From: Bacillota bacterium | GTDB lineage: Bacteria > Bacillota > Clostridia > Acetivibrionales > DSM-1351 | Assembly: GCA_023431385.1 (NCBI GenBank) | Contig: JAEYWA010000153.1 | Span: forward strand, 7,272 to 71,271 | DNA length: 64,000 nt | Direction: 5' to 3' | Part shown: one piece after another, positions 1 through 64,000 of the stretch | Numbering within the stretch: the stretch's first letter is position 1 | How the letters are laid out: every line of letters starts with the position of its first letter | Notes under the pieces: generated by a model | The model's database searches: none | Told to the model about the DNA's origin: nothing | What the model saw: the letters and a program-made list of their open reading frames with translations, nothing else | Program-made: the position numbers and the translations under genes

Positions 1-166
1 ATTTCAACATTACAAAATATTCGTTCAGACTACTGATTTCAAGAAGTTCGGCACGTTTTTCAATTCTCTTTTGTACAAAATACTTCTTATTAATCTCATA
101 ATGAATTCCAGTTTTTTTGTAAATCAATTTTACAAACTTATCATATAATTCGTCTGTTAGTATCAT
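1..166 (-). CDS. cheR: CheR chemotaxis methyltransferase, N-terminal fragment; the gene continues past the left edge
   Basis: Not in the ORF track because it is truncated. Minus-strand translation from ATG 166..164 gives MILTDELYDKFVKLIYKKTGIHYEINKKYFVQKRIEKRAELLEISSLNEYFVMLK, which fits the CheR N-terminal helical domain pattern. Its start overlaps the stop of the HEAT gene as ATGA. Confidence 0.7.
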   Translation of the reverse strand, partial: MILTDELYDKFVKLIYKKTGIHYEINKKYFVQKRIEKRAELLEISSLNEYFVMLK

Positions 167-2082
167 CTTGCCACCTCTGTCTTCAGCAAGGCTTCTTTGG
201 CTGCTTCCCTCACCTCTTCGACCTGATCCTCCAATAATCCCTGCAAAACAGTATCTGCATTACTACTCCCGAACAAGCCCAATGACCTAACGGCTGCAAT
301 TCTTGTTAAGGTTTCCTGGCTGCCTGCAGCAGTAACTACAATATTAAATGCAATGTCACTTTGAAATTTATATAAGTTTGAAATAATGTCCATCCTGTTA
401 ACGGTATTTGATTCATTGTGATACAATTTCTCTAACAAATTCAGGCTTCTGACATCAGGTATTTTAATTAGAGCTTTTATTGCTTTTCTCCTGACCACAG
501 GAGACGGGTCGTTAATCATTGTATTCATAAAGCTAAAAAACTCTCCCTCTGAAGAGTACTCAACTATACTTATCAATCCGGCACGGACACCCTCATTTAT
601 ACTGTCCATCCTGGTATTAATGTGTTTCCAGCCATATACAGTGTTCAGTCTGAAGAGAGCTTCCAGAGCTTCCATACCTTCTTCTCCCGGATTACGCCCA
701 ACAATCTCTTCAAGCAATTCAAGGCTTATTTTTCCATTATATAAAACAAGCTTACGGACTACGGCTTTTCTTACTTTTTTGTTTGGGTGCTCCAGCTTCA
801 TCAGAAGAAAGTCAATATTCGGTGTCCCACTTGCACACTTGCTCTCAACAGAAGCAAGCTCTGCTTCTTCACTAAAGTCTGTCAGACTTTCAAGAAGGTG
901 TGAGTTATTATACGAAGTAATTTCAGCAACAATTCCTATAGCCTGACTAGACACATCTCTGTCTTGCGAGCTGCACAGTTTCTCAACAATAAAGTTAAAG
1001 CCCTCAATTTCTTTTTTGTATATAAGCCTTAATCCCATCAATATCAATTCAGGTTCCTTGCACTCCAGTAGTTCATTAATAAATGAAGGCGGAATACTGT
1101 CCAGCTTATACAAGAGATCACTGAGGTTTTCTATGAAGAACTCCTCTCCCTTGTTTAAATCATATATTTCTATAATGTGATGGAGGAAGAAATTCATCTG
1201 TAAATTAACAAAGGCATTTATCGAAACAAGTATATTCTCTGAATCCTTGTAGTCCCAATGCTCTCTGAAAAATCCTTTAATTTCTTCAAATTCACTTTCA
1301 GGGAGACTGAATATACTATTATTTACGATTAGGCTGCTTAACCCAAAGATCATGTTTTCATCACTAATACAAAAATTCTTTGAATATGTTTGAAGTATTC
1401 GGATAATATCTGGATATGATCCGATAGATCCTAATGATCTTACAAATGTATTCATTAAGATATTTTTTTCTACAGCAGAAACATTCATTGAAAATATTTT
1501 ATCTGCAATGACTTCTGATACTTCTTTTGTACCTAGACTTTCAAAAGTACTTAAAAGTGAGTTTATAACCCAGACACTGCTTGTGTCATTAAGCATATCC
1601 AGTAACTTACCTTCAGCCTCCTTGTATGCTTGCTCAGCAATAACTTCCAGAGCTGCTTCCACAACATTTTCATCCGAATCGTCCAAAGCCGAAAGTGCAA
1701 TTTCACAACTGTTTTTCCCCTTGATGTATTTAAGTGCATCCAATGAGAATTTTCGAATATTCCTATCTTTGTCGCACAACTTCATTTTTAGAGATGGTAA
1801 AGCCTTTTCATCTAATATAACCAGCAGCTCTATTGCTAAATTTCTTATGTAGGCATCATCTGAATAAAATAGATCAGTAACAAGTTCAGCAGTTCTTTCA
1901 AGTTTTACACGACTAATTTTCTTCGCAAGCTTCTCCTGCTTATATCTCTCCTTTTCTGTTGTAAGACAATGAATAAGAACCTCCATGTCCTGATTATTAT
2001 TTTCACCATCAAATCCCACAGCAAGTCTGTCAATAATAGTAGTTAGCTCCTGTCCGGCAAATATTTCTTCTCTATTCGTCAT
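163..2082 (-). CDS. HEAT/PBS-lyase-type repeat protein
   Basis: Repeated HEAT-like units: DKDRNIRKFSLDALKYI, DDSDENVVEAALEVI, HPNKKVRKAVVRKL, NDPSPVVRRKAIKAL, EDQVEEVREAAKEAL. The start is trimmed from 2241 to ATG 2082 (MTNREEIF). The longer ORF would overlap the upstream gene by 170 nt; the trimmed one overlaps by 11 nt. Confidence 0.7.
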   Translation of the reverse strand: MTNREEIFAGQELTTIIDRLAVGFDGENNNQDMEVLIHCLTTEKERYKQEKLAKKISRVKLERTAELVTDLFYSDDAYIRNLAIELLVILDEKALPSLKMKLCDKDRNIRKFSLDALKYIKGKNSCEIALSALDDSDENVVEAALEVIAEQAYKEAEGKLLDMLNDTSSVWVINSLLSTFESLGTKEVSEVIADKIFSMNVSAVEKNILMNTFVRSLGSIGSYPDIIRILQTYSKNFCISDENMIFGLSSLIVNNSIFSLPESEFEEIKGFFREHWDYKDSENILVSINAFVNLQMNFFLHHIIEIYDLNKGEEFFIENLSDLLYKLDSIPPSFINELLECKEPELILMGLRLIYKKEIEGFNFIVEKLCSSQDRDVSSQAIGIVAEITSYNNSHLLESLTDFSEEAELASVESKCASGTPNIDFLLMKLEHPNKKVRKAVVRKLVLYNGKISLELLEEIVGRNPGEEGMEALEALFRLNTVYGWKHINTRMDSINEGVRAGLISIVEYSSEGEFFSFMNTMINDPSPVVRRKAIKALIKIPDVRSLNLLEKLYHNESNTVNRMDIISNLYKFQSDIAFNIVVTAAGSQETLTRIAAVRSLGLFGSSNADTVLQGLLEDQVEEVREAAKEALLKTEVAR

Positions 2083-3280
2083 CAAATAACACTTCCTTTG
2101 CAACTTTAATAAGTTTCTGAAAGCATTCATCGGATCGAAATACTTCCCGAACCGCTTCCATTTCGTTTCTATAAACCTTAAATTCTTCAACAGCCCGGAT
2201 AGAATCAAAAATATTGGTAATCCTTCTATCGTATAGGCCACCCACTATGATTGACATCTCAATATTGTCTATTGATAATTGCCTCTTTAACTCTATTAAT
2301 TCCTTTATTTCGTTTTCATGAATAATAATCAATTGGCTGGTATCAATGAAAACCATCAAGGTTATTGCCTTTTTGACAGAGTTGACAAACGTCTTCATCT
2401 GATTAGTGAATCCATCCTTTTCCGGCCTAAAAGTTCTTATCAGGTATTTGCTAAATACCCCGTACAAGTCCTGAGTAATTGTGGTACATCTTGTACTATT
2501 TGCCCCTCCATTACTCAGATAAACGTCGTTACACTTTAATTTACTCCTGGATAAATCTACTACATTGATCCTTTCTATATAGATAATATCAAAGCAGGTA
2601 TACAGTTCAGTTTTCTCCATATCAGTACTTATGATAATATCCAGAGTTTTCATTTCGATATCAACTGAAGTATCTTTAAAATATTGATCGTCTACACTGG
2701 AATATGTAAGGGAACCGATTTCTTCAACATTTTTTAAAATCATCATGAAAACTGGAGATACCATTGGAGCATCCTCCTCAAGGAAAAAGGATATATAAAA
2801 CTTGTTTTTTCCTTTATTCCTTTGATTTAGGAGTGAAGCTACAAGTCCAACCTCAGTTTGTTCTACTACTGATTTTTCCTGCTTACTTTTGTTAGCTTTA
2901 ATAAGCCCCTCAATGGTATCACTAATTCTGTATGCAGCACTGTCCAGACTTTCCTTAAGTTCAAGGGAACATGTCCCACTTTTATTATCCAGCATCTTTT
3001 TAACGGTATCCAAGCCCTCAAAGCATGTCGAAACTATACTTTGGTCAAACAGAATATAACCATTCCTTGCGTAATCAAGCATATCCTCTATCTTATGCAT
3101 CAAGTTTCCGATATCATCAAATCCAATCACATGGGAAGAGCCTTTAATGGTATGTGCTATTCGAAACAATTCATTTATTTCTACAGAAGAGTATTCTTTT
3201 TCAAGCCTTATGATACAATCTTCCGCCTTTTGCATTAATTCATCGGCTTCTTCCGTGTAAGCCCGAAGCATAGCATCCAT
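2072..3280 (-). CDS. Orphan Hpt (CheA-P1-like) protein with an uncharacterised middle region and a STAS-like C-terminal region
   Basis: The N-terminus LFRIAHTIKGSSHVIGFDDIGNLMHKIEDMLD is the Hpt/P1 phospho-His motif (HxxKG). There is no dimerisation, HATPase or P5 domain. The C-terminal ~110 aa (ITLMVFIDTSQLIIIHENEIKELIELKRQLSIDNIEMSIIVGG...IRAVEEFKVYRNEMEAV) resemble a STAS fold by eye. The start is probably ATG 3280, with an AAAGGTGG Shine-Dalgarno sequence 7 nt upstream; GTG 3292 is the alternative. Confidence 0.65.
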   Translation of the reverse strand: MDAMLRAYTEEADELMQKAEDCIIRLEKEYSSVEINELFRIAHTIKGSSHVIGFDDIGNLMHKIEDMLDYARNGYILFDQSIVSTCFEGLDTVKKMLDNKSGTCSLELKESLDSAAYRISDTIEGLIKANKSKQEKSVVEQTEVGLVASLLNQRNKGKNKFYISFFLEEDAPMVSPVFMMILKNVEEIGSLTYSSVDDQYFKDTSVDIEMKTLDIIISTDMEKTELYTCFDIIYIERINVVDLSRSKLKCNDVYLSNGGANSTRCTTITQDLYGVFSKYLIRTFRPEKDGFTNQMKTFVNSVKKAITLMVFIDTSQLIIIHENEIKELIELKRQLSIDNIEMSIIVGGLYDRRITNIFDSIRAVEEFKVYRNEMEAVREVFRSDECFQKLIKVAKEVLFDDE

Positions 3281-3294
3281 AATAACTACCACCT

Positions 3295-3705
3295 TTACTT
3301 AACCATCTGTGTAATAGACTCTCTCCATCTCTCAAGCTTTTTGATTGAATAGTCAATAATTTGCATCACGTGTTCAACACTTTTAAAAGGTTTTAGAATA
3401 TAGTCATTGGCCCCAAATTCCAGTGAACTTAACGTTTTATCCATGGTGGAGTAACCTGTCATCATTATGACCTGGGTAAGCGCATCATAGCTTTTAATTT
3501 CTCTCAGCAGCTCAATACCATCCATTTCAGGCATTACAATATCAGTGAGTACAATATGGTATTTGTCTTTTTTAACTTTTTCAAGGGCTTCTACTGCACT
3601 TTGTGCTGTGTCTACTGTATAGCCATCCAATTTCAGGTGTTTTTTTAAAGTACCTACTATACCCTCTTCATCATCTACGATCAGTATTTTATATTTTTGC
3701 TTCAT
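3295..3705 (-). CDS. Single-domain response regulator (REC)
   Basis: KILIVDDEEGIV...HIVLTDIVMPEMDGIELLREIK...MMTGY...KPF are the canonical receiver motifs. No output domain. Confidence 0.9.
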   Translation of the reverse strand: MKQKYKILIVDDEEGIVGTLKKHLKLDGYTVDTAQSAVEALEKVKKDKYHIVLTDIVMPEMDGIELLREIKSYDALTQVIMMTGYSTMDKTLSSLEFGANDYILKPFKSVEHVMQIIDYSIKKLERWRESITQMVK

Positions 3706-3735
3706 AAGGGACCTCCATTATTTATATAAATTTAT

Positions 3736-4740
3736 TTACAATCTTAACTGATGTTCTGGTAAAGTAATAATAAACTCTGTGCCCTGATTTACTGTACTTT
3801 TGACCTGAATATCTCCACCGTGCTCCCGGATAATTCCATAGACGATGGACAGCCCCAGTCCAGTTCCTCCAGAGTCTTGATTTGTGGTAAAGAAGGGATT
3901 AAATATATTATTTAAGTTCTTCTCATCAATCCCACATCCATTATCACGTACACTAATGAGTAATTTACTTATCCCTTCTCTCATTACGCTTATTTCTACA
4001 AACCCTGCTTTGTTCAAATCGTCAGCTTTAATGGCTTTAATAGAATTCAAAAATAAATTAATAAAAATCTGTTCCAACTGCTGTCTGGATCCATAAATGA
4101 GAAACTGGTCTTTTTCAATGTTGCTCCTTAAGCTTACTTTGTTTCTCACGAATTCATTTTTTACAAGCTTGTAAGCTTCAGTTATACAACCATATAAATC
4201 AAATGCTTCGTAAGATACCTTTTCCTGCCTTACAAAAAACTTTAAACCGCTGATAATGTCCATTATTCTGTCAGTTCCCTTATACATGGATTCAAAGGTA
4301 TCTTTAAACTCTTCAACATACGGAGTAGCATCATCACTTATCAATAAACCGTTTTTCCACATTATATTCAAATACTTTTGAAGCAGCTCAATATTTGCTC
4401 TAATATAAGTAGTAGGATTATTAATCTCATGAGCTACACCTGCTACCAGTTGCCCCAAAGAGGCCATTTTGTCAGCCTGGATTAATGCTTGCTCCTGTAC
4501 CTTGATTTTCTCTACCTGTTCCCTATTTGATTTCTTCAATTTTTCAAGAAATTCGGTCTTTTGCTTATCATTTATCAAAAGCTCATTGCTATTTTTCTCA
4601 ATCTCCTGTAAAAGAGCGAGAACCCCGGTGTTGGTTTCTAATAACTCTTCTATTAGTCCCTTAACCTCTTTTTTAAGATTCTCATTTTCTTTTTGTAAAT
4701 TACAAAAAAGCAGGTAGTAAAGCATATGTTCTCCATTCAT
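3736..4740 (-). CDS. Cytoplasmic sensor histidine kinase (coiled-coil N-terminus, HisKA, HATPase_c)
   Basis: H-box LVAGVAHEINNPTTYI, N-box FINLFLNSIKA, G-boxes RDNGCGID and GGTGLGLSIV. No hydrophobic transmembrane segment. Confidence 0.9.
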   Translation of the reverse strand: MNGEHMLYYLLFCNLQKENENLKKEVKGLIEELLETNTGVLALLQEIEKNSNELLINDKQKTEFLEKLKKSNREQVEKIKVQEQALIQADKMASLGQLVAGVAHEINNPTTYIRANIELLQKYLNIMWKNGLLISDDATPYVEEFKDTFESMYKGTDRIMDIISGLKFFVRQEKVSYEAFDLYGCITEAYKLVKNEFVRNKVSLRSNIEKDQFLIYGSRQQLEQIFINLFLNSIKAIKADDLNKAGFVEISVMREGISKLLISVRDNGCGIDEKNLNNIFNPFFTTNQDSGGTGLGLSIVYGIIREHGGDIQVKSTVNQGTEFIITLPEHQLRL

Positions 4741-4751
4741 AGATTCACCAC

Positions 4752-5786
4752 TTACAGAACTGCGACTAAAATTGTCGCATCATCGTTATGTCTCTCATAC
4801 TCGTTAAAAACCATATTACATAATAGCGATGGGCTTTTCGCGACCCCTTCAGCGTAATTTTCAACTTCCCATTTTGAGGTTATGCCATCAGAACACAGTA
4901 CTAACATATCCCCGTTACTAAAAATGTGTCTTCTGGCTTTACAGCTTCCACTGTATGCTCCAACATAACCGTTATATGACAGCAGTTTCACTGTTGAACC
5001 TGCCGTTATATGCCTGCAATCAATATTACCAATGGATATCATTTCAAATTCATTTGTGAATTTGTATATTATAAATAGAGCTATTACCGCTCCTCGAGTA
5101 TTCTTCAAGGCAGTGTTTGTTTGTTTAATAATATCTTCAATAGAATTCTGTGTATTTTCTTCAATTATTTTTACTGCACGGCTGGCGGCTTCATGTGCTT
5201 CCATTCCATGACCCAATCCATCAACTACGGCAATAATATCCCTATCCTCAAAGTTCCTTATATAATAACAATCACCGTTCACTAAAAAGCCTGTATAGGG
5301 TCTGCTTATCACACTGACTTTTATTTCTGAACTACCTATTCCTGAGGTATCAGTTAATGCCATGCTCCATAGCCTAATTGTTAACGTCGTTTCCACCGGC
5401 ATCCCTTTTTTTATAACATTTTCAGTATTTGATCTAATCTCAAAAAAGTCACTAAAGCTATTTATTGTTCCAAATCCATCATCAATTGTTCCATTAATGG
5501 ATGCGCCATCTTTCTGCCCCTCATTAATGTCTTCTTTTCCTTGAACCTTATCCTCAGAAATGATTTCGATTCCAACCCTGTTGTCGGCAGTAATCTGAAA
5601 AAACCTGATCTTCCCATTTATAGATTTATGTTTAACAATATTACTGCAAAGTTCACTTATAACAATAGAAGTCTCTGTTATTTCCTTATTGGAAAACTTA
5701 AGCGATTTCATCATATCCGCTATTTGCCTTCTTATAAATCCAGTGTCATAAGTGCCCCGCACTTCATATTCGAAAATAAGGTTCAC
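4752..5786 (-). CDS. Fusion of an RsbW/RsbT-like HATPase domain and a PP2C (SpoIIE-type) phosphatase; RsbX/RsbU-position protein
   Basis: N-terminus ETSIVISELCSNIVKHKS (anti-sigma-kinase type HATPase). C-terminus GDCYYI...AVVDGLGHGMEAHEAAS...VLCSDGI...DDATILVAVL (PP2C metal-binding Asp motifs). It starts 4 nt after the rsbT stop. Confidence 0.8.
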   Translation of the reverse strand: MNLIFEYEVRGTYDTGFIRRQIADMMKSLKFSNKEITETSIVISELCSNIVKHKSINGKIRFFQITADNRVGIEIISEDKVQGKEDINEGQKDGASINGTIDDGFGTINSFSDFFEIRSNTENVIKKGMPVETTLTIRLWSMALTDTSGIGSSEIKVSVISRPYTGFLVNGDCYYIRNFEDRDIIAVVDGLGHGMEAHEAASRAVKIIEENTQNSIEDIIKQTNTALKNTRGAVIALFIIYKFTNEFEMISIGNIDCRHITAGSTVKLLSYNGYVGAYSGSCKARRHIFSNGDMLVLCSDGITSKWEVENYAEGVAKSPSLLCNMVFNEYERHNDDATILVAVL

Positions 5787-5790
5787 CTCC

Positions 5791-6237
5791 TTAAAGCCAC
5801 TTCTTGATTATAATTTTTGTTCCCTTGTCTGTTTGTGAAGTAATGCTGAAATCATCCATTAGTCTTTTGCTTCCCGGAAGTCCCAGACCCATTCCCTTAC
5901 CTGTAGTAAAACCTTCCTCCATGGCTTTATCAATATCCGGGATTCCAGGACCCTTATCCTCAAAGGTAATCATTATGCCGCGTTTTGTGTCACTGGATAC
6001 ATCCTCAATAATGACACAACCGGTTGAAGCATATACATAAATGTTCCTTGACAGTTCACTGACAGCAGTAATAATCCTTGTCTGGTCTGTTATACTAAAA
6101 TTCATGTTCCTTGCTGCTTCGCGCGCTCGTTGCCTGGCTGTCACGATATCCTTTTCATCTTTTATGTGGATTTCAAATAATTTCAATTTATTCCACTCCC
6201 TATTCCAGGTCTTCAGCACATATTTCTTCAAATCCAC
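5791..6237 (-). CDS. rsbT: RsbT-like stressosome serine kinase / switch protein
   Basis: ARQRAREAARNMNF...AVSELSRNIYVYA...FEDKGPGIPDID...GKGMGLGLPGSKRLMD. Small HATPase of the RsbT type, directly after rsbS. The GTG start at 6237 overlaps the rsbS 3' end, so the exact start is uncertain. Confidence 0.8.
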   Translation of the reverse strand: MDLKKYVLKTWNREWNKLKLFEIHIKDEKDIVTARQRAREAARNMNFSITDQTRIITAVSELSRNIYVYASTGCVIIEDVSSDTKRGIMITFEDKGPGIPDIDKAMEEGFTTGKGMGLGLPGSKRLMDDFSITSQTDKGTKIIIKKWL

Positions 6238-6595
6238 TGGCTTTTACATGATCTTCAAGTATTTTAATCCCTATATCAGCATTTAACGCAATTTCTACAC
6301 CCTGAATATCCAGTCCTAACTCTTCCAGGGTTATGGCAACGTGTGGCTTCATACCGGTTAACACGGCTTTTGCCCCTAAAAGCTGTACCATTTTTACCGT
6401 TTCGGAAATAACCCTTCCCAGATAGGAATCGATAATGTCCAGCAGAGAAATGTTAAGAAGTACTCCCTTGGCACCAGTTTCATATATCTTGTCAAGAATA
6501 CTCTGCTGAAGCGACAGAGCCATATTGTCATTAATATCTCCCTGAAGAGAGACTATCAATATTTTATTCATTAAAATCATAGGGATACTGTCCAT
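6200..6595 (-). CDS. rsbS: RsbS-like single-STAS stressosome scaffold
   Basis: ILIVSLQGDINDNMALSLQQSIL...GVLLNISLLDIIDSYLGRV...LLGAKAVLTGMKPHVAITLEELG. STAS domain with the conserved D-S phospho-site context. Confidence 0.85.
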   Translation of the reverse strand: MDSIPMILMNKILIVSLQGDINDNMALSLQQSILDKIYETGAKGVLLNISLLDIIDSYLGRVISETVKMVQLLGAKAVLTGMKPHVAITLEELGLDIQGVEIALNADIGIKILEDHVKASGFEEICAEDLE

Positions 6596-6618
6596 TTTTA
6601 ATGCTCCATTCCATTTAG

Positions 6619-7482
6619 TTACTTTACCAGCCTGACGGCCTTAAATCCTGCCATCTCCATAGCCAGCTTTATACCATCGGCCATCACTGCTCTGGTGGTA
6701 ATACAAGACAGATCTACTCCGAGATGAACCATGGTTTGAGCAATCACAGGACTGATTCCGGTAATAATTAGCTCCGCTCCAAGGAGCTTTGTGGCACTAG
6801 CTGTTTTCAATAAATGATTTGCCACCAGTGTATCCACGGTAGGGATCCTGGTTATATCAACTATTGCAACCTTTGACGAAGTAGAAACAATCATTTCCAG
6901 TAGCTTTTCCATGATCATCTGTATTCTTTTACTGTCCAGAGTACCAATCAAGGGTATGGCTAAAATCCTTTCCCAGACCTGTATTATAGGTGCAGATAAT
7001 TCAACCATGTCCTGTTGCTGACGGATGATAATTTTTTCACGTTCTCTAACATACATATCGAAAGTATATAAACCCATTCTGTCCAAAATTTCTGAGATTC
7101 TGAAAGCTTCTCTGCTTAAGTTTAGATAGTCAGCGTAGCCGATTTTACTAAGCTCATCGAATATTATCTTTTTCAAAGAAAATATGAAAGTGCTGACTTC
7201 TACCTGGTTCAATCCTTTAGCTACCGCAATTTTGGAGTAGTCATCCAGATTTTTTTTCGCATCGCTTAGTTCCGGTACCCTCAAAGAAAGGTCCCCTTCG
7301 TACTCAATCAGCATTAAAAATGTATGAATAATCTTATTACACAGGCTGGCTACTTCACTTTCGGTAAACAATTCATTTATATTAAGTGACTTGTTTTGGA
7401 TAGTATCAATCCAAATGCCAGCTAGGTCATCCTTTATCTGAAATAGAATTTCATTAGTTTTACTGATAGTTGAATTATTCAT
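6619..7482 (-). CDS. rsbR: RsbR-like stressosome sensor (N-terminal helical sensor domain plus C-terminal STAS)
   Basis: The C-terminus ELSAPIIQVWERILAIPLIGTLDSKRIQMIMEKLLE...VAIVDITRIPTVDTLVANHLL...GAELIITGISPVIAQTMVHLG is the RsbR STAS signature, including the VDT phospho-site. The ~150-aa N-terminal helical domain is consistent with an RsbR_N (globin-like) fold. Confidence 0.85.
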   Translation of the reverse strand: MNNSTISKTNEILFQIKDDLAGIWIDTIQNKSLNINELFTESEVASLCNKIIHTFLMLIEYEGDLSLRVPELSDAKKNLDDYSKIAVAKGLNQVEVSTFIFSLKKIIFDELSKIGYADYLNLSREAFRISEILDRMGLYTFDMYVREREKIIIRQQQDMVELSAPIIQVWERILAIPLIGTLDSKRIQMIMEKLLEMIVSTSSKVAIVDITRIPTVDTLVANHLLKTASATKLLGAELIITGISPVIAQTMVHLGVDLSCITTRAVMADGIKLAMEMAGFKAVRLVK

Positions 7483-7490
7483 ATGTCCTC

Positions 7491-8585
7491 CTATTTTCTT
7501 ACCGCTTTTGTTATGGCATCCGCTATTCTATAAGAAGGTACTACTATTTCTGCACCACCTCTTTCTATAGCTTCTCTTGGCATACCGAAAACCACTGCAG
7601 TGGACTCATCCTCAGCAATGGTCACACCGCCTGCTTTTCTTATTTTTACCATAGCGTCAGCCCCGTCGTCACCCATACCCGTCATAAGAACTCCAATAAC
7701 GTTCGGCCCTCCGAAAGTATCCAGTACAGACTCCATTGTTACATTTACAGAGGGCATAAAAACTGTTTTAGGACTACTGGGAAGCCTTATTATTCCACCT
7801 TCTCCGCGTACTACCAACTGGTATCCTCCTGGTGCCAGAAATCCCCTTCCATTATGCAGAACATCTCCAGCTTCCGCTTCTTTTACAGGAATCCGACATG
7901 CGGCATTCAGCCTTTTTGAAAAGGATGACGTAAATGATGGCGGCATGTGTTGAATAATTATTACCGCCGCTTTCAAGTCGTGCGGAAGCATAGGAAGCAC
8001 TTCCATAAGAGTACCCGGTCCACCGGTAGAAATACCTATAACCACCACCTTTGTTAATTCACTGCCCTTCTGCGGTCTCCTCGTTTTGAGAGGTTCTGCT
8101 ATCCTGGGTGACAAATAATTGCTACGTCTTGCTACTCTATCTCTAATATTTTTTTTGTTTACACTTTTATAAGCCAGCTTAACCTTTTGTATGATTTCTC
8201 TTCCTACTACGTGCAGATTGGAGGAAACAGTTCCTGATGGCTTTGTGACATAATCAAAAGCCCCCAACTCCAATGCCTCAAAGGTGGTCAATGCTCCTTC
8301 TGCAGTGAGTGAGCTTATCATCAGAACAGGGGTTTCTGGATACTCACTCAATATGTATTGCAAGGAAGTTAATCCATCCATCACAGGCATGTTGATATCC
8401 ATTGTAACTACATCCGGTTTTAAATCCTGCACTTTTTCAATTGCATCCTGTCCGTCTCTGGCTGTTCCCACCACCTCAAGACCTGAATCAGTCATGATTA
8501 TTTCCTTAATGGACTTTCGCATTAAAGCAGAATCATCTACAATCAGTACTTTTATTTTTTCGCTCACAAAACTCACCTGCCGCAT
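7491..8585 (-). CDS. cheB: CheB protein-glutamate methylesterase (REC plus methylesterase)
   Basis: KVLIVDDSALMRK...VVTMDINMPVMDGL (REC); VVIGISTGGPGTL, IIQHMPP, MTGMGDDGA (Ser-His-Asp esterase motifs). The start could instead be GTG 8567, preceded by AGGTGA. Confidence 0.9.
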   Translation of the reverse strand: MRQVSFVSEKIKVLIVDDSALMRKSIKEIIMTDSGLEVVGTARDGQDAIEKVQDLKPDVVTMDINMPVMDGLTSLQYILSEYPETPVLMISSLTAEGALTTFEALELGAFDYVTKPSGTVSSNLHVVGREIIQKVKLAYKSVNKKNIRDRVARRSNYLSPRIAEPLKTRRPQKGSELTKVVVIGISTGGPGTLMEVLPMLPHDLKAAVIIIQHMPPSFTSSFSKRLNAACRIPVKEAEAGDVLHNGRGFLAPGGYQLVVRGEGGIIRLPSSPKTVFMPSVNVTMESVLDTFGGPNVIGVLMTGMGDDGADAMVKIRKAGGVTIAEDESTAVVFGMPREAIERGGAEIVVPSYRIADAITKAVRK

Positions 8586-8657
8586 TTTTCAAAATTATAG
8601 CTAACCCATGGAGCATAGACCATAAGCCCCATGGGTAATGCCTGTAACATCCTGAAT

Positions 8658-10133
8658 TTAACTATTACTTAATACTTTACCTATATCCAGAATCAGAATC
8701 ATTCTCTTACCGCCATCCAGCTTTCCAACACTCTCTACATAATCACTGTCAATCCCGCTGCTTAAAATGTCCGGAGGTGCCTGAATCAATGTTTTTTCAA
8801 ACCGTAGTACTTCTGAAACAGAATCAACAATTATACCTGTCCTCTTTCCACTGAAATCGACGATAATAATCCTTGTAGCGTCGGTCACCTGCTTTTCTGC
8901 GAGATTAAAAAGCCTTCTCAAATCCAGCGCAGGAATTACATTTCCTCTCAGGTTGACAATGCCTTCAATATAATAGGGGGCTCTGGGTATCTTGGTAACC
9001 TCTGTCATTCTATTAATCTCCTGTACATTAGCTATTTTAATGCCATACTCTTCCATGTCAATTTTAAAGGTCACCAACTGCTCTTCGTCAAGAATCTGGA
9101 CGGTTATACTTTTTTCCTCAGCCTGTTCTTCACAGGTCTCACTATTGCCTGTTATTGCACTTATCTCATCAGCGGATATCAGCTTTGCAGGTTCAAGCAA
9201 AAGAATCATTCTTTTTCCATTATTGAGCTTAGCTACACCCTTAAGCTGCTCCCCGCTGTGCTTAGAGAATTTTGGCGGAGGCTGAATAATACTTGTCTGT
9301 ACCCTTAGAACTTCTGAAATTTTATCCACCATAATTCCAGCAGTGAAGCTGCCCATGTCAACTACAAGAATTCTCGTATGGTCATCGATTTCCTTATAGT
9401 CCATTCCGAAGTAAGTCCTTAAGTTTATTATTGGGAGCAGGTTATTACGTATGGATACTACTCCCTCAATATGAGCCTCACAATTTGGAACTTTAACTAT
9501 TTGTGGAATACGGATGATTTCTTTTACATCCATAATCCCAATGGCATATTCTTCATTATTAAGAAGAAATGAAACCAACTGTTCTTCATCAATAGACTCT
9601 GTTATCGCACTGCTTATTATAGATTCTAATTTCTGTTTATCAGCATTTCGTCCGTTTAGTTTCTCTTTTCCGATTGTATTGACCTTCAAGGCCTTTACAA
9701 CATCTAAAAGCATGACCAACCTATTTCCATTGTCCAGCTTAACAACACCATTCAAATAATCTGAATCCACATTTTTTACTATCTGTGGTGGTTCCTCAAT
9801 GTCAGCTGTACTGACTCGCATTACTTCCGATACCCTGTCTACAATAACTCCAGTAGCCTTACCTTCAACATCTATGACCAGAACCCTGCTGTTTTCATCC
9901 TTAATTTTCCTTTCTAAATTAAACCGGGTTCTTCCATCAATAATAGGCAGGACATTTCCCCTTAAATTGCAGGCACCCTCCACATACGCTGGAGCATTCG
10001 GAACCTTTGTTATTTCAGGAACTCTGATAATTTCCTTAACATCCATGATATCAGCCCCGAATTCATCATCACCAAGAAGGAAGGTAACCAACTGGCGCTC
10101 TGTAAGGCCGGTATTATTTATACCAGTTGCCAT
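8658..10133 (-). CDS. Triple-CheW-domain coupling protein
   Basis: Three full CheW repeats (about aa 10-150, 185-325, 348-490). Each begins with QLVTF/QLVSF...EYAIGI/EFGADI...V.EI.R and ends with G(K/N)R.(I/V).LL(D/E). Confidence 0.85.
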   Translation of the reverse strand: MATGINNTGLTERQLVTFLLGDDEFGADIMDVKEIIRVPEITKVPNAPAYVEGACNLRGNVLPIIDGRTRFNLERKIKDENSRVLVIDVEGKATGVIVDRVSEVMRVSTADIEEPPQIVKNVDSDYLNGVVKLDNGNRLVMLLDVVKALKVNTIGKEKLNGRNADKQKLESIISSAITESIDEEQLVSFLLNNEEYAIGIMDVKEIIRIPQIVKVPNCEAHIEGVVSIRNNLLPIINLRTYFGMDYKEIDDHTRILVVDMGSFTAGIMVDKISEVLRVQTSIIQPPPKFSKHSGEQLKGVAKLNNGKRMILLLEPAKLISADEISAITGNSETCEEQAEEKSITVQILDEEQLVTFKIDMEEYGIKIANVQEINRMTEVTKIPRAPYYIEGIVNLRGNVIPALDLRRLFNLAEKQVTDATRIIIVDFSGKRTGIIVDSVSEVLRFEKTLIQAPPDILSSGIDSDYVESVGKLDGGKRMILILDIGKVLSNS

Positions 10134-10150
10134 AACTATTCCTCCGTTCT

Positions 10151-12091
10151 TTACATATTCTGAAGTTCATCGGCCAATCCTGATATCTCTTCGATGGCTT
10201 CTGCAAGTTCCTGCATACCTTTTGCCTGTTCAGAGGCTGCGGTTGATGCCTGTTGTGCTCCGCTGCTGGCCTCCTGGGCGGCAGTAGCAATTTGGTCAAC
10301 ACCCTTCCTTGCCTGCTCAAGGGCTATCATAGACTCTTCTGAACCCCTCTGAATTTCTTTTGCACCTGATAGTATTTTAATCATATTCTCTTCAATTACA
10401 TTCAGGTTGTGAGTAGTCTTTTTGGCCTTCTCAACTTCGGCAAAGGAGGTTTTGCTGGAAATATCCGTATCAGCCGATACCCTTTGGATTTGGTTCTGTA
10501 TACCTCTAACAAGGTCTTTTATCTTATCTGTATTTTCTGCCGACTCATTGGCAAGTGCCCTAATATCTCCTGCAACCACTGAGAATCCTCTTCCAAATTC
10601 TCCTGCCCTGGCAGCTTCTATAGAACCATTAACAGCCAGCATATTAGTTTGTATAGTGACATTCACAATGGCATCTACGATTTTATCGATTCTTCTTGTA
10701 GTCTCTTCAAGACTCTTTATGTTCCTTGCCGCTACAACACTGGCTTCAGCTGAAGAAGAAATTCCGGCAATCATATTATCAACAGCTATTTTATTGGCCT
10801 CCAATAACTTTTGGAGTTCCTCTATCTTATCCCCTGAGTAGCCTGACCTATCACTCATTTGTTTAGAAGCAGCAGCAAGCCTTTCTGCCAGATTTGCTGC
10901 TTTCTCAGTAAGCTCTGCCTGAGCCCTGGCACCAGAAGATATCTGCTCCATAGCTTTTAATATCTCTCCAGCTGTCGAGTTTGCCTCCTCCACATTTGCT
11001 GACAATTCTTCTGAAGCTGCCGCTAGTGACTCTGAGGATTTCTGAGCATCTGTAGATACCTTGAGGTCCTCGGCCATCTGAGCAAGATCAGCAGCACCGG
11101 CATTTAATTCGTTGAAAGCCTTATTCTGTATCTGGATGGATTTTTCTACTTCTTCAGCAGCGCTGCTCTGCTGCTCTGCTGCTGCTGCAATTTGCTCGGC
11201 AATACCAAGGAACTCACCCGCTCCTTTATTTGCATCCACTGCATTTTGTGATACCTCTGTTACATATTTTTGTACCTGTACAATCTCCTCATTGATTTTA
11301 ATCAGGTCAGCAGTAGTTCTCTTTGCTTTCTCAACTTCATCATTGGCCGCGTTGCCGGCATTTTCAATATCTACTACAACAACTTTTACATTGTTTTGTA
11401 TTTCAGTTACAAGTTCTCTTATATTCCTTGCAGATTTCTCAGAGGTTTCTGCCAGGTTTCTGACTTCATCGGCCACAACAGCAAATCCCTTACCGTGTTC
11501 GCCTGCTCTTGCTGCTTCTATGGCAGCATTAAGTGCAAGAAGATTAGTCTGGTCAGCAATTCTGACAACGGCCTGTACAATTTCTCCGATCTCATTGGAT
11601 TGCTTTTCAAGTTCTCCGACCAGTTTAACCGACTCCATATTTGTATCAGCTGACTCTTTAATTCCTTTAATCATTAACTCGATATCGTTGGATGTATTTT
11701 CTAGTAAATCCTTAGCTATATCAACTCTTTCAAGCGAATCCTTTGCGTTTATGTCAGCAACTACTGAAGCCTTGTCGATCTGGTTAATGGCAGCCCTTGA
11801 CTCTTCTGCCGCAGACGAAGCCTCACTGGCGCCCTTTGCGATTTGCTGCATAGTTGCGCCTAATTCTTCTGCAGCACTGCTGGCTTCTTCTATCCCTGAA
11901 GCCAGCTGTTCTGTAGCTACAGCTATTCTTTCAGCCAACTGCTGCTGTTTTGCCAATGTTCTAGCCCTTACCTTATCCTGCGCTTGTTTCCTCGCAAGTT
12001 CTCTCTTTCTCTCCATTTCATCTGTTGCCGATGCTAGTGCAGGTCCTTTTACACTTCTTTCGCTTGAAGGTTTTGCAAGCTTTTTTTCCAT
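10151..12091 (-). CDS. Soluble methyl-accepting chemotaxis protein with two tandem signalling (MA) domains, DosM-like
   Basis: No transmembrane segment. There are two hairpin-tip motifs exactly 300 aa apart: [35 protein letters not shown] (aa 181-215) and [35 protein letters not shown] (aa 481-515). Several methylation-site-like EE/QQ heptads are present ([27 protein letters not shown]). Confidence 0.85.
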
Positions 12092-12210
12092 AACAAAACA
12101 ACCTCCTAAAATTATTAACTTTTACATGAAAGTTTATTTGATTAAATGCACTTAAATACAGACCTTGCACATCTATATTTCTCGTACATCACATCCTTAG
12201 ATAGGAATAA

Positions 12211-12465
12211 CTAAGTTAATGAGCCCCCGATTTCAAGTTCAGGATTAAAAATTATGTAGAACATATTCACTCCATCTACTGTAGGTTCATTCCCTAAATA
12301 CCCATCCTTATATAGTGGAGTTATCTTTTGTCGAAGTTCTTCAATACTGCACATAATATTGTTTTGAACAAGTAGCCTGTGAATTTCTGCCAGTGTGTTA
12401 ACCTCCGATTCACTGCCCTTTATGTATTTTAAAAATTCCTCATCCGTCAACTGGAACATAAACAT
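12211..12465 (-). CDS. Hypothetical 84-aa protein inside the che-type cluster
   Basis: ORF only. It sits 28 nt after cheY and is co-directional. No recognisable motif. Confidence 0.35.
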   Translation of the reverse strand: MFMFQLTDEEFLKYIKGSESEVNTLAEIHRLLVQNNIMCSIEELRQKITPLYKDGYLGNEPTVDGVNMFYIIFNPELEIGGSLT

Positions 12466-12493
12466 TATCCTCCTTAATATATGTAAATTTATG

Positions 12494-12853
12494 TTAACTT
12501 TTGAATTTAGCCAGAGTTTTTATTACAACCTCTTCCTTATACGGTTTTATAATAAATCCTTTAGCTCCACTCATAATTGCTCTTTGTACGTATGACTCCT
12601 GCCCCATGGCAGAAACAATAACAACTGTGGGTTTATATTCCAATCTACTAATCTCCTCCATGCACTCAATTCCATCCATTTCAGGCATTGTAATATCTAG
12701 TGTAACTATATCCGGATTTAGTTCCTGTATTTTTTTTAACGCTATCCTTCCGTTTTCAGCCTCTCCAGCAACATGAAACCCATTTTTCTCCAGAATTTGT
12801 TTCAGCTGCATCCTAATAAAAGCAGCGTCGTCCACAATTAATACAGATGTCAT
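12494..12853 (-). CDS. cheY: CheY-like single-domain response regulator
   Basis: VLIVDDAAFIRMQLKQIL...IVTLDITMPEMDGIE...VSAMGQ...GAKGFIIKPY. The start is trimmed to ATG 12853 (MTSVLIV), with an AAGGGG Shine-Dalgarno sequence 7 nt upstream. Confidence 0.85.
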   Translation of the reverse strand: MTSVLIVDDAAFIRMQLKQILEKNGFHVAGEAENGRIALKKIQELNPDIVTLDITMPEMDGIECMEEISRLEYKPTVVIVSAMGQESYVQRAIMSGAKGFIIKPYKEEVVIKTLAKFKS

Positions 12854-13409
12854 AATAACCCCTTTCCAAGTAACAGATAATATCAAGTTTGAGCAATCGG
12901 TGATTTCCTTTTAATCTTAAGCCTTATCTACATTTTGTTAATAATTTTACATAAGTATTTTACATAAACTAGTATTAAAGCATATTTTTACCTACTAAAT
13001 ATTTACTATTTGGTATTACTACATAATAAGTAATAGATAATATAAAGATACTATAAAGAGATTTTCAGCATAGTTGCCATAACTAATTAACTTTTTTCAC
13101 CTGATGAAATTATGATAAAATTCAAAGATATGTATCAGGTGAGTATTCACTCGCCTGATGTAATTATAAAGTCCTATAGTTCAATATGTCAAGTCCCATA
13201 CTTATTTTTCCTATTGATTTTGCAATTTTTTAGAATTTGTTATGTTATGGAGAATTGCATAGAAGAAGTTGTTCAGTGTTTCTAGCAAATGAATTGTTTG
13301 ATAAATCCAAGAGATTACCGATTTAAAGCACATTAAAAAACCGACATTAGTGTTACGGCCTACTCGTAGGAGTAAATAAAATCATTATATTGTGTATAGA
13401 GATGGCTAC

Positions 13410-13441
13410 AAAAATGTGAAGGGGTCAATCTTGTCCCCTCC
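13410..13441 (-). terminator. Probable rho-independent terminator after the REC gene
   Basis: Minus strand reads GGAGGGGACAAGATTGACCCCTTC followed by ACATTTTT. It is a GC-rich hairpin with a U-run about 20 nt after the stop at 13463. Confidence 0.45.
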
Positions 13442-13462
13442 ACAAACTATCGAATAATTAAA

Positions 13463-13855
13463 CTAAAGTACCGCCAGCTTTCTCATGGCCTCTTCCAGCT
13501 TATTTAGTTCAATTGGCTTATTAACATAGGCTTCCAGCCCTGTCGTAAAAGCACTCATAACATAGTTTGTCTCTCCCAAAGCAGTAGTAACTATGATCTT
13601 TGTGCGATTTGCCTCTTCAATTCCTCTGACTTCCTCCAACTCTCGAATTGTCTTTAATGCCTTGATCCCATCAATTTTTGGCATCATGACATCAAGGCAT
13701 ATCAAATCATAGGGTTTTCCCGTATCAAGCCCCAGGATAAATGCCTCAATCGCTTCAATACCATCTATTGTTAGATCACATTCACCGTAAAAAGACATAA
13801 ATTTGAATATAAACTTCCGACTGGCAAAGTCGTCTTCTGCTATCAATATTTTCAT
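13463..13855 (-). CDS. Single-domain response regulator (REC)
   Basis: KILIAEDDFASRK...LICLDVMMPKIDGI...TTALG...NKP. It starts 2 nt downstream of the hybrid kinase gene. Confidence 0.85.
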   Translation of the reverse strand: MKILIAEDDFASRKFIFKFMSFYGECDLTIDGIEAIEAFILGLDTGKPYDLICLDVMMPKIDGIKALKTIRELEEVRGIEEANRTKIIVTTALGETNYVMSAFTTGLEAYVNKPIELNKLEEAMRKLAVL

Positions 13856-13857
13856 CC

Positions 13858-16068
13858 CTATTTTCCCCTCGTTTGTAATATATTTTTGAATGCATCACTT
13901 ATTTTCGGCATCTCATAAATAATACCTTTCAAATCTTCACGTCTTGCCGCAAGCTCTATTGTGAACGCAATTCTTTTTAACTCATCTGCACGAATACTGG
14001 CAGCAAGCTTTTTAATTATATTAGCTTCTTTCTCTATTGTGGTTATATCGTTGTTATCCAGAGCTTCTTTCATACTTTGGATGTGCTGTCCTATCCTTTC
14101 ATGCAGTTCAATGGTTTCCGTTGGATTCATGATCTTCTCATCAGTCTGTAGAGAGTCTAGGATTTCCCTCTCCTTTATTTTCTTAGCATACCTGTCAAGG
14201 ATAGCGTATAACTCTTCCATCCGCACCGGTTTTGCTATATATTCATCCATACCAATAGATAAAAAGCGTTCTTTATCTCCTTTTAAAGCATATGCGGTCA
14301 CTGCAACAATCGGAATGTGTTTTACCTCGCCTTCCATCTCCCGGATACGTTGAGTTGTATCAATACCATCAATTTCCGGCATTTTAATATCCATAAAGAT
14401 AATATCGAAATTCTCCTTCTTAATGATATCAAGGGCCTCTTTACCATTTGGTGCAATTTGCATTGTGTGCCCTTTATTCGATAACATCTGTTGAAACACA
14501 TTCTGGTGTACCTCATCATCTTCTACCAGAAGGATTTTCAGAGGAATATTCAGGTTTTTAACCAGGTCCTTATCGGCTTCTTTCTTTACAGGTACTTGTC
14601 CAACCATTAGAGGTAAAGTAAAGAAAAAAGTACTTCCTTCTCCCTTTCTGCTTTCTACCTGTATTGTACCGCCCATCCTTTCCACAAGCTGTTTAGAAAT
14701 TGCCAGTCCAAGGCCTGTTCCGCCAAACTTTCTGGTTATCGAACCATTAATTTGACTAAAGCACTGAAACAGTCGGTCCATTTCACTTTCATCAATTCCT
14801 ATGCCAGTATCTGACACTCTGAATAAAAGCTCAAAATTGTCCGATTTCTTAGAATGCTTTTCAATAGATAGTACAACCCCCCCGTTTTCAGTAAACTTCA
14901 ATGCATTTCCGATAAGATTATCCAAAATCTGTTTTAACCTCATGGAATCACCTATTAAATACGTCGGTATTCCAGATGAAAACTGATATTCCAAAGAAAG
15001 ATGCCTATGGTCTGCTTGAACAGAGTGAGCTTTTATTACATCCTCAATTAATCTATAAATATTAAAATTCGTATTATCGATAGTTAACTTCCCCGCTTCC
15101 ATTTTAGAAAAGTCAAGAATATCGTTGATTACCTTTAATAATGAGTCTGCGCAGGATTTTGCAACATTTAAATTATCCCTTAGTTTTTTATCAATATCTG
15201 ATACTAATGCCAAATTGAGCATTCCAATTATTCCATTTAAGGGAGTACGTATTTCATGGCTCATATTTGCCAGAAATTCGCTCTTTGCCTTATTCGCATT
15301 CTCTGCAGTCTCCTTTGCTCCCTCTAATTGCTTTTCGGCAGCTTTAAGATCTGTAATGTCATCAATGATTACCATAACCTGTTTTTCTCCAGAAACAGCA
15401 ACGGGTACAAAATTAATTTTATACCAAAGCTTTTTGTTTTTCCCGTTGATTATCAAGGTTTTCTGAATAATTTCATTATTGAGAGGTTCCCCTGACCGCA
15501 GGACCTGCCTTATTAATTTCCTAAGAGGCTTGGGAGTTACACCATGGCTATATCCCATCATTCTAACAAAAGCCGGGTTCATCTTCCTAACAACAATATT
15601 TTCGTCCACTATTGCCATTCCTAATGGATTTGACTCAAACTGAATTTCTAAGCTTCTCCATTCTCGGCGGAGTTCTTCCTCTATTGTTTTAATTCGTGTA
15701 ATATCTCTGAAAATGATAATAATCCCGGTAATATCATGCTCGGAGTTCCTTATTGGTGAACAACTGGCTGATATAAGTTTTTTTATCCCGCTTCTTGAAA
15801 TCAGAACGATATTACTCTGAAGTTCAACCGCTTTTCCAGCATCCAAAGCCATAGTAATCGGGCTTTCCATAGCTTCACCAGTAGTCGCATTTACTACTGA
15901 AAACACCTTGTCGAAAGCCATGCCAGTAGCAGTTTGTGATGACTGTTCTGTTATCTCCTCGGCAGCAGAGTTTATAAACGTTATTACTCCATCCAAATCG
16001 GTAATGATCACACCTTCTCCTATACAAGCAAATACTTCCTTAGAGTTTAATTCTTTCATCATTTTCAC
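13858..16068 (-). CDS. Hybrid sensor histidine kinase (PAS-PAS-HisKA-HATPase-REC-Hpt-like)
   Basis: H-box [16 protein letters not shown]; DTGIGI and [11 protein letters not shown]; [12 protein letters not shown]...[14 protein letters not shown]...VTAY...KP. The C-terminal four-helix region [20 protein letters not shown] aligns with the Hpt motif but has Asn where the His is expected. Confidence 0.85.
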
Positions 16069-16134
16069 CCTCTTATCCTGTACACCTCGGGTATGTTCAC
16101 CTTATCCTTGAATCAACAAAAAACTTGAAAATAA

Positions 16135-16734
16135 TTAGCAAGTCTCCATTATATAGTTGTGAGCTGTAAGAATCCTTTCCTTAAGTGGAAAGTTATACTT
16201 TCTCATTCTCCACTTCAAGCTAATAGCTGTAAAAGTACCCAGAATGATATCGGAATAGCTTTCACTATCAATATCAGGCCTTATTTCACCATAATCTATA
16301 CCTCTTTTAATGAGATATGTAATAAAACTTGATCGTGATTCGAATATCTCTATGATTCTGTGTGCAATTCCTGCCTCATTTTTCAATACCTCGTATGATT
16401 GCAGAATAGAGGTCATAGCAGGATAGCTTTCATAGTATTCGGCAAACCTTGTGATGAAGTATGTAATACTATCCTTGGCAGAAAACCTGTTCATTTCAAT
16501 AGTCTGCTTAATATCAACATCAAACATGGTATAATAGTCCAAAACAGCCAGAATAATCCCATCTTTGCTGCGATAATGCTTGTATAAAGTCCCCTCCGCA
16601 ATCTTCTGTCTTTTAGCTATTTCCTTTGTAGACAGACCCTGAAAACCCAACTCGTCTATAATCTCTATTGCAGTAAGAATAATTCCCTCTTTCCGTTTTA
16701 TATATATGCTCACATCAACACCCCATATACGCAT
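16135..16734 (-). CDS. TetR/AcrR-family transcriptional regulator
   Basis: Helix-turn-helix GFQGLSTKEIAKRQKIAEGTLYKHYRSKDGI. The true start may be a few codons downstream of 16734. Confidence 0.8.
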   Translation of the reverse strand: MRIWGVDVSIYIKRKEGIILTAIEIIDELGFQGLSTKEIAKRQKIAEGTLYKHYRSKDGIILAVLDYYTMFDVDIKQTIEMNRFSAKDSITYFITRFAEYYESYPAMTSILQSYEVLKNEAGIAHRIIEIFESRSSFITYLIKRGIDYGEIRPDIDSESYSDIILGTFTAISLKWRMRKYNFPLKERILTAHNYIMETC

Positions 16735-16917
16735 TGCGAGTAACCACTCACCTGATATTTTATGTTTTTTATTCTATAGTTATTACTTTCTTATGTCAAT
16801 GTAGATTTTCGTTAGGGTGTATATACCATTATCTTGTTTTCTCTTACCTTATACTTCTTATTAATAGTATTTCCCTGTAAGCACTAAATGATATTTCATT
16901 CCCATATTGTATGTACA

Positions 16918-16943
16918 CAAAAAAGCAATACCGAAGTATTGCT
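16918..16943 (-). terminator. Rho-independent terminator after the MutS-related gene
   Basis: Minus strand reads AGCAATAC-TTCG-GTATTGCT followed by TTTTTT. Confidence 0.6.
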
Positions 16944-16970
16944 CCTTTTACGTTTTATATTTATAGTATT

Positions 16971-18836
16971 CTATTCTATATTTACCCCCGCCATCTTCAT
17001 TAGGAAAATGGCATTCCTTGTGTCGGATACTCCTTTTCTCAGCTTATAATCAAAATGTATTGTATTATCCCGGTAATATTCTTTAAAGTGGTAATTTCTG
17101 ATACGTCCCCCGCTATCCTTTTCCATATCCGCAAGCTCCAGATCATGGGTTGAAACCATTCCCCAGGCACCCTTTCTGTCCAGTTGGCTTATCAGCATCT
17201 TTGCCCCTGTATGCCTGTCGGCAGAATTTGTACCTTTAAAAATTTCATCCAACAGGAAGAAAACCTTTTCCTCCCTATCAACTGCTTCAACTATCATTTT
17301 CACTCTGAGGAGTTCAGCATAAAAGGAGGATACACTCTGACCCAGGTTATCGCTGGTTCTCATACAGGCATATACCTTCATGATTGGGCAGCTGAAAGTT
17401 TTGGCACATACCGGCAGCCCGATATAAGATAATATAAGGCTCAGTCCCACAGTTCGCAGAAACGTGCTTTTACCCGACATATTTGAGCCGGTGATGAGAA
17501 GTATCGGCTGCCCCCGGTCTATGCTGATATCATTACACTTTCTGCTTTCAGCCAGCAAGGGGTGCCCCAGCTCTTCAGCGGCAATTCCAATCTTCATATC
17601 CTCCGAAACTTTTGGCATAACAAAATCCGGATTATCATGGCACATAACTGATAAACTGCTCAGTGCTTCGACTTCACCGATAACTGAAAACCATTTTTCC
17701 ACAGACTTTCCGCTTACACTTTTCCACTTTTCCAGAGCCACCATGCAGTGAAAATCCCAAAAGGTAGCTATGTTTACAACAGTATGCAGAAAATTATACC
17801 TGTTGGCTATTAGTTCCCAGAGCTTTGACAGCTTTTCGATTTGTTTCCAGGCAGGTGTTCCAGAAGTTCCAATAAGTTCATCCTTTAAATTATTTATATA
17901 GGAGCTTTCAAACTTTTCAGCTTCAAATCGCTTAAGGACTGAACTGTATACTTTAAGAGTGTTAGCGTACTTCTCCACAAGTTCAAAGCTTCTGTTTCTA
18001 TAGTTTATTTTATATCCTAGCATGAGAAACTGTATAACAAAACCCGCAATAGGCAAATATAGCGAAATTACTCCAAATATGGACAGTACAAGCAGAAGTA
18101 ATGTGGTTATGGGTAGTGCGGTAATAAGAAACTTAAACCAGGGGGATGTATACAGGCGACTTTCCTCTTTAGCCCAAATAAATACGTCATCAAGTTTGTC
18201 TATTGTGTCCAGTAGTGATTTTATACGCTTCCTGCCCTGAGTCTCCGCATCAGCCAAAGTAATATTCTTATTTGACATCAGTACATTGGAATATAACCTG
18301 TGTCTGAAAGTCAACTTACCGGCCAGCTCTTTTACGGCCTCCTGTCTTGCCATAATATCCTCTGTTTTAATCAAAGGCTGTAAAAACATATTGGCTAGGC
18401 TCTGCCTCCCTGAAAAGGTTGTGGTCATATTTATCATCTGAAATAGTGAACCTTTTCCGAAAAGGTCAAGGTCGTAGGTGTAATTGTGATCACGATTTTC
18501 AAACTCTTCACCGGTATCTGAAAAGGAGGTCCAATTTCCGGCGGCCCTTTTAAGGCAGAGAGTATTTATCTGCAGCATGGCCTGAGAATAGTTTCTACTT
18601 TTAATAAGCCTGTTATGAATTATTGATAAATAAACAAATCCCGCAATAAACAAAATAAGAGCCGTCAACATTAAAATAAACTGCTGTAATATATAGAAAG
18701 TTATTGCCAGTGCTGCACCGGCAAAAAATACTAAAAGCTTATAATTACCTATAACACTGCTTTTATGTGTATATATATCAGATTTCTTTTTGTAGGCATC
18801 AACTCTCCTCTGATACTTCCTTTCAGGCGTATACAT
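16971..18836 (-). CDS. Membrane-anchored MutS-related ATPase (MutS domain V only)
   Basis: Walker A GSNMSGKSTFLRTVG, DEIFKGTNSADR, STHDLEL. N-terminal and internal hydrophobic helices. No mismatch-binding domain is recognisable. Confidence 0.75.
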   Translation of the reverse strand: MYTPERKYQRRVDAYKKKSDIYTHKSSVIGNYKLLVFFAGAALAITFYILQQFILMLTALILFIAGFVYLSIIHNRLIKSRNYSQAMLQINTLCLKRAAGNWTSFSDTGEEFENRDHNYTYDLDLFGKGSLFQMINMTTTFSGRQSLANMFLQPLIKTEDIMARQEAVKELAGKLTFRHRLYSNVLMSNKNITLADAETQGRKRIKSLLDTIDKLDDVFIWAKEESRLYTSPWFKFLITALPITTLLLLVLSIFGVISLYLPIAGFVIQFLMLGYKINYRNRSFELVEKYANTLKVYSSVLKRFEAEKFESSYINNLKDELIGTSGTPAWKQIEKLSKLWELIANRYNFLHTVVNIATFWDFHCMVALEKWKSVSGKSVEKWFSVIGEVEALSSLSVMCHDNPDFVMPKVSEDMKIGIAAEELGHPLLAESRKCNDISIDRGQPILLITGSNMSGKSTFLRTVGLSLILSYIGLPVCAKTFSCPIMKVYACMRTSDNLGQSVSSFYAELLRVKMIVEAVDREEKVFFLLDEIFKGTNSADRHTGAKMLISQLDRKGAWGMVSTHDLELADMEKDSGGRIRNYHFKEYYRDNTIHFDYKLRKGVSDTRNAIFLMKMAGVNIE

Positions 18837-18849
18837 AAGAACCTCCGTA

Positions 18850-20097
18850 CTAAAGCAGATTTTTTATAATATCGGTGCCGGCTACAAAGGTTCCGATAGA
18901 CGCTCCGATATTTGACATTATCACTACTGCCAGTGTTTTTAAGAAACGGTTTCTGAATATACCCTTGATGCTCAATATATCAGTCTGTATATTCTGAACA
19001 TCCTGTACGGTAGGTTTTTTTACTGTGGCCTCCACCAGCCCCGCAAACCAGCCACAAGCCAACAACGGATGCAGAGCCGTAATGGGGGCGACCACAAGGG
19101 AAGTCAGAATACTCAGTGGATGTCCCAGCGTCAGAGCGGTAAATAAGGCTGCCAGCAGTCCGGTCCATAAAACCCAGGTAGATAGCTGATTTAGTCCTGT
19201 TTGAATATTCATAAAAAAAGAGTATATAAAAAGGCCTGTAATAATAGCAGGAATAATCCATACTGCTGCCTTTGACAATTTTGTTTTCGGCGGAATGGTA
19301 GATATCCTGTCCATATCCTGACTTTTAAATATCTCCTTTTTGACACCCGGAACATGAGCACCGCCCAGAACAGCCACTACCTTTTTACCGGGAGCATTTT
19401 TAATTTTTGCAGCAAGATATTGATCCCTCTCATTTATAAGTACTTCTCCAATAGCCGGAAACTGTTTCTTCAAGCCCGAAATTGCCGACTCAAGCATATC
19501 CTCCTTCAGGAGATCCTGTAAATCCTGATCTGAGATTTCAGTTTCTTCTCCAAACGAAAAAATTAAACTGAATAATAGCTTGGATTTTTCCAAAAAGCCT
19601 AGTGTACGCCATATACGGAGAAAGGTAGTTTGAATACTTCTATCGGCAAGAACCAGCTTTGCATCGACGGCCTTTGCTGAATTTATCGCCTCGGTCATTT
19701 CAACACCTACATTGGTATCAAGCTTTTTGGCAATTTTTTTTTGATAGGCGTTGAGAATTAGATTTGCTATCAGAAAACCAACTTTTTTCTCTTTTACAAC
19801 CTTAACGATATCGGTATTCTCCCAGTTTTTAGGGTTCTGCATACTCTCATACCGCTGTTCATCAAGCTCCACACAGACGCTGTCGGGGTTTTCTTCATTT
19901 ATTACCTGCTTGACCAGCTCTGCGCTCTCCTTTGATACATGGGCAGTTCCTACAAGAATTAACTCTTTATCTTCATAGATTATTTTCGTCACGTTGTCTC
20001 TATTCATATTATTATCTGTTTTCATACTACTATCTGTATTCATACTACTATCTGTATTCATATTACTATCTGTATTCATATTATTATCTGTTTTCAT
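18850..20097 (-). CDS. TraB/GumN-family protein with a C-terminal membrane domain and an N-terminal hexapeptide repeat
   Basis: ELILVGTAHVSKES and AVLGGAHVPG are TraB-family motifs. The C-terminal ~120 aa are hydrophobic. The start is uncertain: ATG 20097 has a GGAGA Shine-Dalgarno sequence 5 nt upstream, and the ORF stays open to 20208. Confidence 0.7.
   Translation of the reverse strand: MKTDNNMNTDSNMNTDSSMNTDSSMKTDNNMNRDNVTKIIYEDKELILVGTAHVSKESAELVKQVINEENPDSVCVELDEQRYESMQNPKNWENTDIVKVVKEKKVGFLIANLILNAYQKKIAKKLDTNVGVEMTEAINSAKAVDAKLVLADRSIQTTFLRIWRTLGFLEKSKLLFSLIFSFGEETEISDQDLQDLLKEDMLESAISGLKKQFPAIGEVLINERDQYLAAKIKNAPGKKVVAVLGGAHVPGVKKEIFKSQDMDRISTIPPKTKLSKAAVWIIPAIITGLFIYSFFMNIQTGLNQLSTWVLWTGLLAALFTALTLGHPLSILTSLVVAPITALHPLLACGWFAGLVEATVKKPTVQDVQNIQTDILSIKGIFRNRFLKTLAVVIMSNIGASIGTFVAGTDIIKNLL
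20005..20094 (-). repeat. Five tandem 18-bp in-frame repeats encoding M(K/N)TD(N/S)(N/S)
   Basis: Plus strand: catattattatctgtttt / catactactatctgtatt / catactactatctgtatt / catattactatctgtatt / catattattatctgtttt. Every unit starts with an in-frame ATG on the coding strand. Confidence 0.9.
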
Positions 20098-20472
20098 ACT
20101 ATCTCCATTTCCACTTTGACATATATTATACATTTGTATTTTAAGTATTACTTTTTCTTCCAAAACCCGAAACAGCATTTTTATGATAAAATCAGTTTGG
20201 TGGACCACCCTGAATGAAGAAACATATTTAAGTAATTTTGCATAACATCAATAAACGATAGGTATACAAGTATAACCACAGTATACCTATATGGTCATTC
20301 TTAGTCAAGGACTCACCTGTTAATATATGGAATCCGAGAAGGATTTTCATAACAATTAGTAGGTAATTAAAATGCACTAAATTGTCTCGAGACTGACAGC
20401 TTAGCGCATTTAATAATTTGGTACATATACTAATCTATTACATAAGATTGAATTTATACATTCAATATAATG

Positions 20473-21024
20473 TCACAGATCTATTTGATGCATATCTGAG
20501 TAATTACGAAAAAACTCACTCATTTTTTCTGCTTCATCCTCAGGAATACCTAAAGCGAGCAATAATTTCCTATGCTGTTCAGGAGAGTTAAGTTCAAAAT
20601 CAACATGCCACTTTATCGCTTGTTCTTCGGACATTCCAACGGAACTTAAAACCACTCGCCAAGCTTGTTGATCAATATTTACAAAAGTCCTGAACAGACT
20701 TACGTTACACAAAATGTTGACAATAATATTTTGCTTTGCTTTAATCAAACTTAATTCTTTATTCAGGTCATCCAAGCGACCCATGAGAATGGATACAAAA
20801 CTATTTTTGGAGGCAGAGATAAGCTTGTCAATCTCTTTCAGTGGTACTCCTACCTCCTTATATAATGTTATTTTTTTTAATTTTTCAATATCAGCATCAT
20901 CATAAATTCTATAACTTGCAGCACTTCTTACTGATGGGGTTAATAGCCCGATAGAATCATAGTACAGCAGGGTTGTTCTTGATAAATTAAACATTTTTGC
21001 GACTTTCCCAACAGAATACCCCAT
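20473..21024 (-). CDS. MerR-family transcriptional regulator
   Basis: MGYSVGKVAKMFNLSRTTLLYYDSIGLL is a MerR helix-turn-helix. ATG 21024 is preceded by GGGGGA. Confidence 0.8.
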   Translation of the reverse strand: MGYSVGKVAKMFNLSRTTLLYYDSIGLLTPSVRSAASYRIYDDADIEKLKKITLYKEVGVPLKEIDKLISASKNSFVSILMGRLDDLNKELSLIKAKQNIIVNILCNVSLFRTFVNIDQQAWRVVLSSVGMSEEQAIKWHVDFELNSPEQHRKLLLALGIPEDEAEKMSEFFRNYSDMHQIDL

Positions 21025-21172
21025 ATAATCCCCCATTAATACGCTTTAATACTAATATAACTAAAGAACTGGCATGGGTCAAACAATTATATACAAATCT
21101 CATACTAATTTGAATAAAGTTTGCCAGCTACAAGTGTATCCACCATCCACTATTGAAGCCAAATACCTTGTG

Positions 21173-22420
21173 TCACTCTATAATCAATTGTTTTATTTCC
21201 TTTTTGATATTTCCCTTACTATATAAAATACATAAAAACGTGACTAGAGGAAAGATTGTAATTCCAATAGCTGTTGTAAGGTAAGCAAACCTAATATAAT
21301 CAAGCATAAAGCCAACTACTGCAACTGCCAGTGGCATAGAACAATTTCCAAGAAAATTTACAATCGACCAAACTCTTCCGGACATGCTTTCTTCAATATT
21401 TTTTTGCAGAATAACCTGAAAGCATGTTGCAGCAAACATGATGACGGAACTATAAAGTAAAAATACAAACAAGTACGGTACAACACTCATAACTTTAGCG
21501 GTAAACAGTACACCAAGCAGGATATATATTCCCCCTATGATGTAAAGACTGGTGAATAAAACCTTATCCTCCCTATTATTAATATTAACTATATTTAGCA
21601 GTATGGATGCTGCTAATGCACCGACTTCAAAAAATGTTTGAATATATCCCATGTTCTGCGCACCATTTCCCCGGAGCTTTATTGATAAAGCTGGTATAAC
21701 TACATCAATGGCTCCGACAAAGAAATGCCCCACAGCTACAACTATCACTACTGCTAATAAGGACTTTTTCTTGAAGATATATTTATATCCGTCAGAAAAC
21801 TTATTTTGAACTTTATTTTCTTTTTTAGCTACACTCGGGATATTTATTTTTGTTGTCAAAATAGTTGCAAGAAAAAATGAAATTGTATTGAATATAAAGA
21901 TAAAAATATATCCTATGTTTGCAACCATAACACCCGCAAGTAATGGACCTATAATTGTTACCGAAGCCGTAATAAGCTGCATTCTGGCGTTAGCCTTTGC
22001 CAAACGATCCTTTTTAACAATCTGAGGAAGCACTGAAAATACCGTCGGACTAAAAAAAGCTGAACATACCGAGAGTATTATTTGCGAAAAGATAATGATT
22101 GGTAATGTAAGTGCATCAATAGAGAATAATAATGTAACAGCTGCAATTACCAGCCCTCTTATGATGTCAGTGATGATTAATATAGCTTTCCTGCTATGTC
22201 TGTCAATAAATCCACCCAATAAAAAACCCGTTATGATTGAGGATAGCATCGGGAATAGAATTACCGTGCCCATAGCTGTGGTAGACTTCGTTGTGTTTAA
22301 TACTAAATATGCAAGTGCAAACGAATAAAACTTATCTCCCAATTGTGAAATTGTCTGTCCAAACAATAAATAGAAAAAATTAAAATTAACCTTATCAGTT
22401 AGTAGTTTCATATTTCTCAA
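21173..22420 (-). CDS. MFS transporter (12-TM type)
   Basis: Polytopic hydrophobic profile with a GFLLGGFIDRHSRK loop motif typical of MFS. The start is TTG 22420 or ATG 22411. Confidence 0.75.
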   Translation of the reverse strand: MRNMKLLTDKVNFNFFYLLFGQTISQLGDKFYSFALAYLVLNTTKSTTAMGTVILFPMLSSIITGFLLGGFIDRHSRKAILIITDIIRGLVIAAVTLLFSIDALTLPIIIFSQIILSVCSAFFSPTVFSVLPQIVKKDRLAKANARMQLITASVTIIGPLLAGVMVANIGYIFIFIFNTISFFLATILTTKINIPSVAKKENKVQNKFSDGYKYIFKKKSLLAVVIVVAVGHFFVGAIDVVIPALSIKLRGNGAQNMGYIQTFFEVGALAASILLNIVNINNREDKVLFTSLYIIGGIYILLGVLFTAKVMSVVPYLFVFLLYSSVIMFAATCFQVILQKNIEESMSGRVWSIVNFLGNCSMPLAVAVVGFMLDYIRFAYLTTAIGITIFPLVTFLCILYSKGNIKKEIKQLIIE

Positions 22421-22648
22421 TCCTTATGTTATTTATTTATCTAAAGCTTAAACTATAAAGCTATAGACAGGTCAACAATAAAATAGTATGGAATATCCTT
22501 CACTCATTTTTTCTTATACAAATATCCCAATAGTTTTATTGTCTAGGATAACTTTACATAGGATAACTTTTACAAATGTCTTATGCACCTTTATACGTGT
22601 GCGGTCCAATACTCCTTATTGAACAAAAATTTATACTTTCCTACACAA

Positions 22649-22686
22649 TAAAAAAAGTGACCAGTACCTTTTACGGTTCTGACCAC
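22649..22686 (-). terminator. Probable rho-independent terminator after the inositol monophosphatase gene
   Basis: Minus strand reads GTGGTCAGAACC-GTAAAA-GGTACTGGTCAC followed by TTTTTTT. The stem has two G-U pairs and one mismatch. Confidence 0.5.
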
Positions 22687-22763
22687 TTTCAATACATTTT
22701 CTCTATTCAGTTAAACTCATTTTGCGTGTTTTGTGTGTTCAGTACACTGGTGTCAACTTTCTA

Positions 22764-23549
22764 CTAATTATTTATTGTCTCAAATAGCTCCTTGTGTATG
22801 TGTCCATTTGTCGCTATAGCCGAATCCTTATGTAAATAGCTGAGTTTTTCACCTTTCCAGTCTGTAATTAAGCCTCCGGCCTCTTCAAGAATTACTGATG
22901 CACCTGCATAATCCCATGGCTGTAGCTCCAATTCATAAAAGCCGTCCATACGTCCTGCCGCAACGTTACAGATATCCAGAGCAGCACAGCCTGACCGTCT
23001 TACATCCCTGCACAGCATGAAGACACTTTTAGTTACTCTGAAGGTCTCGTCGGCCTTATCCTTATCATATGGTGAGGTTCCAAAGGTAATAAGACTTTCT
23101 CCCAGGGATTCATTTAATGTAACACTAATAGGGTTCCCGTTGACAAAGGCCCCCTTTCCCTTCTGGGCTGTAAACAATTCCTTCAGGTAAGGATTATAGA
23201 CAATCCCGGCATAGGGCTTCCCATCAACGGCAAGTCCCAGTGCAATACATGAATATTTATAGCCGTACATAAGATTTGTAGTCCCGTCAACAGGATCTAA
23301 TATCCAGGTGTACTTACCAAACGAAAAATCATTGTCCTTTGTTTCTTCGGCAATTATGTTGCTTTCAGGAAGTATTTCCTTTAACCCTGTAATAATAATT
23401 TCCTGTACCTTCAGGTCAATCTCAGTAACAAAATTAGCGTCTCCTCTTTTTGTCATAACCTTTTTGTCCTCCATATCGGACAAAAGAAGTACACTAACTT
23501 CTAGGACAAGGTTAACGGCTTTGTTAATTGCTGCGTCTAAATAAGTCAT
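22764..23549 (-). CDS. Inositol monophosphatase family protein (SuhB-like)
   Basis: WILDPVDGTTNL and the EE/DP metal-binding motifs. Its start overlaps the stop of the upstream gene. Confidence 0.85.
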   Translation of the reverse strand: MTYLDAAINKAVNLVLEVSVLLLSDMEDKKVMTKRGDANFVTEIDLKVQEIIITGLKEILPESNIIAEETKDNDFSFGKYTWILDPVDGTTNLMYGYKYSCIALGLAVDGKPYAGIVYNPYLKELFTAQKGKGAFVNGNPISVTLNESLGESLITFGTSPYDKDKADETFRVTKSVFMLCRDVRRSGCAALDICNVAAGRMDGFYELELQPWDYAGASVILEEAGGLITDWKGEKLSYLHKDSAIATNGHIHKELFETINN

Positions 23550-25261
23550 TTATTTTTTAACTCCTGATATCTTTTTATCTTTTTAGTAGTTGTTTTTTCA
23601 AATTCGGTATCACGTAGTGTAAATTCCTTTACATATTTATAAGTAACCAACTCCTTGTTAACTCTCTTAACTTCAGAACTGATTAATGAATTTACATCCA
23701 TTTGTTCAATAATACCGTTTTTGGTATCTTCGTCAATTTTCTCTCTGTCGGGAACAATCTGAGCGCATACTACTACATCATCCTTCCCGTCCGTTCCGTA
23801 TACCAGAGATTCTTTAATATATTCACTCCTGTTGAGCAAAGTTTCAATTTCTTCAGGATAAACATTCTTACCATTCTTGGTGACAATAACATTTTTTAAC
23901 CTGCCGGTAATGTGGACAAAACCGTCGTTGTCCATATAACCCATGTCACCGGTATAGAACCAGCCCTCTCTTATGGCTGCCTCGGTGGCTTCCTGGTTTT
24001 CATAATAACCGGCCATAACACTTGGGCCCTTTACCTTGATTTCTCCAATACCTTCGTTGTTGGGATTGTCAATCACAACCTGTAGACCGGGTAGCGGAAG
24101 ACCAGCTGCATCATCCTTAAACCAGCAATCCCTGTTAAGAGCTACAATAGGAGCACATTCGGTAAGACCGTAACCCTGAACAAGTTTAATTCCTATTTCA
24201 CGGAAGCCTTTTGCTACCTCAGGGTCAATAGCAGCAGCTCCGCTGATAAACAGTCTCAAATGTCCGCCAAGGGCGTCATGGATTTCAGCAAACAATTTTC
24301 TGCGTATATCCATCCCGAAAACTCCTGCAATTTTGCTTAATCTGATTCCCAGCTTAAGTTTCTTTGGCCCTCCAGGCTTTTTAGCCACCTGATTCATGAG
24401 CTGCTTATAAATAGATTCAAATACCAGAGGAACCCCGTTCATTACTGTACAACCCGATTCTCTCAGGTTTTTTACTATATGACGCAACCCCTCGCAAAAT
24501 GCTACTGTGCATCCCCTGTACATCTGGCATAAAAAACCACAGGTACATTCATAGGTATGGTGCATTGGTAAAACAGATAAAAACACATCTTTCTCATCTA
24601 TATATAGCATGGAGCACATAGCCATAAGATTTTCTGCAATATTTCTGTGGGAAAGCATAACTGCCTTGGATTTATCGGTAGTACCCGAAGTAAACAACAG
24701 GATATCCATAGCTTCATTGTCTATTACCGCGTCGAGATATTCCCTGTTTCCTTTAGCCACAAGTTCCTTTCCCTTATTCATCAACTTACTATACGATAGC
24801 TGATCACCGGAATCTTCCTCTAAATCCATATTGATAAAATACTTGCAACAGGTTATATTTTTTAGAATGTTCTCTATGTTCTTGGAAACTGCCCCTGAAA
24901 AAATTATTGCGTCTGCACTGCTTCGTAGTAAGCAATTTTCAATTTCATTCTGTGGAAGTTCCTTATCCAGAGGAACTATGACACCCGTTCCATTGCAGAC
25001 AGAAAGATAGGAGGTTGCCCACTCATACCTGTTTTCACCGATCAGAGCAATTTTTTTACCTTTCAGGTTAAGACTCAATAGAGCTGTTCCTAGAGCATCA
25101 ATATCTTCTTTAAACTTTTTATAGGACACCTGAACATAATCGCCGCCGGTTCTAGGCTTAACAAGAAAAGCAGCTTTGTCTGCATATATCCTGGCACTTT
25201 GTTCAATCATATCCTTAAGATTAGAAATCTTCCTTACTTCATATAACGGTTTGTTTTTCAT
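23546..25261 (-). CDS. AMP-forming long-chain acyl-CoA ligase
   Basis: AMP-binding signature LFTSGTTDKSKAVMLSHRN, plus YGLTE and GDMGYMD. The start is trimmed to ATG 25261 (MKNKPLY), with a GGAGGG Shine-Dalgarno sequence 8 nt upstream. Confidence 0.85.
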   Translation of the reverse strand: MKNKPLYEVRKISNLKDMIEQSARIYADKAAFLVKPRTGGDYVQVSYKKFKEDIDALGTALLSLNLKGKKIALIGENRYEWATSYLSVCNGTGVIVPLDKELPQNEIENCLLRSSADAIIFSGAVSKNIENILKNITCCKYFINMDLEEDSGDQLSYSKLMNKGKELVAKGNREYLDAVIDNEAMDILLFTSGTTDKSKAVMLSHRNIAENLMAMCSMLYIDEKDVFLSVLPMHHTYECTCGFLCQMYRGCTVAFCEGLRHIVKNLRESGCTVMNGVPLVFESIYKQLMNQVAKKPGGPKKLKLGIRLSKIAGVFGMDIRRKLFAEIHDALGGHLRLFISGAAAIDPEVAKGFREIGIKLVQGYGLTECAPIVALNRDCWFKDDAAGLPLPGLQVVIDNPNNEGIGEIKVKGPSVMAGYYENQEATEAAIREGWFYTGDMGYMDNDGFVHITGRLKNVIVTKNGKNVYPEEIETLLNRSEYIKESLVYGTDGKDDVVVCAQIVPDREKIDEDTKNGIIEQMDVNSLISSEVKRVNKELVTYKYVKEFTLRDTEFEKTTTKKIKRYQELKNK

Positions 25262-25407
25262 GGGTGATACCCTCCGATAAGAATATATCCTTAACAATTT
25301 TTCGTAAACATTGTATCACATTAAGCCCTAACTTAACAGTAAAATTAATTAAGTATGGTCGTAACCTCATTGACACAAACATCTCAGGTTTTGGTAATTC
25401 AATTTAT

Positions 25408-27183
25408 TCACCTGTTATTATCATTATCCTTTTCCTTTATTCTTTTTACTAATTCGCACACAACATTAATTCTTTTTAGCGGTGTCATGATGTAAAAACC
25501 TGATACATATTCGTATAATTTATTTATACATTCCATTGAGTATTTTATACCAAGTAATTCTGATTCTTCTCTATTCTTGTCACGGAAGCTTTCTATTATA
25601 GCTTCATCAATTTCTATTCCCGGAACCTCATTATTTATAAACATTGCATTCTTATAGCCAACAATTGGCATAATCCCTGCAAACACCGGCACCTTCAGAA
25701 CTTCAACTGCCTTAATTATGTTATTAACAGCATTTTGTGTATATGTAGCCTGAGTCAGGAAAAAGCTTATTCCATTTTCAAGCTTTTTTACAGAGCGTCT
25801 CAATTCGGCTTCAAAGTTTTGAGCATTTACATTCAGGGCCCCCCCTATTTCAAAGCAAGCCTCTCCGAATACATTGGCATTTAGGCTTGTAACATAGTTT
25901 GCAAGATTTGTGGAGTTCATACTATAAACGCCTTTGACGTCTTTTCTTTCGATGCTTGCAATAGGGTCGCCTGTGACAATAAGGATATTCCTGATACCCT
26001 CAATGTTCAGGCCCAACAGGGTGGCCTTTATACCCAGTAAATTTTTGTCCCTGCAGGTTATATGAGGCATGGCAGGCAAGCCTGTTTCACGCTGCAATTT
26101 TGAGGCCATTATTGCACTATCTGCCCTGGCCTTGGCCAAGGGTGAGTCGGCAATGGTTATCATATCCGCCCCTGCACTTTTTAGAAGAAAGGTATCTCTT
26201 AGCATGTATTCCCAATTTATATCAAATGGGGGGTCTATTTCAACCAGAATTGGCTTTTTTTCGTCTGATAGCTTTCGAATCAGCGGTTTTTCGCCGCCTT
26301 CAGCAGCAATACCTATACTTAGTTGATTGGTACTATTTATTGTAAAACTCGCATTAGCAAGAAGCTTTGCTGTAACTGCAATGTGATGGGGAGTTGTTCC
26401 ACAGCAACCACCGAGTATTTGAACCCCCAGGTTCTTCAACTCAAGCAGCTTTGTGGCGAAATATTCCGAATTGTCAATATAGACTGCTCTGCCCCGTTCA
26501 GAGGAAGGATAACCCGAATTAGGCATTATAATCAACTTCCTGCCATTGAAATCCAACTGGCTGACCAGCCTGCACATATGGGCGGGGCCGCTGATACAGT
26601 TAAATCCACAGACATTAACAAGTCCGCTGCCGCTTACCTTTGCAAAAATGTCCTGATAATATAGTCCTTCCTTGGAATACCCGTCAGGGTAGACTGCAAA
26701 AGAGGCAATAATATTTGCTTCAGGTTTCTTTAACCTAATATATGCCGAGATCTCCAGGACAATTTCATACTGCGGAAAGGTTTCAAATAAAAATTTATCT
26801 GCACCACACTCAAGGAAAATATCCACCTGTCTTTTATATTCAGCTTCTTCATCTATCCCCTGTGTGGAAGGGATGGGACCAATATCCGCAAATACCGCGA
26901 CCTCAGTGCTCCGAGCAGCACTGCAGGCTATTTCCCAGCCCTTTCTTATTATCAGTTCAGCCTCTGACTGTTCGCATGACAAAGAAAACCTGTTGGCCGC
27001 AAAGGTATTGGTCTTGATAGCGTTAACGCCAGCATTGATGTATTCTTGATGTATTTCAAATATGGATTGACTATCGATAAGATTGGCAATCTCGCAAGGA
27101 ATGTCCTTATTATACTTAGTAGAGTAATACGTGCCCATGGCACCGTCAAACAGACAGATGTCCTTATTTTCAAATATATTCAT
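25408..27183 (-). CDS. yitJ: Bifunctional homocysteine S-methyltransferase / 5,10-methylenetetrahydrofolate reductase (YitJ-like)
   Basis: N-terminal Hcy-binding domain (LFDGAMGT, GGCCGTTPHHI zinc motif) joined to a C-terminal MTHFR-type barrel. The start is trimmed to ATG 27183, because the longer ORF would run through its own promoter. Confidence 0.8.
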   Translation of the reverse strand: MNIFENKDICLFDGAMGTYYSTKYNKDIPCEIANLIDSQSIFEIHQEYINAGVNAIKTNTFAANRFSLSCEQSEAELIIRKGWEIACSAARSTEVAVFADIGPIPSTQGIDEEAEYKRQVDIFLECGADKFLFETFPQYEIVLEISAYIRLKKPEANIIASFAVYPDGYSKEGLYYQDIFAKVSGSGLVNVCGFNCISGPAHMCRLVSQLDFNGRKLIIMPNSGYPSSERGRAVYIDNSEYFATKLLELKNLGVQILGGCCGTTPHHIAVTAKLLANASFTINSTNQLSIGIAAEGGEKPLIRKLSDEKKPILVEIDPPFDINWEYMLRDTFLLKSAGADMITIADSPLAKARADSAIMASKLQRETGLPAMPHITCRDKNLLGIKATLLGLNIEGIRNILIVTGDPIASIERKDVKGVYSMNSTNLANYVTSLNANVFGEACFEIGGALNVNAQNFEAELRRSVKKLENGISFFLTQATYTQNAVNNIIKAVEVLKVPVFAGIMPIVGYKNAMFINNEVPGIEIDEAIIESFRDKNREESELLGIKYSMECINKLYEYVSGFYIMTPLKRINVVCELVKRIKEKDNDNNR

Positions 27184-27259
27184 AACGTTAAAATCCTTTA
27201 CGATAAACGGGATAAATGTCCGGGCCATCCAACAAATGCCTAGTAATATCCTTTGAAAT

Positions 27260-27288
27260 ATTATACTTTTACTTATTGTACCAGTCAA
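27260..27288 (-). promoter_or_regulatory. Sigma-A-type promoter for the yitJ-like gene
   Basis: Minus strand reads TTGACT (27288..27283), a 17-nt spacer, then TATAAT (27265..27260), about 75 nt upstream of ATG 27183. Confidence 0.6.
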
Positions 27289-27376
27289 GGAATATGAATT
27301 GTATAAATATGTTGTAGTTTTGTGTAGAAGGGAGTAAAATTATGCTATGACATTTAGTAAGGGTGGGTGTATTTGT

Positions 27377-27553
27377 ATGGATATTGCAGCTTTATCTATT
27401 TTGAAGTCTCAGGCCGCTGTAAGTCAGAAGGTTGGTCTGGCCGTAACGAAACTGGCAATGAATACTGCCGAAGTGGATTCGGAAGCCCTGACCAAAATGA
27501 TGGAACTCAGTGTAAATCCTCACGTAGGAAGTAATTTTGATCAAAGCGTTTAG
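27377..27553 (+). CDS. YjfB-family small putative motility protein
   Basis: MDIAALSILKSQAAVSQKVGLAVTKLAMNTAEVDSEALTKMMELSVNPHVGSNFD matches the YjfB pattern (MDIAALS...KMAMD...HP.LG...D). The start is trimmed to ATG 27377. Confidence 0.7.
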   Translation: MDIAALSILKSQAAVSQKVGLAVTKLAMNTAEVDSEALTKMMELSVNPHVGSNFDQSV

Positions 27554-27600
27554 TAAAAGCTTTTAGTAAAAGCTTTTTGTAAAGTCTTTTCTCTTCTCTG

Positions 27601-27629
27601 TCGGGAATGTCCTTAACAGACATTCCCGA
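27601..27629 (+). terminator. Hairpin downstream of the yjfB-like gene, possibly a terminator
   Basis: TCGGGAATGTC-cttaaca-GACATTCCCGA is an 11-bp perfect stem. The following U-tract is weak. Confidence 0.4.
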
Positions 27630-27720
27630 TAACTTCATTTCGTTCCGGGAATTAATCTTGTGTTCATCATTTTTTACAAAAATAAAAGTTAAAAGCTCAT
27701 AAATATTATTCAACTTTGCC

Positions 27721-27758
27721 TTGATAATTAAAAAAGCACAATGTATAATGAACATTGT
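27721..27758 (+). promoter_or_regulatory. Promoter with an overlapping inverted-repeat operator for the TetR-MFS operon
   Basis: TTGATA (27721-27726), a 17-nt spacer, then TATAAT (27744-27749). The inverted repeat ACAATGT (27738-27744) / ACATTGT (27752-27758) brackets the -10 element, the usual arrangement for TetR autoregulation. Confidence 0.55.
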
Positions 27759-27778
27759 TCATAAAAGGAGATGAATTA

Positions 27779-28354
27779 ATGCCAAAAACTTTAACAAATG
27801 TAAAAGAGGACATATTGGCCGTAACCCGACAAATGATTAAGGAAAATGGATATTCCGAATTAAATATCAGAAATATTGCTTCAAGATGCGGTGTAGCAAC
27901 CGGAACTGTTTATAATTATTACAGTTCCAAGGATGAAATCATTACTGAAATTCTTTTAACCGAGTGGAAACTCATGCTCAAAAGGATTGACCAAAATGCT
28001 AAAACTTCAACTTCTCCGACTATTGAAGGACTGGAAGCCATTTATAAAGAGCTTAATAGTTTTATGATCAATGTTCATGGAAAATGGTTTCAGACTATTC
28101 AGTTAGTAAATATCGAGGATATAACCGTAAGTAAGTTAAGTGAGAAGAAAAAGCTGCTGAGGGATCAGATTTCCGAAAAAGTTTCAGCCCTGATAATTCC
28201 CGGAGGTGAGAAGAAATTAATTTCTCAGGAGATAACTGATATTTTCGATGTTATCTCACACCTTTTGATCTCATATTCCAATGAGAATGTAGACTTTAAA
28301 AAGCTAAAGCCTGCACTGGCTGCACTTGTAAATAGTATCCAGCGTCATGATTAA
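27779..28354 (+). CDS. TetR/AcrR-family transcriptional regulator
   Basis: Helix-turn-helix NIRNIASRCGVATGTVYNYYSSKDEI. ATG 27779 lies 8 nt after GGAG. Confidence 0.85.
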   Translation: MPKTLTNVKEDILAVTRQMIKENGYSELNIRNIASRCGVATGTVYNYYSSKDEIITEILLTEWKLMLKRIDQNAKTSTSPTIEGLEAIYKELNSFMINVHGKWFQTIQLVNIEDITVSKLSEKKKLLRDQISEKVSALIIPGGEKKLISQEITDIFDVISHLLISYSNENVDFKKLKPALAALVNSIQRHD

Positions 28355-28411
28355 ATCAGCAGTTAGACTAATATGTACCAATGAGTATTAATACTACTTG
28401 ATATGTAGAAC

Positions 28412-28471
28412 AACTAACATCAAAGGAGACTTGTATATGATTGAACTTACATCAAAGGAGACTTGTATATG
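28412..28471 (+). repeat. Direct duplication of a 28-bp RBS-plus-start-codon module
   Basis: aactaacatcaaaggagacttgtatatg (28412-28439) versus aacttacatcaaaggagacttgtatatg (28444-28471): one mismatch, 32-bp period. Confidence 0.9.
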
Positions 28472-28481
28472 GATGAACTAA
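28437..28481 (+). promoter_or_regulatory. Candidate 14-codon leader peptide (MIELTSKETCIWMN) overlapping the RBS and start of the MFS gene
   Basis: It is opened by the ATG of repeat copy 1, which has its own AAAGGAG. It reads through the second Shine-Dalgarno sequence and the main ATG (28469) in another frame, and stops at 28479-28481. Confidence 0.35.
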
Positions 28482-30610
28482 AATCAAATGTAAAACCAAA
28501 ACTGGGGATGATAATGTTCCTTTATATGCTCGGCATATTCATGGGAGCAATAGACACAGGAATAGTAACTCCTGCCAGAACTGTAATACAGGCCAATCTT
28601 GGAGTTGAAGACAAGCTCGGGATATGGATGATCACAATTTTTACCCTTGCTTATGCAGCTTCTATTCCTATATCGGGTAAAATAGCGGATAGAATAGGAA
28701 GAAAGTATGTTTATATTGTATGTATAACTTTATTCGGACTTGGTTCTCTTATTTGCGGTCTTTCATCCAACTTCGCCAGCTTCCCCATGCTTCTTGTGGG
28801 ACGTGTTATACAAGCCATAGGCGGCGGCGGAATTATGCCTATAGCAAATGCAGAATTCGGCACAACCTTTCCGGAAGAAAAAAGAGGAATGGCACTTGGC
28901 CTTTTAGGAGGAGTCTATGGCCTGGCAAATATACTTGGTTCTTCACTTGGAAGTGCTATTCTTGATATATTCGGTATAGAAAATTGGCAGTTTTTATTTT
29001 ATATCAACCTACCAATCAGCTTAGTAATAATTATATTCGGAATATTATTTCTACCTGTTAACAAAACTACCGAAAAGCCTGGTAAAATCGACATCTGGGG
29101 TACAGTTGTCATTGTAGCTATGATCCTGGCTCTTATCTATGGACTTAAAAATATAGACTTTTTCAATTTTACCAGTACTTTAAAATCTGTAAAAGTTTAT
29201 CCTTTCCTTATTGGCTTTGCTTTACTATTGCCGATATTTATATTAATTGAGAAACGTGCACAGGACCCTATTCTCAATCTAAAGTACTTTACCTCCCCAA
29301 AGATACTTATAACACTTGTAGTAAGTTTCTTTGTAGGTGTTTGTATGATGGGTATGATTTTTGTACCTCAATTTTCGGAAAATTCCCTTAGTATTGCAAC
29401 CGGTAAAGGAGGTTACTTCGTTACAATTCTCGGTCTATTCACCGCAATAGGAGCGCCTATGAGCGGAAAACTGGTAGATAAGTACGGTGCTGGAAAAATA
29501 CTCTCCGGAGGGTTTATAGTATCACTAATAGGTTCCCTGTTTCTGGCGTTTGTAGCAACCAATATCAACAATCTGACTACCGTTTTGGTAAGCCTTGCCC
29601 TTATCGGCACAGGCCTGGGTTTTGTAATGGGTTCACCGTTAAACTATATGATGTTGGGCAATACCAGGAAGGAACAAGCCAACTCGGCACTTGCAACTCT
29701 ATCCCTTGTCAGGTCAATCGGAACGGTAATAGCTCCATCAATAATGATAGGTTTTATTGCACAGGCTGGTATTGTTGCTCAGGACCAATTGATGGGTCTC
29801 CTTCCTCAGCCAACTGCCCCTGAGTTGACTCAGGCAGTTGAGTTGAATAAGACCTTCGAAGAAATGAAAAAGGATCCAAGAATGGCTGAAATGCTCAAGG
29901 ATGTTAATATTCCAGATTTGAACAATACAAGCAATATGAATTTTGACATGAAAAGCGGAGAAGGACTGCCTGCTAACCTTGTTAAGTCCATGCAATCTGC
30001 TGATGTGACAAATATAGTAGATAAGGCCAAGGAGATTGCTGTATATATGTTTGACAAAAATACTCCTGCAGTTATAGAAAAGATACAATCGGGTATTCAG
30101 CAAGGTATTGACGGCATGAACCAGGGAATTACAGGAATTGATACCGCCTTATCGCAAATGGGAGCCGGTACCGGAAAGAGTGTCGTTGCACAAGGTTCAG
30201 ATACAAAGACTTCCAGAGCTAATGAAAAGGATCAGGGTAGTGCAGGTCAGTCTCATGGTGGTATGGGCTCACCTCAGGGAATGCAGGGCCAGCTCGGTCA
30301 ACCAGGTCAATCGGGTCAGCAGAATATGGCTGCCGCAGTTGCTGGTATGAAGGCTCAAAGAGTTAAAATGGCCGATACCGTAAGCAAAATGGAAGAATTA
30401 AAAAATTCGATTCCCGCTGCCTTTGAACAATCAAAAAAAGATTATCTTAATAAAATAGACACACTTAAACCTCAAATTGAGGAATCCTTCCAGGATTCAT
30501 TGAGTGAGGGGTTCAAGCAAATGTATTTGACTGTATCAGTTTTCTGCGTCCTATCAATTCTTCTGCTTTTGATGTACCGTGAACCTGTAAAAACAGAACT
30601 GAAAAACTGA
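28469..30610 (+). CDS. MFS (DHA2/EmrB-like) transporter with a ~240-aa hydrophilic insert before the last TM helix
   Basis: MFS motifs GKIADRIGRK and LLVGRVIQAIGGGG. There are about 13 hydrophobic segments, then a polar Q/G-rich stretch (GSAGQSHGGMGSPQGMQGQLGQPGQSGQQ), then a final helix YLTVSVFCVLSILLLLMY. The start is taken as ATG 28469 (MDELKSN). Confidence 0.8.
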   Translation: MDELKSNVKPKLGMIMFLYMLGIFMGAIDTGIVTPARTVIQANLGVEDKLGIWMITIFTLAYAASIPISGKIADRIGRKYVYIVCITLFGLGSLICGLSSNFASFPMLLVGRVIQAIGGGGIMPIANAEFGTTFPEEKRGMALGLLGGVYGLANILGSSLGSAILDIFGIENWQFLFYINLPISLVIIIFGILFLPVNKTTEKPGKIDIWGTVVIVAMILALIYGLKNIDFFNFTSTLKSVKVYPFLIGFALLLPIFILIEKRAQDPILNLKYFTSPKILITLVVSFFVGVCMMGMIFVPQFSENSLSIATGKGGYFVTILGLFTAIGAPMSGKLVDKYGAGKILSGGFIVSLIGSLFLAFVATNINNLTTVLVSLALIGTGLGFVMGSPLNYMMLGNTRKEQANSALATLSLVRSIGTVIAPSIMIGFIAQAGIVAQDQLMGLLPQPTAPELTQAVELNKTFEEMKKDPRMAEMLKDVNIPDLNNTSNMNFDMKSGEGLPANLVKSMQSADVTNIVDKAKEIAVYMFDKNTPAVIEKIQSGIQQGIDGMNQGITGIDTALSQMGAGTGKSVVAQGSDTKTSRANEKDQGSAGQSHGGMGSPQGMQGQLGQPGQSGQQNMAAAVAGMKAQRVKMADTVSKMEELKNSIPAAFEQSKKDYLNKIDTLKPQIEESFQDSLSEGFKQMYLTVSVFCVLSILLLLMYREPVKTELKN

Positions 30611-30632
30611 TAAATAAGAGTAATAAATGTAT

Positions 30633-30664
30633 AAGGCTGACCATGGAAAAACCTGGTCAGCCTT
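30633..30664. terminator. Hairpin between convergent genes, probably a bidirectional terminator
   Basis: AAGGCTGACCA-tggaaaaacc-TGGTCAGCCTT lies between the MFS (+) and PBP (-) stops. The U-tracts are modest. Confidence 0.5.
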
Positions 30665-30731
30665 TATAATTTGTGCCATAAGCACATTTTATTTATTATA
30701 ATAAAGAATATTTAGCGTGTAAAAAGGTTCA

Positions 30732-32141
30732 CTATTTAAAGTATTTCCTCATAACCTGTGAGGATATTTTAGACGCTGCTGTTCCACCGTATCCGCCTTC
30801 CTCAACAATTACCGCTATTGCTATTTCGGGTTTTTTATAAGGTGCAAATCCTATAAACCAGCTGTGAGGCGTTTTACTCTCGATGTGCTGGGCCGTACCG
30901 GTCTTACCGCAGACCTGTACCCCGCTTATCCGGGCATTTGTTCCTGTACCCTTCGACACTACTTCTCTCATATATTTTCCGATTTCAGCGGCATACTCCT
31001 GTGAGGTCACCTGTGCAAGCACAGACGGGCTTGACACCTTAATAGTCTTACCGCTGAAATCAACAACTTTACCCACCAGAGTAGGCTTCAGCATAATTCC
31101 GTCATTTGCAATAGTTTGAGCTACCAGAGCCATCTGCACAGGTGTTGCCAGTATTTCAGCCTGTCCGATTCCAGTTTGAGCAAGATTACCCTTTTCGGAA
31201 GCATTATATTGCGGGAACCTGCTGTTGTCTACTATTATTCCGTCAGCTGGGACATTCCGGTTAAATCCGAAGGCTTCAGCTGTTTTAAAGAGATCCTTTC
31301 CAAGTCTCATTCCAAGATCCCCAAAAAAGACATTACTGGATTTTATCATGGCCTGTTCAAAATTAATTTTGCCCAGAGCCTTTCCCTTATCATTACTCAG
31401 TGTGTAATCTTCGCCAATTACCAGTTTACCTTCATCATTAAAGGTTTCTTCACCAATACCATCTATGTTTTCCAGGGCACTTATACCTGTTACAACCTTA
31501 AAGGTTGACCCCGGGGGATACAGTCCTGAAACAGACCTGTTCAGCAGAGGCCGCTGCTTATTGGAATTTAGGCTTTCCCAGTCTCTGCTTAGATGGTTCG
31601 GATCAAAGGAAGGCTTTGATACCATGGCAAGAATTTCACCTGTATCAACCTTTAGCACTACAACTGAACCTCTTGAAGACCCGAGGGCGCTATAAGCCGT
31701 TTGCTGAAGTGCATAATCCAGCGTTGTATGCACATCATCGCCTTTTTTATCTACTTCCTTAAAGCCATTTCCCACCCATGCCAGGAACGAGGCCGATATA
31801 TTGCTTGACAAGTACCGGTCGTAAAGATTCTCGAGACCGGATATGCCATATTGGGAATCATAATAGCCCAATACATGGGCAGTTGCAGCTCCTCCCTTAT
31901 ATTTTCTCTTATATTGATTGTTCTTAGCTTTTTCACTTACAGATAGTTCTTTGCCGTTTCTGTCAAGAATGGTGCCTCTTACAACTTTATTTCTAACGTC
32001 CCACATTCTTTTATTATCAGGTCTAGTGGATATTTCAGGTCCTCTGAAAAGCGTAAAATACGAAAGATAGCTTATAAGTACCACAAAAACTATAAGGAAA
32101 ATAATCATTACCCGTTTTATGTTAGTTGTCAGATTATCCAT
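30732..32141 (-). CDS. Class B penicillin-binding protein (PBP2/PbpA-like transpeptidase)
   Basis: N-terminal TM anchor, then STFK (SxxK), SSN (SxN) and KTGT motifs. Confidence 0.9.
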   Translation of the reverse strand: MDNLTTNIKRVMIIFLIVFVVLISYLSYFTLFRGPEISTRPDNKRMWDVRNKVVRGTILDRNGKELSVSEKAKNNQYKRKYKGGAATAHVLGYYDSQYGISGLENLYDRYLSSNISASFLAWVGNGFKEVDKKGDDVHTTLDYALQQTAYSALGSSRGSVVVLKVDTGEILAMVSKPSFDPNHLSRDWESLNSNKQRPLLNRSVSGLYPPGSTFKVVTGISALENIDGIGEETFNDEGKLVIGEDYTLSNDKGKALGKINFEQAMIKSSNVFFGDLGMRLGKDLFKTAEAFGFNRNVPADGIIVDNSRFPQYNASEKGNLAQTGIGQAEILATPVQMALVAQTIANDGIMLKPTLVGKVVDFSGKTIKVSSPSVLAQVTSQEYAAEIGKYMREVVSKGTGTNARISGVQVCGKTGTAQHIESKTPHSWFIGFAPYKKPEIAIAVIVEEGGYGGTAASKISSQVMRKYFK

Positions 32142-32190
32142 TTTATCACCTTCATATTACTTTTTACTCATAATAGTCTTCGGTTTCCTT

Positions 32191-33396
32191 TTATATTTCT
32201 TCGTCTCCCTCGGAAACCTTTTGAATTATGCTCAAGGCTAAAAAGCTTATGAGCAGAGACGTTCCTCCATAACTCACAAAAGGCAGAGTTATACCAGTTA
32301 ACGGAATAAAACCTGTTACTCCACCTACAATTACAAGTGTCTGTGTGGCTATCATAACGCTCAATCCCGCCGTTAACAGCTTTGTAAAATTATTCTCTGC
32401 ATGTATTGCACTCCTGATTGATCTGTAGAACAGGAGAAAATGTAAAATTAAAATGGCAAGGCCCATCAACAGTCCCATTTCCTCACAAATAACAGAGAAT
32501 ATAAAATCCGACTCATTTACCGCTACATACCCGGGATGTCCCATACCCAGGCCTCTTCCGAAGAGCCCCCCCATTGCAATAGCGTACATAGACTGTACCA
32601 ACTGGTAGCTCTCGTTATAGACATAATCCCATGGATTGAGCCAAATCATAAAGCGTCTTCTGATATGTCCAAAAATAGCATAACTGGCTGCTCCGCCCGC
32701 ACCGAACAATCCAAGAGAAATAAGAACATACAGTTTTTTTGAGGTTGCCAGATAAACCATAGTTACCGATACGGCAAAGATAATCAATGCAGTACCAAGA
32801 TCCCTCTGCAATACCATAAAGCCCAGTGAGACAATAATGGCAATCCCCGGTTCTATAAGTTGCTTCCTTGAAGTTATATCCGACAGTGCTGTTGAAAGGT
32901 ATAATATAAGAAATATTTTTCCAAATTCAGAGGGTTGAAACCCGTACGGACCAATTTTAACCCAATTCTTTGCACCAAGTATTTCAACTCCTATAAAAGT
33001 TGCCATCGCCATAAAAATTATTGTTCCTGCAAGGAATAAATACTTATACTTTGCATATTTAATCAGACCCTTTTTAAGATAAAGTACTACAAAAAGAAAC
33101 ATTACAATGCCTATCACAAGCCAAACAAGCTGCTTTAAGGCTATTGTTTTATTTAGTCTAAACAGCATAATCAATCCGATAGAGCACAGCAGAACAGCAA
33201 GCAAAAATATAAGCCTGTCCCCCATTGGATAATACTTTTTCAGCACCCAGGAGGTTACCGCTATAATTACTGTTATTACCGCCCAAAACACGCCTGCCAT
33301 TGGATCTATTGGTTTGCTTAAAAAAGCAAGATTCAGGAAACCAAAGAATACAAATAAATATATAAAGAATTGCAGTTTTTTTAATCGTTTAGTCAT
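32191..33396 (-). CDS. SEDS-family glycosyltransferase (RodA/FtsW)
   Basis: Polytopic, with ESDFIFSVICEEMGL and PFVSYGGTS motifs. ATG 33396 is preferred over GTG 33408. Confidence 0.9.
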   Translation of the reverse strand: MTKRLKKLQFFIYLFVFFGFLNLAFLSKPIDPMAGVFWAVITVIIAVTSWVLKKYYPMGDRLIFLLAVLLCSIGLIMLFRLNKTIALKQLVWLVIGIVMFLFVVLYLKKGLIKYAKYKYLFLAGTIIFMAMATFIGVEILGAKNWVKIGPYGFQPSEFGKIFLILYLSTALSDITSRKQLIEPGIAIIVSLGFMVLQRDLGTALIIFAVSVTMVYLATSKKLYVLISLGLFGAGGAASYAIFGHIRRRFMIWLNPWDYVYNESYQLVQSMYAIAMGGLFGRGLGMGHPGYVAVNESDFIFSVICEEMGLLMGLAILILHFLLFYRSIRSAIHAENNFTKLLTAGLSVMIATQTLVIVGGVTGFIPLTGITLPFVSYGGTSLLISFLALSIIQKVSEGDEEI

Positions 33397-33408
33397 GTCA
33401 GAAAGCAC

Positions 33409-33858
33409 CTACTCGTCATCTGTTACTAAAAGCAAGGTTTTGGATATACTGATCTCATCTCCGGGTTGAAGACTTTTCTTATCCACCATAATTCCGTTTA
33501 TGAAAGTCCCGTTGGTAGAATTAAGGTCCTCCAGCATATATCGTCCATCTTCAAAGTATATTTTCGCATGATAGTTTGAAACAGACGGCGAAGGCAGTAT
33601 CATCTGGTTATTCTTATTTCTTCCAATTGTCAGCTTATTGCCTATGGGTACAATATCTCCTTCAACAAAATTGCCACCATCTCCGGGATAAACAAGTTTT
33701 AATTTCCATCCAAGATTGCTACCACCCTTTACTACTCCCCTTTTAATGTCTCTAGACATTATTTTAAGGGCTGAAACAATAATTATATATATAATAACAA
33801 TAAGTATTATTTTAAAAAATACCCCAAAAAAGCTTAAATCCAACAGATTGAAATTCAT
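33409..33858 (-). CDS. Membrane-anchored FHA-domain protein
   Basis: N-terminal TM helix, then LTIGRNKNNQMILPSPSVSNYHAKIYFEDGRYMLEDLNSTNGTFING. ATG 33858 follows GAGGAGG. Confidence 0.85.
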   Translation of the reverse strand: MNFNLLDLSFFGVFFKIILIVIIYIIIVSALKIMSRDIKRGVVKGGSNLGWKLKLVYPGDGGNFVEGDIVPIGNKLTIGRNKNNQMILPSPSVSNYHAKIYFEDGRYMLEDLNSTNGTFINGIMVDKKSLQPGDEISISKTLLLVTDDE

Positions 33859-33970
33859 AAAAACCTCCTCAAATCCGGTTTTATCTATTATATACAAATA
33901 CTCGGAATTTTACAAATCGACGGGGTTCTTATTAAACTATATTAATAGTAGTGAAATTACTTTACATAAA

Positions 33971-34004
33971 TAAAGACGGAAAATCTTTTTGGGATTTTCC
34001 GTCT
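33971..34004 (-). terminator. Rho-independent terminator after ppnP
   Basis: Minus strand reads AGACGGAAAATC-ccaaaaa-GATTTTCCGTCT followed by TTATTT. Confidence 0.7.
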
Positions 34005-34036
34005 ACTCCGGGATTATTGTTTTAGAATTAAATTCT

Positions 34037-34351
34037 TTATTTTACATATGAACAGCAATAATCAGCAAGTTCCTGAACTTTTAGTTTAAATTTGGAATCC
34101 GCCCTAACTTCAAAGGATTGTCCTCCCTCAACAATCTTCCAGTTCTCTTCACCAGGAAGAAGGACTTCCAGCTTACCTGCCAATATCTCCATAATTTCCT
34201 TGTCGGCTGTACCGAATTCATACTCTCCTGGCATCATAATACCAAGTGTCTTTCTCTCACCATTTGCAAAAATAACTGTTCTGCTTGTAACCTTACCTTC
34301 AAAATACACATTAGCCTTCTTAACAACACTGACATTTTCATATATACTCAT
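34037..34351 (-). CDS. ppnP: Pyrimidine/purine nucleoside phosphorylase PpnP (DUF1255/YaiE family)
   Basis: [15 protein letters not shown]...[18 protein letters not shown]...E.MEI..G...V.LPG...W. Confidence 0.8.
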
Positions 34352-34593
34352 AATTGTCTCCTACCTATTAGTTTATTAGCATGATAATGCTTTATTTTAC
34401 AAAAGTAAGTTTTATGAAAGATTATCATATATTTATTTCAGTGTCAATTTAATCGGTTAACAAAAAAGGTTAAGATTATTTTGGTAAAAAGTTCATTTTT
34501 AATTAGTATTTGAGAAAAAAGCTAGCACATTAGAGGTATAATATTGTATTATTATAGTATAATACATCTTTAGATATTATATGAGGTGCGTTT

Positions 34594-34860
34594 ATGCAGA
34601 ATTTTATTATATTATTGTTACTTGTACTTAATGTCTTTGGCTTTATTCTTGTATCGCTGGATAAATTCAAAGCGAAAAACAAGCTATGGCGTATACCTGA
34701 GAGGTCTTTTTTCCTATTATCGATTCTGGGAGGAAGTATAGGGGTTTACACAGGACTTTTTCTTTTTCATCATAAAACCAGGAACTGGTATTTTATGACA
34801 CTCATTCCGTTAATTATTTTAGCTCAGTCTGTTTTTATATATTATCTGGTAAACAAGTAG
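34594..34860 (+). CDS. DUF1294 small membrane protein
   Basis: DKFKAKNKLWRIPE motif with flanking hydrophobic helices. Confidence 0.75.
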   Translation: MQNFIILLLLVLNVFGFILVSLDKFKAKNKLWRIPERSFFLLSILGGSIGVYTGLFLFHHKTRNWYFMTLIPLIILAQSVFIYYLVNK

Positions 34861-34892
34861 AGGATCTTTAAGTAAAAAGATGCCTCTTTTTT
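34860..34892 (+). terminator. Rho-independent terminator
   Basis: GAGGATCTTT-aagtaa-AAAGATGCCTC (one bulge) followed by TTTTTT. Confidence 0.7.
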
Positions 34893-34981
34893 ATTTCATT
34901 GGCGTCAATCCACAACACCTGTAATAAACCTGTCTCATAATGAATAGCAATAAATAATAAAGAAAAACGGAGCTATTATTA

Positions 34982-36490
34982 ATGGGACTTGATAAATTTT
35001 ATAAAAATTCAGCAATACTTACAATGTCTAATTTAGTTACAGGATTTATTGGCTTTGCTTTTTCAATAATTCTCTCTAAAAAGCTTGGAGCTGAAGGGCT
35101 TGGATTATACGGCCTTATAATGCCGGTATATTCCCTCCTTCTGTGTCTTACAGCTGACGGACTAATTACGGCTGTCTCAAAAACCTGTGCTGTATACAAC
35201 AGTAAAAAGGATTACCGCAATCTTCATAGAACCGTAAAGGTTGCCCTTTGTTTTATAGGGATGTGGAGTATCGCTGTGGCACTGCTGGTATTTATAAACG
35301 CTTCAAATATAAGCAACTTATTTATAAAAGACAGCCGGGCTGTTGACGCTATAAGGATAATCTGCCCCGCCCTTGTTTTTATTCCAATGTCTGCCATCTT
35401 TAAAGGTTTCTTTTACGGCTTTGAGAAATTTACCGTACCGGCAGGCATCGATATACTTGAAAAATGTATCCGTGTGACAATACTTCTTGCAGCAATGGCT
35501 TTTCTCTCTGTTAAAAACATAAAGGGTGCCGTAACCACAGCTTATTTAGCTCTGGCAGTAGGTGAAGCCATAAGTATGATAATGCTGTTCACCTCCTTTA
35601 AGCTTTTTTCCAATAAGCTCGTTCCGATTAAGACCCGGGTAAAAAATCCTCTTCAATTACTGGTGGATATATTGATTATATCCTGTCCCTTGAGTTTGAA
35701 CGGCTTTTTATCTTCTATTCTTAATACTGCCTCAACGCTTATTCTTCCAAGAAGGCTGATAAGCTCCGGCATGAGCTATGATACCGCACTGGAGCTGATA
35801 GGAAAATTCATCGGCATGTCTTTAACAACAGTTAATCTGCCCTTCATAATTGTGGGCTCAATGATGACGGTAATGATTCCGGATATGTCTCTGAGTCTGA
35901 GTAAAAAAGACTCCTGGAGCACTGAAAACCGTATCTCCCAGGTCCTCAGGGTATCTTTTCTGGTTGGGCTTGGAACACTTATCGTTTCAATATGCATACC
36001 CCAAAAACTTGGTCTTTTGTTTTATGGCAGAGACGATCTTGGCCAAATGATTATGTTTGCAGGAATATGTAATTTTATCAGTTATATAGCCGCTGCCACC
36101 TTCGGAATACTCAATGGCTTGGGAAAACAGAATGTAAATCTGAAAAATTCCATTATTGTTTCTGTAGAAGGCCTGATCCTGGTATTTATACTGACCGGAA
36201 TACCTCCATTGAATATATTCGGTTATGGAATCTCTCTGGTGATTACTGCAATTACAGGGTTATTACTGAATCTCTATGAAATCAGAAAAGTGTGTGAAAT
36301 AAGGATTTCTCTTTTAAAAGGTGTGGTTTTTTCACTATTTGGGATGGCAGGCTATTTATGTGTAAAAGTAATCAATACAATTATTCCTGATAGTTTTATT
36401 GTTTTTGATGTCCTGTTTTCAACAGGAGTGTGTTTTCTGGTCATATTCTATCTAACAAAAATGTATAATTTCAAACACAATCCATTGTAG
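34982..36490 (+). CDS. MOP-superfamily polysaccharide/lipid II flippase (SpoVB/MurJ-like)
   Basis: About 14 TM helices. The N-terminus NSAILTMSNLVTGFIGFAFSIILSKKLGAEGLGLY is typical of SpoVB-type proteins. Confidence 0.7.
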   Translation: MGLDKFYKNSAILTMSNLVTGFIGFAFSIILSKKLGAEGLGLYGLIMPVYSLLLCLTADGLITAVSKTCAVYNSKKDYRNLHRTVKVALCFIGMWSIAVALLVFINASNISNLFIKDSRAVDAIRIICPALVFIPMSAIFKGFFYGFEKFTVPAGIDILEKCIRVTILLAAMAFLSVKNIKGAVTTAYLALAVGEAISMIMLFTSFKLFSNKLVPIKTRVKNPLQLLVDILIISCPLSLNGFLSSILNTASTLILPRRLISSGMSYDTALELIGKFIGMSLTTVNLPFIIVGSMMTVMIPDMSLSLSKKDSWSTENRISQVLRVSFLVGLGTLIVSICIPQKLGLLFYGRDDLGQMIMFAGICNFISYIAAATFGILNGLGKQNVNLKNSIIVSVEGLILVFILTGIPPLNIFGYGISLVITAITGLLLNLYEIRKVCEIRISLLKGVVFSLFGMAGYLCVKVINTIIPDSFIVFDVLFSTGVCFLVIFYLTKMYNFKHNPL

Positions 36491-36587
36491 CTTTCGAAAA
36501 GCAAAATCATATAACCGTATAGCCATATTTAATGATATAATAACAATTATGTTAAAAATATAACTTTAATTATTGCTGGAGGCCAAT

Positions 36588-37214
36588 ATGTTCAAATATG
36601 TAGTATTCGATGTAGACGGCACAATGGTAGATACTGAAGAAGCAGTAGTTTTCGCTTACCAGAGTGTAATTTTTAAAGAACACGGCAGATATTTTACTGA
36701 AGAAGAGCTTCTGAAGGGTTACGGAGTACCAACACCCAAGGCCCTTGAACGCTATGGGTTTACTGATATTGCTGGTGCCGAAAAGGATTACTATAGTTAT
36801 CTGGTTGAGGGGTTTAAGCGCTGTAAGACATTTGATGGAATTAATGAGTTGCTTGACAGCCTTAAGGATATGGGAGTTCCTATGGGAGTAGTTACCTCCA
36901 GATGCGATTACGAAATCAAAATTGACAACTGTTTACAGGGTTTTATAAATAAGTTTGATGGGGTAGTATGCTCTGATGACACCGTAAAACATAAGCCCGA
37001 AGCAGAGCCACTTCAAAAAGCGATGGAGATCCTTGGTGCAGCTGCCGAAGAAACCATTTATATCGGAGATACTCTCTATGATAGACAGTGTGCCAAAAAT
37101 GCAGGGGTAAAATTTGCTCTAGCATTGTGGGGATCAAATAATGCCGACAAAATTGACGCCGAATACTTTCTGAAATCCCCTTCAGAGCTGTTGAAGCTGC
37201 TAAAGGCTGAATAA
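36588..37214 (+). CDS. HAD-superfamily hydrolase (phosphoglycolate phosphatase-like)
   Basis: VVFDVDGTMVDTEE (motif I), VVTSR (motif II), GDTLYDRQCAKNAG (motif IV). ATG 36588 lies 5 nt after GGAGG. Confidence 0.8.
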   Translation: MFKYVVFDVDGTMVDTEEAVVFAYQSVIFKEHGRYFTEEELLKGYGVPTPKALERYGFTDIAGAEKDYYSYLVEGFKRCKTFDGINELLDSLKDMGVPMGVVTSRCDYEIKIDNCLQGFINKFDGVVCSDDTVKHKPEAEPLQKAMEILGAAAEETIYIGDTLYDRQCAKNAGVKFALALWGSNNADKIDAEYFLKSPSELLKLLKAE

Positions 37215-37278
37215 ATTTGCTGGCTAATTATAAACAATTGTAGAATAATTTGCCCAATGAAAAGCTGTCTTAATAATG

Positions 37279-38718
37279 TCAATTATAAGGCAGTTTTTTG
37301 TATCTTTTTCGAAACAGTCTTAAGGCAGTTAAAGCTGCTCCAATGAGTGATATTAATCCAGCACTGATATAGGTAACTCTCATTGCAAAGGCAAATTCCC
37401 CTTCTTTTCCCTCAACAAAGGTGGTTACCTTATAACCAAGCTGGCTGCTCATAACACCATACAATATAAGAGTTGAAACCGAAATACCTACGACCAACCC
37501 CAGGTTTCTCACCAAAGCATTTATACTGCCTGCTATTCCTACCCTGTCTTTTGGAACTGAAGACATTATAAGGGAATTATTTGGGGACTGAAACATTCCG
37601 TTTCCAAGAGCCATAATTGATATTATGACAATAAGCTTGACAGGTTCCAGGTTCTGATTCAGTGTAGCCATCATAAAGAACGCCGAAGAGAAAACTATCA
37701 GGCCTATTAACGTAAGAAGCTCTGATCCGATTTTGTCTGAAAGATGCCCGCTTATGGGAGCTACAACAAACAACACCATAGGATATGTCATTAAGTACAG
37801 TCCCGAAACTGAAGGTGACATTTTTATTACATCCTGTAAATAAAACGGTAAAAGTATATTGGAACAATTCATCGCAACGAAAAGCAGGAATCCGCAAAAA
37901 ATACTCAGTGAAAATAGCTGGTTCCTAAATATATTTAGCTGAAGCATTGGACTATCTTCGGTCAGTTCAACCTTTATAAACACGATAAATGCAGCTATGG
38001 CCAGTCCAAAGCCTATCAGAACAGTCGGCTTTGAAAAGCCGATCTGCTCACCGGCTAATATAGCTGCAAATAATGCCACTATAAAAACTAAAAAGAGCAG
38101 AGCGCCTTTTATATCTAATCTGGCCTTTATTCTTTCTTCATCTCTTGGAAGAATCTTAAGGCCAAATATAAATGCAAAAAAACCTATCGGAATATTAATC
38201 AGGAATATATACTGCCATGCCGCCCCATCTACAATAAAGCCTCCAAGGGGCGGCCCTACCAAGGTCCCCAGTGCTACAAACGAGCCTGTTATCCCCAATG
38301 CCTTTCCCCTTTCCCCTGCTGGAAAGACTCTGGTAATTATACCCTGATTAGTTGCCATAAAGCCAGCAGCGCCTACCGCCTGTATTACTCGTGCAAGTAC
38401 AAGCATATACAATGTGTTGGAAATTGCACACATTAGAGAACCTAAAGTGAAAATAACTATTCCTATTTTAAAAACCCTTACAGTCCCCTTTATATCTCCC
38501 AATCTTCCGAAGATAAGGATTGTGGCTGATATTGCAATCAAGTATGAGGAAACAATGATTGCTATTGAATTCATTCCAACTTTAAAATAGTCTGCCATAA
38601 CAGGAAGTGCAACATTCACTATACTGCTGTCAAGACAAGCCATAAAGGTCAGTAGAACTATATTGAAAAGGATTAATCCCCTATTTTTGAATTGGGGTTG
38701 AATTTCCATCAGACTCAA
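37279..38718 (-). CDS. MFS drug:H+ antiporter, 14-TM DHA2 (EmrB/QacA) type
   Basis: LDSSIVNVALP, GRLGDIKG, LARVIQAVGAAG motifs and 14 hydrophobic segments. The TTG start at 38718 is preceded by GGAGA. Confidence 0.85.
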   Translation of the reverse strand: MSLMEIQPQFKNRGLILFNIVLLTFMACLDSSIVNVALPVMADYFKVGMNSIAIIVSSYLIAISATILIFGRLGDIKGTVRVFKIGIVIFTLGSLMCAISNTLYMLVLARVIQAVGAAGFMATNQGIITRVFPAGERGKALGITGSFVALGTLVGPPLGGFIVDGAAWQYIFLINIPIGFFAFIFGLKILPRDEERIKARLDIKGALLFLVFIVALFAAILAGEQIGFSKPTVLIGFGLAIAAFIVFIKVELTEDSPMLQLNIFRNQLFSLSIFCGFLLFVAMNCSNILLPFYLQDVIKMSPSVSGLYLMTYPMVLFVVAPISGHLSDKIGSELLTLIGLIVFSSAFFMMATLNQNLEPVKLIVIISIMALGNGMFQSPNNSLIMSSVPKDRVGIAGSINALVRNLGLVVGISVSTLILYGVMSSQLGYKVTTFVEGKEGEFAFAMRVTYISAGLISLIGAALTALRLFRKRYKKLPYN

Positions 38719-38982
38719 ATTATCTCCATTTCATTATTTATTTTTTTTAATTTCTCTCATCAATTTCAATTTTCGCATAATAAATTCATATTAGAATAGC
38801 ACAATATTTGGCAGAATTCAACCTCAAATAGCGTACAATACAGCACGGTTTTAGGAGCTTTTTAGTCAAAAATAAAAGCAAAGCACTTTTTCATATGCTC
38901 TGCCATATTAATTACATATCTCCACTTATCGGAATTTCTACCGCCTCACTTTTGGTAAAAAGCTTATATACGGGTATTTTGC

Positions 38983-40311
38983 CTATTCTGCTGCCAGTCC
39001 GGCCATGTTAAGCAGGTTCCAGGGCTTATTATAATGTGGTTGGAAGAAGAAGTCGACAAAGGCTAGTTCATCAATTGTCATTTTATTCTGTATAACTACA
39101 GATAAGGTATTTATTGATTGGGTCAAATCGGCCTTCGATAAAATCTGAGCTCCTAGAATTACTCTTGTTTTGTTGTCATAAATAATCTTAAGCATTGCTT
39201 CATCATGAGTTGGCATAAATTCAGGTCTGTAATTTTCCCTGATCAGAATTGTCTTAATATCCAGATTAGAAGCCTTTGCCACGGTTTCCGTCAACCCTGT
39301 CGCCGCACAATTAAGCTCATAAATTTTTATACCTGAAGTAGCCTGAGTTCCAAGACTCTTTGTTGATGGCTTTACAAGATTCCTAGCTATTAATGTTCCC
39401 ATTCTGACTGCATTTGTTGCAAGAGGGATATACTGGTATTTTCCTGTAGGATTATAAAATACCGCACAGCAGTCACCGGCTGCAAATACATCCTTGCAGC
39501 TTGTTTGCATATATTCATCTACCATAATGGCCCCGTTGTTAAGCATATCAAGCTTACCCTTGAACAATTCAGTACTGGGTCTAAAACCAATACTAAGAAT
39601 AACCATATCGGCCTTGTAGGTGCCTTTATTGGTGACAACCCTCTCCACCTTGTTATTTTTTCCCTCGAATCTGATAACTGTTTCTGACAGCGCTAGCTGT
39701 ATTCCGTGTTTCTTATAGGTACCCTCGGCTATATCAGTAAATTCCTTGTCAAAATACTTACTCATTATTCTGTCTTCAGTATCAATAAGTGTAACATTCT
39801 TCCCCTGCTGTTCAAAAGCCTCAACCAGCTCTGCACCAATATAGCCAGCTCCTACAACAACTATATTTTCAGCAGCTTTGGATTTATCAATTATTGTTTC
39901 AGAATGATCAAAGTTCTTTGACAATTGAATATTTTCCAGTTCTATACCTTCAAGTTTAGGAATGATAGGCCATGAACCAGTTGTTATGATCAATTTATCA
40001 TAGTTGTCCACAAATACCATATTCTGGTTTAAATCCTTAACAACAAGGGACTTTTCGTCAAAATTGACCTCCAGTACCTCATGTTTCATTTTAGTAATAA
40101 CGCCAAGTTCCTTCAGCTTTTCCGGCGACGAATAGAACAATCCTGCCGGATCCTGTACAACACCACCGACATATAAAGCTATCCCACAGGATAGAAAGGA
40201 AATATTATTATTCTTTTCATATACAGTTATCTCAGCATCTTTATACCGATTGGCAATATTATTTGCTGCAGCTGTTCCAGCATGTGTACACCCTATAATC
40301 ACTACTTTCAT
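38983..40311 (-). CDS. FAD-dependent NADH oxidase / CoA-disulfide reductase family (single redox Cys)
   Basis: KVVIIGCTHAG (FAD fold), SFLSCGIALYVGG (active Cys), VVVGAGYIGAE (NAD fold), AAGDC. Confidence 0.8.
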   Translation of the reverse strand: MKVVIIGCTHAGTAAANNIANRYKDAEITVYEKNNNISFLSCGIALYVGGVVQDPAGLFYSSPEKLKELGVITKMKHEVLEVNFDEKSLVVKDLNQNMVFVDNYDKLIITTGSWPIIPKLEGIELENIQLSKNFDHSETIIDKSKAAENIVVVGAGYIGAELVEAFEQQGKNVTLIDTEDRIMSKYFDKEFTDIAEGTYKKHGIQLALSETVIRFEGKNNKVERVVTNKGTYKADMVILSIGFRPSTELFKGKLDMLNNGAIMVDEYMQTSCKDVFAAGDCCAVFYNPTGKYQYIPLATNAVRMGTLIARNLVKPSTKSLGTQATSGIKIYELNCAATGLTETVAKASNLDIKTILIRENYRPEFMPTHDEAMLKIIYDNKTRVILGAQILSKADLTQSINTLSVVIQNKMTIDELAFVDFFFQPHYNKPWNLLNMAGLAAE

Positions 40312-40423
40312 AATCTACCTCCTGTTAATCTCTCGGCCCTGACACAATGAAAAATATCTCATTAAACTTTAGTATACCACTATGCAAAAAATTAAAACAT
40401 ATCATCCAGTATTTTAAATGATA

Positions 40424-40467
40424 CAAAAAAAGAACATATACGTAACTTATGTTAAATATGTGTTCTT
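40424..40467 (-). terminator. Rho-independent terminator after the hemerythrin gene
   Basis: Minus strand reads AAGAACACATAT...ATATGTTCTT followed by TTTTTTT. Confidence 0.6.
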
Positions 40468-40515
40468 TTAATTAAATATGTACTTATTTGATAAATAATC
40501 AATATATTTTTAGTT

Positions 40516-40905
40516 TTACATTGTATAAGCTCTGTCTGTCTGCAGTATATGGTCAGAAATCCAGCTCACCACAAATTCAAGAATTTCCAGTAAATATTGC
40601 TCATGATCCATATCAATCTTTTCTAAATCTACACTGTTAATTTTTTCTATAAAATCATTATGTTCAACTTTATGGCTTAGTAACTTTCTATATCCTATAC
40701 TAGCCATATACTCTTCTTCAGATGTAAAATGAAAAACGGTATACTCCTTTAATTCGGCCAATAGTTTTAGTATACGGTCATACTTGTCAATGATAAGTTC
40801 ATTTTTCATAAGCTCATGAATCTCGCCAGCAATCTTGAATAATTCCTGATGTTGTTTGTCGATGTGTTCAATTCCCAGTAAATAATCATCTTTCCATGTA
40901 ATCAT
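40516..40905 (-). CDS. Bacteriohemerythrin-like protein
   Basis: ITWKDDYLLGIEHIDKQHQELF...H...FHFTSEEEYM...H..EH..F...H, the hemerythrin His/Glu ligand pattern. Confidence 0.85.
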   Translation of the reverse strand: MITWKDDYLLGIEHIDKQHQELFKIAGEIHELMKNELIIDKYDRILKLLAELKEYTVFHFTSEEEYMASIGYRKLLSHKVEHNDFIEKINSVDLEKIDMDHEQYLLEILEFVVSWISDHILQTDRAYTM

Positions 40906-41018
40906 GTTTATAACCCCCCATCTTTCTGCATACCTAAAATTTACATTAACATATATGCCAAATTATACTATAAGTTATTAATAAATCAACAGCTAAAATT
41001 CGGTAAATCTAGTTTAAT

Positions 41019-42137
41019 CTAGTATTCGTTTTCAGCACTCCACAACTTTCTTTTACGTCTGTTTTTATGATCATACATTTTGAGATCTATTTCATGGATA
41101 AATTGCTCAAGACTCATATCGTTTTTATAAGTGTCATAGGCGCAGCTATACCTTAATAAATAGGGCTTCCCACAGCGTATATTGTATCTGTCAACCATTT
41201 TTGACATCTTTGAAATTAAATCATTGATTTTGGATACAGAAAGACCGTAAATTAATATGATAAATTCATCTCCGCCCAATCGGATAACTATACCATAATC
41301 AGAATACACCTTCTGAAGAAGCTTTGCAAAGGCTTTCAAAGCATGGTCACCCTCCATATGTCCATAGGAATCATTAATGTCTTTAAAATAATCCAAGTCA
41401 ATCATAATTGCTGATAATGTACCTTCATTCTTCCTAGAATAAGCATCCAGGCACTTTTTCAGCACCACCCTGTTTCTTGCCCCGGTAAGGGAGTCCCGGT
41501 ACAGATCTCTCTGCTGTATCACAATAAACATCATAATTATTGTAAAAGTACTGCTACACCATATAAACCTTACCTGACTCAAGCTTATCTGAAGAATTAC
41601 CATAATGTTGGTAACGATGCCTATAGCCATAATATATGCAAACTCAAACCTCAAGAGCATTTTCTTGTTTATAACTATTACATAAAGACTATAGGAAAGA
41701 AAAACAAGTGAAATAACCAGCCAAATTATATTTCGAGAAAAACTTCCAGCTTCTATTTTTCCGATTCTGGAGGCTACAAACGACGCTATTGTGTTAAATA
41801 TAAGTAATATATTAAATAAAGTTGTAATTGGCCTTTTTAATTTACAGGATGAGAGAAAATAGGAACAAATAAATTTAAGAAAGAAGTAAGACAGCAACGG
41901 TGAAAGGGAGTACAATGCAAAATTTATGACTCGTATCCATAATAACGCTATTTCTGCCTCCAACAGTATATTTTGCACCATCTCCAGATTTATTAATAAT
42001 AAATTCAGAAATAAGGAAGCAATATAGATTTTATTTATTTGCATTTTTTTATCCAGAACACTTAAAGCGTATATTCCAAAAAGGAATATAACTGCACCGG
42101 ATAAAATATTCATCTGTTGATGAAATAAAAACTGCAT
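41019..42137 (-). CDS. Membrane-bound diguanylate cyclase (active GGDEF)
   Basis: About 7 TM helices, then DSLTGARNR, IDLDYFKDINDSYGHMEGD and RLGGDEF. ATG 42137 follows AAGGAG. Confidence 0.85.
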   Translation of the reverse strand: MQFLFHQQMNILSGAVIFLFGIYALSVLDKKMQINKIYIASLFLNLLLINLEMVQNILLEAEIALLWIRVINFALYSLSPLLSYFFLKFICSYFLSSCKLKRPITTLFNILLIFNTIASFVASRIGKIEAGSFSRNIIWLVISLVFLSYSLYVIVINKKMLLRFEFAYIMAIGIVTNIMVILQISLSQVRFIWCSSTFTIIMMFIVIQQRDLYRDSLTGARNRVVLKKCLDAYSRKNEGTLSAIMIDLDYFKDINDSYGHMEGDHALKAFAKLLQKVYSDYGIVIRLGGDEFIILIYGLSVSKINDLISKMSKMVDRYNIRCGKPYLLRYSCAYDTYKNDMSLEQFIHEIDLKMYDHKNRRKRKLWSAENEY

Positions 42138-42293
42138 ATTTTTGCTCCTTATGTGCATTTTTCTGCATAAATATAATAACATTTTACATTATTTTTCAAA
42201 TTTATTCAAATAAATTATCGTTAGAATTTACCACTTAAGGGTATATTTATTATATATAGTTATGATGTCCTACGGTAAATGGAGGTTAATAGT

Positions 42294-43244
42294 ATGAAAA
42301 ATAAATCTATAAACAAAATAGCAGTAGTCGGAACCGGTTTTGTGGGCTCAACCACAGCCTATACACTTATGCTAAGTGGACTGATATCAGAACTGGTTCT
42401 TATCGATATTAATACAAAAAAGGCAGAGGGCGAAGCAATGGATATGAATCATGGTATGCCTTTTGTCAGGCCAGTTAAAATATATAGTGGAACTTATTCT
42501 GATTGCAGCGATGCAGATATTGTAGTAATAACCGGCGGAGCCAATCAAAAACCAGGTGAAACCAGAATGGATCTGGTTAATAAAAATACAGCCATTTTTA
42601 AAGATGTTGTTGGTAATATAGTCAAGTACAACACCGATTGTATCCTTCTTGTAGTAACAAACCCCGTGGATATTCTGACCTACGTTACATTTAAACTTTC
42701 AGGATTTCCCAAGAATAGGGTTATCGGTTCAGGTACTGTATTGGATTCAGCCCGCTTCAAATTCATGATAGGCGAACATATGGGCATCGATCCAAGAAAT
42801 GTCCATGCTTACATTATCGGTGAACACGGAGATACCGAAGTTCCGACCTGGAGTACTGCTTCAATCGCCGGATTATCCATGGACGATTATTGCATGGAAT
42901 GCAAATCCTGTGACAGCAGGAGCTTTAAGGAAACTACCTATAATAATGTAAAAAATGCGGCTTATGAAATCATCGACCGCAAGGGTGCAACCTATTATGC
43001 TGTTGCACTAGCTGTCAGAAGAATTGTCGAGGCCATAGTCCGTAACGAGAACTCAATATTGACAGTATCCAGCCTGCTGGAAGGTGAGTATGGATTAAAT
43101 GATATCTGTTTGAGCATTCCAAGTCAGGTCAATTCCAACGGTATTGAAAGAATTATTAATGTACCACTGAGTTCTGAAGAGACTGAACTCCTAAATAAGT
43201 CAGCTCAGTCTCTGAAAAAGGTTATTGATGGCTTGCATCTATAA
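42294..43244 (+). CDS. ldh: L-lactate dehydrogenase
   Basis: [45 protein letters not shown] 42294 lies 8 nt after GGAGG. Confidence 0.9.
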
Positions 43245-44303
43245 TAGAATTTTCTTTAAAATTGTATTGCTCCTTAAGAACTCTTTTGCCTTGTTTCTGT
43301 TTTCCTCAACGTGAATACAAGTGTACCTGTTCGGTTTGATGGAAGGAGCAATGTCAATTGCTTTTTCAAAAGCCTCAGCCTGCATGTTAAGTGTCGCAAC
43401 ATAATCAAAAAAGCCTGTATCACTCAGGAATTTTTCAACACGCTCAACCCTGTGCTGTTGAACAAGACTCATCAGATATGTTGCGACTCCTACCTGAATA
43501 CCGTGAAGCTGAGGCTTGTCAAGTATTTTGTCCAGAGCATGAGAGATAAGATGTTCGCTTCCGCTGGCAGGAGAGCTATTCCCTGCAATTTCCATAGCAA
43601 CACCGCTCATGGTTAGTGAATCCACCATTTCCTTAAGGAAAAATGGCTCTGTTATATTTGAATATGGCATGCGTACAATACTATTAACCGATTTCTTAGC
43701 CAGCATGGCAGCAAAATCATCAACCTTTGAAGCATTGTTCTTCTCTTCAAAGTACCAGTCATAAACAGCTGAAATCTTTGAAACTATATCTCCTAAGCCT
43801 GAGTAAATAAACTTTGCAGGAGCATTTTTTATTACATCCAGGTCAACTATAATTCCAAACGGCATTGCTGCATGAACCGAGGTTCTTTTTCCGTTAATAA
43901 TAAGCGAGCAGCCCGAGCTGGAAAATCCGTCATTTGAAGTTGACGTCGGTATACTGATAAAGGGTAAATTGTTCAAAAAAGCTATATACTTTGCGGTATC
44001 TAGTACCTTTCCTCCTCCCACACCCACCACAGCATCTGTTTTAGACGGTATGGAGAAGGCCTTGGGTACAAGTTTTTCAATGGTTATATCATCAAAGTCA
44101 TAGGTCTCAAGAAGTGTAAGTGATTTTCTGCTCTCGATTGAGGAAATTATTTTCTCACCAAATAATTCTCTTATACCTTCCCCAAACAGAATAATTACTC
44201 TTGAAATATTTGCTCTTTCCAGATATGAACCCACATTGCCCAATATTCCGGTGTTTACCTCCATTATGGTAGGAATTTCAATCCTGTGAATAGCTGTACC
44301 CAT
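43239..44303 (-). CDS. sn-Glycerol-1-phosphate dehydrogenase-like (AraM/EgsA family; iron-ADH / glycerol dehydrogenase superfamily)
   Basis: [25 protein letters not shown] and [11 protein letters not shown]. The PT..S.DG..S motif favours G1PDH over GldA. ATG 44303 follows AGGAG. The 3' end overlaps the convergent ldh by 6 nt. Confidence 0.6.
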
Positions 44304-44431
44304 AACAACTCCTATCTGCGTGCAGACTTCTATAAACTCTACACCAACTGATTTTGATTCTATGCAATTGGTCACCGGCCTTCCTGTAACTATTCCAAAC
44401 TTAATATTTCCCAGTCACTTTTTTCTGACCA

Positions 44432-45085
44432 CTATCCCAGCAAGCCCTTTGAGATCATATATTCCCCAACTTCGACATACCTGCTGAAGGGAACAAACGG
44501 AATACCTCGTTCAGCAAGAAGATTCTTAAGATCGTTCCTGGCAAAAGCGCAATCTGCTTCTTGTGCAGCACCTATATCCGGCTCGCTGTCCCCGGCAAAA
44601 TAAACCTTTTCATATTTTGCCTTGAGGGACAGTACAACTTTAGCCTTGTCAACCCCCCACATGCTGGAATAAAACTCGCTCTGAGAATCCGGCATTATGG
44701 TAATGCCTCTGTTGCAATACTTTCCTTCCATTGATATAACAGTTACATTATCTATTTTATGATGTGCAAGGAGTTTTTCTATATAATATGATGTTCCGGC
44801 ACTTAATATATAAAAATCTCCTCCGCAGTCTTCAACCTTTTTTATAAATTCTATGGCATATGGATCCAGCGGAAGCTCGAGAATATCCTGAAAAATTTCC
44901 TCCTCGTTTCTGTCCATGGAACCGAATATTTCATTGAGAAAATCCACATTTATTTTTTTAGTTTTCTTCCATTCATAATAATATTCCCAGGCCCAATCCT
45001 TTAAATACTTATCCATAACAATATGGTAAAAGTCTCTGTCTGTCAGTGTTCCGTCAAAATCAGATACAAATGCAAATTTTTTCAT
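44432..45085 (-). CDS. HAD-IB phosphatase (MtnX / phosphoserine phosphatase-like)
   Basis: FVSDFDGTLTDRDF (motif I), ILSAG (motif II), AGDSEPDIGAAQEADCAFAR (motif IV). ATG 45085 follows GGGAGA; in-frame ATG 45097 is the alternative. Confidence 0.75.
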   Translation of the reverse strand: MKKFAFVSDFDGTLTDRDFYHIVMDKYLKDWAWEYYYEWKKTKKINVDFLNEIFGSMDRNEEEIFQDILELPLDPYAIEFIKKVEDCGGDFYILSAGTSYYIEKLLAHHKIDNVTVISMEGKYCNRGITIMPDSQSEFYSSMWGVDKAKVVLSLKAKYEKVYFAGDSEPDIGAAQEADCAFARNDLKNLLAERGIPFVPFSRYVEVGEYMISKGLLG

Positions 45086-45209
45086 ATTATCTCCCATCTA
45101 AGCGCATAGCGCGTACACAAATAGTAGTGAAAAGACATGTACTGGCTTTTTGCATGCGTGAAAATCATGATGACTTACCACATGTTTTTTTCACGCTATT
45201 CTCCTATAT
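45086..45209 (-). promoter_or_regulatory. Conserved 5' leader, copy A (candidate riboswitch, attenuator or operator)
   Basis: The RNA-sense sequence aligns end to end with copy B at 61267-61381. Shared blocks: GGAGA(A)TAGCGTGAAAAA, GTA(A)GTCA, TTTCACGCA, GCAAAAA, TACG(C/T)GCT(A/C)TGCGC, TAGATGGG(A/T)G(A/C)TAATATG. It contains the hairpin GCGTGAAAA-N23-TTTTCACGC. Confidence 0.55.
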
Positions 45210-45485
45210 TTGGCACATCTCGTTTATAACCATTGCTTAAAATAATTATTTTAACCGTATAATGTATCGAGGCAATGCAGCAGTAATTCTAAATATTTTA
45301 CCCTGCACACCAATTAATATCATAGCATATCAGTACAAGACGGTAAATAGTTCAAAAGAGCTGACAACAGGTTTATAGCTGTCTTAATAGAAGGACTTGA
45401 TAAATAAACGTTGCAAAAAAGGTAAATAATATTTATTATTGTATAGGTATATAAAATAAAGAATTAATAAAGTAAAGGAACAAAA

Positions 45486-47282
45486 ATGGAAAATTTGAGT
45501 TTTAAAGATCTAAATCTTTCAACTGAAGTACAGCGTGCAATTGCTGATATGGGATTTGAGGAGGCTACTCCTATTCAATCCAAGTCAATCCCACCAATTC
45601 TCAACGGAAACGATTTAATTGGCCAGGCCCAGACCGGAACAGGAAAAACCTGCGCATTTGGTATTCCCGCCATTGAAATGATCCAACCTGAAATCGAATC
45701 AATTCAGGTATTGGTATTGTGCCCAACAAGAGAATTAGCAATACAGTCCTCGGAAGAACTGAGAAATGTATTGAAATATAAAGACGGAATACGAATTCTA
45801 CCAGTTTATGGTGGCCAGCCCATAGACAGACAAATTATAGCATTAAAAAAGCGTCCTCAGATTATTATAGGAACTCCAGGCCGTATTATGGATCATATGA
45901 GACGCAGAACCCTTAAACTGGAGCAGCTTAAAATGATTGTACTTGACGAAGCAGATGAGATGCTGAACATGGGTTTCCGTGAAGATATCGATACAATCCT
46001 GGAGAAAGTACCTGTAGACAGGCAGACAATCCTTTTTTCAGCTACTATGCCTAAGGAAATACTGGATATCACTAAAAAGTATCAAAAGGACCCGATTCAT
46101 ATAAAGGTAGCACACAAGGAACTTACCGTACCGAGTATAGAACAATACTATCTTGAAGTTAAAGAGTCAGCAAAGCTGGAGGTTCTTTCCCGTCTAATAG
46201 ATACCAACGATATCAAGCTCTCACTCGTTTTTTGTAATACAAAGAAAAGGGTTGATGAGTTAACCTCAAGTCTTCAGTCCAGAGGCTATTCTGCAGAGGC
46301 TCTTCATGGAGACATGCGTCAGGAACATAGAGATAAGGTTATGTCACAGTTCAGGAAAGGCAGTTTTGATATTCTCATAGCTACAGATGTTGCCGCAAGA
46401 GGTATTGACGTTGATGATGTAGAAGCTGTTTTCAACTATGATATACCCAGTGATGAAGAATACTACGTTCACAGAATCGGCCGGACAGGCAGAGCAGGCA
46501 GAACAGGTAAAGCTTTTACCTTTATTTCAGGCCGAGAAATATACAAGCTGAGAGATATACAACGTTATACAAAATCTACTGTCACCTTTATGAAGCCCCC
46601 CAGCATTAACGATGTTGAGGAGAAAAAGATGTCTAATGTGTTGAAGTCTCTGAGGGAAAATCTGACCAAAGAGGGTTTTTCAAAGTATATCGGACACATA
46701 GAAAGATTTGTTGACTCTTTAAACTCCGAATCAGATAGTCAGGAAGATAGTTTTATTACATCTCTCGACGTGGCTGCAGCATTGTTAAAAATGTATACAG
46801 AACAAAACGGTAACTTCCCCAGTACTGTAAGTGAAATAGACGAAGAATCTGATTTCGATAGTGAAAATGATATGGTAAGACTTTTTATAAATATTGGAAG
46901 TGATAATAAAATCCAGCCAAAGCATATTATTGAAGGCCTTGTTGAATCCTCAGGACTTCCTGGCAAAATGGTTGGTTCTATCGACATTTTCGATAAATAT
47001 TCCTTTGTTGAGGTTCCAAAGGAATTTGCTTCCGAAGTTCTCAGGTCTATGAAAAACTATACCATAAAAGGCAAGCGGATAAATGTTGAGAAATCAACAC
47101 CTCGTAAGAAAAGCGGGCGAAGCGGTTTCAACCATGGGAGAAACGCAGTCACATACGGTAGTTTTACCGGTCACTCCAGTCATGGCAGCGGTCAGAGTTC
47201 AAAAAGAAGATCAGCTGTTCCTACTATCAAAGCCTCAGGCACCAAACCGTCCTCTGGTAAAGGTTACAGAAAAGACCGCTAA
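45486..47282 (+). CDS. DEAD-box ATP-dependent RNA helicase (CshA/DeaD-like) with a DbpA-type C-terminal domain and a basic tail
   Basis: Q-motif, AQTGTGKT, PTRELA, DEAD, SAT, HRIGRTGRAG. Confidence 0.9.
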   Translation: MENLSFKDLNLSTEVQRAIADMGFEEATPIQSKSIPPILNGNDLIGQAQTGTGKTCAFGIPAIEMIQPEIESIQVLVLCPTRELAIQSSEELRNVLKYKDGIRILPVYGGQPIDRQIIALKKRPQIIIGTPGRIMDHMRRRTLKLEQLKMIVLDEADEMLNMGFREDIDTILEKVPVDRQTILFSATMPKEILDITKKYQKDPIHIKVAHKELTVPSIEQYYLEVKESAKLEVLSRLIDTNDIKLSLVFCNTKKRVDELTSSLQSRGYSAEALHGDMRQEHRDKVMSQFRKGSFDILIATDVAARGIDVDDVEAVFNYDIPSDEEYYVHRIGRTGRAGRTGKAFTFISGREIYKLRDIQRYTKSTVTFMKPPSINDVEEKKMSNVLKSLRENLTKEGFSKYIGHIERFVDSLNSESDSQEDSFITSLDVAAALLKMYTEQNGNFPSTVSEIDEESDFDSENDMVRLFINIGSDNKIQPKHIIEGLVESSGLPGKMVGSIDIFDKYSFVEVPKEFASEVLRSMKNYTIKGKRINVEKSTPRKKSGRSGFNHGRNAVTYGSFTGHSSHGSGQSSKRRSAVPTIKASGTKPSSGKGYRKDR

Positions 47283-47348
47283 AAGAGATAAACAGTAATG
47301 GGTTAGAAGCTAAAATGGATAGATTCTGAAGCAATAGTATATATTATT

Positions 47349-47380
47349 AAAACCCGGAGAAAATAACTTCTCCGGGTTTT
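47349..47380. terminator. Bidirectional rho-independent terminator between the helicase (+) and MCP (-) genes
   Basis: AACCCGGAGA-aaataact-TCTCCGGGTT is a 10-bp perfect stem flanked by A and T runs. Confidence 0.65.
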
Positions 47381-47391
47381 GTTCGCCCTGT

Positions 47392-49107
47392 TTATACCTT
47401 GAATTTACCAACTACATCCTTCAATTTCTTAGCATTGAAGCTGCTAATATCCATCTGCTCCTGTACATCGTTAACCTTTTGCAGGATGTCAGTTGACTTT
47501 TCAGCTATATTCTGAGTTCCGGCCGCACCTTCATTAACAGTCTTCGAAACTTCGTTGATTGTGCTTATTATACCTTCAACCGAGGCAGTCAGCTCCTCAG
47601 CAGTGGCACTGAAGTCAGTAACAAGATTGTCTATGAAAATTGCATCGTTGCTATAATAATCTCCGGTTTCTATCATTGCTTCATAATCCTTTATTACGTT
47701 TGTATCCATAAAACCCATAATTGATCTTGAACTGCCTACCAGGTCCTCAACTGCTGAAACCACTTCCTTTGCTACCTTTTGTATTTCATTTACTGTACTC
47801 TTTGAATCCTCTGCCAGTTTTCTAATTTCATCTGCAACAACGGCAAACCCCTTTCCTGCTTCTCCAGCTCTGGCCGCTTCAATAGCAGCATTTAAAGCCA
47901 GTAAATTGGTTTGTGAAGAAATCTTCAGGATTGCCTCTGACAGAACGCTGATCTGTTCGATAGCCTTTGACCTGTCCAGTGATCCTTCAAGCCCCTGCTT
48001 TACCTCATGATAAATATCATTACCCGCTTTCTGTGAGAGTTCAGAACTTATTTTTAGGTCAGTGGCGCGTTTACTGACCTCTCTAGCTGCGACCGCACCG
48101 CGTTGCGCTTTTTCAGCCATGGCTTCAATTGCGTGCTCAATTTCTGAGGAGGACGCATTGACCTCCTCCGTTGCCGCCGCAGTCTCTTCCATCCCGGCCG
48201 AGATTTCTTCTACTGTTGCTGAAGTGTCCTCCGCAGCTTTGTTTAGATGGATTAGACTACCTGAAACAGCTGCGGCGGCTAGTTCTACATTTCTCGAGCA
48301 TTCATTAACTTCCAGCATAATCGACCTCAGATTAGCTATAAACTTATTAACACTCTTAGCGAGATCACCGATTTCATCCCTTGAGTCTATTTTAATCTCT
48401 TTTGTTAAATCTCCACCCCTATTAGCCAAATCCTCAAGTTCTTTTCCAAGCTGCTTTATCGGGCGTATTATGCCGTTTGTAACAAATATACTTATCAGTA
48501 TTCCAAATAGAATAGCTGAACCCAAGATAGCCAAGCTCGTGAAAGCTGTGGCTTTATAATTTTGATTGTTTTTAGTGTGTATATCATCAGCACCTTTGGC
48601 ATTATAATCCGCTAAAGCCTGTAGCCCATTGTAAAACTTATTTTCAGTCTCTGCGTTTTCCTCAAGATATTTGAAAGCTTCACTGCCCTTCCCCTGCTTC
48701 GCAAGCTCAATAACTTCATTTATAAGGTTATTATATTCTCCCCAGTTTTTATCTATAGCTGATATAGTGTCTAATTCAAATTGTTCAGGACTTACAGCCT
48801 TATATTTCTTCCAGTCTTCTTCTAGTTTTTCCGATCTTTTATCAATATCCTCAATATAGCGAGCCTGATCTTTTGCATTTCCGCTGTAATGGATAACATA
48901 TAGAACATCTGCTCCTCGGGCTCTACTCTGGTTTCCCATATCATTAATCCATTCTATTGGCTTTAGTCTGTCTTTATATAGTGAGGTCATCTCCCCATTG
49001 ACATGTTTTAGATAAGTGAAATTTACACCACCGATCAATGCCATAAAAACCAAAAGTGTAACTGACAGGGTTAAGATTTTTTGTATTACCTTCATTTTTT
49101 TTAGCAT
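47392..49107 (-). CDS. Transmembrane MCP (four-helix-bundle sensor, HAMP, MA)
   Basis: TM1, [15 protein letters not shown] (4HB_MCP type), TM2, a HAMP region, and [35 protein letters not shown]. Confidence 0.9.
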
Positions 49108-49352
49108 GAAATCATATCCTCCGTTGAATAATTATTAAAACATTCTTTGCTACAATTACAAAAATTATGTAAAGTTTGTAGTGTTTTCAAGCATATGATT
49201 TAAATTATAAGTTCTTTTCCCGTTTTCTACAAGTATATACTTTATTATGTAATATTAATGCAATCTTTCCAATTGAATAACAAATAATTATCGAAAAAAT
49301 TTAGACTTTTATGGCAGGTGTGCTCCAGCTTCGCTGGACACACGCACACAAT

Positions 49353-49400
49353 AAAAAGGGGTTGTCGCACAGTTCCTATCTCCACTGTACGACAACCCTT
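49353..49400 (-). terminator. Rho-independent terminator after the upstream MCP paralog
   Basis: Minus strand reads AAGGGTTGTCGTACAG-loop-CTGTGCGACAACCCCT followed by TTTTT. Confidence 0.75.
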
Positions 49401-49408
49401 TTATTCTC

Positions 49409-51124
49409 CTATACCTTGAATTTACCAACTACATCCTTCAATTTCTTAGCATTAAAGCTGCTGATATCCATCTGCTCCTGTACATCATTAACCTTTTGCA
49501 GGATGTCGGTTGACTTTTCAGCTATACTCTGGGTTCCTGCTGCGCCCTCATTTACAGTCTTTGAAACATCACTAATAGCGCTTATTATACCTTCAACCGC
49601 AGCAGTTAACTCCTCAGCAGTGGCACTGAAGTCAGTAACAAGATTATCTATAAAAATTGCATCGTTACTATAATGTTCTCCTGTTTCTATCATTGCCTCG
49701 TAATCCTTAATAACATTTGTATCCATAAAATTCATAATTGATCTTGAACTGCCTACCAGCTCCTCAACTGCCGAAACCACTTTCTTTGTTACCTTTTGTA
49801 TTTTATTTACTGTACTCTTTGAATCCTCGGCCAGTTTTCTAATTTCATCTGCAACAACAGCAAAACCCTTTCCTGCTTCTCCAGCTCTGGCCGCCTCAAT
49901 AGCGGCATTTAAAGCCAATAAATTGGTTTGAGAAGAAATCTTCAGTATTGCCTCTGACAGAACACTAATCTGTTCGATAGCCTTTGACCTGTCAAGAGAA
50001 ACCTCCAGCTCCTGCTTTACCTTATGATAAACATCATTCCCGGCTCTTTGTGAGAGTTCAGATCTTGTTTTCAGGTCAATGGCTCGTTTACTGACCTCTC
50101 TTGCCGCAACTGCACCACTCTGAGCTTTTTCAGCCATGGCTTCAATTGCATGCTCAATATCGGTGGAGGACGCATTAACCTCTTCAGTTGCTGCCGCAGT
50201 CTCTTCCATCCCGGCCGAAATTTCTTCGACAGTAACTGAAGTGTCCTCCACAGCCCCGTTTAAATGGATAAGACTGTCTGAAACAGTTGCGGCAGCCAAT
50301 TCCACATTTCGGGAGCATTCATTTACTTCCAGCATAATTGATCTCAGATTTGTTATAAACTTATTAACACTCTTAGCGAGATCACCGATTTCATCCCTGG
50401 TATCTATTTTTATCTCACTGGTTAAGTCCCCGCCGCTATGGGCCAAATCCTCAAGTTCTTGTCCAAGCTGCTTTATCGGGCGTATTATGCCATTTGTAAC
50501 TAATATGGTAATCAGTATTCCAAAAAGAATTGCTGCAGCCAGAATACCAGTATTCATAACACTTAGCCTTTCATACTCCTCACTGCTTTGAGTGTTTATA
50601 TCATCAGCAACTTTGGCATTATAGTCTGCTAAAGCCTGTAACCCGTTGTGAAAACTATTTTCAGCATTAACGTTTTTCACGAGATATTCAAAAGCTTCAC
50701 TGCCCTTCCCTTGTTTTGCAAGCTCAATAACTTCATTTATAAGATTACTATATTCACCCCAGCTTTTATCTACAGAAGCTATAGTATCTATTTCAAACTG
50801 ATCAAGATTTGTAGCTTTATATTGTTCCCAGTCTCGCTCGAGTTTTTCAGATCTGCTATTGATATCTGCTATATAGTAAGCCTGTAAATCTTTATTTCCA
50901 CTATACTGAATAACATATAGAACATCTGCTTCACTGGCTCTGCTCTGAGTTCTCATATCATTAAGCCATTGTACAGGCTTAAGTCTGTCTTTATATAGTG
51001 TAGTCATATTCTCATTAGCATGTTTTAAAAAAGTGAAACTGACGGTACCGATACCTGCCATAAAAATGATTAGTGTAACTGATAGGAATAAGATTTTTTG
51101 TATTACCTTCATTTTCTTAAGCAT
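49409..51124 (-). CDS. Transmembrane MCP, tandem paralog of 47392-49107
   Basis: Same architecture and same length (571 aa) from ATG 51124 ([12 protein letters not shown]), which follows GGAGA. The C-terminal ~110 aa are nearly identical to those of the neighbour. Confidence 0.9.
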
Positions 51125-51351
51125 ATGTATTCTCCATTCAACATAAATTTTATAAATAACTGTTAGCAATTTAGTCCAAAGTGTAACATTATGTAAACAG
51201 CTTCAAAATATTAATATTATACCACATGTTTAATCCGTAGCAAGCTATTTATGTGTCAGAACATCTTGCCATACAAAAAATAAAGTTGTATGATTTAACA
51301 AAGTCGAGGTAATTCTATTTAATGTATAAATAATTAGGAGGAGTAACCCAT

Positions 51352-51951
51352 ATGTCAAAGGATTTTTATACTGCAGTTAAAGACAGGCGCACTTATTATG
51401 GAATCAGCAAAGAATCCCCTGTTTCAGATACAAGGATTCAGGAAATTATAAACAATGCTGTTCTACACGCGCCTACTGCGTTCAACAGCCAGAGTGGCAG
51501 AGTTATGGTTTTACTTGGTGAGCAACACAATATACTGTGGGACATAACAAAAGGTGAGCTGAGAAAAATAGTGCCACCCGAAAACATAGCCTCCACTGAA
51601 AGCAAGATTGATTCTTTTAGGAATGGTTATGGAACGGTACTTTTTTTTGAGGACCAGTCTGTTGTAGAATCACTTCAGCGTCAATTTGAATCGTACAGAG
51701 ATAATTTTCCTGTTTGGTCACTAGAGGCCAGTGGTATACTGCAGTATATTGTGTGGACTTCTCTTGAAATAGAAGGTTTCGGCGCGTCACTGCAGCATTA
51801 CAACCCAATTATAGATTCTGAGGTCGCCAGAGAATGGAATGTTCCTGCAAATTGGAAGCTTTTAGCCGAAATGCCCTTTGGAAAGCCGATAGCAGACCCT
51901 GATGAAAAACAATTTCAACCGTTGGATTTTAGAGTAAAGTTCTTAAGTTAG
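51352..51951 (+). CDS. Nitroreductase-family NAD(P)H oxidoreductase
   Basis: RRTYYGIS...HAPTAFNSQSGRVMVL...SLQHYNP pattern of the nitroreductase fold. AGGAGGAG Shine-Dalgarno sequence. Confidence 0.75.
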   Translation: MSKDFYTAVKDRRTYYGISKESPVSDTRIQEIINNAVLHAPTAFNSQSGRVMVLLGEQHNILWDITKGELRKIVPPENIASTESKIDSFRNGYGTVLFFEDQSVVESLQRQFESYRDNFPVWSLEASGILQYIVWTSLEIEGFGASLQHYNPIIDSEVAREWNVPANWKLLAEMPFGKPIADPDEKQFQPLDFRVKFLS

Positions 51952-52001
51952 AGTTAAATAAGATAGAATAAGTTAATTAATTTCTGTATTTGTATTTAAA
52001 T

Positions 52002-52049
52002 GAAACGCGCCGATACGTATGTCTAGCAGCATACGTATCGGCGCGTTTC
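52002..52049. terminator. 20-bp perfect hairpin between convergent genes
   Basis: GAAACGCGCCGATACGTATG-tctagcag-CATACGTATCGGCGCGTTTC. The U-tracts are weak on both strands. Confidence 0.55.
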
Positions 52050-52099
52050 CTGGCATATAGTATCTATGCATATAGTAATCTATATCATTTTATCCTATG

Positions 52100-54319
52100 T
52101 CAATTGGGCTTTTTCTGCCTCATTCTCAGTATTATAAGAATCATTGCGAGAAAAAGTACAATCATTACAGATGTTCCTGCCAGTGCAAATAACAGAGAGG
52201 TTCTGTTCTCCATTACGCTTTCTTTCAGAGTCGGCTTCTTTTCCTTAAGTTCTTCCCTTTGAAACTGATAGGACTTTATATCGCCTTTACTGTCTATTAA
52301 AACGAAATCATTATTAAGGTTCCAGCTCAATTTTTCATTGCTTACAAGCTTTGTTACTCTACTAATTGACTTATCATCGGGTCCGGTCAAGACCAGCAAC
52401 GCCCTTCCCTCAGCATAGGGCGACTTCAGAAGCTGAAGGGTTCCGATGGAGCCTGCGTAATCAGAAGTTAATATTAGTTTTTCATTGGTTACAAATTCGG
52501 TGAAGCTGCTGTTATATTTGAAATACAGCTTATCGTTGAGCTTTGTTATAAGACTGTTTTTCGCAGGAATTCCTGCAGTAATGATATTATAATTTGCTTC
52601 AGTCTCATTAAACTCACTAGCCTTAACCACCTTTAACCGTCCATAAGCATCAGCTGAACGGGAATAAAGCGATAGCATTCTACCAACTAAAGACAGCTCA
52701 GCCAGGTCAGGATCATCTGATAATACCAGCATAACATCATTCAGGCTGCCCTCCTTTTGAAATGGTGCCGGCCTGCTGTTAAAACTCAACTTTGTACTAT
52801 TGTCTGCCGGGAGATATAATGTAGAATTCTTTGTAATATATGCCCATGGCATCTCCTCCTGTCGAGTAGTACAAAATAGCTCCGGTATTTCAAGATCAAA
52901 AGCAAATTTTATACTGCTGGAATATGTCCCCACAACATCAGCCGGCATAAAGAAAGTCAGTTCGTCATTATCAGCATTTTCAAATGCCAGTTTTTTACTT
53001 CCTACGGGAACATCCCCCCAATAAACAGTCAGCATGGATCGTTTGAAATCCAGGTTTTTACTGTACCTGAAGTTTACAGTAACCTTACTGGCTGAAGATA
53101 GCGTATAATCGGTAGGCACAGGTAAAAACAAAGTCTTTTCCTGCCTGAAAGGTCCGATGAAATCAAATCCGCCCCCGGTCATTTCCTGAAGTGTATACCT
53201 GTCGGCTTTCAAATCACTTTGCTTTTTTGAGTTAAGCTTCATTTCGGCGGTGCCCTTTTTTATTAATGTGATATTATCCGTCTCCTGGGCTATGCGTTCA
53301 CTGTCTCCAAGAAAATACCCAGCTTCGACAAGGCAGTCAGCATCCTGAGAAGTAACAATCAGCAGGGGATTACCAGATGCATCCGTTACAAATAAAATCA
53401 AAACCTGGTCTTTTAATTGATTTTTGTGAGGCTCTATGTAATTGATAACCTCATAGGGCAAATTGCTGGTCAGTCCTACCAGAATTCTGCCGGAACTTTC
53501 TATGTTCTGGGCCTCTTCCCATGAACTGATTGTGATGTTATTGCTTTCACTGGTATTCTTGCTCAACCCAGCCATAAGCATCATCGCAGTTGCCACTTCT
53601 TCGTTCTGTTTAGAGTTGGCAACAGTAACAACGGTGTCCGCCCCAGTCTTATTGTTGGTAGACATAAATGGGTAAGGATAATAATTAATTCTGTTATTAT
53701 GAGGCAGCATATTATACCCCACTTCTACTCCCGAGGTCTCAGAAAAGGTCAGCCAGTTTGCATTGCTCTCCTCGTCTATACAGCCCTTCTCATTATACAA
53801 CTTGGCATAGCCGGATATGGTAAGAGTGTTTGCACTGCTCTCCTTATCATTTTTCAGCAGTTCCATAGGGATGGTAACATATATATAATTCTTCTCACTG
53901 TTTTCATAAGTAATATTACAGGAATAAAAAGGCTGCTTATTAATTGAAAATGTAAGAGTGCAGGGTATTTTCCCCATCAACTGGCTCACTCTGTATTCAA
54001 GCTGTACGCAAACGTATTTAGTATCCCAGTACCTCGGTATGTTAAAGTACAACTCGGTTGAAGAGTATATCCCTTTCAGAATTTGGGGTGAATTCCAAGT
54101 AAAATCACCGGTCAGTTCAGCCTTTGGAAGCTGTGGTTTAGCCTTTTGGGGATTGCCTGGGTTTTCAAGCATGCTGTTTACGCTGGAAAGCAGTGCCTCC
54201 TCAGAAGTAATAGTGCTTTTATCTCCGACCGCACAAACATTCTGTAGCCAGCTTAAGGACATAGTTACAGCAAGGATAATTACAAAAGCTCTGAGAAATT
54301 TACTTTTTCTTGTTATCAT
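52100..54319 (-). CDS. BcsB/YdaN/PssD-like extracytoplasmic EPS-synthase subunit
   Basis: N-terminal signal/anchor, a ~680-aa extracytoplasmic body and a single C-terminal TM helix (LLFALAGTSVMIVLFLAMILIIL). It overlaps the 3' end of the GT2 gene by 20 nt. The call rests on architecture and synteny, not on a motif. Confidence 0.5.
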   Translation of the reverse strand: MITRKSKFLRAFVIILAVTMSLSWLQNVCAVGDKSTITSEEALLSSVNSMLENPGNPQKAKPQLPKAELTGDFTWNSPQILKGIYSSTELYFNIPRYWDTKYVCVQLEYRVSQLMGKIPCTLTFSINKQPFYSCNITYENSEKNYIYVTIPMELLKNDKESSANTLTISGYAKLYNEKGCIDEESNANWLTFSETSGVEVGYNMLPHNNRINYYPYPFMSTNNKTGADTVVTVANSKQNEEVATAMMLMAGLSKNTSESNNITISSWEEAQNIESSGRILVGLTSNLPYEVINYIEPHKNQLKDQVLILFVTDASGNPLLIVTSQDADCLVEAGYFLGDSERIAQETDNITLIKKGTAEMKLNSKKQSDLKADRYTLQEMTGGGFDFIGPFRQEKTLFLPVPTDYTLSSASKVTVNFRYSKNLDFKRSMLTVYWGDVPVGSKKLAFENADNDELTFFMPADVVGTYSSSIKFAFDLEIPELFCTTRQEEMPWAYITKNSTLYLPADNSTKLSFNSRPAPFQKEGSLNDVMLVLSDDPDLAELSLVGRMLSLYSRSADAYGRLKVVKASEFNETEANYNIITAGIPAKNSLITKLNDKLYFKYNSSFTEFVTNEKLILTSDYAGSIGTLQLLKSPYAEGRALLVLTGPDDKSISRVTKLVSNEKLSWNLNNDFVLIDSKGDIKSYQFQREELKEKKPTLKESVMENRTSLLFALAGTSVMIVLFLAMILIILRMRQKKPN

Positions 54320-55601
54320 CAGTTATCGCCCCCGATTCATTATTAGTTTCCATAGATCGTTCAGTTTTATACCACTTAACTTCCCGTTTGAAAATTGCGT
54401 CGTTGGCGCTTTGTATTATAGCATTCAGTACAACTATCACCCAAAGCTTCGAGTAGGTAAAAAGCATCAGAAGAATCAGCAGTGCCGATCGAATATTAAA
54501 TTCGTTCTTTTCAATAGCAAGAGTTATTAATACGTTCAATACAAATACCAGTATTGCCATTATCCATAATGTACTGGAAAATCCACCGAGGGTTACATGA
54601 GTAAAACCCAGTATGGAAAGTATAAATATCAAATCTGAACACACGAGGGAGGTGAGCATCAAAATATAAACCAGCCCGTAGTATAGCACGTCCAGTCTCA
54701 TGGGACCTGCAGTTCTGTCAAAGACATATTTGAAATTCTCCTTGAGTACATAAATATTACCCTTAGCCCATCTTGTTCTCTGTTTGAGCCATATACGCAG
54801 CAGCTGTGGTTCCTGTTCCCAGGTTACTGCCAGAGGCATAAGCTTGATCCTATAACCCATTCTATATATTCTAAAGCTTATTTCGGTATCTTCAGACAAG
54901 GCTTTTGTGTCCCACCCGCCGATACTCTCTATTATACTTCGGCGTACAACAAAGTTGGTTCCTGGTATGGTACATAGTTTAAAGAAAAACCATCTTCCTG
55001 CCTGGTTCATACATTGATATGCCAGTGTTTCAATATTGACAAAGCGGGTTATTAGTGAAGCGTTTCTGTTTCTGGTTCTAAACTTTCCTATTACTGCCCC
55101 CAGCTTATCATCTGCCATCAGATTTTCCACCAGTAAAGTAAGTGCATTGGGCTCGGGTGTATTATCGGCATCATAAATAGCAATTACACTTCCGGTGCTG
55201 ACCGAGAAACCGATATTAAGAGCATTTGACTTTCCTTTACCTCCAGAAACACTATCTGTATTAATTACAATAAGTTTTCTGTCAGGATTTTTCACTTGTA
55301 TGTTCTTCAGCACTTCGGCCGAGTCATCAGAAGAATTATCATTGATAACAATAATCTCATATTTATCCTTAGGATAGTCAAGATTCAGAAGTGCCTGAAC
55401 AGTTTTTCTGATTACTATGCTCTCATTGTGTGCCGGCACCATAATTGATACCATTGGATACTCCCTAAGCGGTATTCGGCCGTCTGTACGGTTCACCCTT
55501 ATGTAATAAATAAATCCGCCGATAGACAAAACAACATTAATCAGCGTAAGCCCCCAAATAGCAATTAAAGCATATAGTGATAATATATCTGCCAGTGTCA
55601 A
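54300..55601 (-). CDS. Processive family-2 glycosyltransferase (YdaM/PssC/PgaC-like EPS synthase)
   Basis: VSIMVPAHNE, VINDNSSDD, YDADN (DxD), GTNFVV, SEDTE and QRTRWAKGN (QxxRW), with flanking TM helices. Confidence 0.85.
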   Translation of the reverse strand: MTLADILSLYALIAIWGLTLINVVLSIGGFIYYIRVNRTDGRIPLREYPMVSIMVPAHNESIVIRKTVQALLNLDYPKDKYEIIVINDNSSDDSAEVLKNIQVKNPDRKLIVINTDSVSGGKGKSNALNIGFSVSTGSVIAIYDADNTPEPNALTLLVENLMADDKLGAVIGKFRTRNRNASLITRFVNIETLAYQCMNQAGRWFFFKLCTIPGTNFVVRRSIIESIGGWDTKALSEDTEISFRIYRMGYRIKLMPLAVTWEQEPQLLRIWLKQRTRWAKGNIYVLKENFKYVFDRTAGPMRLDVLYYGLVYILMLTSLVCSDLIFILSILGFTHVTLGGFSSTLWIMAILVFVLNVLITLAIEKNEFNIRSALLILLMLFTYSKLWVIVVLNAIIQSANDAIFKREVKWYKTERSMETNNESGAITDDNKKK

Positions 55602-57220
55602 TCTGCATCACCTCCATCCGAATTTCCCTCTGAAGTCCTTTTGTATAGAAATCTTCGCCGATTTTGATAACGTGCAACGAATATAAAAAAAACAAAAATT
55701 ACCGAAATAAAAGTTACAATTAATAAAAGTCTCCGGTTTTCACGGGCCATACTCTCAGCCATTTTTCCTATAATGCCTCTGTTAAAGTTGAAATCCGCCT
55801 CATAATTAAAAGGCTTGAATTCCAACGATTGTATCTTCCCGTTTACAGTAAGGATTCCGTCCTTTAGACTAACAACCCGGTCATTGGTGTAGACAGTTTG
55901 TGTAGTAAGCCATAAACTCTTCAATGATATCTCTGATTGCTGGATCTGTTTAATTTTATTTTCCAGCATATCATTATCTGTATTTATATCCAGAAACAAC
56001 GCAGTAGGATAGGCTTTAATCATATTACTGCTCAAACTCGAATTACTGAGAATCGCAGGGGCAATAAGATGATGTCCGTCTGAATAAACGGTATTGTAGC
56101 CATCAGCATCAGTCCAACTGTTTTTTTTCTCAGGATATAGAATTACGGTACTGAACCTTTTTAATACGTCCAGTCCTAGGCTTTCGTGTATCCAGTTATT
56201 TGGCGCCTCAATAGCAATAGGATATACACCGTAATTGTTATACGCAGTTATTGCTGTAGTAATTTTCTGATTTATATCTTCAAGTGAAGGTTTTTCAGTG
56301 TTTATCAGCGGTGCTTTCAGTATAATGCTTACTCCCTTTGACTGAGCATAGGCAAGTACCTCACAGAAGTGTTTCATAGCAGGGTACTCGGTATTTTGAT
56401 AAACCGGCATAACAGTAATTGAATAAGGTACACCCTTTTTATCCATCAGCTGCACTGCCTGCATGAGCTTTTCGCCGCTGAAAAACGGGTACACATTATC
56501 AAAGATGATGTATTGGGGATAGCTGTTCGGCTGGTTCTCAAAGGGCCATTTCCATATTGAAATCTGCTCTGAAAAAGCGGCCTTTAAAATATCACTTTCA
56601 TTATCAAAAACTCCCATGCAACTGAAACGTCCGTCTCTCACAAACAACGGAGAGCTTTTGCCGGTTGCTTCGATATGGCCTGCTCTGTAAGGGAACCCCT
56701 CCTGGAACATTATTGCGTTTTCAGCCTTTATCAAAGCAGTTGATGCTCCCCCACGACCAACATCATAAGATACCCTTACTGTAGTATCCTTAACCTTTAA
56801 AGAAGTATAATCCAGTTTTAACGACTTAAGTACATCATCAGTACTTCCGCCACCAACCATCATTATTTTAATATCAGCATTTTCCAATGCTTTCAAAAAG
56901 GATGAATTAATGCTATCACTTTCATGGTAAAACAGAAGGCTATCGAATTTATCCAGTATATCGCTACTATCGTTTACAGTTCTGTAGCTTGTCCCATAAC
57001 CCATATAAGTCAAAATGTCTGCCATTGCAGCAACATTCTCTTTACCTTTTGGGGATAAATCCTCATCATAAATAAACAAAATATCTTTTCCTTTTATGGT
57101 TTCGTCCACAGCAGAAACAGTTTTAGCTGGAAAAAACATTGTTATCGCCATGAAAATAAGTAAAATTAATATTAAAGGAATTTTGTTAATTCTAAACTTT
57201 CCACAGTGCTTAAACATCAT
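55598..57220 (-). CDS. YdaL-position extracytoplasmic protein with a C-terminal TM anchor, function unknown
   Basis: Signal peptide MMFKHCGKFRINKIPLILILLIFMAITMFFPAKTVSA and a C-terminal helix LLLIVTFISVIFVFFIFV. The start is trimmed to 57220; the longer ORF overlaps the upstream gene by 146 nt. Confidence 0.4.
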   Translation of the reverse strand: MMFKHCGKFRINKIPLILILLIFMAITMFFPAKTVSAVDETIKGKDILFIYDEDLSPKGKENVAAMADILTYMGYGTSYRTVNDSSDILDKFDSLLFYHESDSINSSFLKALENADIKIMMVGGGSTDDVLKSLKLDYTSLKVKDTTVRVSYDVGRGGASTALIKAENAIMFQEGFPYRAGHIEATGKSSPLFVRDGRFSCMGVFDNESDILKAAFSEQISIWKWPFENQPNSYPQYIIFDNVYPFFSGEKLMQAVQLMDKKGVPYSITVMPVYQNTEYPAMKHFCEVLAYAQSKGVSIILKAPLINTEKPSLEDINQKITTAITAYNNYGVYPIAIEAPNNWIHESLGLDVLKRFSTVILYPEKKNSWTDADGYNTVYSDGHHLIAPAILSNSSLSSNMIKAYPTALFLDINTDNDMLENKIKQIQQSEISLKSLWLTTQTVYTNDRVVSLKDGILTVNGKIQSLEFKPFNYEADFNFNRGIIGKMAESMARENRRLLLIVTFISVIFVFFIFVARYQNRRRFLYKRTSEGNSDGGDAD

Positions 57221-58067
57221 ACTGTAATTCCTTCTCAACACTCTGCTTAAAAAAGGCAGTATCATTTCCAATCTCTTCCTTGTACTGAAGGAAAGCAATC
57301 TGAACCTCAACCTTGATGGAGGTATCTGTAATACCGTCAAATGCACCTTTTTCACCTACCATTGATCTGATTCTGTTCCGAACCAGCTCACCGCCGCTTT
57401 CATCACAAGTCAGTATAATTGCAAGACTGCCGTCATTATCTATACTGTACTGGTTGTCCTCTATCCTGATAGCATCACCTATAATCTCAGCTAGTCGCTG
57501 CTTGAGCTTATCAAAATTTTTCTTGGTTAGTATTTTTTTTAGTTCCTGACCATAGCGCAGTTTTATTATCATCAACGTTAAAGGCAGCTGATTTCTTCTG
57601 GTATATCTTATCTGCCTGTCTATGTCGTAATAAAAGCTTCTCAGATTATATAGACCTGTGAGAGGATCTATTAATACCAGTTCCTCTACCTGTTGTCTCA
57701 GCATGCTGTTTTCCAATTCCAGCCGGTTACGTCCCGAAATAAACAGCTTCATTGTACCGACTATGACAAGGGGAAGTATCAGCCAAGCAAAAGAGTAAAT
57801 ATTAATAGCCGTCCCTTTTTCATATAGTATAAACAGTTTATAAGCCGAATAGCAGATAATTTGAGAGCCAACCACCACTAATGCTGCAAAGTCCATTGAA
57901 AAAGTCACAAGTATTACTGCAATAACTGTTACAAATAACATCACTGAATTTTCAATCAGCAAGCCTGAACCACCTGCATATAAAACCCCCATACTACCAA
58001 TCAACGACATTAAAAACAGTAGTAAGCCAACATCCTGAATTAATATTTCATAGCGTTTATTAGGCAT
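57210..58067 (-). CDS. Membrane protein with a degenerate GGDEF domain that keeps an RxxD I-site (YdaK/PssE-like c-di-GMP receptor)
   Basis: About 4 N-terminal TM helices. The GGDEF-fold start DPLTGLYNLRSF is present. The catalytic motif is replaced by DNDGS (aa 210-214), and the D.D/FK.iND motif is absent. RIED (aa 201-204) lies exactly 5 residues upstream, which is the I-site position. Confidence 0.7.
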   Translation of the reverse strand: MPNKRYEILIQDVGLLLFLMSLIGSMGVLYAGGSGLLIENSVMLFVTVIAVILVTFSMDFAALVVVGSQIICYSAYKLFILYEKGTAINIYSFAWLILPLVIVGTMKLFISGRNRLELENSMLRQQVEELVLIDPLTGLYNLRSFYYDIDRQIRYTRRNQLPLTLMIIKLRYGQELKKILTKKNFDKLKQRLAEIIGDAIRIEDNQYSIDNDGSLAIILTCDESGGELVRNRIRSMVGEKGAFDGITDTSIKVEVQIAFLQYKEEIGNDTAFFKQSVEKELQYDV

Positions 58068-58090
58068 TATAACCTCCGTATTACGAGTAT

Positions 58091-59617
58091 TTATAATATT
58101 CTAAGCTTGTGAATCAATTCTGCTAAAATAAAATATATCAGAATATCCAGAGAAACACTAAAAAGGAAAAGATGCCTGACCATTTCAGTATCTCCACTAT
58201 TTACTATAGTAATTACAGCATTCGATATTCCAATCATTAATATTGCAAGCATGGTTTCCAGAGGTATTGCTCCTCTCGAATCATAATCTCTAAAAAGTCT
58301 AGCCGACTTCTGTCTGAACAGTAGTATGACTGCTGAAAGCAGAACCACAAGAAACCCAATGGTTTTCGGTATTGAATCAGCTTTAAATCTACTCCAGAGG
58401 GACCATAAAATACTTTTTGCCATTTTTGGCATTCCGGCACTCTTTTCATAGTTTCCACTGAAATCCCTTCTAATATTAAAAGTTGCTTTGACTGATATAT
58501 CGAGCATTGCAACCAATGACCCAGGATGTTTTAAATAGTAGTAAGCTATTTCTGCTGAATTGTAATTGTCATAGAAGCCTTGATTTAAGTCCTTATTATC
58601 AGGTTTTAACAGCGGATACTGATCGTTACTGTTTGTATCTGTTAGTATTGAATAGGAACTATCAATACCAAATTCCTTCAAAGTCTCCTCCGGATCAGTA
58701 GACTGAAGCAATACACCTCTGGACATAGCATGGTACTTACTTGACTCACTGAAGGAAGCAGGAGAATACCTCAATGAGAACATGACGCTTAGGAATAGAG
58801 CAAGTACTGCAGTACAACAACATATCTTCCATAACAGGTTTTTATTTAGAAAAATAAACTTTACACCTAATATTCCCAAAATCAAGCCTACTATAGCATA
58901 TTTAACTTCTATCGTAGTCAGTATGATCCCAAACAAAGAATACAAAATAACATAAGCAAAATTTTGCTTTTTCTGTTGTAAAGCTAACGCTGCTCCAGAG
59001 CAAAAAAGCAATGAAATAAACACCAGCGGTTCAGTATAAAAGGAACTGAAATAGGTAATATACGATACATCTGCAAAGATAAATATGCCAGTCAGCCCAA
59101 TGACAATACTTTCAGTAAATGTCATTGCCCTTTGTAATGCCTGCTTAATAACTAAAAAAACTGCCGGAATATACAGGAACCCATATAGTAAAGCTAAAAA
59201 TCTCAAATCAAATGTGCTGTCACGGGTAATAAACGTATCAAGCCATTTTGCCATGAAAACCAGAATTCGTTGTCCTGTCAGATTTGCCAAGCTACTCCCT
59301 TCCGCTGCCAGGGATAGATAGTCCTTGACATAGTAATTGAAGTAAAGGTTTTCACTGGAATCCTCTCTGTGATATATCCCTGCTGGATTCATCCTGGAGG
59401 AAAAAGAGCCATCATCAGACATTCCAAGTACAGGAGGTACAAATAGCATGATTATAAGCAGCATCAGGGATATCAAACAGGCCCCTAAGGCTACAACATT
59501 TGCAGAATACTTACCTTCCCTGTTTTGGTTTAATACGGTTATATTTTTTTTAAGGAAGGAAGTTAATCTATTTATTTTTGTAACTATAAATCGTAAAATA
59601 TTCCATTCTTTTTTCAT
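58091..59617 (-). CDS. Polytopic membrane protein of unknown function within the EPS operon
   Basis: More than 10 hydrophobic segments and no recognised motif. Co-directional, 23 nt from the next gene. Confidence 0.45.
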   Translation of the reverse strand: MKKEWNILRFIVTKINRLTSFLKKNITVLNQNREGKYSANVVALGACLISLMLLIIMLFVPPVLGMSDDGSFSSRMNPAGIYHREDSSENLYFNYYVKDYLSLAAEGSSLANLTGQRILVFMAKWLDTFITRDSTFDLRFLALLYGFLYIPAVFLVIKQALQRAMTFTESIVIGLTGIFIFADVSYITYFSSFYTEPLVFISLLFCSGAALALQQKKQNFAYVILYSLFGIILTTIEVKYAIVGLILGILGVKFIFLNKNLLWKICCCTAVLALFLSVMFSLRYSPASFSESSKYHAMSRGVLLQSTDPEETLKEFGIDSSYSILTDTNSNDQYPLLKPDNKDLNQGFYDNYNSAEIAYYYLKHPGSLVAMLDISVKATFNIRRDFSGNYEKSAGMPKMAKSILWSLWSRFKADSIPKTIGFLVVLLSAVILLFRQKSARLFRDYDSRGAIPLETMLAILMIGISNAVITIVNSGDTEMVRHLFLFSVSLDILIYFILAELIHKLRIL

Positions 59618-59637
59618 TATTCTTTATCATATCCATG

Positions 59638-61266
59638 TTAATATTTATTTTTATCAGCAACACTATACGAAAGAAGTCCAATACACTGGTCGAAGGAATA
59701 TATCCCGGTTCCGTCTGTGTTTCCAAACGCACCGTTCAGTTTATTATCAAAATCAAAAATCCTCATTGTTTCCATTCTTGCCATAGCCCTGTTTGCCAAA
59801 TCACTATCTCCCACATTGTTGGCTATCATACTAACCAGTCCGTAAATGGCAGTGGATTCATATCTGTACCCGTCCACTACTGTTCCGTCAGGCCTATACA
59901 TGGCGAAAATACCTTCCCCTTCAACAGCTGCCTTCAGCCAACTCAACGTCTGGGGCTTTATTTGTCCTATTTTTGAGAGGTGCAAAAGGGTAACCATCCC
60001 CTCTGCCATATTTAAATTTTCATTTTTATAGCTTTTCTTCCTGTAATCATATTCGGTATGGTACATTGGGAATTCGTCTCCTAAATAACCATCATTCACA
60101 ATTAAGAGACTGTTCCGGTTGACCTCATTCCACCGGGGATCTATTTCTGCCAGCATTTCCATAGCCTCAAAGTCAGCAAAGCACAGTTTTAAGCTCTGAG
60201 ACTTCTTTCGGTACTTAAAATCATAGGAGTTTATGAGTTTATTACTCTGGGTATTATACCGATACAGAGCATTTTCATAGTTTTTCAAGTTATCGGTATA
60301 TCCTCCCCACAATTTATCTGCATTATAAAGTGTTCTGAAAATCCGAAGATCATCTACAGACGAATTGACTCTGGCTGGTCCCTTTTCGTTTACTACCCAC
60401 GAGGCCAAAGGGTCCTTCCTCATTACTTTATTTATATAACTAATGCTTTTTTCAAATAAGCTTCTATTTGATGAATTGATGGCATATTCTAGAATAAGCC
60501 CCTGTGATTCACTCAAAACATCTGTATTTTCTAGATTTGATGCCTCTTCGGTTATATAGTTGGTCTTTATTCCTCCATCAGCATTTGTCAATTCATTTTC
60601 GATAAACTTTAAAGTTCCAGAAGCTCCTCCGGTAATACCATAATCAATCATAGACTTCAGTCCTTTAAGAGGTAACTCCTTGCCCGCATACCATGCTCTA
60701 AGGATACCTTGTTTATCAATTACAAAAGTTGTGGGAATAACCTTAAGTCCCAGCTGCTTGTATACTGTCAGATTTTCATCAAAAACATTAACAAAGGGTA
60801 TTTTTTTATCTTTCAAGTACGCTAGTGCTGAAGCTCTGGTCTCCTTGTAATTATCCAGTTTATTTACAAGAAGGAACTCGACTCCCGGATACTCTGAAAG
60901 AATTTTTTCTATCTCTTCATATTTTTCCAATTCCTTGTTGCAATAAGGACACCAGCTTGCCCAGAAGCTAATTACAATTGTTTTTCCCTTTAGTTCGGAT
61001 AAAGTTATTTTATCTCCGTTTTCTCTGGAAAAGGACAGGTTTGATAAATCAGTATTGAGGGTACATTTCTCTGGTAGTAGGTCCATGTTGTTTGAAAGTT
61101 GTGTATCTGCGGTTGTATTAGTTTTCTGTCCGGTTGTCTGAGAATCCGAGTATTCATTTGTCTTGCTTTTAGAAAGCAGCCATGCTGTAATAAGGCTTAC
61201 TGACACGGCTAGCATAACTATTAATAATATTCGTACTATTCTTTCCATTTTATTTAAAGAACGCAT
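59638..61266 (-). CDS. Membrane-anchored fusion of a TlpA/thioredoxin-like domain and a GH8 glycoside hydrolase (YdaJ/PssZ/BcsZ-like)
   Basis: TM anchor. Thioredoxin fold with ISFWASWCPYCNKE (CxxC). GH8 hallmarks are SESQGLILEYA (catalytic Glu context, SEGQ-like) and SSVDDLRIFRTLYNADKLW (GH8 signature region). ATG 61266 follows GGGTG; in-frame ATG 61278 is the alternative. Confidence 0.65.
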   Translation of the reverse strand: MRSLNKMERIVRILLIVMLAVSVSLITAWLLSKSKTNEYSDSQTTGQKTNTTADTQLSNNMDLLPEKCTLNTDLSNLSFSRENGDKITLSELKGKTIVISFWASWCPYCNKELEKYEEIEKILSEYPGVEFLLVNKLDNYKETRASALAYLKDKKIPFVNVFDENLTVYKQLGLKVIPTTFVIDKQGILRAWYAGKELPLKGLKSMIDYGITGGASGTLKFIENELTNADGGIKTNYITEEASNLENTDVLSESQGLILEYAINSSNRSLFEKSISYINKVMRKDPLASWVVNEKGPARVNSSVDDLRIFRTLYNADKLWGGYTDNLKNYENALYRYNTQSNKLINSYDFKYRKKSQSLKLCFADFEAMEMLAEIDPRWNEVNRNSLLIVNDGYLGDEFPMYHTEYDYRKKSYKNENLNMAEGMVTLLHLSKIGQIKPQTLSWLKAAVEGEGIFAMYRPDGTVVDGYRYESTAIYGLVSMIANNVGDSDLANRAMARMETMRIFDFDNKLNGAFGNTDGTGIYSFDQCIGLLSYSVADKNKY

Positions 61267-61381
61267 ATTAGCACCCATCTACGCGCAGAGCACGTATAAA
61301 AAAGTAATAAAAAGCCGCTTAGCGGGTTTTTGCTGCGTGAAATGCACGCTGACTACAAAATGTATTTTTCACGCTATCTCC
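61267..61381 (-). promoter_or_regulatory. Conserved 5' leader, copy B (candidate riboswitch, attenuator or operator)
   Basis: Aligns with copy A (45086-45209). It contains GCGTGAAA-N24-TTTCACGC, an alternative GCGTG-catttc-ACGC pairing, a terminator-like AAAAACCCGC-TAA-GCGGCTTTTT, and the hairpin CGTGC-TCT-GCGCG just 5' of the Shine-Dalgarno sequence. Confidence 0.55.
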
Positions 61382-61410
61382 ATATAAGCTTTCCTGATCA
61401 TTTCTTTCAA
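61382..61410 (-). promoter_or_regulatory. Sigma-A-type promoter driving leader B and the EPS operon
   Basis: Minus strand reads TTGAAA (61410..61405), a 17-nt spacer, then TTATAT (61387..61382). Confidence 0.5.
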
Positions 61411-61445
61411 AACCAATACCCTTACGTGAAAATATATGGTATCTT

Positions 61446-63221
61446 TTATGTCTTCTCAGTGTTATGGTCCTTACCCTCTAAATATGCTTCGGTAACTGTT
61501 ACCGTAACATGTCCCTTTCTGATAGCATCAAGCATATCAAAGCTGTTATTTGAAGTATTATTTATTTTCCGATCTTCTTTAGAAGAAATTTCGTGCTTTG
61601 TTTCCTGTTCTTTGTCTGCTAACGTATCTGTATTCTGACTTTGATTGTAAGTTAAGTGATTTTGATAATATCCGAAAATTTCTGTTAAGCCCGACACAGC
61701 AAGCAGTGCAAACACTGGAAGTATATTGTAATGATATCTCCCCTGACTTTCCAGTATCATATGCAGTAACGCAGTTCCGATAAAATACAATATCAATACA
61801 TGTTTTGTTCCTACGTTCTTCCTGAACCACAGGAAAATCCCCGCTACCAGTGAGAGATATACACATATGATATAATACACATTATTCCAGATGGTAATAT
61901 TATTTATTAATTCTCTTTTATGGACTGTCAGATTGCCCTGTTGTTCCAAAAACAGAAGATTCCAGTAAGCTCCATAATCATCATTCCACCAGAGCAGGGT
62001 ATATTTTTCAAACATCAGATTGGCAATGCCCAAAGGATCTTTTGTTAATCTTTTTACAGCTTCATTTCTGGAGGCCTTATGAGCCTCCTGTGCCGAGCCA
62101 GTCTCCATATATCTATCGTTTAAAAATTTGGAATCTCCATCATTCCACATACCTTTTGACTCCAGATTCAGACCAACCATCAAGTTATACCCGAAGGATA
62201 CTGTAGTGCCCGGAAGTTCTCTGTCTATGGTCCTTGCCGTTGCACCGCTGATTATTAACGAACATACCAGATAACTGACAAGTATTACTGCCGCCCCAAT
62301 CCAGCCCCTTGATATCAAGCTTTTTATCAATCCCGCCCGGGATATGTCTGAAGCTTTTGCCCTATAGGTTATTGTGCAAATCATCAAAGCTACTAATAGA
62401 ATGATTGCCACCGGTCGAACTGCACCTGCCATTGCCAAAAGTATCCCTAAAATTACAAATAAAATCAATATCCTTGAAGCTCTAACAGAAGCAGGTATTT
62501 TGAACAGGTAAGCAATAATCCAGATACAAAGGAGTGTTAAGCACATAAATACAGGCTCTGAAGCCAATTGATTTATATATAGAATCTGGGAGGGCCAAAA
62601 GGCTACAAGAAGCATGGCAAAAAATCCACCAGCCCTGCCACATATAAGGCGTCCGACTCTGTTTACAAATATTATGCTGAGTACACTTGCAGTTAAATTC
62701 AGATAAAGCCCTGCTTTTACTGAAGAGCCAAATACCATGAAAATTTTTGATAGAATATATGGATAACCTATTACATGCGGAAACTGAGATATATAATCAC
62801 AGTACCCAGCACCATCCCTTAGAAGAGTGCCGTTCGCCAATAGTTCCGCAATCTTGTAGTAGGTTTGAAAGTCAGACTCAGGCTGGACCGGTAAATTGCG
62901 TATTATCCATAAACGAACTGCTACCGCTGATATAACTACAAGAGTAATTAATATGCCCTCTACAGCCGCTATCATTTTTGGATTTTTTGGTGTAAATCTG
63001 TATAATTTATAATGTGACGCCAAAATAGCCAGTGTGTTTGATACAAGCCACAAGCCTCCCATTGCTAAAAGAATTCCACCATACCACAAAAAAGGGTATT
63101 TTGTGGAAACTCCAATACTTAATATTCCGCTGAACAAACTGAATCCTAAGCATATACCGAAAATTGTTAAGTATATATATGTAAACCAGTTCCTGCGAGT
63201 TTCCATAAGCAAAATCCTCAA
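61446..63221 (-). CDS. GT-C fold glycosyltransferase (ArnT/PMT, GT39/GT83-like) polytopic membrane protein
   Basis: About 12 TM helices. The first extracytoplasmic loop has acidic residues (PESDFQTYYKIAELLANG). Large loop and polar C-terminal tail. Confidence 0.5.
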   Translation of the reverse strand: MRILLMETRRNWFTYIYLTIFGICLGFSLFSGILSIGVSTKYPFLWYGGILLAMGGLWLVSNTLAILASHYKLYRFTPKNPKMIAAVEGILITLVVISAVAVRLWIIRNLPVQPESDFQTYYKIAELLANGTLLRDGAGYCDYISQFPHVIGYPYILSKIFMVFGSSVKAGLYLNLTASVLSIIFVNRVGRLICGRAGGFFAMLLVAFWPSQILYINQLASEPVFMCLTLLCIWIIAYLFKIPASVRASRILILFVILGILLAMAGAVRPVAIILLVALMICTITYRAKASDISRAGLIKSLISRGWIGAAVILVSYLVCSLIISGATARTIDRELPGTTVSFGYNLMVGLNLESKGMWNDGDSKFLNDRYMETGSAQEAHKASRNEAVKRLTKDPLGIANLMFEKYTLLWWNDDYGAYWNLLFLEQQGNLTVHKRELINNITIWNNVYYIICVYLSLVAGIFLWFRKNVGTKHVLILYFIGTALLHMILESQGRYHYNILPVFALLAVSGLTEIFGYYQNHLTYNQSQNTDTLADKEQETKHEISSKEDRKINNTSNNSFDMLDAIRKGHVTVTVTEAYLEGKDHNTEKT

Positions 63222-63465
63222 AAGTCCTTTAGCCTGTATTTTCTTTTAATATTTTAATTTTTAACAACTCTGGCTTCCCTAGTGAAAAAATGTCGTCTTT
63301 TAATAATTTATCATAAATATTGGGAATTGAACAGTTCAAAGTTATTTTCTTATCTAAATAATTATTTTAAACATATTTTTAACATATTGAAGCTGAATTA
63401 TTACACACCAATTTTTTTGATATGGAATATGATGTATTAAATATCTGAACAAAGGAGCTGTTCTT

Positions 63466-64000
63466 TTGGAATATTATATAAGAACCGAACCGGATGTAAA
63501 AATTTTTGTCCACGACATTAACCCAAATGGCAGAAAGACAATTCTTTTTATTCATGGCTGGCCTTTAAACCACCGAGCCTATGAATATCAGTTCAACAAG
63601 CTCCCTGCCATGGGATTCAGATGTATTGGAATGGACACCAGAGGCTTTGGTAACTCCAGCAAGCCTTTTTCCGGTTATACATATAACCGAATTGCCGACG
63701 ATATAAGGGGAGTGGTTAACGCACTGAACCTGAAGAACTTTGTGTTGGGTGGACATTCCATGGGCGGCGCTGCTGCTATCCGTTATATGTCTCGCTATAA
63801 CGGCTATGGAGTAACAAAGCTTGCTCTTTTTGGCGCTGCCGCACCAAGTCTAACACAGAGGCCCGGCTTTCCATATGGCCATCCAAAAGAGAATATTACA
63901 CAAATAGTCGAGAGTTCTCTCAGAGACAGGCCTCAAATGCTGAGAGATACTGCTCCCATGTTCTTTACAAAGCCCATCACCCCGCCTCAGTCAGACTGGT
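63466..64000 (+). CDS. Alpha/beta hydrolase (arylesterase / non-haem haloperoxidase-like), 3'-truncated at the window edge
   Basis: Not in the track. Translation from TTG 63466 (AAAGGAG 8 nt upstream) gives EYYIRTEPDVKIFVHDINPNGRKTILFIHGWPLNHRAYEYQ...LGGHSMGGAAAIRYM, with HGWP and the GxSxG nucleophile elbow. Confidence 0.75.
   Translation, partial: MEYYIRTEPDVKIFVHDINPNGRKTILFIHGWPLNHRAYEYQFNKLPAMGFRCIGMDTRGFGNSSKPFSGYTYNRIADDIRGVVNALNLKNFVLGGHSMGGAAAIRYMSRYNGYGVTKLALFGAAAPSLTQRPGFPYGHPKENITQIVESSLRDRPQMLRDTAPMFFTKPITPPQSDW

Follow-up and report, generated by a model that had tools for sequence, protein, structure and literature searches.

A stressosome gene cassette within an F9-class chemosensory operon of a Clostridia bacterium

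Introduction

Chemosensory operons of the F9 class are recognised by a signature receptor and adaptor, DosM and CheW3 (PMC9321776), and their genes follow the order M-W-B…R-Y-A, as for example in cluster I of Vibrio cholerae. The slot between B and R is variable and is known to hold unrelated genes (PMC9321776). F9 systems form cytoplasmic arrays and are induced by stress, and their function is poorly understood; in V. cholerae, the receptor array is purely cytoplasmic and double-layered. In the stressosome of Vibrio vulnificus, RsbT has been proposed to act on a downstream sensor kinase (PMC9237108).

The locus described here brings the two kinds of gene set together. It lies at one end of a 64-kb stretch of DNA (the window, to which all coordinates refer) from a Clostridia bacterium; of its named relatives, Petroclostridium sp. 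X23 (family Oscillospiraceae) is the nearest. The window shows the first two-thirds of an F9-class chemosensory operon of roughly 21 genes, with a stressosome set between cheB and cheR. A preliminary description of this DNA knew of no described case of rsbRST in this position, and in the searchable literature we likewise found no prior description of a stressosome set inside such a chemosensory operon.

Results

The minus strand of window positions 1-12886 holds 14 co-directional open reading frames, and profile searches against Pfam confirmed the domain content that had been proposed for their products. With the best-supported starts, the intergenic gaps range from -11 to +119 nt; the upper value of the range given earlier (-38 to +119 nt) was upheld, whereas the -38 nt overlap of rsbS and rsbT proved to be a product of choosing the longest-ORF start. 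A 131-aa RsbT with a TTG start agrees with Petroclostridium, so the rsbS/rsbT gap is taken as +13 nt, and of the three overlaps originally listed, those between the Hpt and HEAT genes (-11 nt) and between HEAT and cheR (-4 nt) remain. GGAGG-like ribosome-binding sites precede most of the 14 starts. Terminator-like sites were fewer in the operon than expected from shuffled sequences (4 against 7.6), in line with the earlier statement that there is no convincing internal terminator. A 609-nt gap lies upstream of cheY, and the TTGACA-18-TATAAT element found there (13163..13192, minus strand; 12/12 consensus match) is a candidate for the operon promoter.

The first gene of the operon, cheY (12494..12853; this and all the following features are on the minus strand), encodes a 119-aa single-domain receiver (Pfam Response_reg, 2.5e-31), and its orthologue was found in 17 related loci by tblastn synteny. 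It is followed by orf82 (12211..12459), which codes for a small conserved protein; searches of Pfam and NCBIfam gave no match, and 11 or more of the related loci have the gene in this place, with 44-96 % identity. The DosM-type soluble chemoreceptor (10151..12091; 646 aa) has two MCP signalling domains (Pfam MCPsignal, 3.9e-64, two stretches) and no hydrophobic or transmembrane segment was detected in it (maximum KD19 = 1.11), which agrees with its first description as a soluble receptor with two signalling domains. Next to it are CheW3, a triple CheW-domain adaptor (8658..10133; Pfam CheW, 7.7e-108, three stretches), and cheB, encoding a receiver joined to a methylesterase (7491..8567; Pfam CheB_methylest, 1.7e-59; Response_reg, 1.3e-26). 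Because of the double MCPsignal domain of DosM, the three CheW domains and the gene order M-W3-B…R-Y-A, we assign the operon to the F9 class; the assignment is based on these signature architectures and gene order, compared with the definition of the class in PMC9321776 (main text and tables S1 and S6) and PMC7534058, rather than on the HMMs specific to each class (Wuichet and Zhulin).

The window edge cuts cheR after 166 nt, leaving the first 55 codons inside (1..166; Pfam CheR_N, 5.1e-12), and for this reason no CheA kinase core was found with Pfam in the operon within the 64 kb. The earlier description had therefore seen the Che set as complete except for CheA, with a HisKA kinase and free REC and Hpt proteins in its place, and had hypothesised a split phosphorelay fed by the receptor array and the stressosome. 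The operon continues on metagenome contig L001 (ENA ERZ27268735 k141_12458), which is 99.993 % identical to window positions 1-13705 and on which cheR is followed by cheY, cheA, cheY, cheX, cheX/C, a ParA-like gene and a second CheW3. The cheA gene is complete and has the same orientation as cheR; 399 nt, occupied by a single cheY, separate it from the upstream cheR stop, which places it two genes past the window edge. Its 743-aa product is a canonical CheA (two Hpt domains, dimerisation, HATPase and CheW domains; P1-P1-P3-P4-P5). It is present in every related locus examined whose sequence extends far enough, and in most genomes CheA is accompanied by the free receiver (REC136) and the Hpt protein but by no HisKA kinase. 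The apparent lack of CheA is an artefact of the window edge, the replacement of CheA is refuted by a canonical cheA in the same operon, and a CheA-less pathway is extremely unlikely.

Five genes, rsbR, rsbS, rsbT, a PP2C fusion and a HisKA kinase, lie between cheB and REC136 and form an inserted cassette. It opens with rsbR (6619..7482), whose product has an RsbRD_N sensor domain and a STAS domain (Pfam); the best PDB matches are RsbR of V. vulnificus (7o0i_B, 2.7e-30) and of Listeria, and the motifs 'ligTlDskr' and 'vDTlva' align with these chains. The single-STAS scaffold protein encoded by rsbS (6200..6595) matches B. subtilis RsbS (6jhk, 1.2e-27), and its DIIDS aligns on the DMIDS of that protein, the Ser59 phospho-site. 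RsbT (5791..6186) is an anti-sigma-type Ser/Thr kinase (Pfam HATPase_c and HATPase_c_2) that matches SpoIIAB structures and TIGR01925 and retains the N, G1 and G2 motifs (N box, DKGPG and GMGLG). The fusion protein (4752..5786; 344 aa, GTG start) joins an RsbT-like HATPase_c_2 domain to an RsbX-type PP2C (SpoIIE) domain (Pfam), and the PDB matches of its PP2C half are MtX of Moorella (3zt9, 4.4e-15) and RsbX of B. subtilis (3w40, 2.4e-14). Such fusions form a widespread family of ~340 aa (161 representatives at E≤1e-30). The PP2C motifs are conserved here, and G1 and G2 of the RsbT-like domain are degenerate in this lineage, unlike the Petroclostridium fusion, in which the ATP-binding motifs of this domain are not degenerate. 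The cassette closes with the HisKA kinase (3736..4725), a sensorless protein with a coiled-coil N-terminus, HisKA and HATPase_c (Pfam), whose top NCBIfam matches are AtoS/ZraS. The best PDB matches to RsbS, RsbR and RsbX/MtX, the aligned phospho-site motifs and the retained N/G1/G2 motifs of RsbT identify the rsb genes as a predicted stressosome. The complete RsbR/RsbS/RsbT set first reported between cheB and cheR is confirmed, together with an RsbX-type phosphatase.

The distribution of the cassette was followed by tblastn synteny over 25 related loci, of which a genome scan had supplied 20. It was found, whole or reduced, in 4/20 species-level genomes and in one metagenome contig. The full cassette is present in Petroclostridium sp. 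X23, in the MAG OH_CDB_54 (L013) and in metagenome L051; the MAG OH_CBB_105 (L012) also bears it, on a contig that begins inside the cassette at rsbT. L016 has a reduced STAS-RsbT-HK form and metagenome contig L011 an HK-only form, and in C. estertheticum, Paenibacillus and R. herbifermentans cheB is followed directly by REC136-Hpt without the cassette. An assembly artefact is excluded, because Petroclostridium sp. X23 and related MAGs share the embedded arrangement. Although its cassette occupies the same junction, L051 groups with the cassette-less Clostridium loci (200/200 bootstraps), and the remaining five kinase-bearing loci make up a clade of their own (200/200 bootstraps). A free-standing version, STAS-STAS-RsbT-(HATPase_c_2/SpoIIE)-hybrid HK, occurs in L052 beside a Bacteroidota-type TonB-dependent receptor/SusD pair, and its kinase has its own receiver domain, whereas the kinase of the present operon has none.

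REC136 (3295..3705) is a single-domain receiver (Pfam Response_reg, 5.1e-30) whose top NCBIfam match is AtoC, with ZraR in seventh place, and wherever a related locus reaches this position, it is found next to the Hpt protein. The latter, a 402-aa P1-P2-STAS phosphotransfer protein (2072..3280), consists of a CheA-P1 domain (Hpt, His43; Pfam Hpt, 2e-12), a P2-like docking domain (weak in Pfam) and a STAS-like C-terminus. In its AF2 model (pLDDT 78.6), the P1/P2 part was matched by Foldseek to CheA P1/P2 (2lp4, 3e-7; 1u0s_A, TMt 0.85) and the C-terminus to STAS folds (TMt ~0.6, E 0.02-0.1), so the STAS-like character suspected earlier is supported with moderate confidence; among the family members, P2 was found in 24/50 and STAS in 16/50. 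REC136 and the Hpt protein, which occupy the variable B…R slot in this operon family, belong to a conserved Clostridial F9 core and not to a stressosome add-on; both are present where the rsb genes are absent. The 639-aa HEAT-repeat protein (163..2082; Pfam HEAT_2, 1.6e-32), encoded between the Hpt protein and cheR, is present in 12 distinct related loci and is an optional core gene.

HATPase_c_2 kinases canonically pair with STAS domains (SpoIIAA/SpoIIAB, RsbS/RsbT), and the operon encodes two HATPase_c_2 domains and three domains of STAS type. The stressosome might thus work by partner switching: the P1-P2-STAS protein would be bound at its STAS-like domain by freed RsbT, or by the RsbT-like part of the phosphatase, and be sequestered, released or tethered to the stressosome core, so that stress would gate the flow of CheA-derived phosphate to REC136 and the CheYs, the HisKA kinase being secondary. 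The kinase-like domain of the phosphatase has lost the ATP-binding glycines in this lineage, which is what a domain used purely for binding would show. However, all family members have the STAS-like domain, and since in most of them the operon encodes no HATPase_c_2 protein, its primary role must be a different one. Comparing its profile with that of RsbS gave a negative result, with no similarity at the sequence level; the residue at the expected phospho-Ser position aligns unreliably, and L011 keeps the kinase without any RsbT or STAS partner. Partner switching is in our view quite unlikely.

In kinase-bearing loci, the HisKA kinase is always encoded directly upstream of REC136. The REC136 residues D11/D12/D55/T83/K105 are intact in 6/6 of these loci, whereas D55 or K105 was lost in 7/14 kinase-less loci, a contrast of borderline significance (Fisher p = 0.051) in which phylogeny is a confounder. 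An N-terminal segment of ~40 aa is part of the kinase in the four RsbT-bearing loci and missing from it in the only locus lacking RsbT (L011), on which the contrast depends. The AtoS/ZraS matches of the kinase and the AtoC match of REC136 indicate a matching two-component family. The adjacency, the intact residues and the co-occurrence of the N-terminal segment with RsbT suggest that a signal could pass from the stressosome to the kinase, then to REC136 and to P1. A weaker form of the original proposal, in which a stressosome feeds a HisKA-REC-Hpt branch that joins the chemosensory pathway, is plausible and gains indirect support on these comparative grounds; it is the CheA-less version that falls with the cheA of L001.

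REC136 is intact in the seven other kinase-less loci; its normal donor may therefore be CheA or free P1, and it does not need the cassette kinase. This, the known tolerance of the F9 B…R slot for unrelated genes and the existence of a free-standing cassette with its own receiver domain would fit a self-contained mobile signalling module that sits in a permissive slot, co-located but uncoupled, with its target receiver elsewhere or its kinase acting only as a phosphatase or sink, and with REC136 and the Hpt protein working solely with CheA. We consider this unlikely, because two separate core lineages have the cassette, or the kinase alone, at the identical junction immediately upstream of REC136, the part retained in reduced cassettes is the kinase adjoining REC136, and the present kinase has no receiver of its own, or no longer has one, unlike the free-standing version. 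Gaps of 4-30 nt and the shared orientation also argue for co-transcription.

Discussion

The explanation that best accounts for the whole, and which we hold to be reasonably probable, is that the stressosome provides a second, receptor-independent input to an F9 pathway whose own CheA is retained. Beyond the presence of the genes, the steps were deduced from gene order and conservation. RsbR, RsbS and RsbT would assemble into a stressosome, and stress would free RsbT, which would activate the adjacent kinase through the conserved N-terminal helix of the latter. The kinase would phosphorylate REC136, and REC136~P could swap its phosphate with His43 of the P1-P2-STAS protein, an exchange that would link to the phosphate pool supplied by CheA to the CheYs and CheB. 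The PP2C fusion would reset RsbS-P and RsbR-P in an RsbX-like manner, and its kinase-like N-domain may now be only a STAS-binding handle.

The cassette offers a testable clue to the inputs of a poorly understood chemosensory class. In other respects this is an ordinary-looking F9 operon, which shares DosM, CheW3 and the order M-W-B…R-Y-A with V. cholerae cluster I; the five-gene stress-sensor insertion belongs to this small lineage and also occurs in metagenome L051.

Organization of the operon

All 14 genes listed in the preliminary description proved to be genuine open reading frames on the minus strand of the window (1-12886), and every domain that it had named was recovered by a Pfam search of the operon products. 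The operon begins with cheY (Response_reg) and orf82 (12211-12459; 82-84 aa, no family assignment), followed by a 646-aa receptor with two MCPsignal stretches (DosM), a 491-aa adaptor with three CheW stretches (CheW3, 7.7e-108) and cheB (REC and CheB_methylest). Then come rsbR (RsbRD_N and STAS), rsbS (STAS alone), rsbT, encoding a small kinase (HATPase_c/HATPase_c_2), a 344-aa phosphatase fusion (4752-5786; HATPase_c_2 and SpoIIE) and a histidine kinase (HisKA and HATPase_c), a block referred to here as the cassette. The remaining genes encode a single-domain receiver (REC136), a phosphotransfer protein with an Hpt domain and a weak P2 match (the Hpt protein), a HEAT_2 protein and, at the left edge of the window, the first 55 codons of cheR (CheR_N). 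It is clear that a complete RsbRST set with an RsbX-type phosphatase does lie between cheB and cheR, inside an operon for receptor, CheW and adaptation proteins.

With the starts supported by homologues, the intergenic gaps ranged from -11 to +119 nt, and GGAGG-like sites precede most of the start codons. The rsbR, rsbS and rsbT genes follow one another in this order with gaps of 23 and 13 nt; the -38 overlap of rsbS and rsbT reported earlier was an artefact of the longest rsbT reading frame. Terminator-like hairpins were rarer in the operon than in shuffled sequence. A candidate promoter that matches the consensus perfectly (TTGACA-18-TATAAT) is located in the 609-nt gap upstream of cheY. The receptor contains no sensor or transmembrane region and no hydrophobic segment (maximal 19-residue hydropathy 1.11).

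Completion of the operon and class assignment

The preliminary description saw no CheA kinase core in the window and proposed a relay that dispenses with CheA and consists of the HisKA kinase, the free receiver and the free Hpt protein; it named a canonical cheA directly downstream of cheR as evidence that would refute the idea. An exact-sequence look-up with REC136 gave ten contigs. The longest, L001 (metagenome contig ENA ERZ27268735 k141_12458), is 99.993 % identical to window 1-13705 and runs 6.7 kb further past the left end. Downstream of the complete cheR (274 aa) and in the same direction, L001 encodes a 122-aa receiver and then a 743-aa CheA (14763-16994) with two Hpt stretches, H-kinase_dim (351-419), HATPase_c (467-606) and a CheW-like P5 domain (612-739); the cheY between cheR and cheA has flanking gaps of 11 and 18 nt. 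A CheA with P3, P4 and P5 is thus encoded in the same operon, its absence was an artefact of the window edge, and the relay lacking CheA is refuted by this canonical CheA. In the operon CheA, Pfam detected P1 (Hpt) twice and P2 not at all.

The genes after cheA on L001 encode, in order, a receiver, CheX, a CheX/CheC protein, a ParA-like ATPase and a second triple-CheW protein. We noticed that at the operon end (L001, 19133-end; Petroclostridium sp. X23, L007, 18708-20447) the ParA-like ATPase is followed by a second CheW3 with an N-terminal extension of ~100 aa. The final protein was also considered as a ParP-like tether, which was ruled out, as Pfam gives three CheW domains. In the complete genome of Ruminiclostridium herbifermentans (L010, CP061336), dosM was called as two genes (4926-6832; 283 and 332 aa, one signalling domain each) and so was cheA (14109-16327; a 342-aa Hpt part and a 394-aa kinase core); these split calls are either frameshifts or pseudogenes, or truly split DosM and CheA proteins.

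A receptor with two tandem signalling domains and a concatenated CheW3 are architectures unique to the F9 class in the Wuichet & Zhulin classification of chemosensory systems, as brought up to date in PMC9321776, whose S1 table gives this class the gene order "MWB...RYA". Window and L001 together have the order M-W3-B-[8 genes]-R-Y-A-Y-X-X-ParA-W3, that is, a double-MCPsignal receptor, a triple CheW and the M-W-B…R-Y-A order with CheA. By signature architectures and gene order, on which membership rests here, we assign the operon to the F9 class, its array being predicted from the genes; further F9 criteria are the Wuichet & Zhulin HMM/phylogeny for CheA, CheB and CheR and the 44H receptor heptad class.

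F9 systems occur in ~2 % of complete bacterial genomes and in many phyla, their physiological role is "still poorly understood", and their input and output are unknown (PMC7534058, PMC9321776). No sensor domain of any kind is present in 98 % of DosM homologues (PMC9321776). Cluster I of V. cholerae is of this class, with DosM VC1403, CheW3 VC1402 and CheA1 VC1397 (PMC9321776); the V. cholerae F9 arrays are purely cytoplasmic, double-layered and seen only under starvation or low oxygen, and deletion of the F9 CheA gave no phenotype (PMC7534058, PMC9321776). Firmicutes F9 clusters are already recorded in the S6 table, among them those of Clostridium saccharobutylicum [DosMW3B.RYAYXX] and Paenibacillus [DosMW3B.YRA.W3] (PMC9321776). 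The main text and supplementary tables of PMC9321776 contain no mention of STAS or Rsb components. In its S6 table a letter 'S' stands without definition in three F9 orders, those of Geovibrio [DosMW3BSY.RYAY], Paludibaculum [DosMW4B.RYSYA] and Thermacetogenium; the Geovibrio 'S' gene lies right after cheB and before a cheY, the position of the insert here.

Occurrence of the cassette at the cheB/REC136 junction

Related loci were sampled from the gene neighbourhoods of diverse Hpt-protein relatives, from a scan of species-representative genomes and by tblastn synteny with 21 operon proteins. Homologues of the Hpt protein number more than 140, and the named ones are all from Bacillota. The conserved core was found to be cheY – orf82 – dosM – cheW3 – cheB – REC136 – Hpt protein – [HEAT] – cheR – [cheY] – cheA – … – parA-like – cheW3. 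The 82-aa product of orf82 is conserved, its gene lying between cheY and dosM in no fewer than 11 related F9 operons of Bacillota.

In most genomes cheB directly abuts REC136, with neither rsb genes nor the kinase (examples are C. estertheticum, C. bowmanii, C. frigoriphilum, Lutispora, Acetobacterium spp., Paenibacillus, Gordoniibacillus and R. herbifermentans). The full rsbR-rsbS-rsbT-PP2C-HisKA block was present in the window, in the close MAGs L012 (cut at rsbT) and L013, in Petroclostridium sp. X23 (L007/L030) and in the metagenome contig L051. In locus L016 the block is reduced to the genes for an RsbS-like STAS protein, an RsbT-like kinase and HisKA kinase, and in L011 to that for the HisKA kinase. 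Because both REC136 and the Hpt protein occur without the cassette in most genomes, they are part of the chemosensory core, to which the stressosome genes plus the HisKA kinase are an addition, found always at the cheB/REC136 junction.

A neighbour-joining tree was built from concatenated DosM, CheW3, CheB, CheR and CheA with 200 bootstraps. The window, L013, L007, L016 and L011 formed one clade (200/200), and L051 fell within a different clade, of cassette-less Clostridium loci (200/200). The cassette was thus either gained twice at the junction or kept through many losses. An uncoupled cassette, merely co-located with the F9 operon, would be an unremarkable insertion in a variable operon slot; either history argues that its position is not accidental, and we think simple co-location unlikely. 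The length of the Hpt protein (~400 or ~485 aa) was also compared with the presence of the cassette and did not track it: R. herbifermentans has the short form without a cassette and L051 the long form with one.

Proteins of the cassette

The best match of RsbS was B. subtilis RsbS (6jhk, 1.2e-27), with DIIDS aligned on DMIDS. The STAS domain of RsbR was closest to that of RsbR from V. vulnificus and Listeria, and 'ligTlDskr' and 'vDTlva', which we take to be the phospho-Thr sites, both aligned. RsbT, a small GHKL Ser/Thr kinase, matched SpoIIAB-type kinases, and its N, G1 and G2 boxes have been kept. In its C-terminal half the phosphatase was nearest to MtX of Moorella (3zt9) and RsbX of B. 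subtilis (3w40), with conserved metal-binding DG…DG…DD motifs. The N-terminal half of the phosphatase is a paralogue of RsbT; here (residues ~75-115) the G1/G2 glycines are lost in the window and the three nearest relatives (DKVQG, DDGFG) and intact in Petroclostridium and distant homologues, and this looks like a recent conversion of a kinase domain into a pseudokinase. The ~340-aa fusion is widespread, with 161 representatives at E≤1e-30, all of them full-length. By sequence criteria the RsbRST/RsbX-type module is bona fide.

In general, stressosomes are pseudo-icosahedral complexes of ~1.8 MDa from which RsbT is released in a stress-dependent manner. Genes for a sigma-B-type output (RsbU_N-PP2C, anti-anti-sigma, anti-sigma or sigma factor) were found neither in the operon nor elsewhere in the window. 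One distant member of the fusion family was found in contig L052, which has TonB-dependent-receptor/SusD neighbours; it is part of a free-standing cassette of the order STAS – STAS – RsbT – fusion phosphatase – hybrid histidine kinase, in which the kinase carries a receiver domain itself. Because of the RsbS/R/T/X-type matches and this free-standing cassette with a histidine kinase, the insert is a stressosome cassette of the two-component type, as discussed for Vibrio. RsbT-dependent control of a downstream sensor kinase was proposed in V. vulnificus (PMC9237108), and a CheY-like neighbour of the Vibrio stressosome locus led to speculation about aerotaxis (PMC4976288).

The Hpt protein and possible coupling of the cassette

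The Hpt protein was modelled with AlphaFold2 using 50 homologues (mean pLDDT 78.6), and three domains were seen. In Foldseek searches against the PDB, residues 1-131 matched CheA P1 (E. coli 2lp4, Salmonella 1i5n, R. sphaeroides CheA3 3kyi, Thermotoga 1tqg), the middle domain CheA P2 (1u0s_A, TMt 0.85) and the C-terminal domain STAS folds (TM1442, SpoIIAA, SLC26 STAS; TMt ~0.6, E 0.02-0.1). Over 50 family members Pfam detected Hpt in all 50, P2 in 24 and STAS in 16 (best STAS E 8.5e-6), and His43 in AHTIKGSS was invariant across 50 sequences. A comparison of the Hpt family with the RsbS profile, in which an equivalent of the phospho-Ser was sought, gave no alignment, and the structural assignment of the C-terminal domain to STAS is therefore moderate. 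A link by partner switching through this STAS-like domain would draw on the fold matches; with the RsbS comparison negative, we consider it quite improbable.

A relay from the HisKA kinase through REC136 to P1 is the more probable link. The kinase has no sensor domain and no receiver, is always directly upstream of REC136 and is the element retained in reduced cassettes. Among NCBIfam models, AtoS/ZraS ranked first for the kinase; for REC136, AtoC ranked first and ZraR seventh. Phospho-accepting residues are present in all three proteins: the kinase 'VAHEINNP' is invariant, REC136 has the Asp pocket with T83 and K105, and the Hpt protein has H43. In the loci with the kinase, D11, D12, D55, T83 and K105 of REC136 were intact in 6/6, whereas D55 or K105 was lost in 7/14 loci without it (L008, L009, L017, L020, L022, L023 and L025; D55A in Acetobacterium L022 and L023, K105E in C. 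estertheticum), with a Fisher p of 0.051 that is confounded by relatedness. In these seven loci REC136 is probably a pseudo-receiver, so that this conserved gene would have a phosphorylation-independent role in many species. In addition, the N-terminal ~40 residues of the kinase (YLLF..L.KEN..L..EVK.L.EEL.ETNTGVLAL) are conserved in four loci with RsbT and missing in L011, the single contrasting locus, which has no RsbT.

According to the proposed mechanism, stress would release RsbT from the RsbR/RsbS complex, and RsbT would activate the HisKA kinase via the N-terminal helix of the latter. The kinase would then phosphorylate REC136. Phosphate exchange between REC136 and His43 in the P1-P2-STAS protein would connect this branch with the CheY/CheB pool also fed by CheA, and the fusion phosphatase would reset RsbS-P and RsbR-P. 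In its widest form, stressosome and cytoplasmic F9 array might be one machine, with the relay from kinase through REC136 to P1 as the missing sensory input of F9 and the STAS-like domain perhaps docking on RsbT or the stressosome core; F9 systems would then generally serve stress integration, with the B…R slot as a plug-in for inputs. We regard this extended reading as doubtful.

Remainder of the window

The rest of the window has ordinary chromosomal content, including a TetR regulator, MFS transporters and a penicillin-binding protein, and scanning the window for tRNA genes gave none. Immediately upstream of the operon (13463-16068, minus strand) are genes for a 736-aa hybrid kinase (2×PAS, HisKA, HATPase_c, REC, weak Hpt) and a 130-aa receiver, on the same strand as cheY and separated from it by the 609-nt gap with the candidate promoter. 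In L051 a PAS-HisKA-REC hybrid kinase is located after the second CheW3 instead, and it is possible that a hybrid kinase is recurrently associated with the F9 operon. Two tandem transmembrane chemoreceptors (4HB_MCP_1, HAMP and MCPsignal; 47392-49107 and 49409-51169, minus strand) presumably represent a different chemosensory class within this organism. At 52100-58067 (minus strand), genes for a BcsB-like protein, a family-2 glycosyltransferase, a DUF2334 protein and a degenerate GGDEF protein lie in a row and make up a cluster for a cellulose-like exopolysaccharide; another GGDEF protein is encoded apart from it at 41019-42182.

Comparison with known systems

The literature was searched on stressosome with chemotaxis, chemosensory, CheB or CheR and on STAS with Hpt and CheA; within this incomplete coverage, where absence is not proof, no description of a stressosome inside a chemosensory operon was found, and the preliminary description had known of no described case of rsbRST between cheB and cheR either. 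The new part appears to be the combination, a stressosome cassette within an F9 chemosensory operon. Stressosomes outside the sigma-B paradigm, like F9 systems, lack defined outputs, and the interest lies mainly in a handle on both F9 input and such outputs. Their natural joining in Petroclostridium sp. X23, which is cultured and has a complete genome, offers a testable wiring diagram for stressosome and F9, by which one could ask which receiver is fed by a stressosome-controlled kinase and what kind of signal the F9 pathway integrates. The graded series of loci, from core only through kinase alone and STAS-RsbT-kinase to the full cassette, points to the parts likely to interact.

Like the V. 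vulnificus and V. brasiliensis loci (PMC9237108, PMC4976288), the cassette has RsbR-RsbS-RsbT and a PP2C followed by a histidine kinase and a receiver, with no RsbU_N, sigma factor or RsbV/W in the locus. Unlike in Vibrio, RsbR has a non-haem RsbRD_N and not a globin, the phosphatase is extended at its N-terminus by an RsbT-like domain, and the kinase lacks PAS and any further sensor domain. The adjoining receiver gene is part of the core of an entire chemosensory operon, flanked on either side by genes for CheA, CheB, CheR, receptor and CheW.

With the B. subtilis and Listeria systems (RsbRA-RsbS-RsbT-RsbU…RsbX) the cassette shares the RsbS match at 1e-27 with its DxIDS phospho-site motif and an RsbR STAS domain with both Thr motifs, and with Moorella thermoacetica (MtR-MtS-MtT-MtX) and Bacillus a PP2C closest to MtX and RsbX. 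Unlike in B. subtilis, the operon has no gene for RsbU, RsbV, RsbW or sigma-B; the candidate output is the HisKA kinase, compared with a PP2C-sigma cascade in Bacillus and a GGDEF protein in Moorella.

The cytoplasmic cluster of Rhodobacter sphaeroides (CheA3/CheA4, CheY6, PpfA) likewise combines a cytoplasmic array, here predicted from the genes, with a ParA-like partitioning ATPase. There CheA is split into CheA3 (P1…P5) and CheA4 (P3-P4-P5), and in both systems a P1 domain has a gene separate from that of the kinase core, together with a receiver dedicated to it; the modelled P1 superposes on CheA3 P1 of the CheY6 complex (3kyi, TMt 0.85). CheA might trans-phosphorylate the free P1. Unlike in R. 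sphaeroides, CheA is complete with two P1 domains of its own, the free P1 protein has P2 and STAS-like domains and not P5, and the chemosensory class is different.

With the F9 class of V. cholerae the operon shares a soluble receptor whose signalling domain is doubled, as well as the triple-CheW adaptor, and with F9 systems generally the M-W3-B…R-Y-A order, non-che genes in the B…R slot and extra CheY/CheX downstream. The second CheW3 and the YXX tail have counterparts among the F9 Firmicutes in S6 of PMC9321776. Unlike in those F9 systems, the B…R slot here holds eight genes, with a complete RsbRST/RsbX-type cassette and a HisKA kinase.

Follow-up and report, generated by a model that had tools for sequence, protein, structure and literature searches.

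A CheA-type P1-P2 unit joined to a divergent STAS domain in an F9-like chemosensory gene cluster of Bacillota

Introduction

Which pathway does a protein serve when it opens with a histidine phosphotransfer domain and is encoded between chemotaxis genes and the genes of a stressosome? This question is raised by a gene in a 64,000-nucleotide stretch of a Bacillota contig (JAEYWA010000153.1), hereafter the window. The existing annotation of its product is "Hpt domain-containing protein", nothing more. The initial annotation of the window described an orphan P1 domain from which all further parts of CheA were missing, a middle region of ~180 residues without a motif and a STAS-like C-terminus, and proposed docking on RsbR/RsbS or partner switching with RsbT.

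The core of CheA has four domains, P1, P3 (H-kinase_dim), P4 (HATPase_c) and P5 (CheW) (PMC10782961). Stand-alone Hpt genes beside cheA are documented, as is the trans-phosphorylation of the P1 domain of CheA3, which works together with CheA4 in the cytoplasmic array of R. sphaeroides (PMC10782961, PMC2817712). STAS proteins in Che clusters also have a precedent, in clusters of the F7 type (bioRxiv 10.1101/2022.03.11.484041, PMC8256260). In the literature on Hpt, STAS and chemotaxis, on F9 systems and on stressosomes, we found no description of a CheA-type P1-P2 pair on a STAS domain.

Results

The gene is intact and conserved over its full length

The gene (P0001; 2072..3280, minus strand) is a complete ORF of 402 aa that starts at the ATG at 3280, with a ribosome-binding site (AAAGGTGG) 8 nt upstream. 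The plus strand of 2072-3280 was also considered as coding and was rejected because of its many stops. A check of public sequencing runs for this gene listed none. Full-length orthologs were 93, 89 and 73% identical, at least 149 homologs had the same architecture, none of them with stops, and the family alignment contained 52 invariant columns, the C-terminal part included. Relatives were found in Bacillota only. The ORF that had been called initially is therefore real, and lies on the minus strand.

The similarity to CheA is confined to the N-terminal part and P3, P4 and P5 are lacking, as would be expected if the gene derived from a normal cheA as a truncated pseudogene or remnant, an option that the initial annotation had kept. 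The conservation of the homologs over their full length, together with the intact cheA next door, refutes this reading, and the good ribosome-binding site and the translational coupling to the next gene also speak against it; we give it practically no credence.

Residues 1-242 correspond to the P1 and P2 domains of CheA

Overall, the 402-aa protein consists of the first two domains of CheA, P1 and P2, followed by a divergent STAS domain. Residues 1-136 (2873..3280, minus strand) form a CheA-type P1/Hpt domain, a five-helix bundle assigned by Pfam, NCBIfam, PDB and AF2 comparisons. Pfam PF01627 (Hpt) matched residues 4-97 with an E-value of 2e-12 (47.6 bits, cut-off 24.6), the top PDB matches were CheA P1 structures (Foldseek TM 0.75-0.91), with the P1 domain of CheA3 among the Foldseek matches, and the AF2 model placed helices over residues 3-136 with a pLDDT of about 80-90. 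The N-terminal Hpt domain noticed at first sight is borne out by these matches. The predicted phospho-accepting histidine is His43 (AHTIKGSS; CAT codon at 3152..3154, minus strand), an invariant alignment column that corresponds to H48 of E. coli/Salmonella CheA in the register given by alignment to the Salmonella and T. maritima P1 domains. Together with Lys46, His62 and Glu65 it was invariant in alignments of 21 to 37 sequences; G47 of the HxxKG motif was invariant in alignment A1 and conserved at 90% or more in A2 and A5. We take Lys46, His62 and Glu65 to be the counterparts of E. coli CheA K51, H67 and E70, from the alignment offset. The NCBIfam scan matched the CheA N-terminus only, and neither Pfam nor NCBIfam reported P3, P4 or P5 in the protein, P1 being the only one of the four core domains found.

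The region that follows, previously described as lacking any motif, is a P2 (response-regulator-binding) domain at residues 159-242 (2555..2806, minus strand), so that the view of a protein with nothing of CheA beyond P1 does not hold. Against the PDB, the sole real match of the family profile was P2 of T. maritima CheA (1u0s_A), with an E-value of 1.4e-5 over 82 of 86 residues. Foldseek aligned the modelled region with 1u0s_A at a TM of 0.86, and its top match was a P1-P2 construct, 2lp4. The AF2 elements (E159-167, H174-188, E189-194, E212-219, H223-229, E235-242) follow the order beta-alpha-beta-beta-alpha-beta, and the predicted fold is an open-faced sandwich of a four-stranded beta-sheet and two helices, directly after P1. 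Pfam P2 (PF07194) scored 17.1 bits in the window protein, below the cut-off of 23, and reached 25.5 bits in the relative P0129, above that gathering cut-off; matches at an E-value below 1 were present in 15 of 21 relatives.

P2 is separated from the C-terminal domain by a low-confidence linker (residues 243-265; 2486..2554, minus strand), marked by an alignment gap and by low pLDDT (below 50 at residues 247-269 in the AF2 model). This linker is the remnant of a four-helix module of ~90 aa that precedes the STAS domain in most relatives, the long forms of which have 480 aa; in the predicted structure of a long-form relative, the helices span residues 257-361 with a pLDDT of 80.7. Foldseek gave no specific match for the module, a Listeria stressosome RsbR chain appearing only at a TM of 0.27.

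The C-terminus is a STAS domain in which the usual phosphorylation site is replaced

Residues of about 266-399 (2084..2485, minus strand) comprise a leader helix, a divergent STAS domain and C-terminal helices, as judged from relatives, profiles and fold. In the window protein itself, Pfam STAS was not reported at E-values up to 1, and in a scan of the whole genome at E-values up to 0.01 the only genes with a STAS match were RsbR, RsbS and two further ones. Since its Pfam scores for P2 and STAS are below threshold, both calls rest on the family profiles and the predicted fold. Pfam STAS (PF01740) scored 25.9 bits, against a gathering threshold of 22.6, in the homolog P0072 (50% identical), and 8 of 21 relatives matched at an E-value below 1. 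The best PDB matches of the family profile were STAS domains (SULTR STAS, 2.5e-4; RsfB, 5e-3), and Foldseek of the C-terminal model retrieved YtvA, TM1442, SulP STAS and SpoIIAA at TM 0.55-0.68. The modelled elements (E281-284, H292-301, E309-313, H322-337, E341-345, H351-360, E368-370, H373-381; pLDDT 81-90) alternate as beta-alpha-beta-alpha-beta-alpha-beta-alpha, the order of the STAS fold. The STAS-like C-terminus proposed in the initial annotation is thus upheld by the P0072 score, the PDB profile matches and Foldseek, and both the remote-homology searches and the structure prediction, which had been recommended there, point to STAS.

The phosphorylatable Ser/Thr of the canonical D-S-S/T-G motif, at the start of STAS helix 2, is absent from the window protein, which has H321-E322-N323-E324 in its place (codons at 2309..2320, minus strand). 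Among 36 relatives, position 322 was Glu in 24, Ser in one and Thr in one, position 323 was Asn, Asp or Lys in 23, Ser in one and Thr in one, and position 324, the canonical Gly, was Glu or Asp in all 36. The alignment thus identifies a divergent STAS domain without the usual phosphorylation site. In the Petroclostridium ortholog, position 323 is Ser.

The domain has the same fold as the STAS proteins SpoIIAA, RsbV, RsbS, RsbR and RsfB, and the beta3 'IDxS' and alpha3 motifs of these are recognisable in the family. It differs from the partner-switching STAS proteins in its fusion to P1-P2, in the change of the Ser/Thr motif to x-E-x-E, and in the absence of a cognate anti-sigma-type kinase from most P1-P2-STAS clusters, a GHKL Ser/Thr kinase with a PP2C protein standing alongside in only about 6 of 27 loci, those that carry the stressosome cassette.

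The gene is an obligate member of an F9-like Che cluster

Synteny was compared over 27 loci mapped in Clostridia and Bacilli. The conserved order was CheY - DosM-like double-tip MCP - triple CheW - CheB - REC136 - P1-P2-STAS - (HEAT) - CheR - (CheY) - CheA, of which the P1-P2-STAS gene is an obligate syntenic member. Its co-occurrence with the triple-CheW ortholog was perfect, the same 5 of 41 related genomes carrying both. In the window, the upstream core comprises, all on the minus strand, a soluble MCP with two signalling domains (10151-12091; two MCPsignal stretches), the triple CheW (8658-10133; three CheW stretches) and CheB (7491-8585). On the other side, the next gene encodes a HEAT-repeat protein (163..2082, minus strand), the ATG of which (2082-2080) overlaps the stop of the P1-P2-STAS gene by 11 nt (ATGACGAATAG); this HEAT gene was present in 16 of the 27 loci. 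About 1.1 kb beyond the left edge of the window lies a full cheA (743 aa, P1-P1-P3-P4-P5), which makes the term "orphan" used initially for P1 inappropriate. The encoded CheA has two His-bearing P1 domains and no P2. The cluster has several single-domain CheYs; CheX phosphatases occur in some clusters only, and the window's cluster has two.

The hallmarks of F9 systems are a concatenated triple CheW and a soluble receptor in which the signalling domain occurs twice. The architecture of their arrays has been solved and the systems are induced under stress or low oxygen, their function and output not being known (PMC7534058). From these two hallmarks, we classify the surrounding cluster as an F9-like cytoplasmic chemosensory system. 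Both are shared with cluster I/F9 of Vibrio cholerae (DosM VC1403, triple CheW VC1402, CheA1; PMC7534058). The published descriptions of the Vibrio system, which were the basis of the comparison, include no P1-P2-STAS protein, in contrast to the Bacillota-confined family described here.

A stand-alone receiver is the invariant neighbour

In all 27 loci, the gene adjoined that of REC136, a stand-alone receiver of 136 aa (3295..3705, minus strand) whose DD/D/T/K residues are intact and which has an additional helix at its C-terminus. Two relatives, P0129 (620 aa) and P0134 (624 aa), are fusions with a C-terminal receiver on P1-P2-STAS; the fused receivers were 58% (P0129) and 41% (P0134) identical to REC136, compared with 35% or less to the four further receivers encoded in the cluster. 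A third, divergent fusion, at locus L056, has a pseudo-receiver; a search for wider relatives of this protein returned only itself and CheA P1 matches. The best matches of REC136 were AtoC/NtrC/ZraR receivers, and it was closer to receivers of the OmpR/NtrC/Spo0F type than to CheY, whereas the P2 domains that have been characterised have CheY and CheB as their ligands, a point that counts against a P2-REC136 pairing. REC136 is presumed to be the docking and phosphotransfer partner of P1-P2-STAS.

The stressosome genes entered the cluster later

Between cheB and REC136, the window carries a stressosome-type cassette (4752..7482, minus strand), a lineage-specific insertion of RsbR (6619-7482), RsbS (6200-6595), RsbT (5791-6237) and a HATPase_c_2-PP2C protein (4752-5786), all on the minus strand. 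A soluble HisKA/HATPase kinase (3736..4740, minus strand), with AtoS and ZraS as best matches, lies directly upstream of REC136 and was present only in cassette-bearing lineages. Rsb/HisKA genes were found in about 6 of the 27 loci (the window, L013, L014, L033, L018 and, in part, L015), and the cassette was restricted to the closest relatives of the window; at L018 it is reduced to RsbS-RsbT-HisKA, without RsbR. The stressosome genes next to P1-P2-STAS were thus inserted later, and in a few lineages only. This distribution implies that the STAS domain predates the cassette and works without it, and that docking of the STAS on a stressosome cannot be its ancestral role.

Discussion

The protein shares with the P1-P2 part of CheA (T. 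maritima 1tqg, 1u0s; E. coli/Salmonella 1i5n, 2lp4) the same two folds in the same order, a phospho-histidine and supporting Lys, His and Glu that are invariant in the family, and a P2 of the T. maritima type. Unlike CheA, it has no P3 dimerisation, P4 kinase or P5 CheW-like domain, and P2 is followed by STAS instead. It also resembles R. sphaeroides CheA3 (3kyi/3kyj; PMC2817712, PMC10782961) in being kinase-dead, in having a CheA-type P1 that would need phosphorylation in trans, in its specific receiver, and in belonging to a cytoplasmic-array cluster with a ParA-like ATPase. However, CheA3 retains a degenerate P3/P4 and an array-docking P5 where the window protein has STAS, and the CheA of the window's cluster still has P1 domains of its own.

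Taken as a whole, the data are best explained by an auxiliary, CheA-derived phosphotransfer protein of the F9-like system, which docks REC136 through P2 and carries STAS as a non-phosphorylated docking module, a reading we consider reasonably probable. P2 would hold REC136 beside P1, so that, as we propose, His43 and the aspartate of REC136 could exchange phosphoryl groups. P1 could obtain its phosphate in trans from the CheA kinase domain of the cluster, as the P1 of CheA3 does from CheA4 in R. sphaeroides, or could receive it back from REC136. The STAS would tie the P1-P2 unit to a protein partner. GHKL kinases are the classical partners of STAS domains, and for this reason our most economical guess for that partner is an ATPase domain of the GHKL type, for instance CheA P4.

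In the lineage of the window, where the RsbR-RsbS-RsbT-(kinase/PP2C)-HisKA cassette was inserted immediately upstream of REC136, the AtoS-like HisKA kinase most likely phosphorylates the AtoC/NtrC-like REC136. If so, REC136 and P1-P2-STAS would form the junction at which stressosome input enters the Che phosphorelay, and P1-P2-STAS is in this lineage probably the meeting point of the stressosome/HisKA input and the Che pathway.

A more direct link to the stressosome was suggested by the initial annotation: the STAS would plug into the RsbR/RsbS core, or serve RsbT or the HATPase-PP2C protein as a substrate or binding partner, and thereby tether a phosphotransfer domain to the stressosome. The STAS fold is genuine, and its gene shares a co-directional block with RsbT, RsbS and RsbR, which are four to six genes away. 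The nearest relatives of the window carry both the gene and the cassette, the cassette of L018 leaves room without RsbR for another STAS partner, and the Ser of the Petroclostridium ortholog would also fit. However, about 21 of the 27 loci carry the protein without Rsb genes, so that stressosome docking cannot be the conserved function of the family. Moreover, the phospho-site is E-N, Ser or Thr occur at most twice per position in 36 relatives and the Gly position is always acidic. It is REC136, not an Rsb protein, that always lies next to the gene and is occasionally fused to it. The family STAS profile is also distant from RsbS of the window (hhalign probability 0.8%, essentially no signal and used for register only), and the family position that a hand alignment places opposite B. 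subtilis RsbR T205 is Ile or Leu. Both earlier roles are therefore poorly supported, and we regard this explanation as quite unlikely, even if RsbT or the HATPase-PP2C protein may interact with the STAS in the lineage of the window.

Alternatively, REC136 and P1-P2-STAS could act as a phosphate sink or phosphatase, with phosphoryl groups of the CheYs or of CheA-P flowing back to His43. Models for such a role are found in S. meliloti, with its CheY sinks, and in R. sphaeroides, where CheA3 acts as a phosphatase on CheY6-P. It would suit the several single-domain CheYs, the intact P1, the presence of P2 and the absence of CheX from part of the clusters, and a sink role has been discussed for CheA-fused receivers (PMC10782961). 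On the other hand, it leaves the conserved STAS unexplained, the window's cluster already has its two CheX proteins, and a catalytic phosphatase motif was not found. We consider this possibility rather unlikely; if true, it would mean a sharper termination of the signal.

A bolder form of the favoured phosphotransfer reading, which we rate as improbable to much the same degree, makes the STAS a kinase-docking handle for GHKL ATPases, binding CheA P4 everywhere and, in clusters with the cassette, released RsbT or HATPase-PP2C as well. If this were true, P1-P2-STAS would physically couple the stressosome to a cytoplasmic chemoreceptor array, and a chemosensory and a stress kinase would share a single phosphotransfer shuttle that switches between them, a previously undescribed merger of partner switching with a His-Asp phosphorelay. 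For the F9 class, which is functionally unexplained, this would be the first output branch.

For annotation, these results assign the gene to the Che cluster and not to the Rsb module, and turn its "unknown" middle region into a P2 domain. In the F9-type clusters of Bacillota, the obligatory extra pair of REC136 and P1-P2-STAS is the most obvious candidate for a dedicated output or cross-talk branch. With a stressosome and a histidine kinase inserted exactly at this node, the lineage of the window offers a natural system for the merging of stress and chemosensory signals.

Gene structure and the P1 domain

The gene of the P1-P2-STAS protein is a single clean 402-aa ORF on the minus strand, from the ATG at 3280 to the TAG at 2072. 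A plus-strand reading of 2072-3280 was rejected as riddled with stops. AAAGGTGG sits 8 nt 5' of the ATG, the preceding gene, which encodes the 136-aa stand-alone receiver REC136 (3295-3705, minus strand), has its stop codon 14 nt upstream of this ATG, and the ATG of the HEAT-repeat gene (2082) overlaps the P1-P2-STAS stop by 11 nt. Given this good upstream signal, the tight spacing and the overlap, the gene is well formed and belongs to a compact operon on the minus strand. The HEAT-repeat gene (163-2082), translationally coupled to it through the overlap, encodes a 639-aa HEAT/PBS-lyase-type repeat protein, for which NblB was the best NCBIfam match, far under the cut-off.

At residues 4-97, we observed a Pfam Hpt match (E 2e-12, 47.6 bits for a cut-off of 24.6). 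NCBIfam CheA equivalogs matched the protein through their first ~140-157 model positions only, and the top PDB sequence matches were CheA P1 domains from T. maritima, Salmonella, E. coli and R. sphaeroides (CheA3). Residues H43, K46, H62 and E65 were invariant in alignments of 21, 37 and 34 relatives, and G47 was invariant or nearly so. From the alignment offset and textbook CheA, we take these four residues to be equivalent to CheA H48 (the phospho-acceptor) and to K51, H67 and E70 (the network that supports it). The P1 active site is intact, and the Hpt assignment made in the initial annotation is confirmed.

A predicted P2 domain in the middle region

The middle region had been described as devoid of any recognizable motif. 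However, we found a sub-threshold Pfam P2 match at residues 161-240 (E 0.0057), which was also present in 15 of 21 relatives and passed the gathering score in one of them, P0129 (25.5 vs. 23 bits). When a 30-relative profile of the middle segment was compared with all PDB sequences, the sole real match was the P2 domain of T. maritima CheA (1u0s_A; E 1.4e-5, 82 of 86 residues covered). In the AlphaFold2 model of the protein (mean pLDDT 75.7, domain cores about 75-90), residues 159-242 adopt a beta-alpha-beta-beta-alpha-beta order. Foldseek returned the CheA P1-P2 construct 2lp4 as the top match of the whole model, and aligned 1u0s_A to it with a TM of 0.86. Because Pfam, the family profile, the model fold and Foldseek agree, we read the middle region as a linker followed by a predicted CheA P2 regulator-docking domain.

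A divergent STAS domain without the classical phospho-site

No Pfam STAS match was obtained in the P1-P2-STAS protein at E up to 1, and a Pfam STAS scan of this whole genome (E up to 0.01) retrieved, besides RsbR and RsbS, just two further STAS genes. PF01740 was matched in 8 of 21 relatives, and the equivalent residues of P0072, a relative with 50% identity, scored above the STAS gathering threshold (25.9 vs. 22.6 bits). With a profile built from 36 sequences of the C-terminal domain, STAS proteins headed the PDB matches, the SULTR STAS (2.5e-4) and RsfB (5e-3) being followed in order by a mycobacterial antagonist, SpoIIAA, TM1442 and YtvA. Residues 281-381 of the AlphaFold2 model show the STAS beta/alpha order (pLDDT 81-90), and Foldseek matched the model to YtvA, TM1442, SulP/SLC26 STAS domains and SpoIIAA at TM 0.55-0.68. 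Taken together, these matches and the predicted fold bear out the earlier suggestion of a STAS-like C-terminus, and argue for a STAS domain, but a divergent one.

In the HMMER alignment, D56-S57-S58-G59 of B. subtilis SpoIIAA pair with H321-E322-N323-E324, and in the hhalign register the D-S of the window's RsbS pairs with H321-E322. Whichever serine is counted as canonical, no Ser/Thr occupies the phospho-site. Among 36 relatives, position 322 is Glu in 24 (one Ser, one Thr), position 323 is Asn, Asp or Lys in 23 (one Ser, one Thr), and position 324 is always Glu or Asp, replacing Gly. By manual alignment with B. subtilis RsbR, the equivalent of RsbR T205 is presumably Ile/Leu in this family. 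Since these positions lack Ser/Thr in the protein, position 324 is acidic and the T205 equivalent is presumably aliphatic, the domain is not built for phosphorylation at the classical sites.

A small family with two length classes

A search of 5.8 billion proteins retrieved 149 relatives at E up to 0.001. In each of the best 120 of these 149, Hpt was the sole routinely called domain, and the names, where given, were "Hpt domain-containing protein" or CheA, the latter a miscall. In an exhaustive representative search, only about 30 clusters (50% identity) had the P1-P2-STAS architecture, the rest sharing P1 only. Two length classes were observed, a commoner one of about 480 aa, in which four extra helices separate P2 and STAS, and one of about 380-403 aa that includes the window protein and keeps a disordered remnant of this module (pLDDT <50 at residues 247-269 of the window protein). 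The four-helix module of the long form gave no specific structural match. In P0129 and P0134, a C-terminal extension forms a receiver domain.

Conservation of the protein within an F9-like chemosensory cluster

Reviews name two hallmarks of V. cholerae cluster I/F9, a concatenated triple CheW and a DosM-type receptor that has two signalling domains (PMC7534058). The cluster studied here shares both, and is termed F9-like by these two features. The window begins 7271 bases into the contig; to its left, after the HEAT gene, we found CheR, CheY, a 743-aa CheA, CheY, two CheX, a ParA/MinD-like ATPase and a second triple CheW. The P1-P2-STAS protein is thus not the orphan it had been labeled, a CheA being encoded in the same cluster. 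This CheA (L012:3983-6214 of the window's own contig, minus strand) has a P1-P1-P3-P4-P5 organization, with the His kept in both P1 domains (H52 and H225). No P2 was detected in it even at E up to 5, and therefore the only P2 of the system sits on the P1-P2-STAS protein.

We mapped 20 cluster proteins by tblastn onto 26 loci with a full-length relative (27 loci counting the window), from organisms including Ruminiclostridium, Petroclostridium, Lutispora, psychrophilic Clostridium, Acetobacterium, Herbinix, Paenibacillus, Aneurinibacillus, Gordoniibacillus and several MAGs. In nearly all loci of sufficient length, the gene order was CheY, double-domain MCP, triple CheW, CheB, REC136, P1-P2-STAS, (HEAT), CheR, (CheY), CheA, ..., (ParA, triple CheW), the HEAT gene being present in 16 of the 27. 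One MAG locus (L016) is rearranged with the same genes, HEAT-CheR-CheY-CheA-CheY-CheX-CheX-ParA-tripleCheW preceding CheY-REC136-P1-P2-STAS. In Ruminiclostridium herbifermentans (L003:14109-16327), cheA is called as a 342-aa Hpt ORF and a 394-aa P3-P4-P5 ORF, which reflects either a frameshift or a CheA that is truly split. Acetobacterium tundrae DSM 9173 carries two whole copies of the cluster on different contigs (L026 and L031), each with REC136 and P1-P2-STAS; in the clusters of Acetobacterium, neither ParA nor a second triple CheW follows cheA over the next 5-8 kb.

Co-occurrence was assessed in 40 related genomes with the family STAS profile (E up to 1e-8) and the triple-CheW ortholog (at least 80% identity). 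The two hit an identical set of four genomes, and both were also present in the window's own genome. One of the four, a complete 4.8-Mb genome, matches Ruminiclostridium herbifermentans by its coordinates, which assigns the window to the GTDB genus of that species. Only 4 of the 25 species sampled in this genus have the cluster. Across the phylum, the P1-P2-STAS protein occurred in one genome of an even sample of 400, again with the whole cluster. A more distant F9-like cluster (L056), whose double-domain MCP is 64% identical, encodes in the cheB-cheR slot (L056:15423-17162) a 579-aa protein that combines an Hpt and a faint P2 with a helical region and a STAS-like region and ends in a pseudo-receiver, where NE, Y, K and A stand in place of the acidic pair, the phospho-Asp, the Thr and the Lys. 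The slot is therefore conserved despite sequence drift.

REC136 adjoins P1-P2-STAS in every one of the 27 mapped loci that shows the flank, upstream in Clostridia, downstream in the three Bacilli and in one further locus (L032). The fused receivers of P0129 and P0134 are 58% and 41% identical to REC136, compared to at most 35% with the four other receivers of the cluster, and share its unusual C-terminal helix (…KKLERWRE…). By a Rosetta-stone argument, this fusion and the invariant adjacency indicate that REC136 and P1-P2-STAS act together. REC136 has the full set of receiver active-site residues, and is closer to the receivers of PhoP/YycF, Spo0F and NtrC/AtoC than to CheY. Overall, the P1-P2-STAS protein is obligately associated with the F9-like cluster and REC136.

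A lineage-specific stressosome cassette

The cassette consists of the RsbR, RsbS, RsbT and HATPase_c_2-PP2C genes (4752-7482) and a HisKA kinase gene (3736-4740) ending 30 nt ahead of REC136. Among the 27 loci, Rsb genes and HisKA occur only in the window, two near-identical MAG relatives (L013 and L014), a Petroclostridium locus (L033), L018, where the cassette is reduced to RsbS-RsbT-HisKA without RsbR and the PP2C protein, and the contig-truncated L015, where HisKA is visible. These loci have the Che proteins most similar to the window's, so the cassette looks like a single lineage-specific insertion at the cheB/REC136 junction, and it is secondary to the cluster. The initial annotation had suggested a tie between the STAS domain and the stressosome; as a conserved role this is mostly unsupported by such a distribution, though the protein may be connected to the stressosome in the lineage that acquired it.

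AtoS/ZraS was the best NCBIfam match of the HisKA kinase, and those of REC136 fell on the AtoC/ZraR side of the same NtrB/NtrC-type pairs (AtoS/AtoC, ZraS/ZraR). AtoS/ZraS kinases pair with AtoC/ZraR-type receivers, and a transfer from HisKA to REC136 is plausible in the window's lineage. REC136 is the older of the two in the cluster, since it is present in all cassette-free loci.

Discussion

We favor, with moderate confidence, a reading of the P1-P2-STAS protein as an auxiliary shuttle for phosphotransfer in the F9-like system that acts together with REC136, by steps that we infer throughout. P2 would dock REC136 beside P1, and phosphoryl groups would move between His43 and REC136. P1 could be charged in trans by the CheA kinase domain, or by back-transfer from REC136; in R. 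sphaeroides, CheA4 charges CheA3-P1 in trans (PMC2817712, PMC10782961). The stressosome/HisKA branch of the window's lineage would enter the Che pathway via REC136 and P1-P2-STAS. STAS would serve as a docking module. STAS domains classically partner with GHKL kinases, which makes CheA P4 an economical candidate, and RsbT another where present, although we hold any particular partner to be far less probable than the shuttle itself.

Stand-alone Hpt genes occasionally adjoin cheA (Berry et al., PMC10782961), some Che clusters hold STAS-only genes (bioRxiv 10.1101/2022.03.11.484041), and in Vibrio RsbRST modules are followed by a two-component system (PMC9237108, PMC4976288). We found no description of the P1-P2-STAS fusion in the papers searched on chemotaxis, STAS and stressosomes. 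As a phosphotransfer protein derived from CheA it belongs to a known kind, and its C-terminal STAS module is new. This architecture, unreported so far, occupies the position that is least understood in a chemosensory class without known function.

Follow-up and report, generated by a model that had tools for sequence, protein, structure and literature searches.

Does this locus encode a soluble chemoreceptor with two complete signalling hairpins, and what would such a receptor do in the cell? The original prediction read the 646-residue product of one open reading frame in the window (the whole 64,000-nucleotide stretch that was analysed) as a protein of this kind, similar to DosM of Vibrio cholerae, and left its strand unstated. 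We find the dosM-like gene on the minus strand, beginning with an ATG at position 12091 that is preceded by AGGAGG, 8-9 nt 5' of the start codon. The encoded protein is rich in Ala, Glu, Ser and Gln and nearly devoid of Pro, Phe and Trp, and contains no transmembrane segment, because the highest mean over any 19 residues on the Kyte-Doolittle scale reaches only 1.11. A Pfam scan of the 646 residues returned MCPsignal alone, with no sensor domain.

The MCPsignal match to the whole protein scores 216 bits and falls into two stretches. Scanned separately, residues 1-344 match at 128.3 bits (E=3.7e-37, aa 153-289) and residues 345-646 at 99.9 bits (E=1.9e-28, aa 455-602), both far higher than the Pfam cut-off of 34.6 bits; the two non-overlapping matches that had been expected are thus present, and the soluble double-domain reading holds. 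BLASTP also aligns one half to the other over its full length, with 33% identity (E=2e-39). The motif EAARAGE occurs at aa 192-198 and again at aa 492-498, reproducing the predicted spacing of exactly 300 residues. The tips themselves had been placed at aa 184-213 and 484-513; they are real, with a numbering that was off by one (Table 1). Each arm of each half is ~148 residues long (21-22 heptads), within the predicted range of about 140-150, and methylation-like motifs conforming to [ASTG]2-x2-[EQ]2-x2-[ASTG]2 lie at aa 64, 71, 92, 302-303, 364, 602 and 609, which places them on both arms of both halves.

To which fold these two halves belong was addressed by structure prediction. A full-length AF2 model, built on an alignment of 59 sequences, has a pLDDT of 87.5 and a pTM of only 0.58, and is entirely helical from residue 22 onwards; DSSP assigns helix to residues 22-345 and 349-645. 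Dips in pLDDT appear at about aa 197, 345 and 497, with the minimum of 76 at about aa 345. DSSP labels both tips as helix and so does not locate the turns, which is why half 2 was modelled alone; for the full-length model, the evidence for a hairpin comes from Foldseek superpositions together with this separate model. The half-2 model (302 residues, pLDDT 89.4) superposes on Bacillus subtilis McpB, McpC and YvaQ over 300 columns at 2.2-2.9 Å with a TMq of 0.87-0.92, and on the Thermotoga maritima TM1143 structure (2CH7) with a TM-score of 0.65-0.69 under both normalisations. Since these 302 residues superpose on MCP domains, half 2 must fold as a hairpin of its own, with its turn at the MCP tip, and the second motif forms a tip of its own, as predicted. 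Sequence identity in the Foldseek matches to 2CH7 and 3G6B is 23-26%, and these matches are therefore homologous alignments running tip to tip. At the sequence level, half 1 covers both arms of the TM1143 cytoplasmic domain (E=4e-20), and half 2 likewise covers both arms (E=8e-18), with 175 residues of the N-terminal arm aligned without a gap. One giant hairpin turning at aa 346-348 is excluded by the half-2 model, which is a complete MCP hairpin, and also by the tip-to-tip matches to 2CH7 and 3G6B and the alignment of each half to both TM1143 arms.

Arm length, the alignment of the N-terminal arm to TM1143 without gaps and the superposition on the B. subtilis receptors over 300 columns all agree with a 44H-like domain; the phmmer gap pattern against TM1143 is asymmetric and gives no formal heptad class. 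V. cholerae DosM (VC1403) has been classed as 44H. Each half resembles TM1143, McpB, McpC and YvaQ in its antiparallel hairpin fold, its length and its nearly identical tip, whereas those receptors are single-hairpin, membrane-anchored proteins with sensor and HAMP domains, and the protein described here consists of two fused hairpins alone.

We next consider how well the two tips are preserved. In an alignment of 59 homologues (53-92% identity; mean column identity 64%), 29 of the 30 residues of tip 1 are at least 90% conserved, as are 23 of the 30 in tip 2. Tip 1 matches TM1143 at 26 of 30 positions, and the two tips of the same chain are identical at 20 of 30. Tip 2 retains Asn, Glu, Arg and Phe at positions aligned to the tip of Escherichia coli Tsr, and its AGD-I-R stretch lies close to the AGEVR of that receptor in the alignment. 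Judged by this conservation, both DosM-like tips are under strong purifying selection. Tip 2 had been called slightly degenerate; the two tips do differ at 10 of 30 positions, yet the conservation of tip 2 among homologues and its likeness to Tsr speak against degeneracy, and tip 2 is better described, on the alignment, as diverged yet constrained than as decaying.

By sequence, the 646-residue protein is clearly orthologous to DosM, the receptor with two signalling domains that belongs to the F9 chemosensory class. It is 79% identical, across 100% of its length, to WP_062408673.1 of Paenibacillus naphthalenovorans, a protein catalogued as DosM of strain 32O-Y (S6 Table, PMC9321776). DosM and the triple CheW (CheW3) are architectures unique to the F9 class (PMC7534058, PMC9321776), whose canonical gene order is [DosM W3 B. 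R Y A] (PMC9321776, S6 Table), and 98% of DosM homologues have neither a transmembrane region nor a sensor domain (PMC9321776). The DosM-like reading is thus borne out by a catalogued DosM of high identity and by the canonical DosM-CheW3-CheB...CheR-CheY-CheA order. The rarity that the original prediction implied was overstated: of 2,781 species surveyed, 64 have full F9 clusters, among them 15 of 492 Firmicutes (PMC9321776), and because DosM with CheW3 is the published F9 signature, the reading is not new. Our assignment to F9 is based on gene order and signature proteins. The receptor is one more uncultured Clostridia-type member of a catalogued family, and alone it changes nothing in the understanding of F9 arrays.

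Could the unusual architecture instead be an artefact, in which ordinary MCP fragments were mis-assembled or recently fused and have no function of their own? Nothing but that architecture speaks for such an origin, to which we assign a negligible probability. Isolates as well as metagenomes yield full-length homologues, more than 100 in all, with 53-100% identity, and the identical dosM sequence is present on several independent contigs. The halves, moreover, are orthologous across phyla, and the alignment of 59 homologues has the mean column identity given above. Among proteins from Acidobacteriota, Alpha- and Gammaproteobacteria and Firmicutes, N-terminal halves average 45% identity with one another and C-terminal halves 46%, compared with an average of 31% and a maximum of 39% between N- and C-terminal halves of the same set; the two-domain architecture was therefore inherited and is not a local fusion. 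These homologues, the independent contigs and the cross-phylum orthology of the halves already refute an artefact or recent fusion, and the pattern of identities points to a single ancient duplication behind the DosM halves, shared across phyla. Searching contigs with a profile of the DosM alignment was swamped by generic MCP tip patterns, with only L007-L012 being of DosM type, and close Firmicute loci were gathered individually. CheW3 and CheB adjoin DosM in Acidobacteriota, a Competibacteraceae MAG, Microvirga, Bradyrhizobium, a Clostridia MAG, Paenibacillus and Desulfosporosinus.

The surroundings of the gene are those of an F9 operon (Table 1). The adjoining triple CheW that had been predicted is there, with three CheW domains, and cheW3 lies beside dosM in all DosM loci examined. 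The HEAT-repeat gene occupies the same position in six other loci (L007, L090, L091, L093, L095 and L096). No cheA falls within the window; the identical contig L001 continues past the left window edge with cheR, cheY, cheA (743 aa), cheY, two cheX genes, a parA-like gene and a second multi-CheW gene. The cheR-cheY-cheA run on L001 makes this a full F9 cluster and rules out a partial one devoid of CheA. Taken across the window and L001, the order is Y, x, DosM, W3, B, [cassette], RR, Hpt, HEAT, R, Y, A, Y, X, X, ParA, W3. The operon encodes no second soluble MCP, which counts against an array built as in V. cholerae.

Table 1. Features of the dosM-like gene and its operon, listed from the 5' end of the operon; positions refer to the window.
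Feature	Position	Strand	Basis and remarks
Promoter-like site TTGACA-18-TATAAT	13163..13192	(-)	12/12 consensus match alone; ~310 nt 5' of cheY
cheY-like single-domain response regulator, first operon gene	12494..12853	(-)	Pfam Response_reg; 119 aa on identical contig L001
Small conserved ORF, 82-84 aa	12211..12459	(-)	Copies in related F9 clusters
dosM-like gene	10151..12091	(-)	ORF and translation; 646-aa soluble chemoreceptor, two MCP signalling hairpins
Tip 1, aa 185-214	11450..11539	(-)	Conservation; TM1143 alignment; pLDDT dip at ~aa 195-200
Junction between hairpins, aa 346-348 (VST)	11048..11056	(-)	Sole non-helical break in model; BLASTP repeat boundary here
Tip 2, aa 485-514	10550..10639	(-)	Conservation; half-2 model superposed tip to tip on MCP hairpins; TM1143 and Tsr alignment
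cheW3, three tandem CheW domains	8658..10133	(-)	Pfam CheW, 356 bits, 3 stretches; NCBIfam CheW, 3 stretches
cheB, receiver domain and methylesterase	7491..8585	(-)	Pfam CheB_methylest, Response_reg
Stressosome-type cassette inside operon	3736..7482	(-)	Pfam; RsbS and RsbR STAS matches to solved structures
RsbR-like	6619-7482	(-)	Pfam; C-terminal STAS domain
RsbS	6200-6595	(-)	Pfam; B. subtilis RsbS 6JHK match
RsbT kinase	5791-6186	(-)	Pfam
HATPase_c_2+PP2C phosphatase	4752-5786	(-)	Pfam
HisKA histidine kinase	3736-4725	(-)	Pfam
Single-domain response regulator	3295-3705	(-)	Pfam Response_reg
CheA-P1/P2-like Hpt protein w/o kinase domain	2072-3280	(-)	Pfam Hpt, weak P2 match; NCBIfam = CheA N-terminus only
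HEAT-repeat protein	163..2082	(-)	Pfam HEAT_2; commonly an 'unknown' gene in F9 clusters, located between cheB and cheR
cheR 5' end, cut by window edge	1..166	(-)	2-166 = first 55 codons; matches CheR start on L001

What might the receptor do? In V. cholerae, cryo-ET shows DosM as an extended rod whose tips sit in two CheA/CheW3 baseplates and which stabilises a sandwiched cytoplasmic array (PMC7534058, PMC9321776), where it fills only every other trimer of dimers (PMC7534058). The best explanation for the protein studied here is that, as a DosM ortholog, it probably serves as a soluble two-hairpin scaffold that staples two receptor layers together. Two tandem MCP domains of 44H-like length, each with one conserved tip, are joined through the three-residue break at aa 346-348. 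If V. cholerae DosM is a guide, two chains would associate such that a four-helix bundle arises from each half, and the resulting dimer would be an extended rod of ~44 nm (2 x 148 residues x 0.148 nm) carrying one tip at each end. Again as in the V. cholerae homolog, each tip would plug into a separate CheA/CheW3 baseplate, and two opposed receptor layers would be stapled into a membrane-free, sandwiched cytoplasmic array; we infer the double-baseplate array for this organism from V. cholerae purely by homology.

The three-residue junction is compatible with end-to-end and side-by-side hairpin geometries alike, and the main rival explanation takes up the second of these. In it, one chain would fold as a pseudo-dimer, its hairpins side by side and both tips at the same end, engaging one baseplate in a one-layer cytoplasmic array. 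Residues 345 and 349 are both distal to the tips, such that a three-residue linker is enough for this fold, and the arms are of equal length; the tips, diverged from each other and each conserved, also look as they would in a fixed heterotypic pair. The conserved helical N-terminal extension (aa 22-50), however, would find itself without a partner in so compact a bundle, the combination of a triple CheW with a ParA-like partition gene is typical of free cytoplasmic arrays, and the V. cholerae ortholog is a rod that spans two baseplates in cryo-ET data (PMC7534058). We therefore regard the single-chain arrangement as unlikely.

Like the protein here, V. cholerae DosM (VC1403, cluster I/F9, compared by description; Briegel et al. 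2016, reviewed in PMC7534058) is soluble and sensor-less and has two tandem MCP signalling domains, and its gene too has those for a triple CheW and CheB as neighbours, arranged as DosM-W3-B-x-R-Y-A. Unlike the V. cholerae cluster, ours comes from a Firmicute lineage, opens with an extra cheY and a small ORF, includes an Hpt/RR pair, two cheX genes, a parA-like gene, a second multi-CheW gene and a five-gene stressosome cassette, and has no 24H or PAS MCP gene within it. The P. naphthalenovorans cluster is closer, sharing the DosM-CheW3-CheB start, the Hpt protein, a response regulator, CheR, CheA, ParA and a second CheW3, and differs in having neither the RsbR-RsbS-RsbT-PP2C-HK cassette nor the HEAT-repeat gene. 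The cytoplasmic cluster of Rhodobacter sphaeroides (TlpT, CheW4, CheA3/CheA4 and PpfA) likewise forms a membrane-free array with a ParA-like partition ATPase, and its CheA3 is comparable to the kinase-less CheA-P1-type Hpt protein of the window; in contrast to the operon described here, it uses single-domain soluble receptors and is not known to have a DosM or triple CheW.

With no sensor domain in DosM, the stapling scaffold would mainly provide structure and act as an adaptation (methylation) substrate, and signal input would come from partner proteins. Co-encoded with dosM are CheW3, CheB, CheR, CheA, several CheY proteins, CheX and a ParA-like ATPase. A further rival explanation holds that DosM is a true signal-processing receptor, receiving input from stressosome, Hpt, HEAT or STAS proteins through its methylation sites and unusual tip 2 and modulating CheA. 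The methylation-like motifs on both arms of both halves, the presence of CheB and CheR in the operon, the recurrent linkage of a stressosome cassette and an Hpt/RR pair to DosM clusters, and the need of sensor-less DosM arrays for other inputs (PMC9321776) fit such a role, which we nevertheless consider quite improbable: the protein has no sensor domain, gene linkage in itself does not show that proteins interact, and the cassette is absent from many close relatives. Signal processing of this kind would in any case be compatible with a scaffold role.

The stressosome-type cassette itself is well defined. All components of a Vibrio-type stressosome with two-component output (RsbR, RsbS, RsbT, PP2C phosphatase and histidine kinase) are present in the expected order. 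The RsbS protein matches B. subtilis RsbS (6JHK) with E=1e-27 and retains the IDS phospho-serine motif, and the STAS domain of the RsbR-like protein matches Vibrio vulnificus and Listeria RsbR (7O0I and 7B0U) with E ~1e-30. The same cassette is found in the F9 cluster of Petroclostridium sp. X23, placed as in the window, in that of Heliomicrobium gestii after cheB, in Clostridium cylindrosporum upstream of dosM and in C. beijerinckii after cheA. Counting the organism of the window, at least five Firmicute lineages thus carry it within an F9 operon, at three positions relative to the che genes, and this variety of positions argues for selection on the linkage. A more distant RsbR homologue, from Desulforhopalus, begins a stand-alone locus of the same five-gene order, which has a GGDEF output and contains no che genes. 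Close relatives that do not have RsbRST, the PP2C phosphatase or the histidine kinase still retain the pair of RR and Hpt genes. The cassette is a generic stress module that has been linked repeatedly to F9 clusters in Firmicutes.

F9 arrays have been tied to stress and starvation in published work. Gene linkage raises the possibility, which we put forward tentatively, that the sensor-less DosM/CheW3 array is wired to a stressosome in this clade. This linkage suggests that stress signals sensed by one large cytoplasmic complex may pass by phosphorelay, from the histidine kinase to the RR and Hpt proteins, into a second such complex or in parallel with it. If the cassette and the kinase-less CheA-P1/P2 protein are functionally coupled, they would be a concrete and testable candidate for the missing F9 input, and would also show how one large signalling assembly can act in series with another. 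In the literature searched, that on stressosomes included, we found no description of a stressosome-F9 link, which is not proof that it is unreported; the occurrence of a stressosome cassette inside an F9 operon may be new. It is this operon context, shared by several cultivable Firmicutes, that deserves follow-up.

Finally, at the 5' end of the operon, the 310-nt leader upstream of cheY matches no credible Rfam family. The cheY-like gene is kept at the operon start in four related loci (L087, L091, L092 and L093). The small ORF between it and dosM matches nothing in Pfam or NCBIfam, and copies that are 51-77% identical are found in the F9 clusters of L087, L088, L093 and L096.

Embedded in the F9 chemotaxis operon, whose chemosensory class is marked by the double-hairpin soluble chemoreceptor DosM together with CheW3, we found a complete stressosome-type cassette comprising genes for an RsbR-like protein, RsbS, RsbT, a HATPase_c_2+PP2C protein and a HisKA kinase. 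This cassette recurs in the F9 clusters of Petroclostridium sp. X23, Heliomicrobium gestii, C. cylindrosporum and C. beijerinckii, with its placement within F9 clusters varying among three different positions, and is absent from five further F9 clusters examined (L088, L089 and L091–L093). A literature search on a link between the stressosome cassette and F9 clusters found no mention of one. The PP2C phosphatase, read as the longest ORF, carries an N-terminal HATPase_c_2 (RsbW/RsbT-like) domain, an arrangement that Petroclostridium, C. cylindrosporum, C. beijerinckii and Desulforhopalus share. On L001, a contig identical to the window that extends past its left edge, the called gene starts 24 codons downstream of the longest-ORF start.

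Features of the F9 operon and other genes in the window
Feature	Position	Strand	Remarks
cheR	1-166	(-)	cut by window edge
402-aa Hpt protein and 136-aa single-domain response regulator (RR)	2072-3705	(-)	
Stressosome-type cassette	3736-7482	(-)	flanked by cheB and RR/Hpt genes
PP2C phosphatase of cassette	4752-5786	(-)	longest ORF
Small ORF, 82-84 aa	12211-12459	(-)	between cheY and dosM
Leader with promoter-like site	12854-13192	(-)	upstream of operon's first gene
Hybrid kinase (PAS-PAS-HisKA-HATPase-receiver-Hpt) and single-domain RR	13463-16068	(-)	directly upstream of F9 operon
TetR gene	16135-16734		
Two tandem transmembrane chemoreceptors, 571 and 586 aa	47392-51169	(-)	4HB_MCP_1 - HAMP - MCPsignal

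The Hpt protein combines a CheA-type P1 domain (Hpt, AHTIKG histidine) with a weak P2 domain, contains no dimerisation, kinase or P5 domain, and has no family match in its C-terminal ~150 residues. Together with its RR it is kept in all close Firmicute F9 clusters, despite the cluster's own full-length CheA. The small ORF matches nothing in Pfam or NCBIfam, while copies 51–77% identical occur in the F9 clusters of Petroclostridium sp. X23, C. beijerinckii, L088 and L093, the C. beijerinckii copy adjoining a parA-like gene instead of lying in the cheY-dosM interval.

Beyond the left edge, the operon continues on L001 (13540-20411) in the order cheR, cheY, cheA (743 aa), cheY and two cheX, followed by genes for a ParA/MinD-like ATPase and a second multi-CheW protein. 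At the other end, a perfect sigma-70 consensus match (TTGACA-18-TATAAT) ~310 nt 5' of the first gene implies a transcript with a predicted long AT-rich leader, which matched no Rfam family; a search of 12000-13600 gave no terminator-like site. The trio of TetR, hybrid kinase and RR also precedes the F9 cluster of Petroclostridium sp. X23.

The tandem transmembrane receptors belong to the ordinary membrane type of MCP; they are unlikely to partner a cytoplasmic array. The Desulfosporosinus F9 cluster (L090, 21933-21944 and 8769-9578) has a STAS-domain gene after cheA and a 269-aa soluble MCP before dosM, an arrangement that suggests STAS proteins and short soluble receptors as alternative accessories of F9 clusters.

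Follow-up and report, generated by a model that had tools for sequence, protein, structure and literature searches.

Two unrelated clostridial operons probably share a leader through separate insertions of a repeated element at their ribosome-binding sites

Two operons with unrelated products carry nearly the same leader in the window (the whole 64-kb stretch of clostridial DNA analysed here). We conclude that both leaders are probably independent insertions of a small, mobile, non-coding and non-autonomous repeated element that targets ribosome-binding sites. The two operons would then share sequence because each independently acquired this repeated insertion element, and since the insertions were separate, the shared leader is no evidence of co-regulation. 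The repeat family itself could be observed directly. Its copies have a strict placement and orientation and clean junctions, are present or absent at orthologous sites, form tandem arrays and stand before unrelated host genes. How the element moves and what it does to expression we infer.

Results

Two collinear copies precede unrelated genes

The initial annotation of this DNA had described two collinear leaders, and we found both quoted sequences in the window, each on the minus strand. Alignment with MAFFT showed that copies A and B are collinear over ~107 nt and 76-79% identical (76% over the element proper), with identity setting in at AGCGTGAAA, ending at the ATG and dropping to background level on both flanks. 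A 24-nt pattern from the 3' block and a gapped hairpin pattern each matched copies A and B and nowhere else in the window, with 0 matches expected in shuffles in either case. No third copy was found in the 64-kb window by these pattern searches.

The proteins encoded behind the two copies are unrelated to each other, as had been annotated. Copy A precedes a HAD-IB (MtnX-like) phosphatase gene (44432..45085, minus strand), whose best protein match in the searched collection is 90% identical, followed by an Fe-ADH_2 / G1P-dehydrogenase-like gene (43239-44375), whereas copy B precedes a redoxin (TlpA-like) and GH8-like gene (59638..61266, minus strand). The latter is the first gene of a Bcs-like polysaccharide operon, and the rest of this cluster (52100-59617) encodes a degenerate GGDEF protein, a DUF2334 protein, a GT2 protein (synthase) and BcsB. 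The shared sequence is non-coding, in agreement with its earlier description as a cis element rather than a gene duplication.

The boundaries of both copies were refined by comparison with empty sites. Copy A (45089..45197, minus strand; 109 nt, AGCGTGAAAAAAACATG to TTAGATGGGAGAT) interrupts the ribosome-binding site of the HAD-phosphatase gene, with its limits set by an empty orthologous site (locus L071) and by the clean insertion pairs of loci L040 and L088 described below. Copy B (61270..61375, minus strand; 106 nt, AGCGTGAAAAATACATT to CGTAGATGGGTGCT) lies between a 591-aa ORF and the redoxin/GH8 gene. The true gene starts behind the copies are ATG 45085-45083 for the HAD gene and ATG 61266-61264 for the redoxin/GH8 gene, both on the minus strand. 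On the upstream side of copy A, the host Shine-Dalgarno core GGAG (45201..45204, minus strand) stands 6 nt upstream of the element GTG, within the same GGAGAAT that is present in the empty L071 site, and a Shine-Dalgarno-like GGAG (61378..61381, minus strand) stands 5 nt before the GTG of copy B. On the downstream side, the element supplies GGGAG in copy A (45091..45095, minus strand), which would now serve the HAD gene, and a Shine-Dalgarno-like GGGTG in copy B (61272..61276, minus strand) for the redoxin/GH8 gene.

Each copy contains three hairpins, P1 to P3, all on the minus strand. The initial annotation had noted a hairpin at the 5' end and a GC hairpin next to the Shine-Dalgarno sequence, and both were located in each copy, the former with GCGTGAAA(A)/(T)TTTCACGC arms. 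In copy A, P1 (45156..45196; GCGTGAAAA / TTTTCACGC, arms 45188-45196/45156-45164) has a 23-nt apical region and holds the GTG inside its 5' arm. This GTG opens a short upstream ORF (45165..45194, minus strand; MKKTCGKSS*). P2 of copy A (45130..45151) has an A-run / U-run base with a weak apical CA/TG and is followed by TTTCAC, which has an alternative pairing with the P1 5' arm or with the element Shine-Dalgarno; P3 (45100..45114) reads ACGCGC-TAT-GCGCTT, with one C-U mismatch. In copy B, P1 (61335..61374) has the arms GCGTGAAA / TTTCACGC at 61367-61374/61335-61342, P2 (61309..61331; AAAAAcCCGC-TAA-GCGGcTTTTT) has a terminator-like shape, and P3 (61281..61295; ACGTGC-TCT-GCGCGT) contains one G-U pair. 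Scanning for promoters in the vicinity of the two copies gave no useful information, and no terminator there passed the filter, though P2 of copy B looks like one. Both window copies lie on the G-rich strand, where gene orientation confounds any replication-strand bias.

Orthologous sites are empty in related genomes

The leader had been interpreted as a conserved regulatory sequence linking both operons, whether as a riboswitch, a c-di-GMP sensor or an operator. The sites proved to be empty in relatives, so this interpretation is not supported. A lack of conservation in related genomes had been named in advance as evidence against it, and six HAD loci and two EPS loci are without the element. 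The six HAD loci (L065, L068, L069, L071, L072 and L074) are from Ruminiclostridium cellobioparum subsp. termitidis, R. hungatei, GCA_003208175 and three metagenome assemblies. In the metagenome assembly L071, the nearest relative, the HAD locus is fully syntenic (90% protein identity) and agrees with the window base for base up to GGAGAAT; it then continues TAGT-ATG-AAAAAATTTGCA, at which point the window carries an insert of 109 nt. At the EPS site, L077 and L078 are empty, L002 is filled as in the window, and L076 has a copy from another subfamily that is truncated at its 5' end. The element occupies an ArsA-like junction in L076; in L077 this junction is a plain ATGA stop/start overlap.

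The cleanest pairs came from the flagellar operon of the sister MAG OH_HBB_241 (L040) and of R. hungatei (L088), whose FlhF proteins are 94% identical. The flhA-flhF and fliP-fliQ junctions both read ...GGAGGTT^AAAATG... in L088, and both read ...GGAGGTT[AGCGTGAAAG...GATGGGAGAT]AA(A/G)ATG... in L040. These junctions are exact to the base, with no deletion and no target-site duplication save an ambiguous single A, and they place the target 2 nt beyond the Shine-Dalgarno core, with 3 nt left to the ATG. Of the five filled/empty pairs, two (HAD and L076/L077) do not fit a simple insertion and require extra changes in the 3-7 nt spacer, which may reflect species divergence. A TA-dinucleotide target was also considered and rejected, as it fitted the right junction of one pair only and failed elsewhere. 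At the same fliP-fliQ site, locus L090 carries a different, strongly folded insert of 166 nt, running from AGCTTGAAAGAC to ACATGGAGGTT; this single instance hints at a wider group with shared termini.

The copies belong to a repeat family of two groups

Species-representative genomes were scanned with the pattern GCGTGAAA-N20-42-TTTCACGC-N0-3-GCAAAA, which needed an intact P1 and GCAAAA and so under-sampled divergent members. This identified 64 loci, about 40 of them true homologues, which fall into two groups. Group 1 resembles the window copies and comprises loci from R. hungatei, R. cellobioparum, its subsp. termitidis and several Bacillota MAGs. Group 2, from Oscillospiraceae/Eubacteriales MAGs, has the same 5' hairpin and 3' end and a longer P2. 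True copies occurred only in the taxa of these two groups in this genome-collection scan, and none was found in viral contigs, plasmids or phages. An nhmmer/profile search of the fetched loci added further, tandem and truncated copies, among them tandem arrays of 2-3 copies (one triplet, L054), truncated relics (L019 and L076) and a variant that carries an additional hairpin ahead of the Shine-Dalgarno sequence (L049, L076 and L019). The search of relatives that the initial annotation had recommended thus gave ~32 distinct insertion sites in Ruminiclostridium and related Clostridia.

Copies A and B belong to different subfamilies. A shares 87% identity with a copy that stands in front of a VanX-like gene of another genome, and B shares 93-94% with copies preceding three further genes, so that each is nearer to copies at other sites in other genomes than the two are to each other (76%). 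Copies within one genome are 90-96% identical. At three loci of OH_HBB_241, members of a near-identical 'TTG' subfamily (93-96%) lie directly 5' of resident copies that are older; for two of these loci, L010 and L018, the R. hungatei orthologue was fetched, and it holds one copy in each case. The element is also kept at orthologous sites in several species, before pgsA in five genomes and before def in three.

No known RNA family accounted for these sequences. The whole window gave no Rfam match at the gathering score, and a covariance-model scan of both copies, a group-2 copy and the triple tandem gave nothing relevant even at E<=10, in line with the initial annotation, which had not been able to match the leader to a riboswitch consensus. 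A metagenome (JGI) scan with a degenerate pattern, aimed at P1 covariation, returned only nine chance matches. In ~900 kb of fetched loci we found no cognate Y1 transposase and no autonomous IS with the ends of the element, and literature searches brought up no account of an element like this.

Copies are placed strictly between Shine-Dalgarno sequence and start codon

All ~32 sites have the element in sense orientation to the next gene. Its end lies 3-5 nt before the start codon, and the terminal GATGGGAG (group 1) or AATGGAG (group 2) is 5-10 nt before the start codon. The one partial exception is L010/L052, where an ORF of 5 codons and a terminator-like hairpin come between the element and a histidine-kinase gene. 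At the other end, nearly every copy has a variable, host-like Shine-Dalgarno sequence 5-8 nt before its GTG (TTG in one subfamily). The left flanks, with the Shine-Dalgarno sequence before them, end in ...GGTT, GAAT, GATT, CATT, GAGT or GTAT, nearly always in T, and amount to a loose G-R-W-T with no fixed word.

The genes behind the element, as assigned with Pfam, encode Obg, PgsA, FliQ, FlhF, a SpoIIAB-like kinase, SpoIID, YqfD, SpoIIE, Def, TrkA, PhoH, dCMP deaminase, D-Ala-D-Ala carboxypeptidase (DacB), a VanX-like peptidase, a prepilin peptidase, two sugar ABC permeases and glycoside hydrolases. Their functions range over translation, lipid synthesis, flagella, sporulation, transport, cell wall and nucleotide metabolism, and tabulating them revealed no functional coherence. 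Many copies are intercistronic, with an upstream ORF on the same strand ending 7-20 nt before the element, and some upstream ORFs use the TGA of the element GTGA as their stop. Since the host genes are unrelated and many copies are intercistronic, a metabolite-specific regulon is ruled out. The idea of a shared regulon is not supported either, as the element precedes ~30 functionally unrelated genes, many of them inside operons.

The element resembles a permuted ribosome-binding site

The element is ~107-110 nt long in Ruminiclostridium, the genus to which the window organism belongs, and ~150 nt long in the sister lineage. It follows the pattern AGC-GTG-AAA...GATGGGAGAT, with its ends defined as AGCGTGAAA...GATGGGAGAT by the L040/L088 pairs. 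Its 5' end, (T)AGC-GTG/TTG-AAA, brings a start codon that takes the place of the host ATG, and its first bases put TAG and TGA in the two other reading frames. The 3' end is the element's own Shine-Dalgarno sequence (GATGGGAGAT). The sequence is effectively a circularly permuted ribosome-binding site with three conserved hairpins. Terminal inverted repeats are absent: the only inverted repeats are internal (P1, P2 and P3), and AGCGTGAAA and GATGGGAGAT are not complementary.

The three hairpins are kept across subfamilies. P1 has 8-9 bp, with the start codon within its 5' arm, and in the MAFFT alignment it is 100% paired in 23 group-1 copies, with one double change from G-C to U-A. This single covariation turns GTG into TTG, which is still a start codon. 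The apical region of P1 differs completely between group 1 and group 2. P2 has an A-run/U-run base that carries at least four different apical stems (CCGC/GCGG, CAC/GTG, CAT/ATG and ACA/TGT), and in group 2 it is expanded and forms a three-way junction. P2 is followed by a conserved TTTCAY tract with two possible pairing partners, the 5' arm of P1 and the Shine-Dalgarno sequence. P3 is a GC hairpin of 5-7 bp that ends 11 nt from the right end; it is 89% paired in the 23 group-1 copies, with two pairs changed on both sides, and its variants include ACGCGC/GCGCGT changed to ACGCAC/GTGCGT, GCGTGC/GCACGC and CTGCCGC/GCGGCAG. Paired cells and covariation exceeded all 500 shuffles and all slid controls, though the 23 group-1 copies hold few independent events. 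Covariation, which the initial annotation had suggested testing, is present as double changes in P1 and P3, and support from it is modest because the copies are so similar. The G-U pairs in P3, together with the strict strandedness, point to a structure formed by a single strand, either RNA or ssDNA.

The upstream ORF that starts at GTG/TTG has 3 to 37 or more codons, and neither its peptide nor its length is conserved. In about half of the group-1 copies it spans 28-37 codons, and its stop codon lies at the Shine-Dalgarno sequence or ATG of the gene or no more than a few nt away; in the latest-amplified subfamily and nearly all group-2 copies it has only 4-9 codons and ends inside P1. Single-base indels shift its frame between copies, and this, with the wide range of lengths, led us to reject a coding element. 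Partition-function folding, a thermodynamic prediction, gave the element Shine-Dalgarno a mean unpaired probability of 0.29-0.41, and masking the P1 5' arm lowered its predicted accessibility rather than raising it. These folding estimates are weak evidence for some occlusion of the Shine-Dalgarno sequence.

An internal promoter was also rejected, as comparison by eye with the sigma-70 and sigma-F/G/E/K consensus sequences gave no convincing fit. If GGAGATAATA is read as a sigma-F -10, transcription would begin inside the gene by the same by-eye judgement. The 5' TAGCGTG is identical to the final 7 nt of ops from E. coli. We regard this ops/JUMPstart likeness as coincidence, the element not being specific to polysaccharide operons.

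Discussion

Proposed route of insertion and alternative explanations

Insertion would take place ~2 nt after a Shine-Dalgarno core and ~3 nt before the start codon, in sense orientation. The host Shine-Dalgarno would then drive a short, non-conserved, throw-away upstream ORF, and the gene would be translated from the element Shine-Dalgarno joined to the last spacer bases of the host and the ATG. Translation of an upstream gene reading into the element would be terminated by TAG or TGA in the other frames. The element would be co-transcribed and probably be largely 'translationally transparent', and insertions may stay non-polar even at translationally coupled junctions. Pairing of the U-rich tract (UCUUUCAU) with the element Shine-Dalgarno may dampen or couple translation. 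Spread may occur through a single strand, in the manner of IS200/IS605 (HUH) elements, or else by template switching or short-homology recombination between ribosome-binding sites, from which the same junctions are expected. HUH-like or template-switching spread is proposed because the element combines an absence of terminal inverted repeats and target duplication with fixed orientation, sub-terminal hairpins and target mimicry, its right end (ATGGGAGAT) mimicking the left flank of the target (ATGGAGGTT).

The strict conservation of the hairpins, and the way copies are stably kept at orthologous sites, would also be compatible with selection for a regulatory function, and we weighed three explanations of that kind. 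In the first, the element is a true cis-regulatory RNA (a riboswitch, or a leader bound by a protein or sRNA) copied before many genes that answer to one common signal, and P1-P3 form a sensor and an expression platform gating the Shine-Dalgarno sequence. Two divergent lineages both keep the three hairpins, some compensatory changes are seen, group 2 has a three-way junction, TTTCAY can engage P1 or the Shine-Dalgarno sequence, tandem copies look like tandem riboswitches, and orthologous copies are kept across species. However, Rfam holds no match, the element is missing from orthologous loci of close relatives, and the genes behind it, many of them mid-operon housekeeping genes, lack functional coherence. 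The wholly different P1 apical regions of the two groups leave no conserved ligand pocket evident, and within-genome identity of 90-96% that takes in the 'platform' is typical of repeats and not of riboswitch paralogues. We therefore consider a regulatory RNA of this kind unlikely.

Somewhat less likely again is a leader-peptide or translational-coupling attenuator resembling erm/cat or a bicistronic design, in which translation of the short ORF unfolds P2, P3 and the anti-Shine-Dalgarno pairing and so makes the gene depend on upstream translation. It would account for the Shine-Dalgarno and GTG/TTG upstream of almost every copy, for a P1 covariation that preserves the start codon, for the low predicted accessibility of the Shine-Dalgarno (mean unpaired 0.29-0.41) and for the half of group-1 copies whose 28-37-codon ORF stops near the gene start. 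Against it, the ORF varies from 3 to 37+ codons with indel frame shifts and no conserved peptide or shared stalling motif, is cut to 4-9 codons ending in P1 in the newest subfamily and nearly all of group 2, and is driven by a Shine-Dalgarno that is host sequence outside the element; masking the P1 5' arm moved predicted accessibility in the wrong direction, although these are weak estimates. A DNA operator, with the inverted repeat GCGTGAAA-N23-TTTCACGC binding a dimeric transcription factor that co-represses both operons, appears very improbable. All copies do have a perfect inverted repeat of 8-9 bp, but its half-sites are ~40 bp apart centre to centre, copies lie within operons, remote from promoters and right at ribosome-binding sites, strict strand specificity and the P3 G-U pairs argue for a single-strand structure, and the element is absent from orthologous promoters. 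A selected regulatory role, be it a riboswitch-like switch or translational coupling, is accordingly disfavoured as the reason why the two operons share the sequence, and independent insertion of a mobile repeat remains our preferred explanation.

Comparison with known elements

Palindrome-associated transposable elements (PATEs), which derive from IS200/IS605, are moved as single strands by a Y1 HUH transposase. The inserted element resembles them in being small and non-coding, in its fixed orientation, in having neither terminal inverted repeats nor target-site duplication, in its hairpins near the ends and base-exact junctions, and in its insertion directly 3' of a short sequence resembling its own right end. 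The foot of the IS608 right-end hairpin, ~10 nt from the end, compares with ~11 nt here. The two end hairpins of IS200/IS605 elements normally resemble each other, whereas P1 (GCGTGAAA/TTTCACGC, with a long loop) is unlike P3 (ACGCGC-TAT-GCGCGT) in both sequence and shape; P2 is more similar to P3 but is an internal hairpin. The left end, where the left cleavage point would lie, is only 1 nt from P1, unlike in IS200/IS605. The target looks like a Shine-Dalgarno plus 2 nt rather than a fixed tetra- or pentanucleotide, and no TnpA partner was identified in the fetched loci. To our knowledge, exclusive placement at ribosome-binding sites with an element-supplied Shine-Dalgarno has not been described for the IS200/IS605 family. 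Despite its dissimilar end hairpins, and with no transposase found, single-strand transposition of the IS200/IS605 type is the best fit among known mechanisms.

Classical, DDE-derived MITEs share with the element small size, lack of coding capacity, multiple copies and presence or absence at orthologous sites, but the element is without their terminal inverted repeats and target-site duplication. The intergenic repeats ERIC/IRU, BOX, RUP, Correia/CREE, REP/BIME and Bacillus cereus bcr1 are likewise 100-150 nt long, occur in several to many copies per genome at transcribed intergenic locations, form RNA hairpins and vary in presence between relatives. However, repeats of the ERIC/BOX type occur in both orientations and at varied distances from genes, and mostly have terminal inverted repeats and target duplications (TA, TTTAT). 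We know of none described as splitting the spacer between Shine-Dalgarno and start codon and regenerating a ribosome-binding site. Riboswitches such as c-di-GMP-I/II are similar as structured sense RNAs just upstream of a start codon, sometimes in tandem and with possible pairing that sequesters the Shine-Dalgarno; the element differs from them in matching no model, in having no coherent regulon and no conservation at orthologous loci, and in its near-identical copies within a genome. The order of SD1, short ORF, SD2 at the ORF end and gene, found in about half of the group-1 copies, also parallels synthetic bicistronic designs (BCD) and natural, translationally coupled leader cistrons. Unlike in BCD, the short ORF is not conserved and often has 4-9 codons, so the analogy is functional only.

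More tentatively, and with rather less than an even chance of being right, the family may represent a previously undescribed kind of mobile element that targets ribosome-binding sites. This would be a permuted cassette of ~110-150 nt that splits the host site, regenerates two working halves and colonises essential, coupled junctions without polarity, moving by an HUH or template-switching mechanism and perhaps co-opted for translation tuning. For a selfish element, base-precise landing between Shine-Dalgarno and start codon, with replacement signals supplied, would be an unusual means of doing no harm inside essential operons, and the element would be a natural counterpart of engineered bicistronic translation cassettes. 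It would also offer a handle on how translation initiation regions change in the evolution of expression in cellulolytic Clostridia. For annotation, identity between leaders of unrelated operons reflects insertion history here and is no basis for inferring a regulon or a riboswitch. Gene calling is affected as well, since the element creates small upstream ORFs and shifts apparent starts, as with an ATG at 45097 in the window and a 129-aa call in L076.

Effects of the element on gene calling

ORF and gene callers are misled by the element, which carries its own GTG or TTG at the 5' end and its own SD at the 3' end. In the window, the start of the HAD phosphatase gene downstream of copy A was called at an in-frame ATG (45097-45095) lying inside TAGATGGGAG of the element. 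In the relative L076, a 129-aa gene call (1212-1601) begins at the GTG of the element, and the real ATG is located 130 nt further downstream.

An optional 3' module and possibly related inserts

Some element copies and relics carry an extra module at the 3' end, TATCAAAGCCACT-(T)NCA-GTGGCT(T)GGG, which forms a hairpin overlapping the SD. This optional module was located at L049 ~2040-2075, L076 1305-1340 and L019 6590-6640(-).

Other inserts were present at flagellar junctions. At L090, the fliP-fliQ site that is occupied by the element in L040 holds a 166-nt insert (5495-5660) with a very stable fold (-62.5 kcal/mol). This insert starts with AGCTTGAAAGAC and ends with ACATGGAGGTT, and its interior is unrelated to the element; it may belong to another family that shares the ends of the element. 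No second copy of it was found among the fetched loci. The flhA-flhF spacer of OH_CDB_54 contains an insert of ~110 nt (L089 9875-10000) with GTCTTTTTATTACAATTT, which is similar to the conserved U-rich tract following the P2 hairpin of the element, and this insert may be a decayed element relic.

The stop codon of the 591-aa ORF is separated from copy B by ~70 nt (61376-61445(-)). This spacer starts AAGAT...ATATTTTCACG, resembling the beginning of the truncated L076 copy at the same site, and the two diverge thereafter. The spacer may be debris from an earlier insertion.

The search pattern was also matched by chance in Dyadobacter and other Bacteroidota (L038 5966-6421, L030 and L048). These matches are ~130-nt tandem repeats unrelated to the element, each repeat containing TTTGCGTGAAA...TTTCACGCAAAG inverted repeats.

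Genes downstream of the two copies

Directly downstream of the HAD/Fe-ADH pair are genes encoding a GGDEF diguanylate cyclase (41019-42182(-)) and a hemerythrin (40516-40905(-)), an arrangement kept in relatives. These genes may have prompted the initial annotation to suggest c-di-GMP among the ligands to probe; they have no connection to the element.

Copy B precedes a Bcs-like exopolysaccharide operon (52100-61266(-)), which is syntenic and conserved among Ruminiclostridium relatives. In the product of its first gene, a TlpA-type redoxin is joined to a BcsZ-like GH8 domain. The other genes encode a 508-aa YfdI_N-like protein, DUF2334, a GT2 synthase, BcsB and a degenerate GGDEF protein that is a possible c-di-GMP receptor.

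Both element copies and most genes of the window are on the minus strand. Since plus-strand GC skew is negative (-0.05 to -0.22) across the whole window (1-64000), the minus strand is probably the leading strand.
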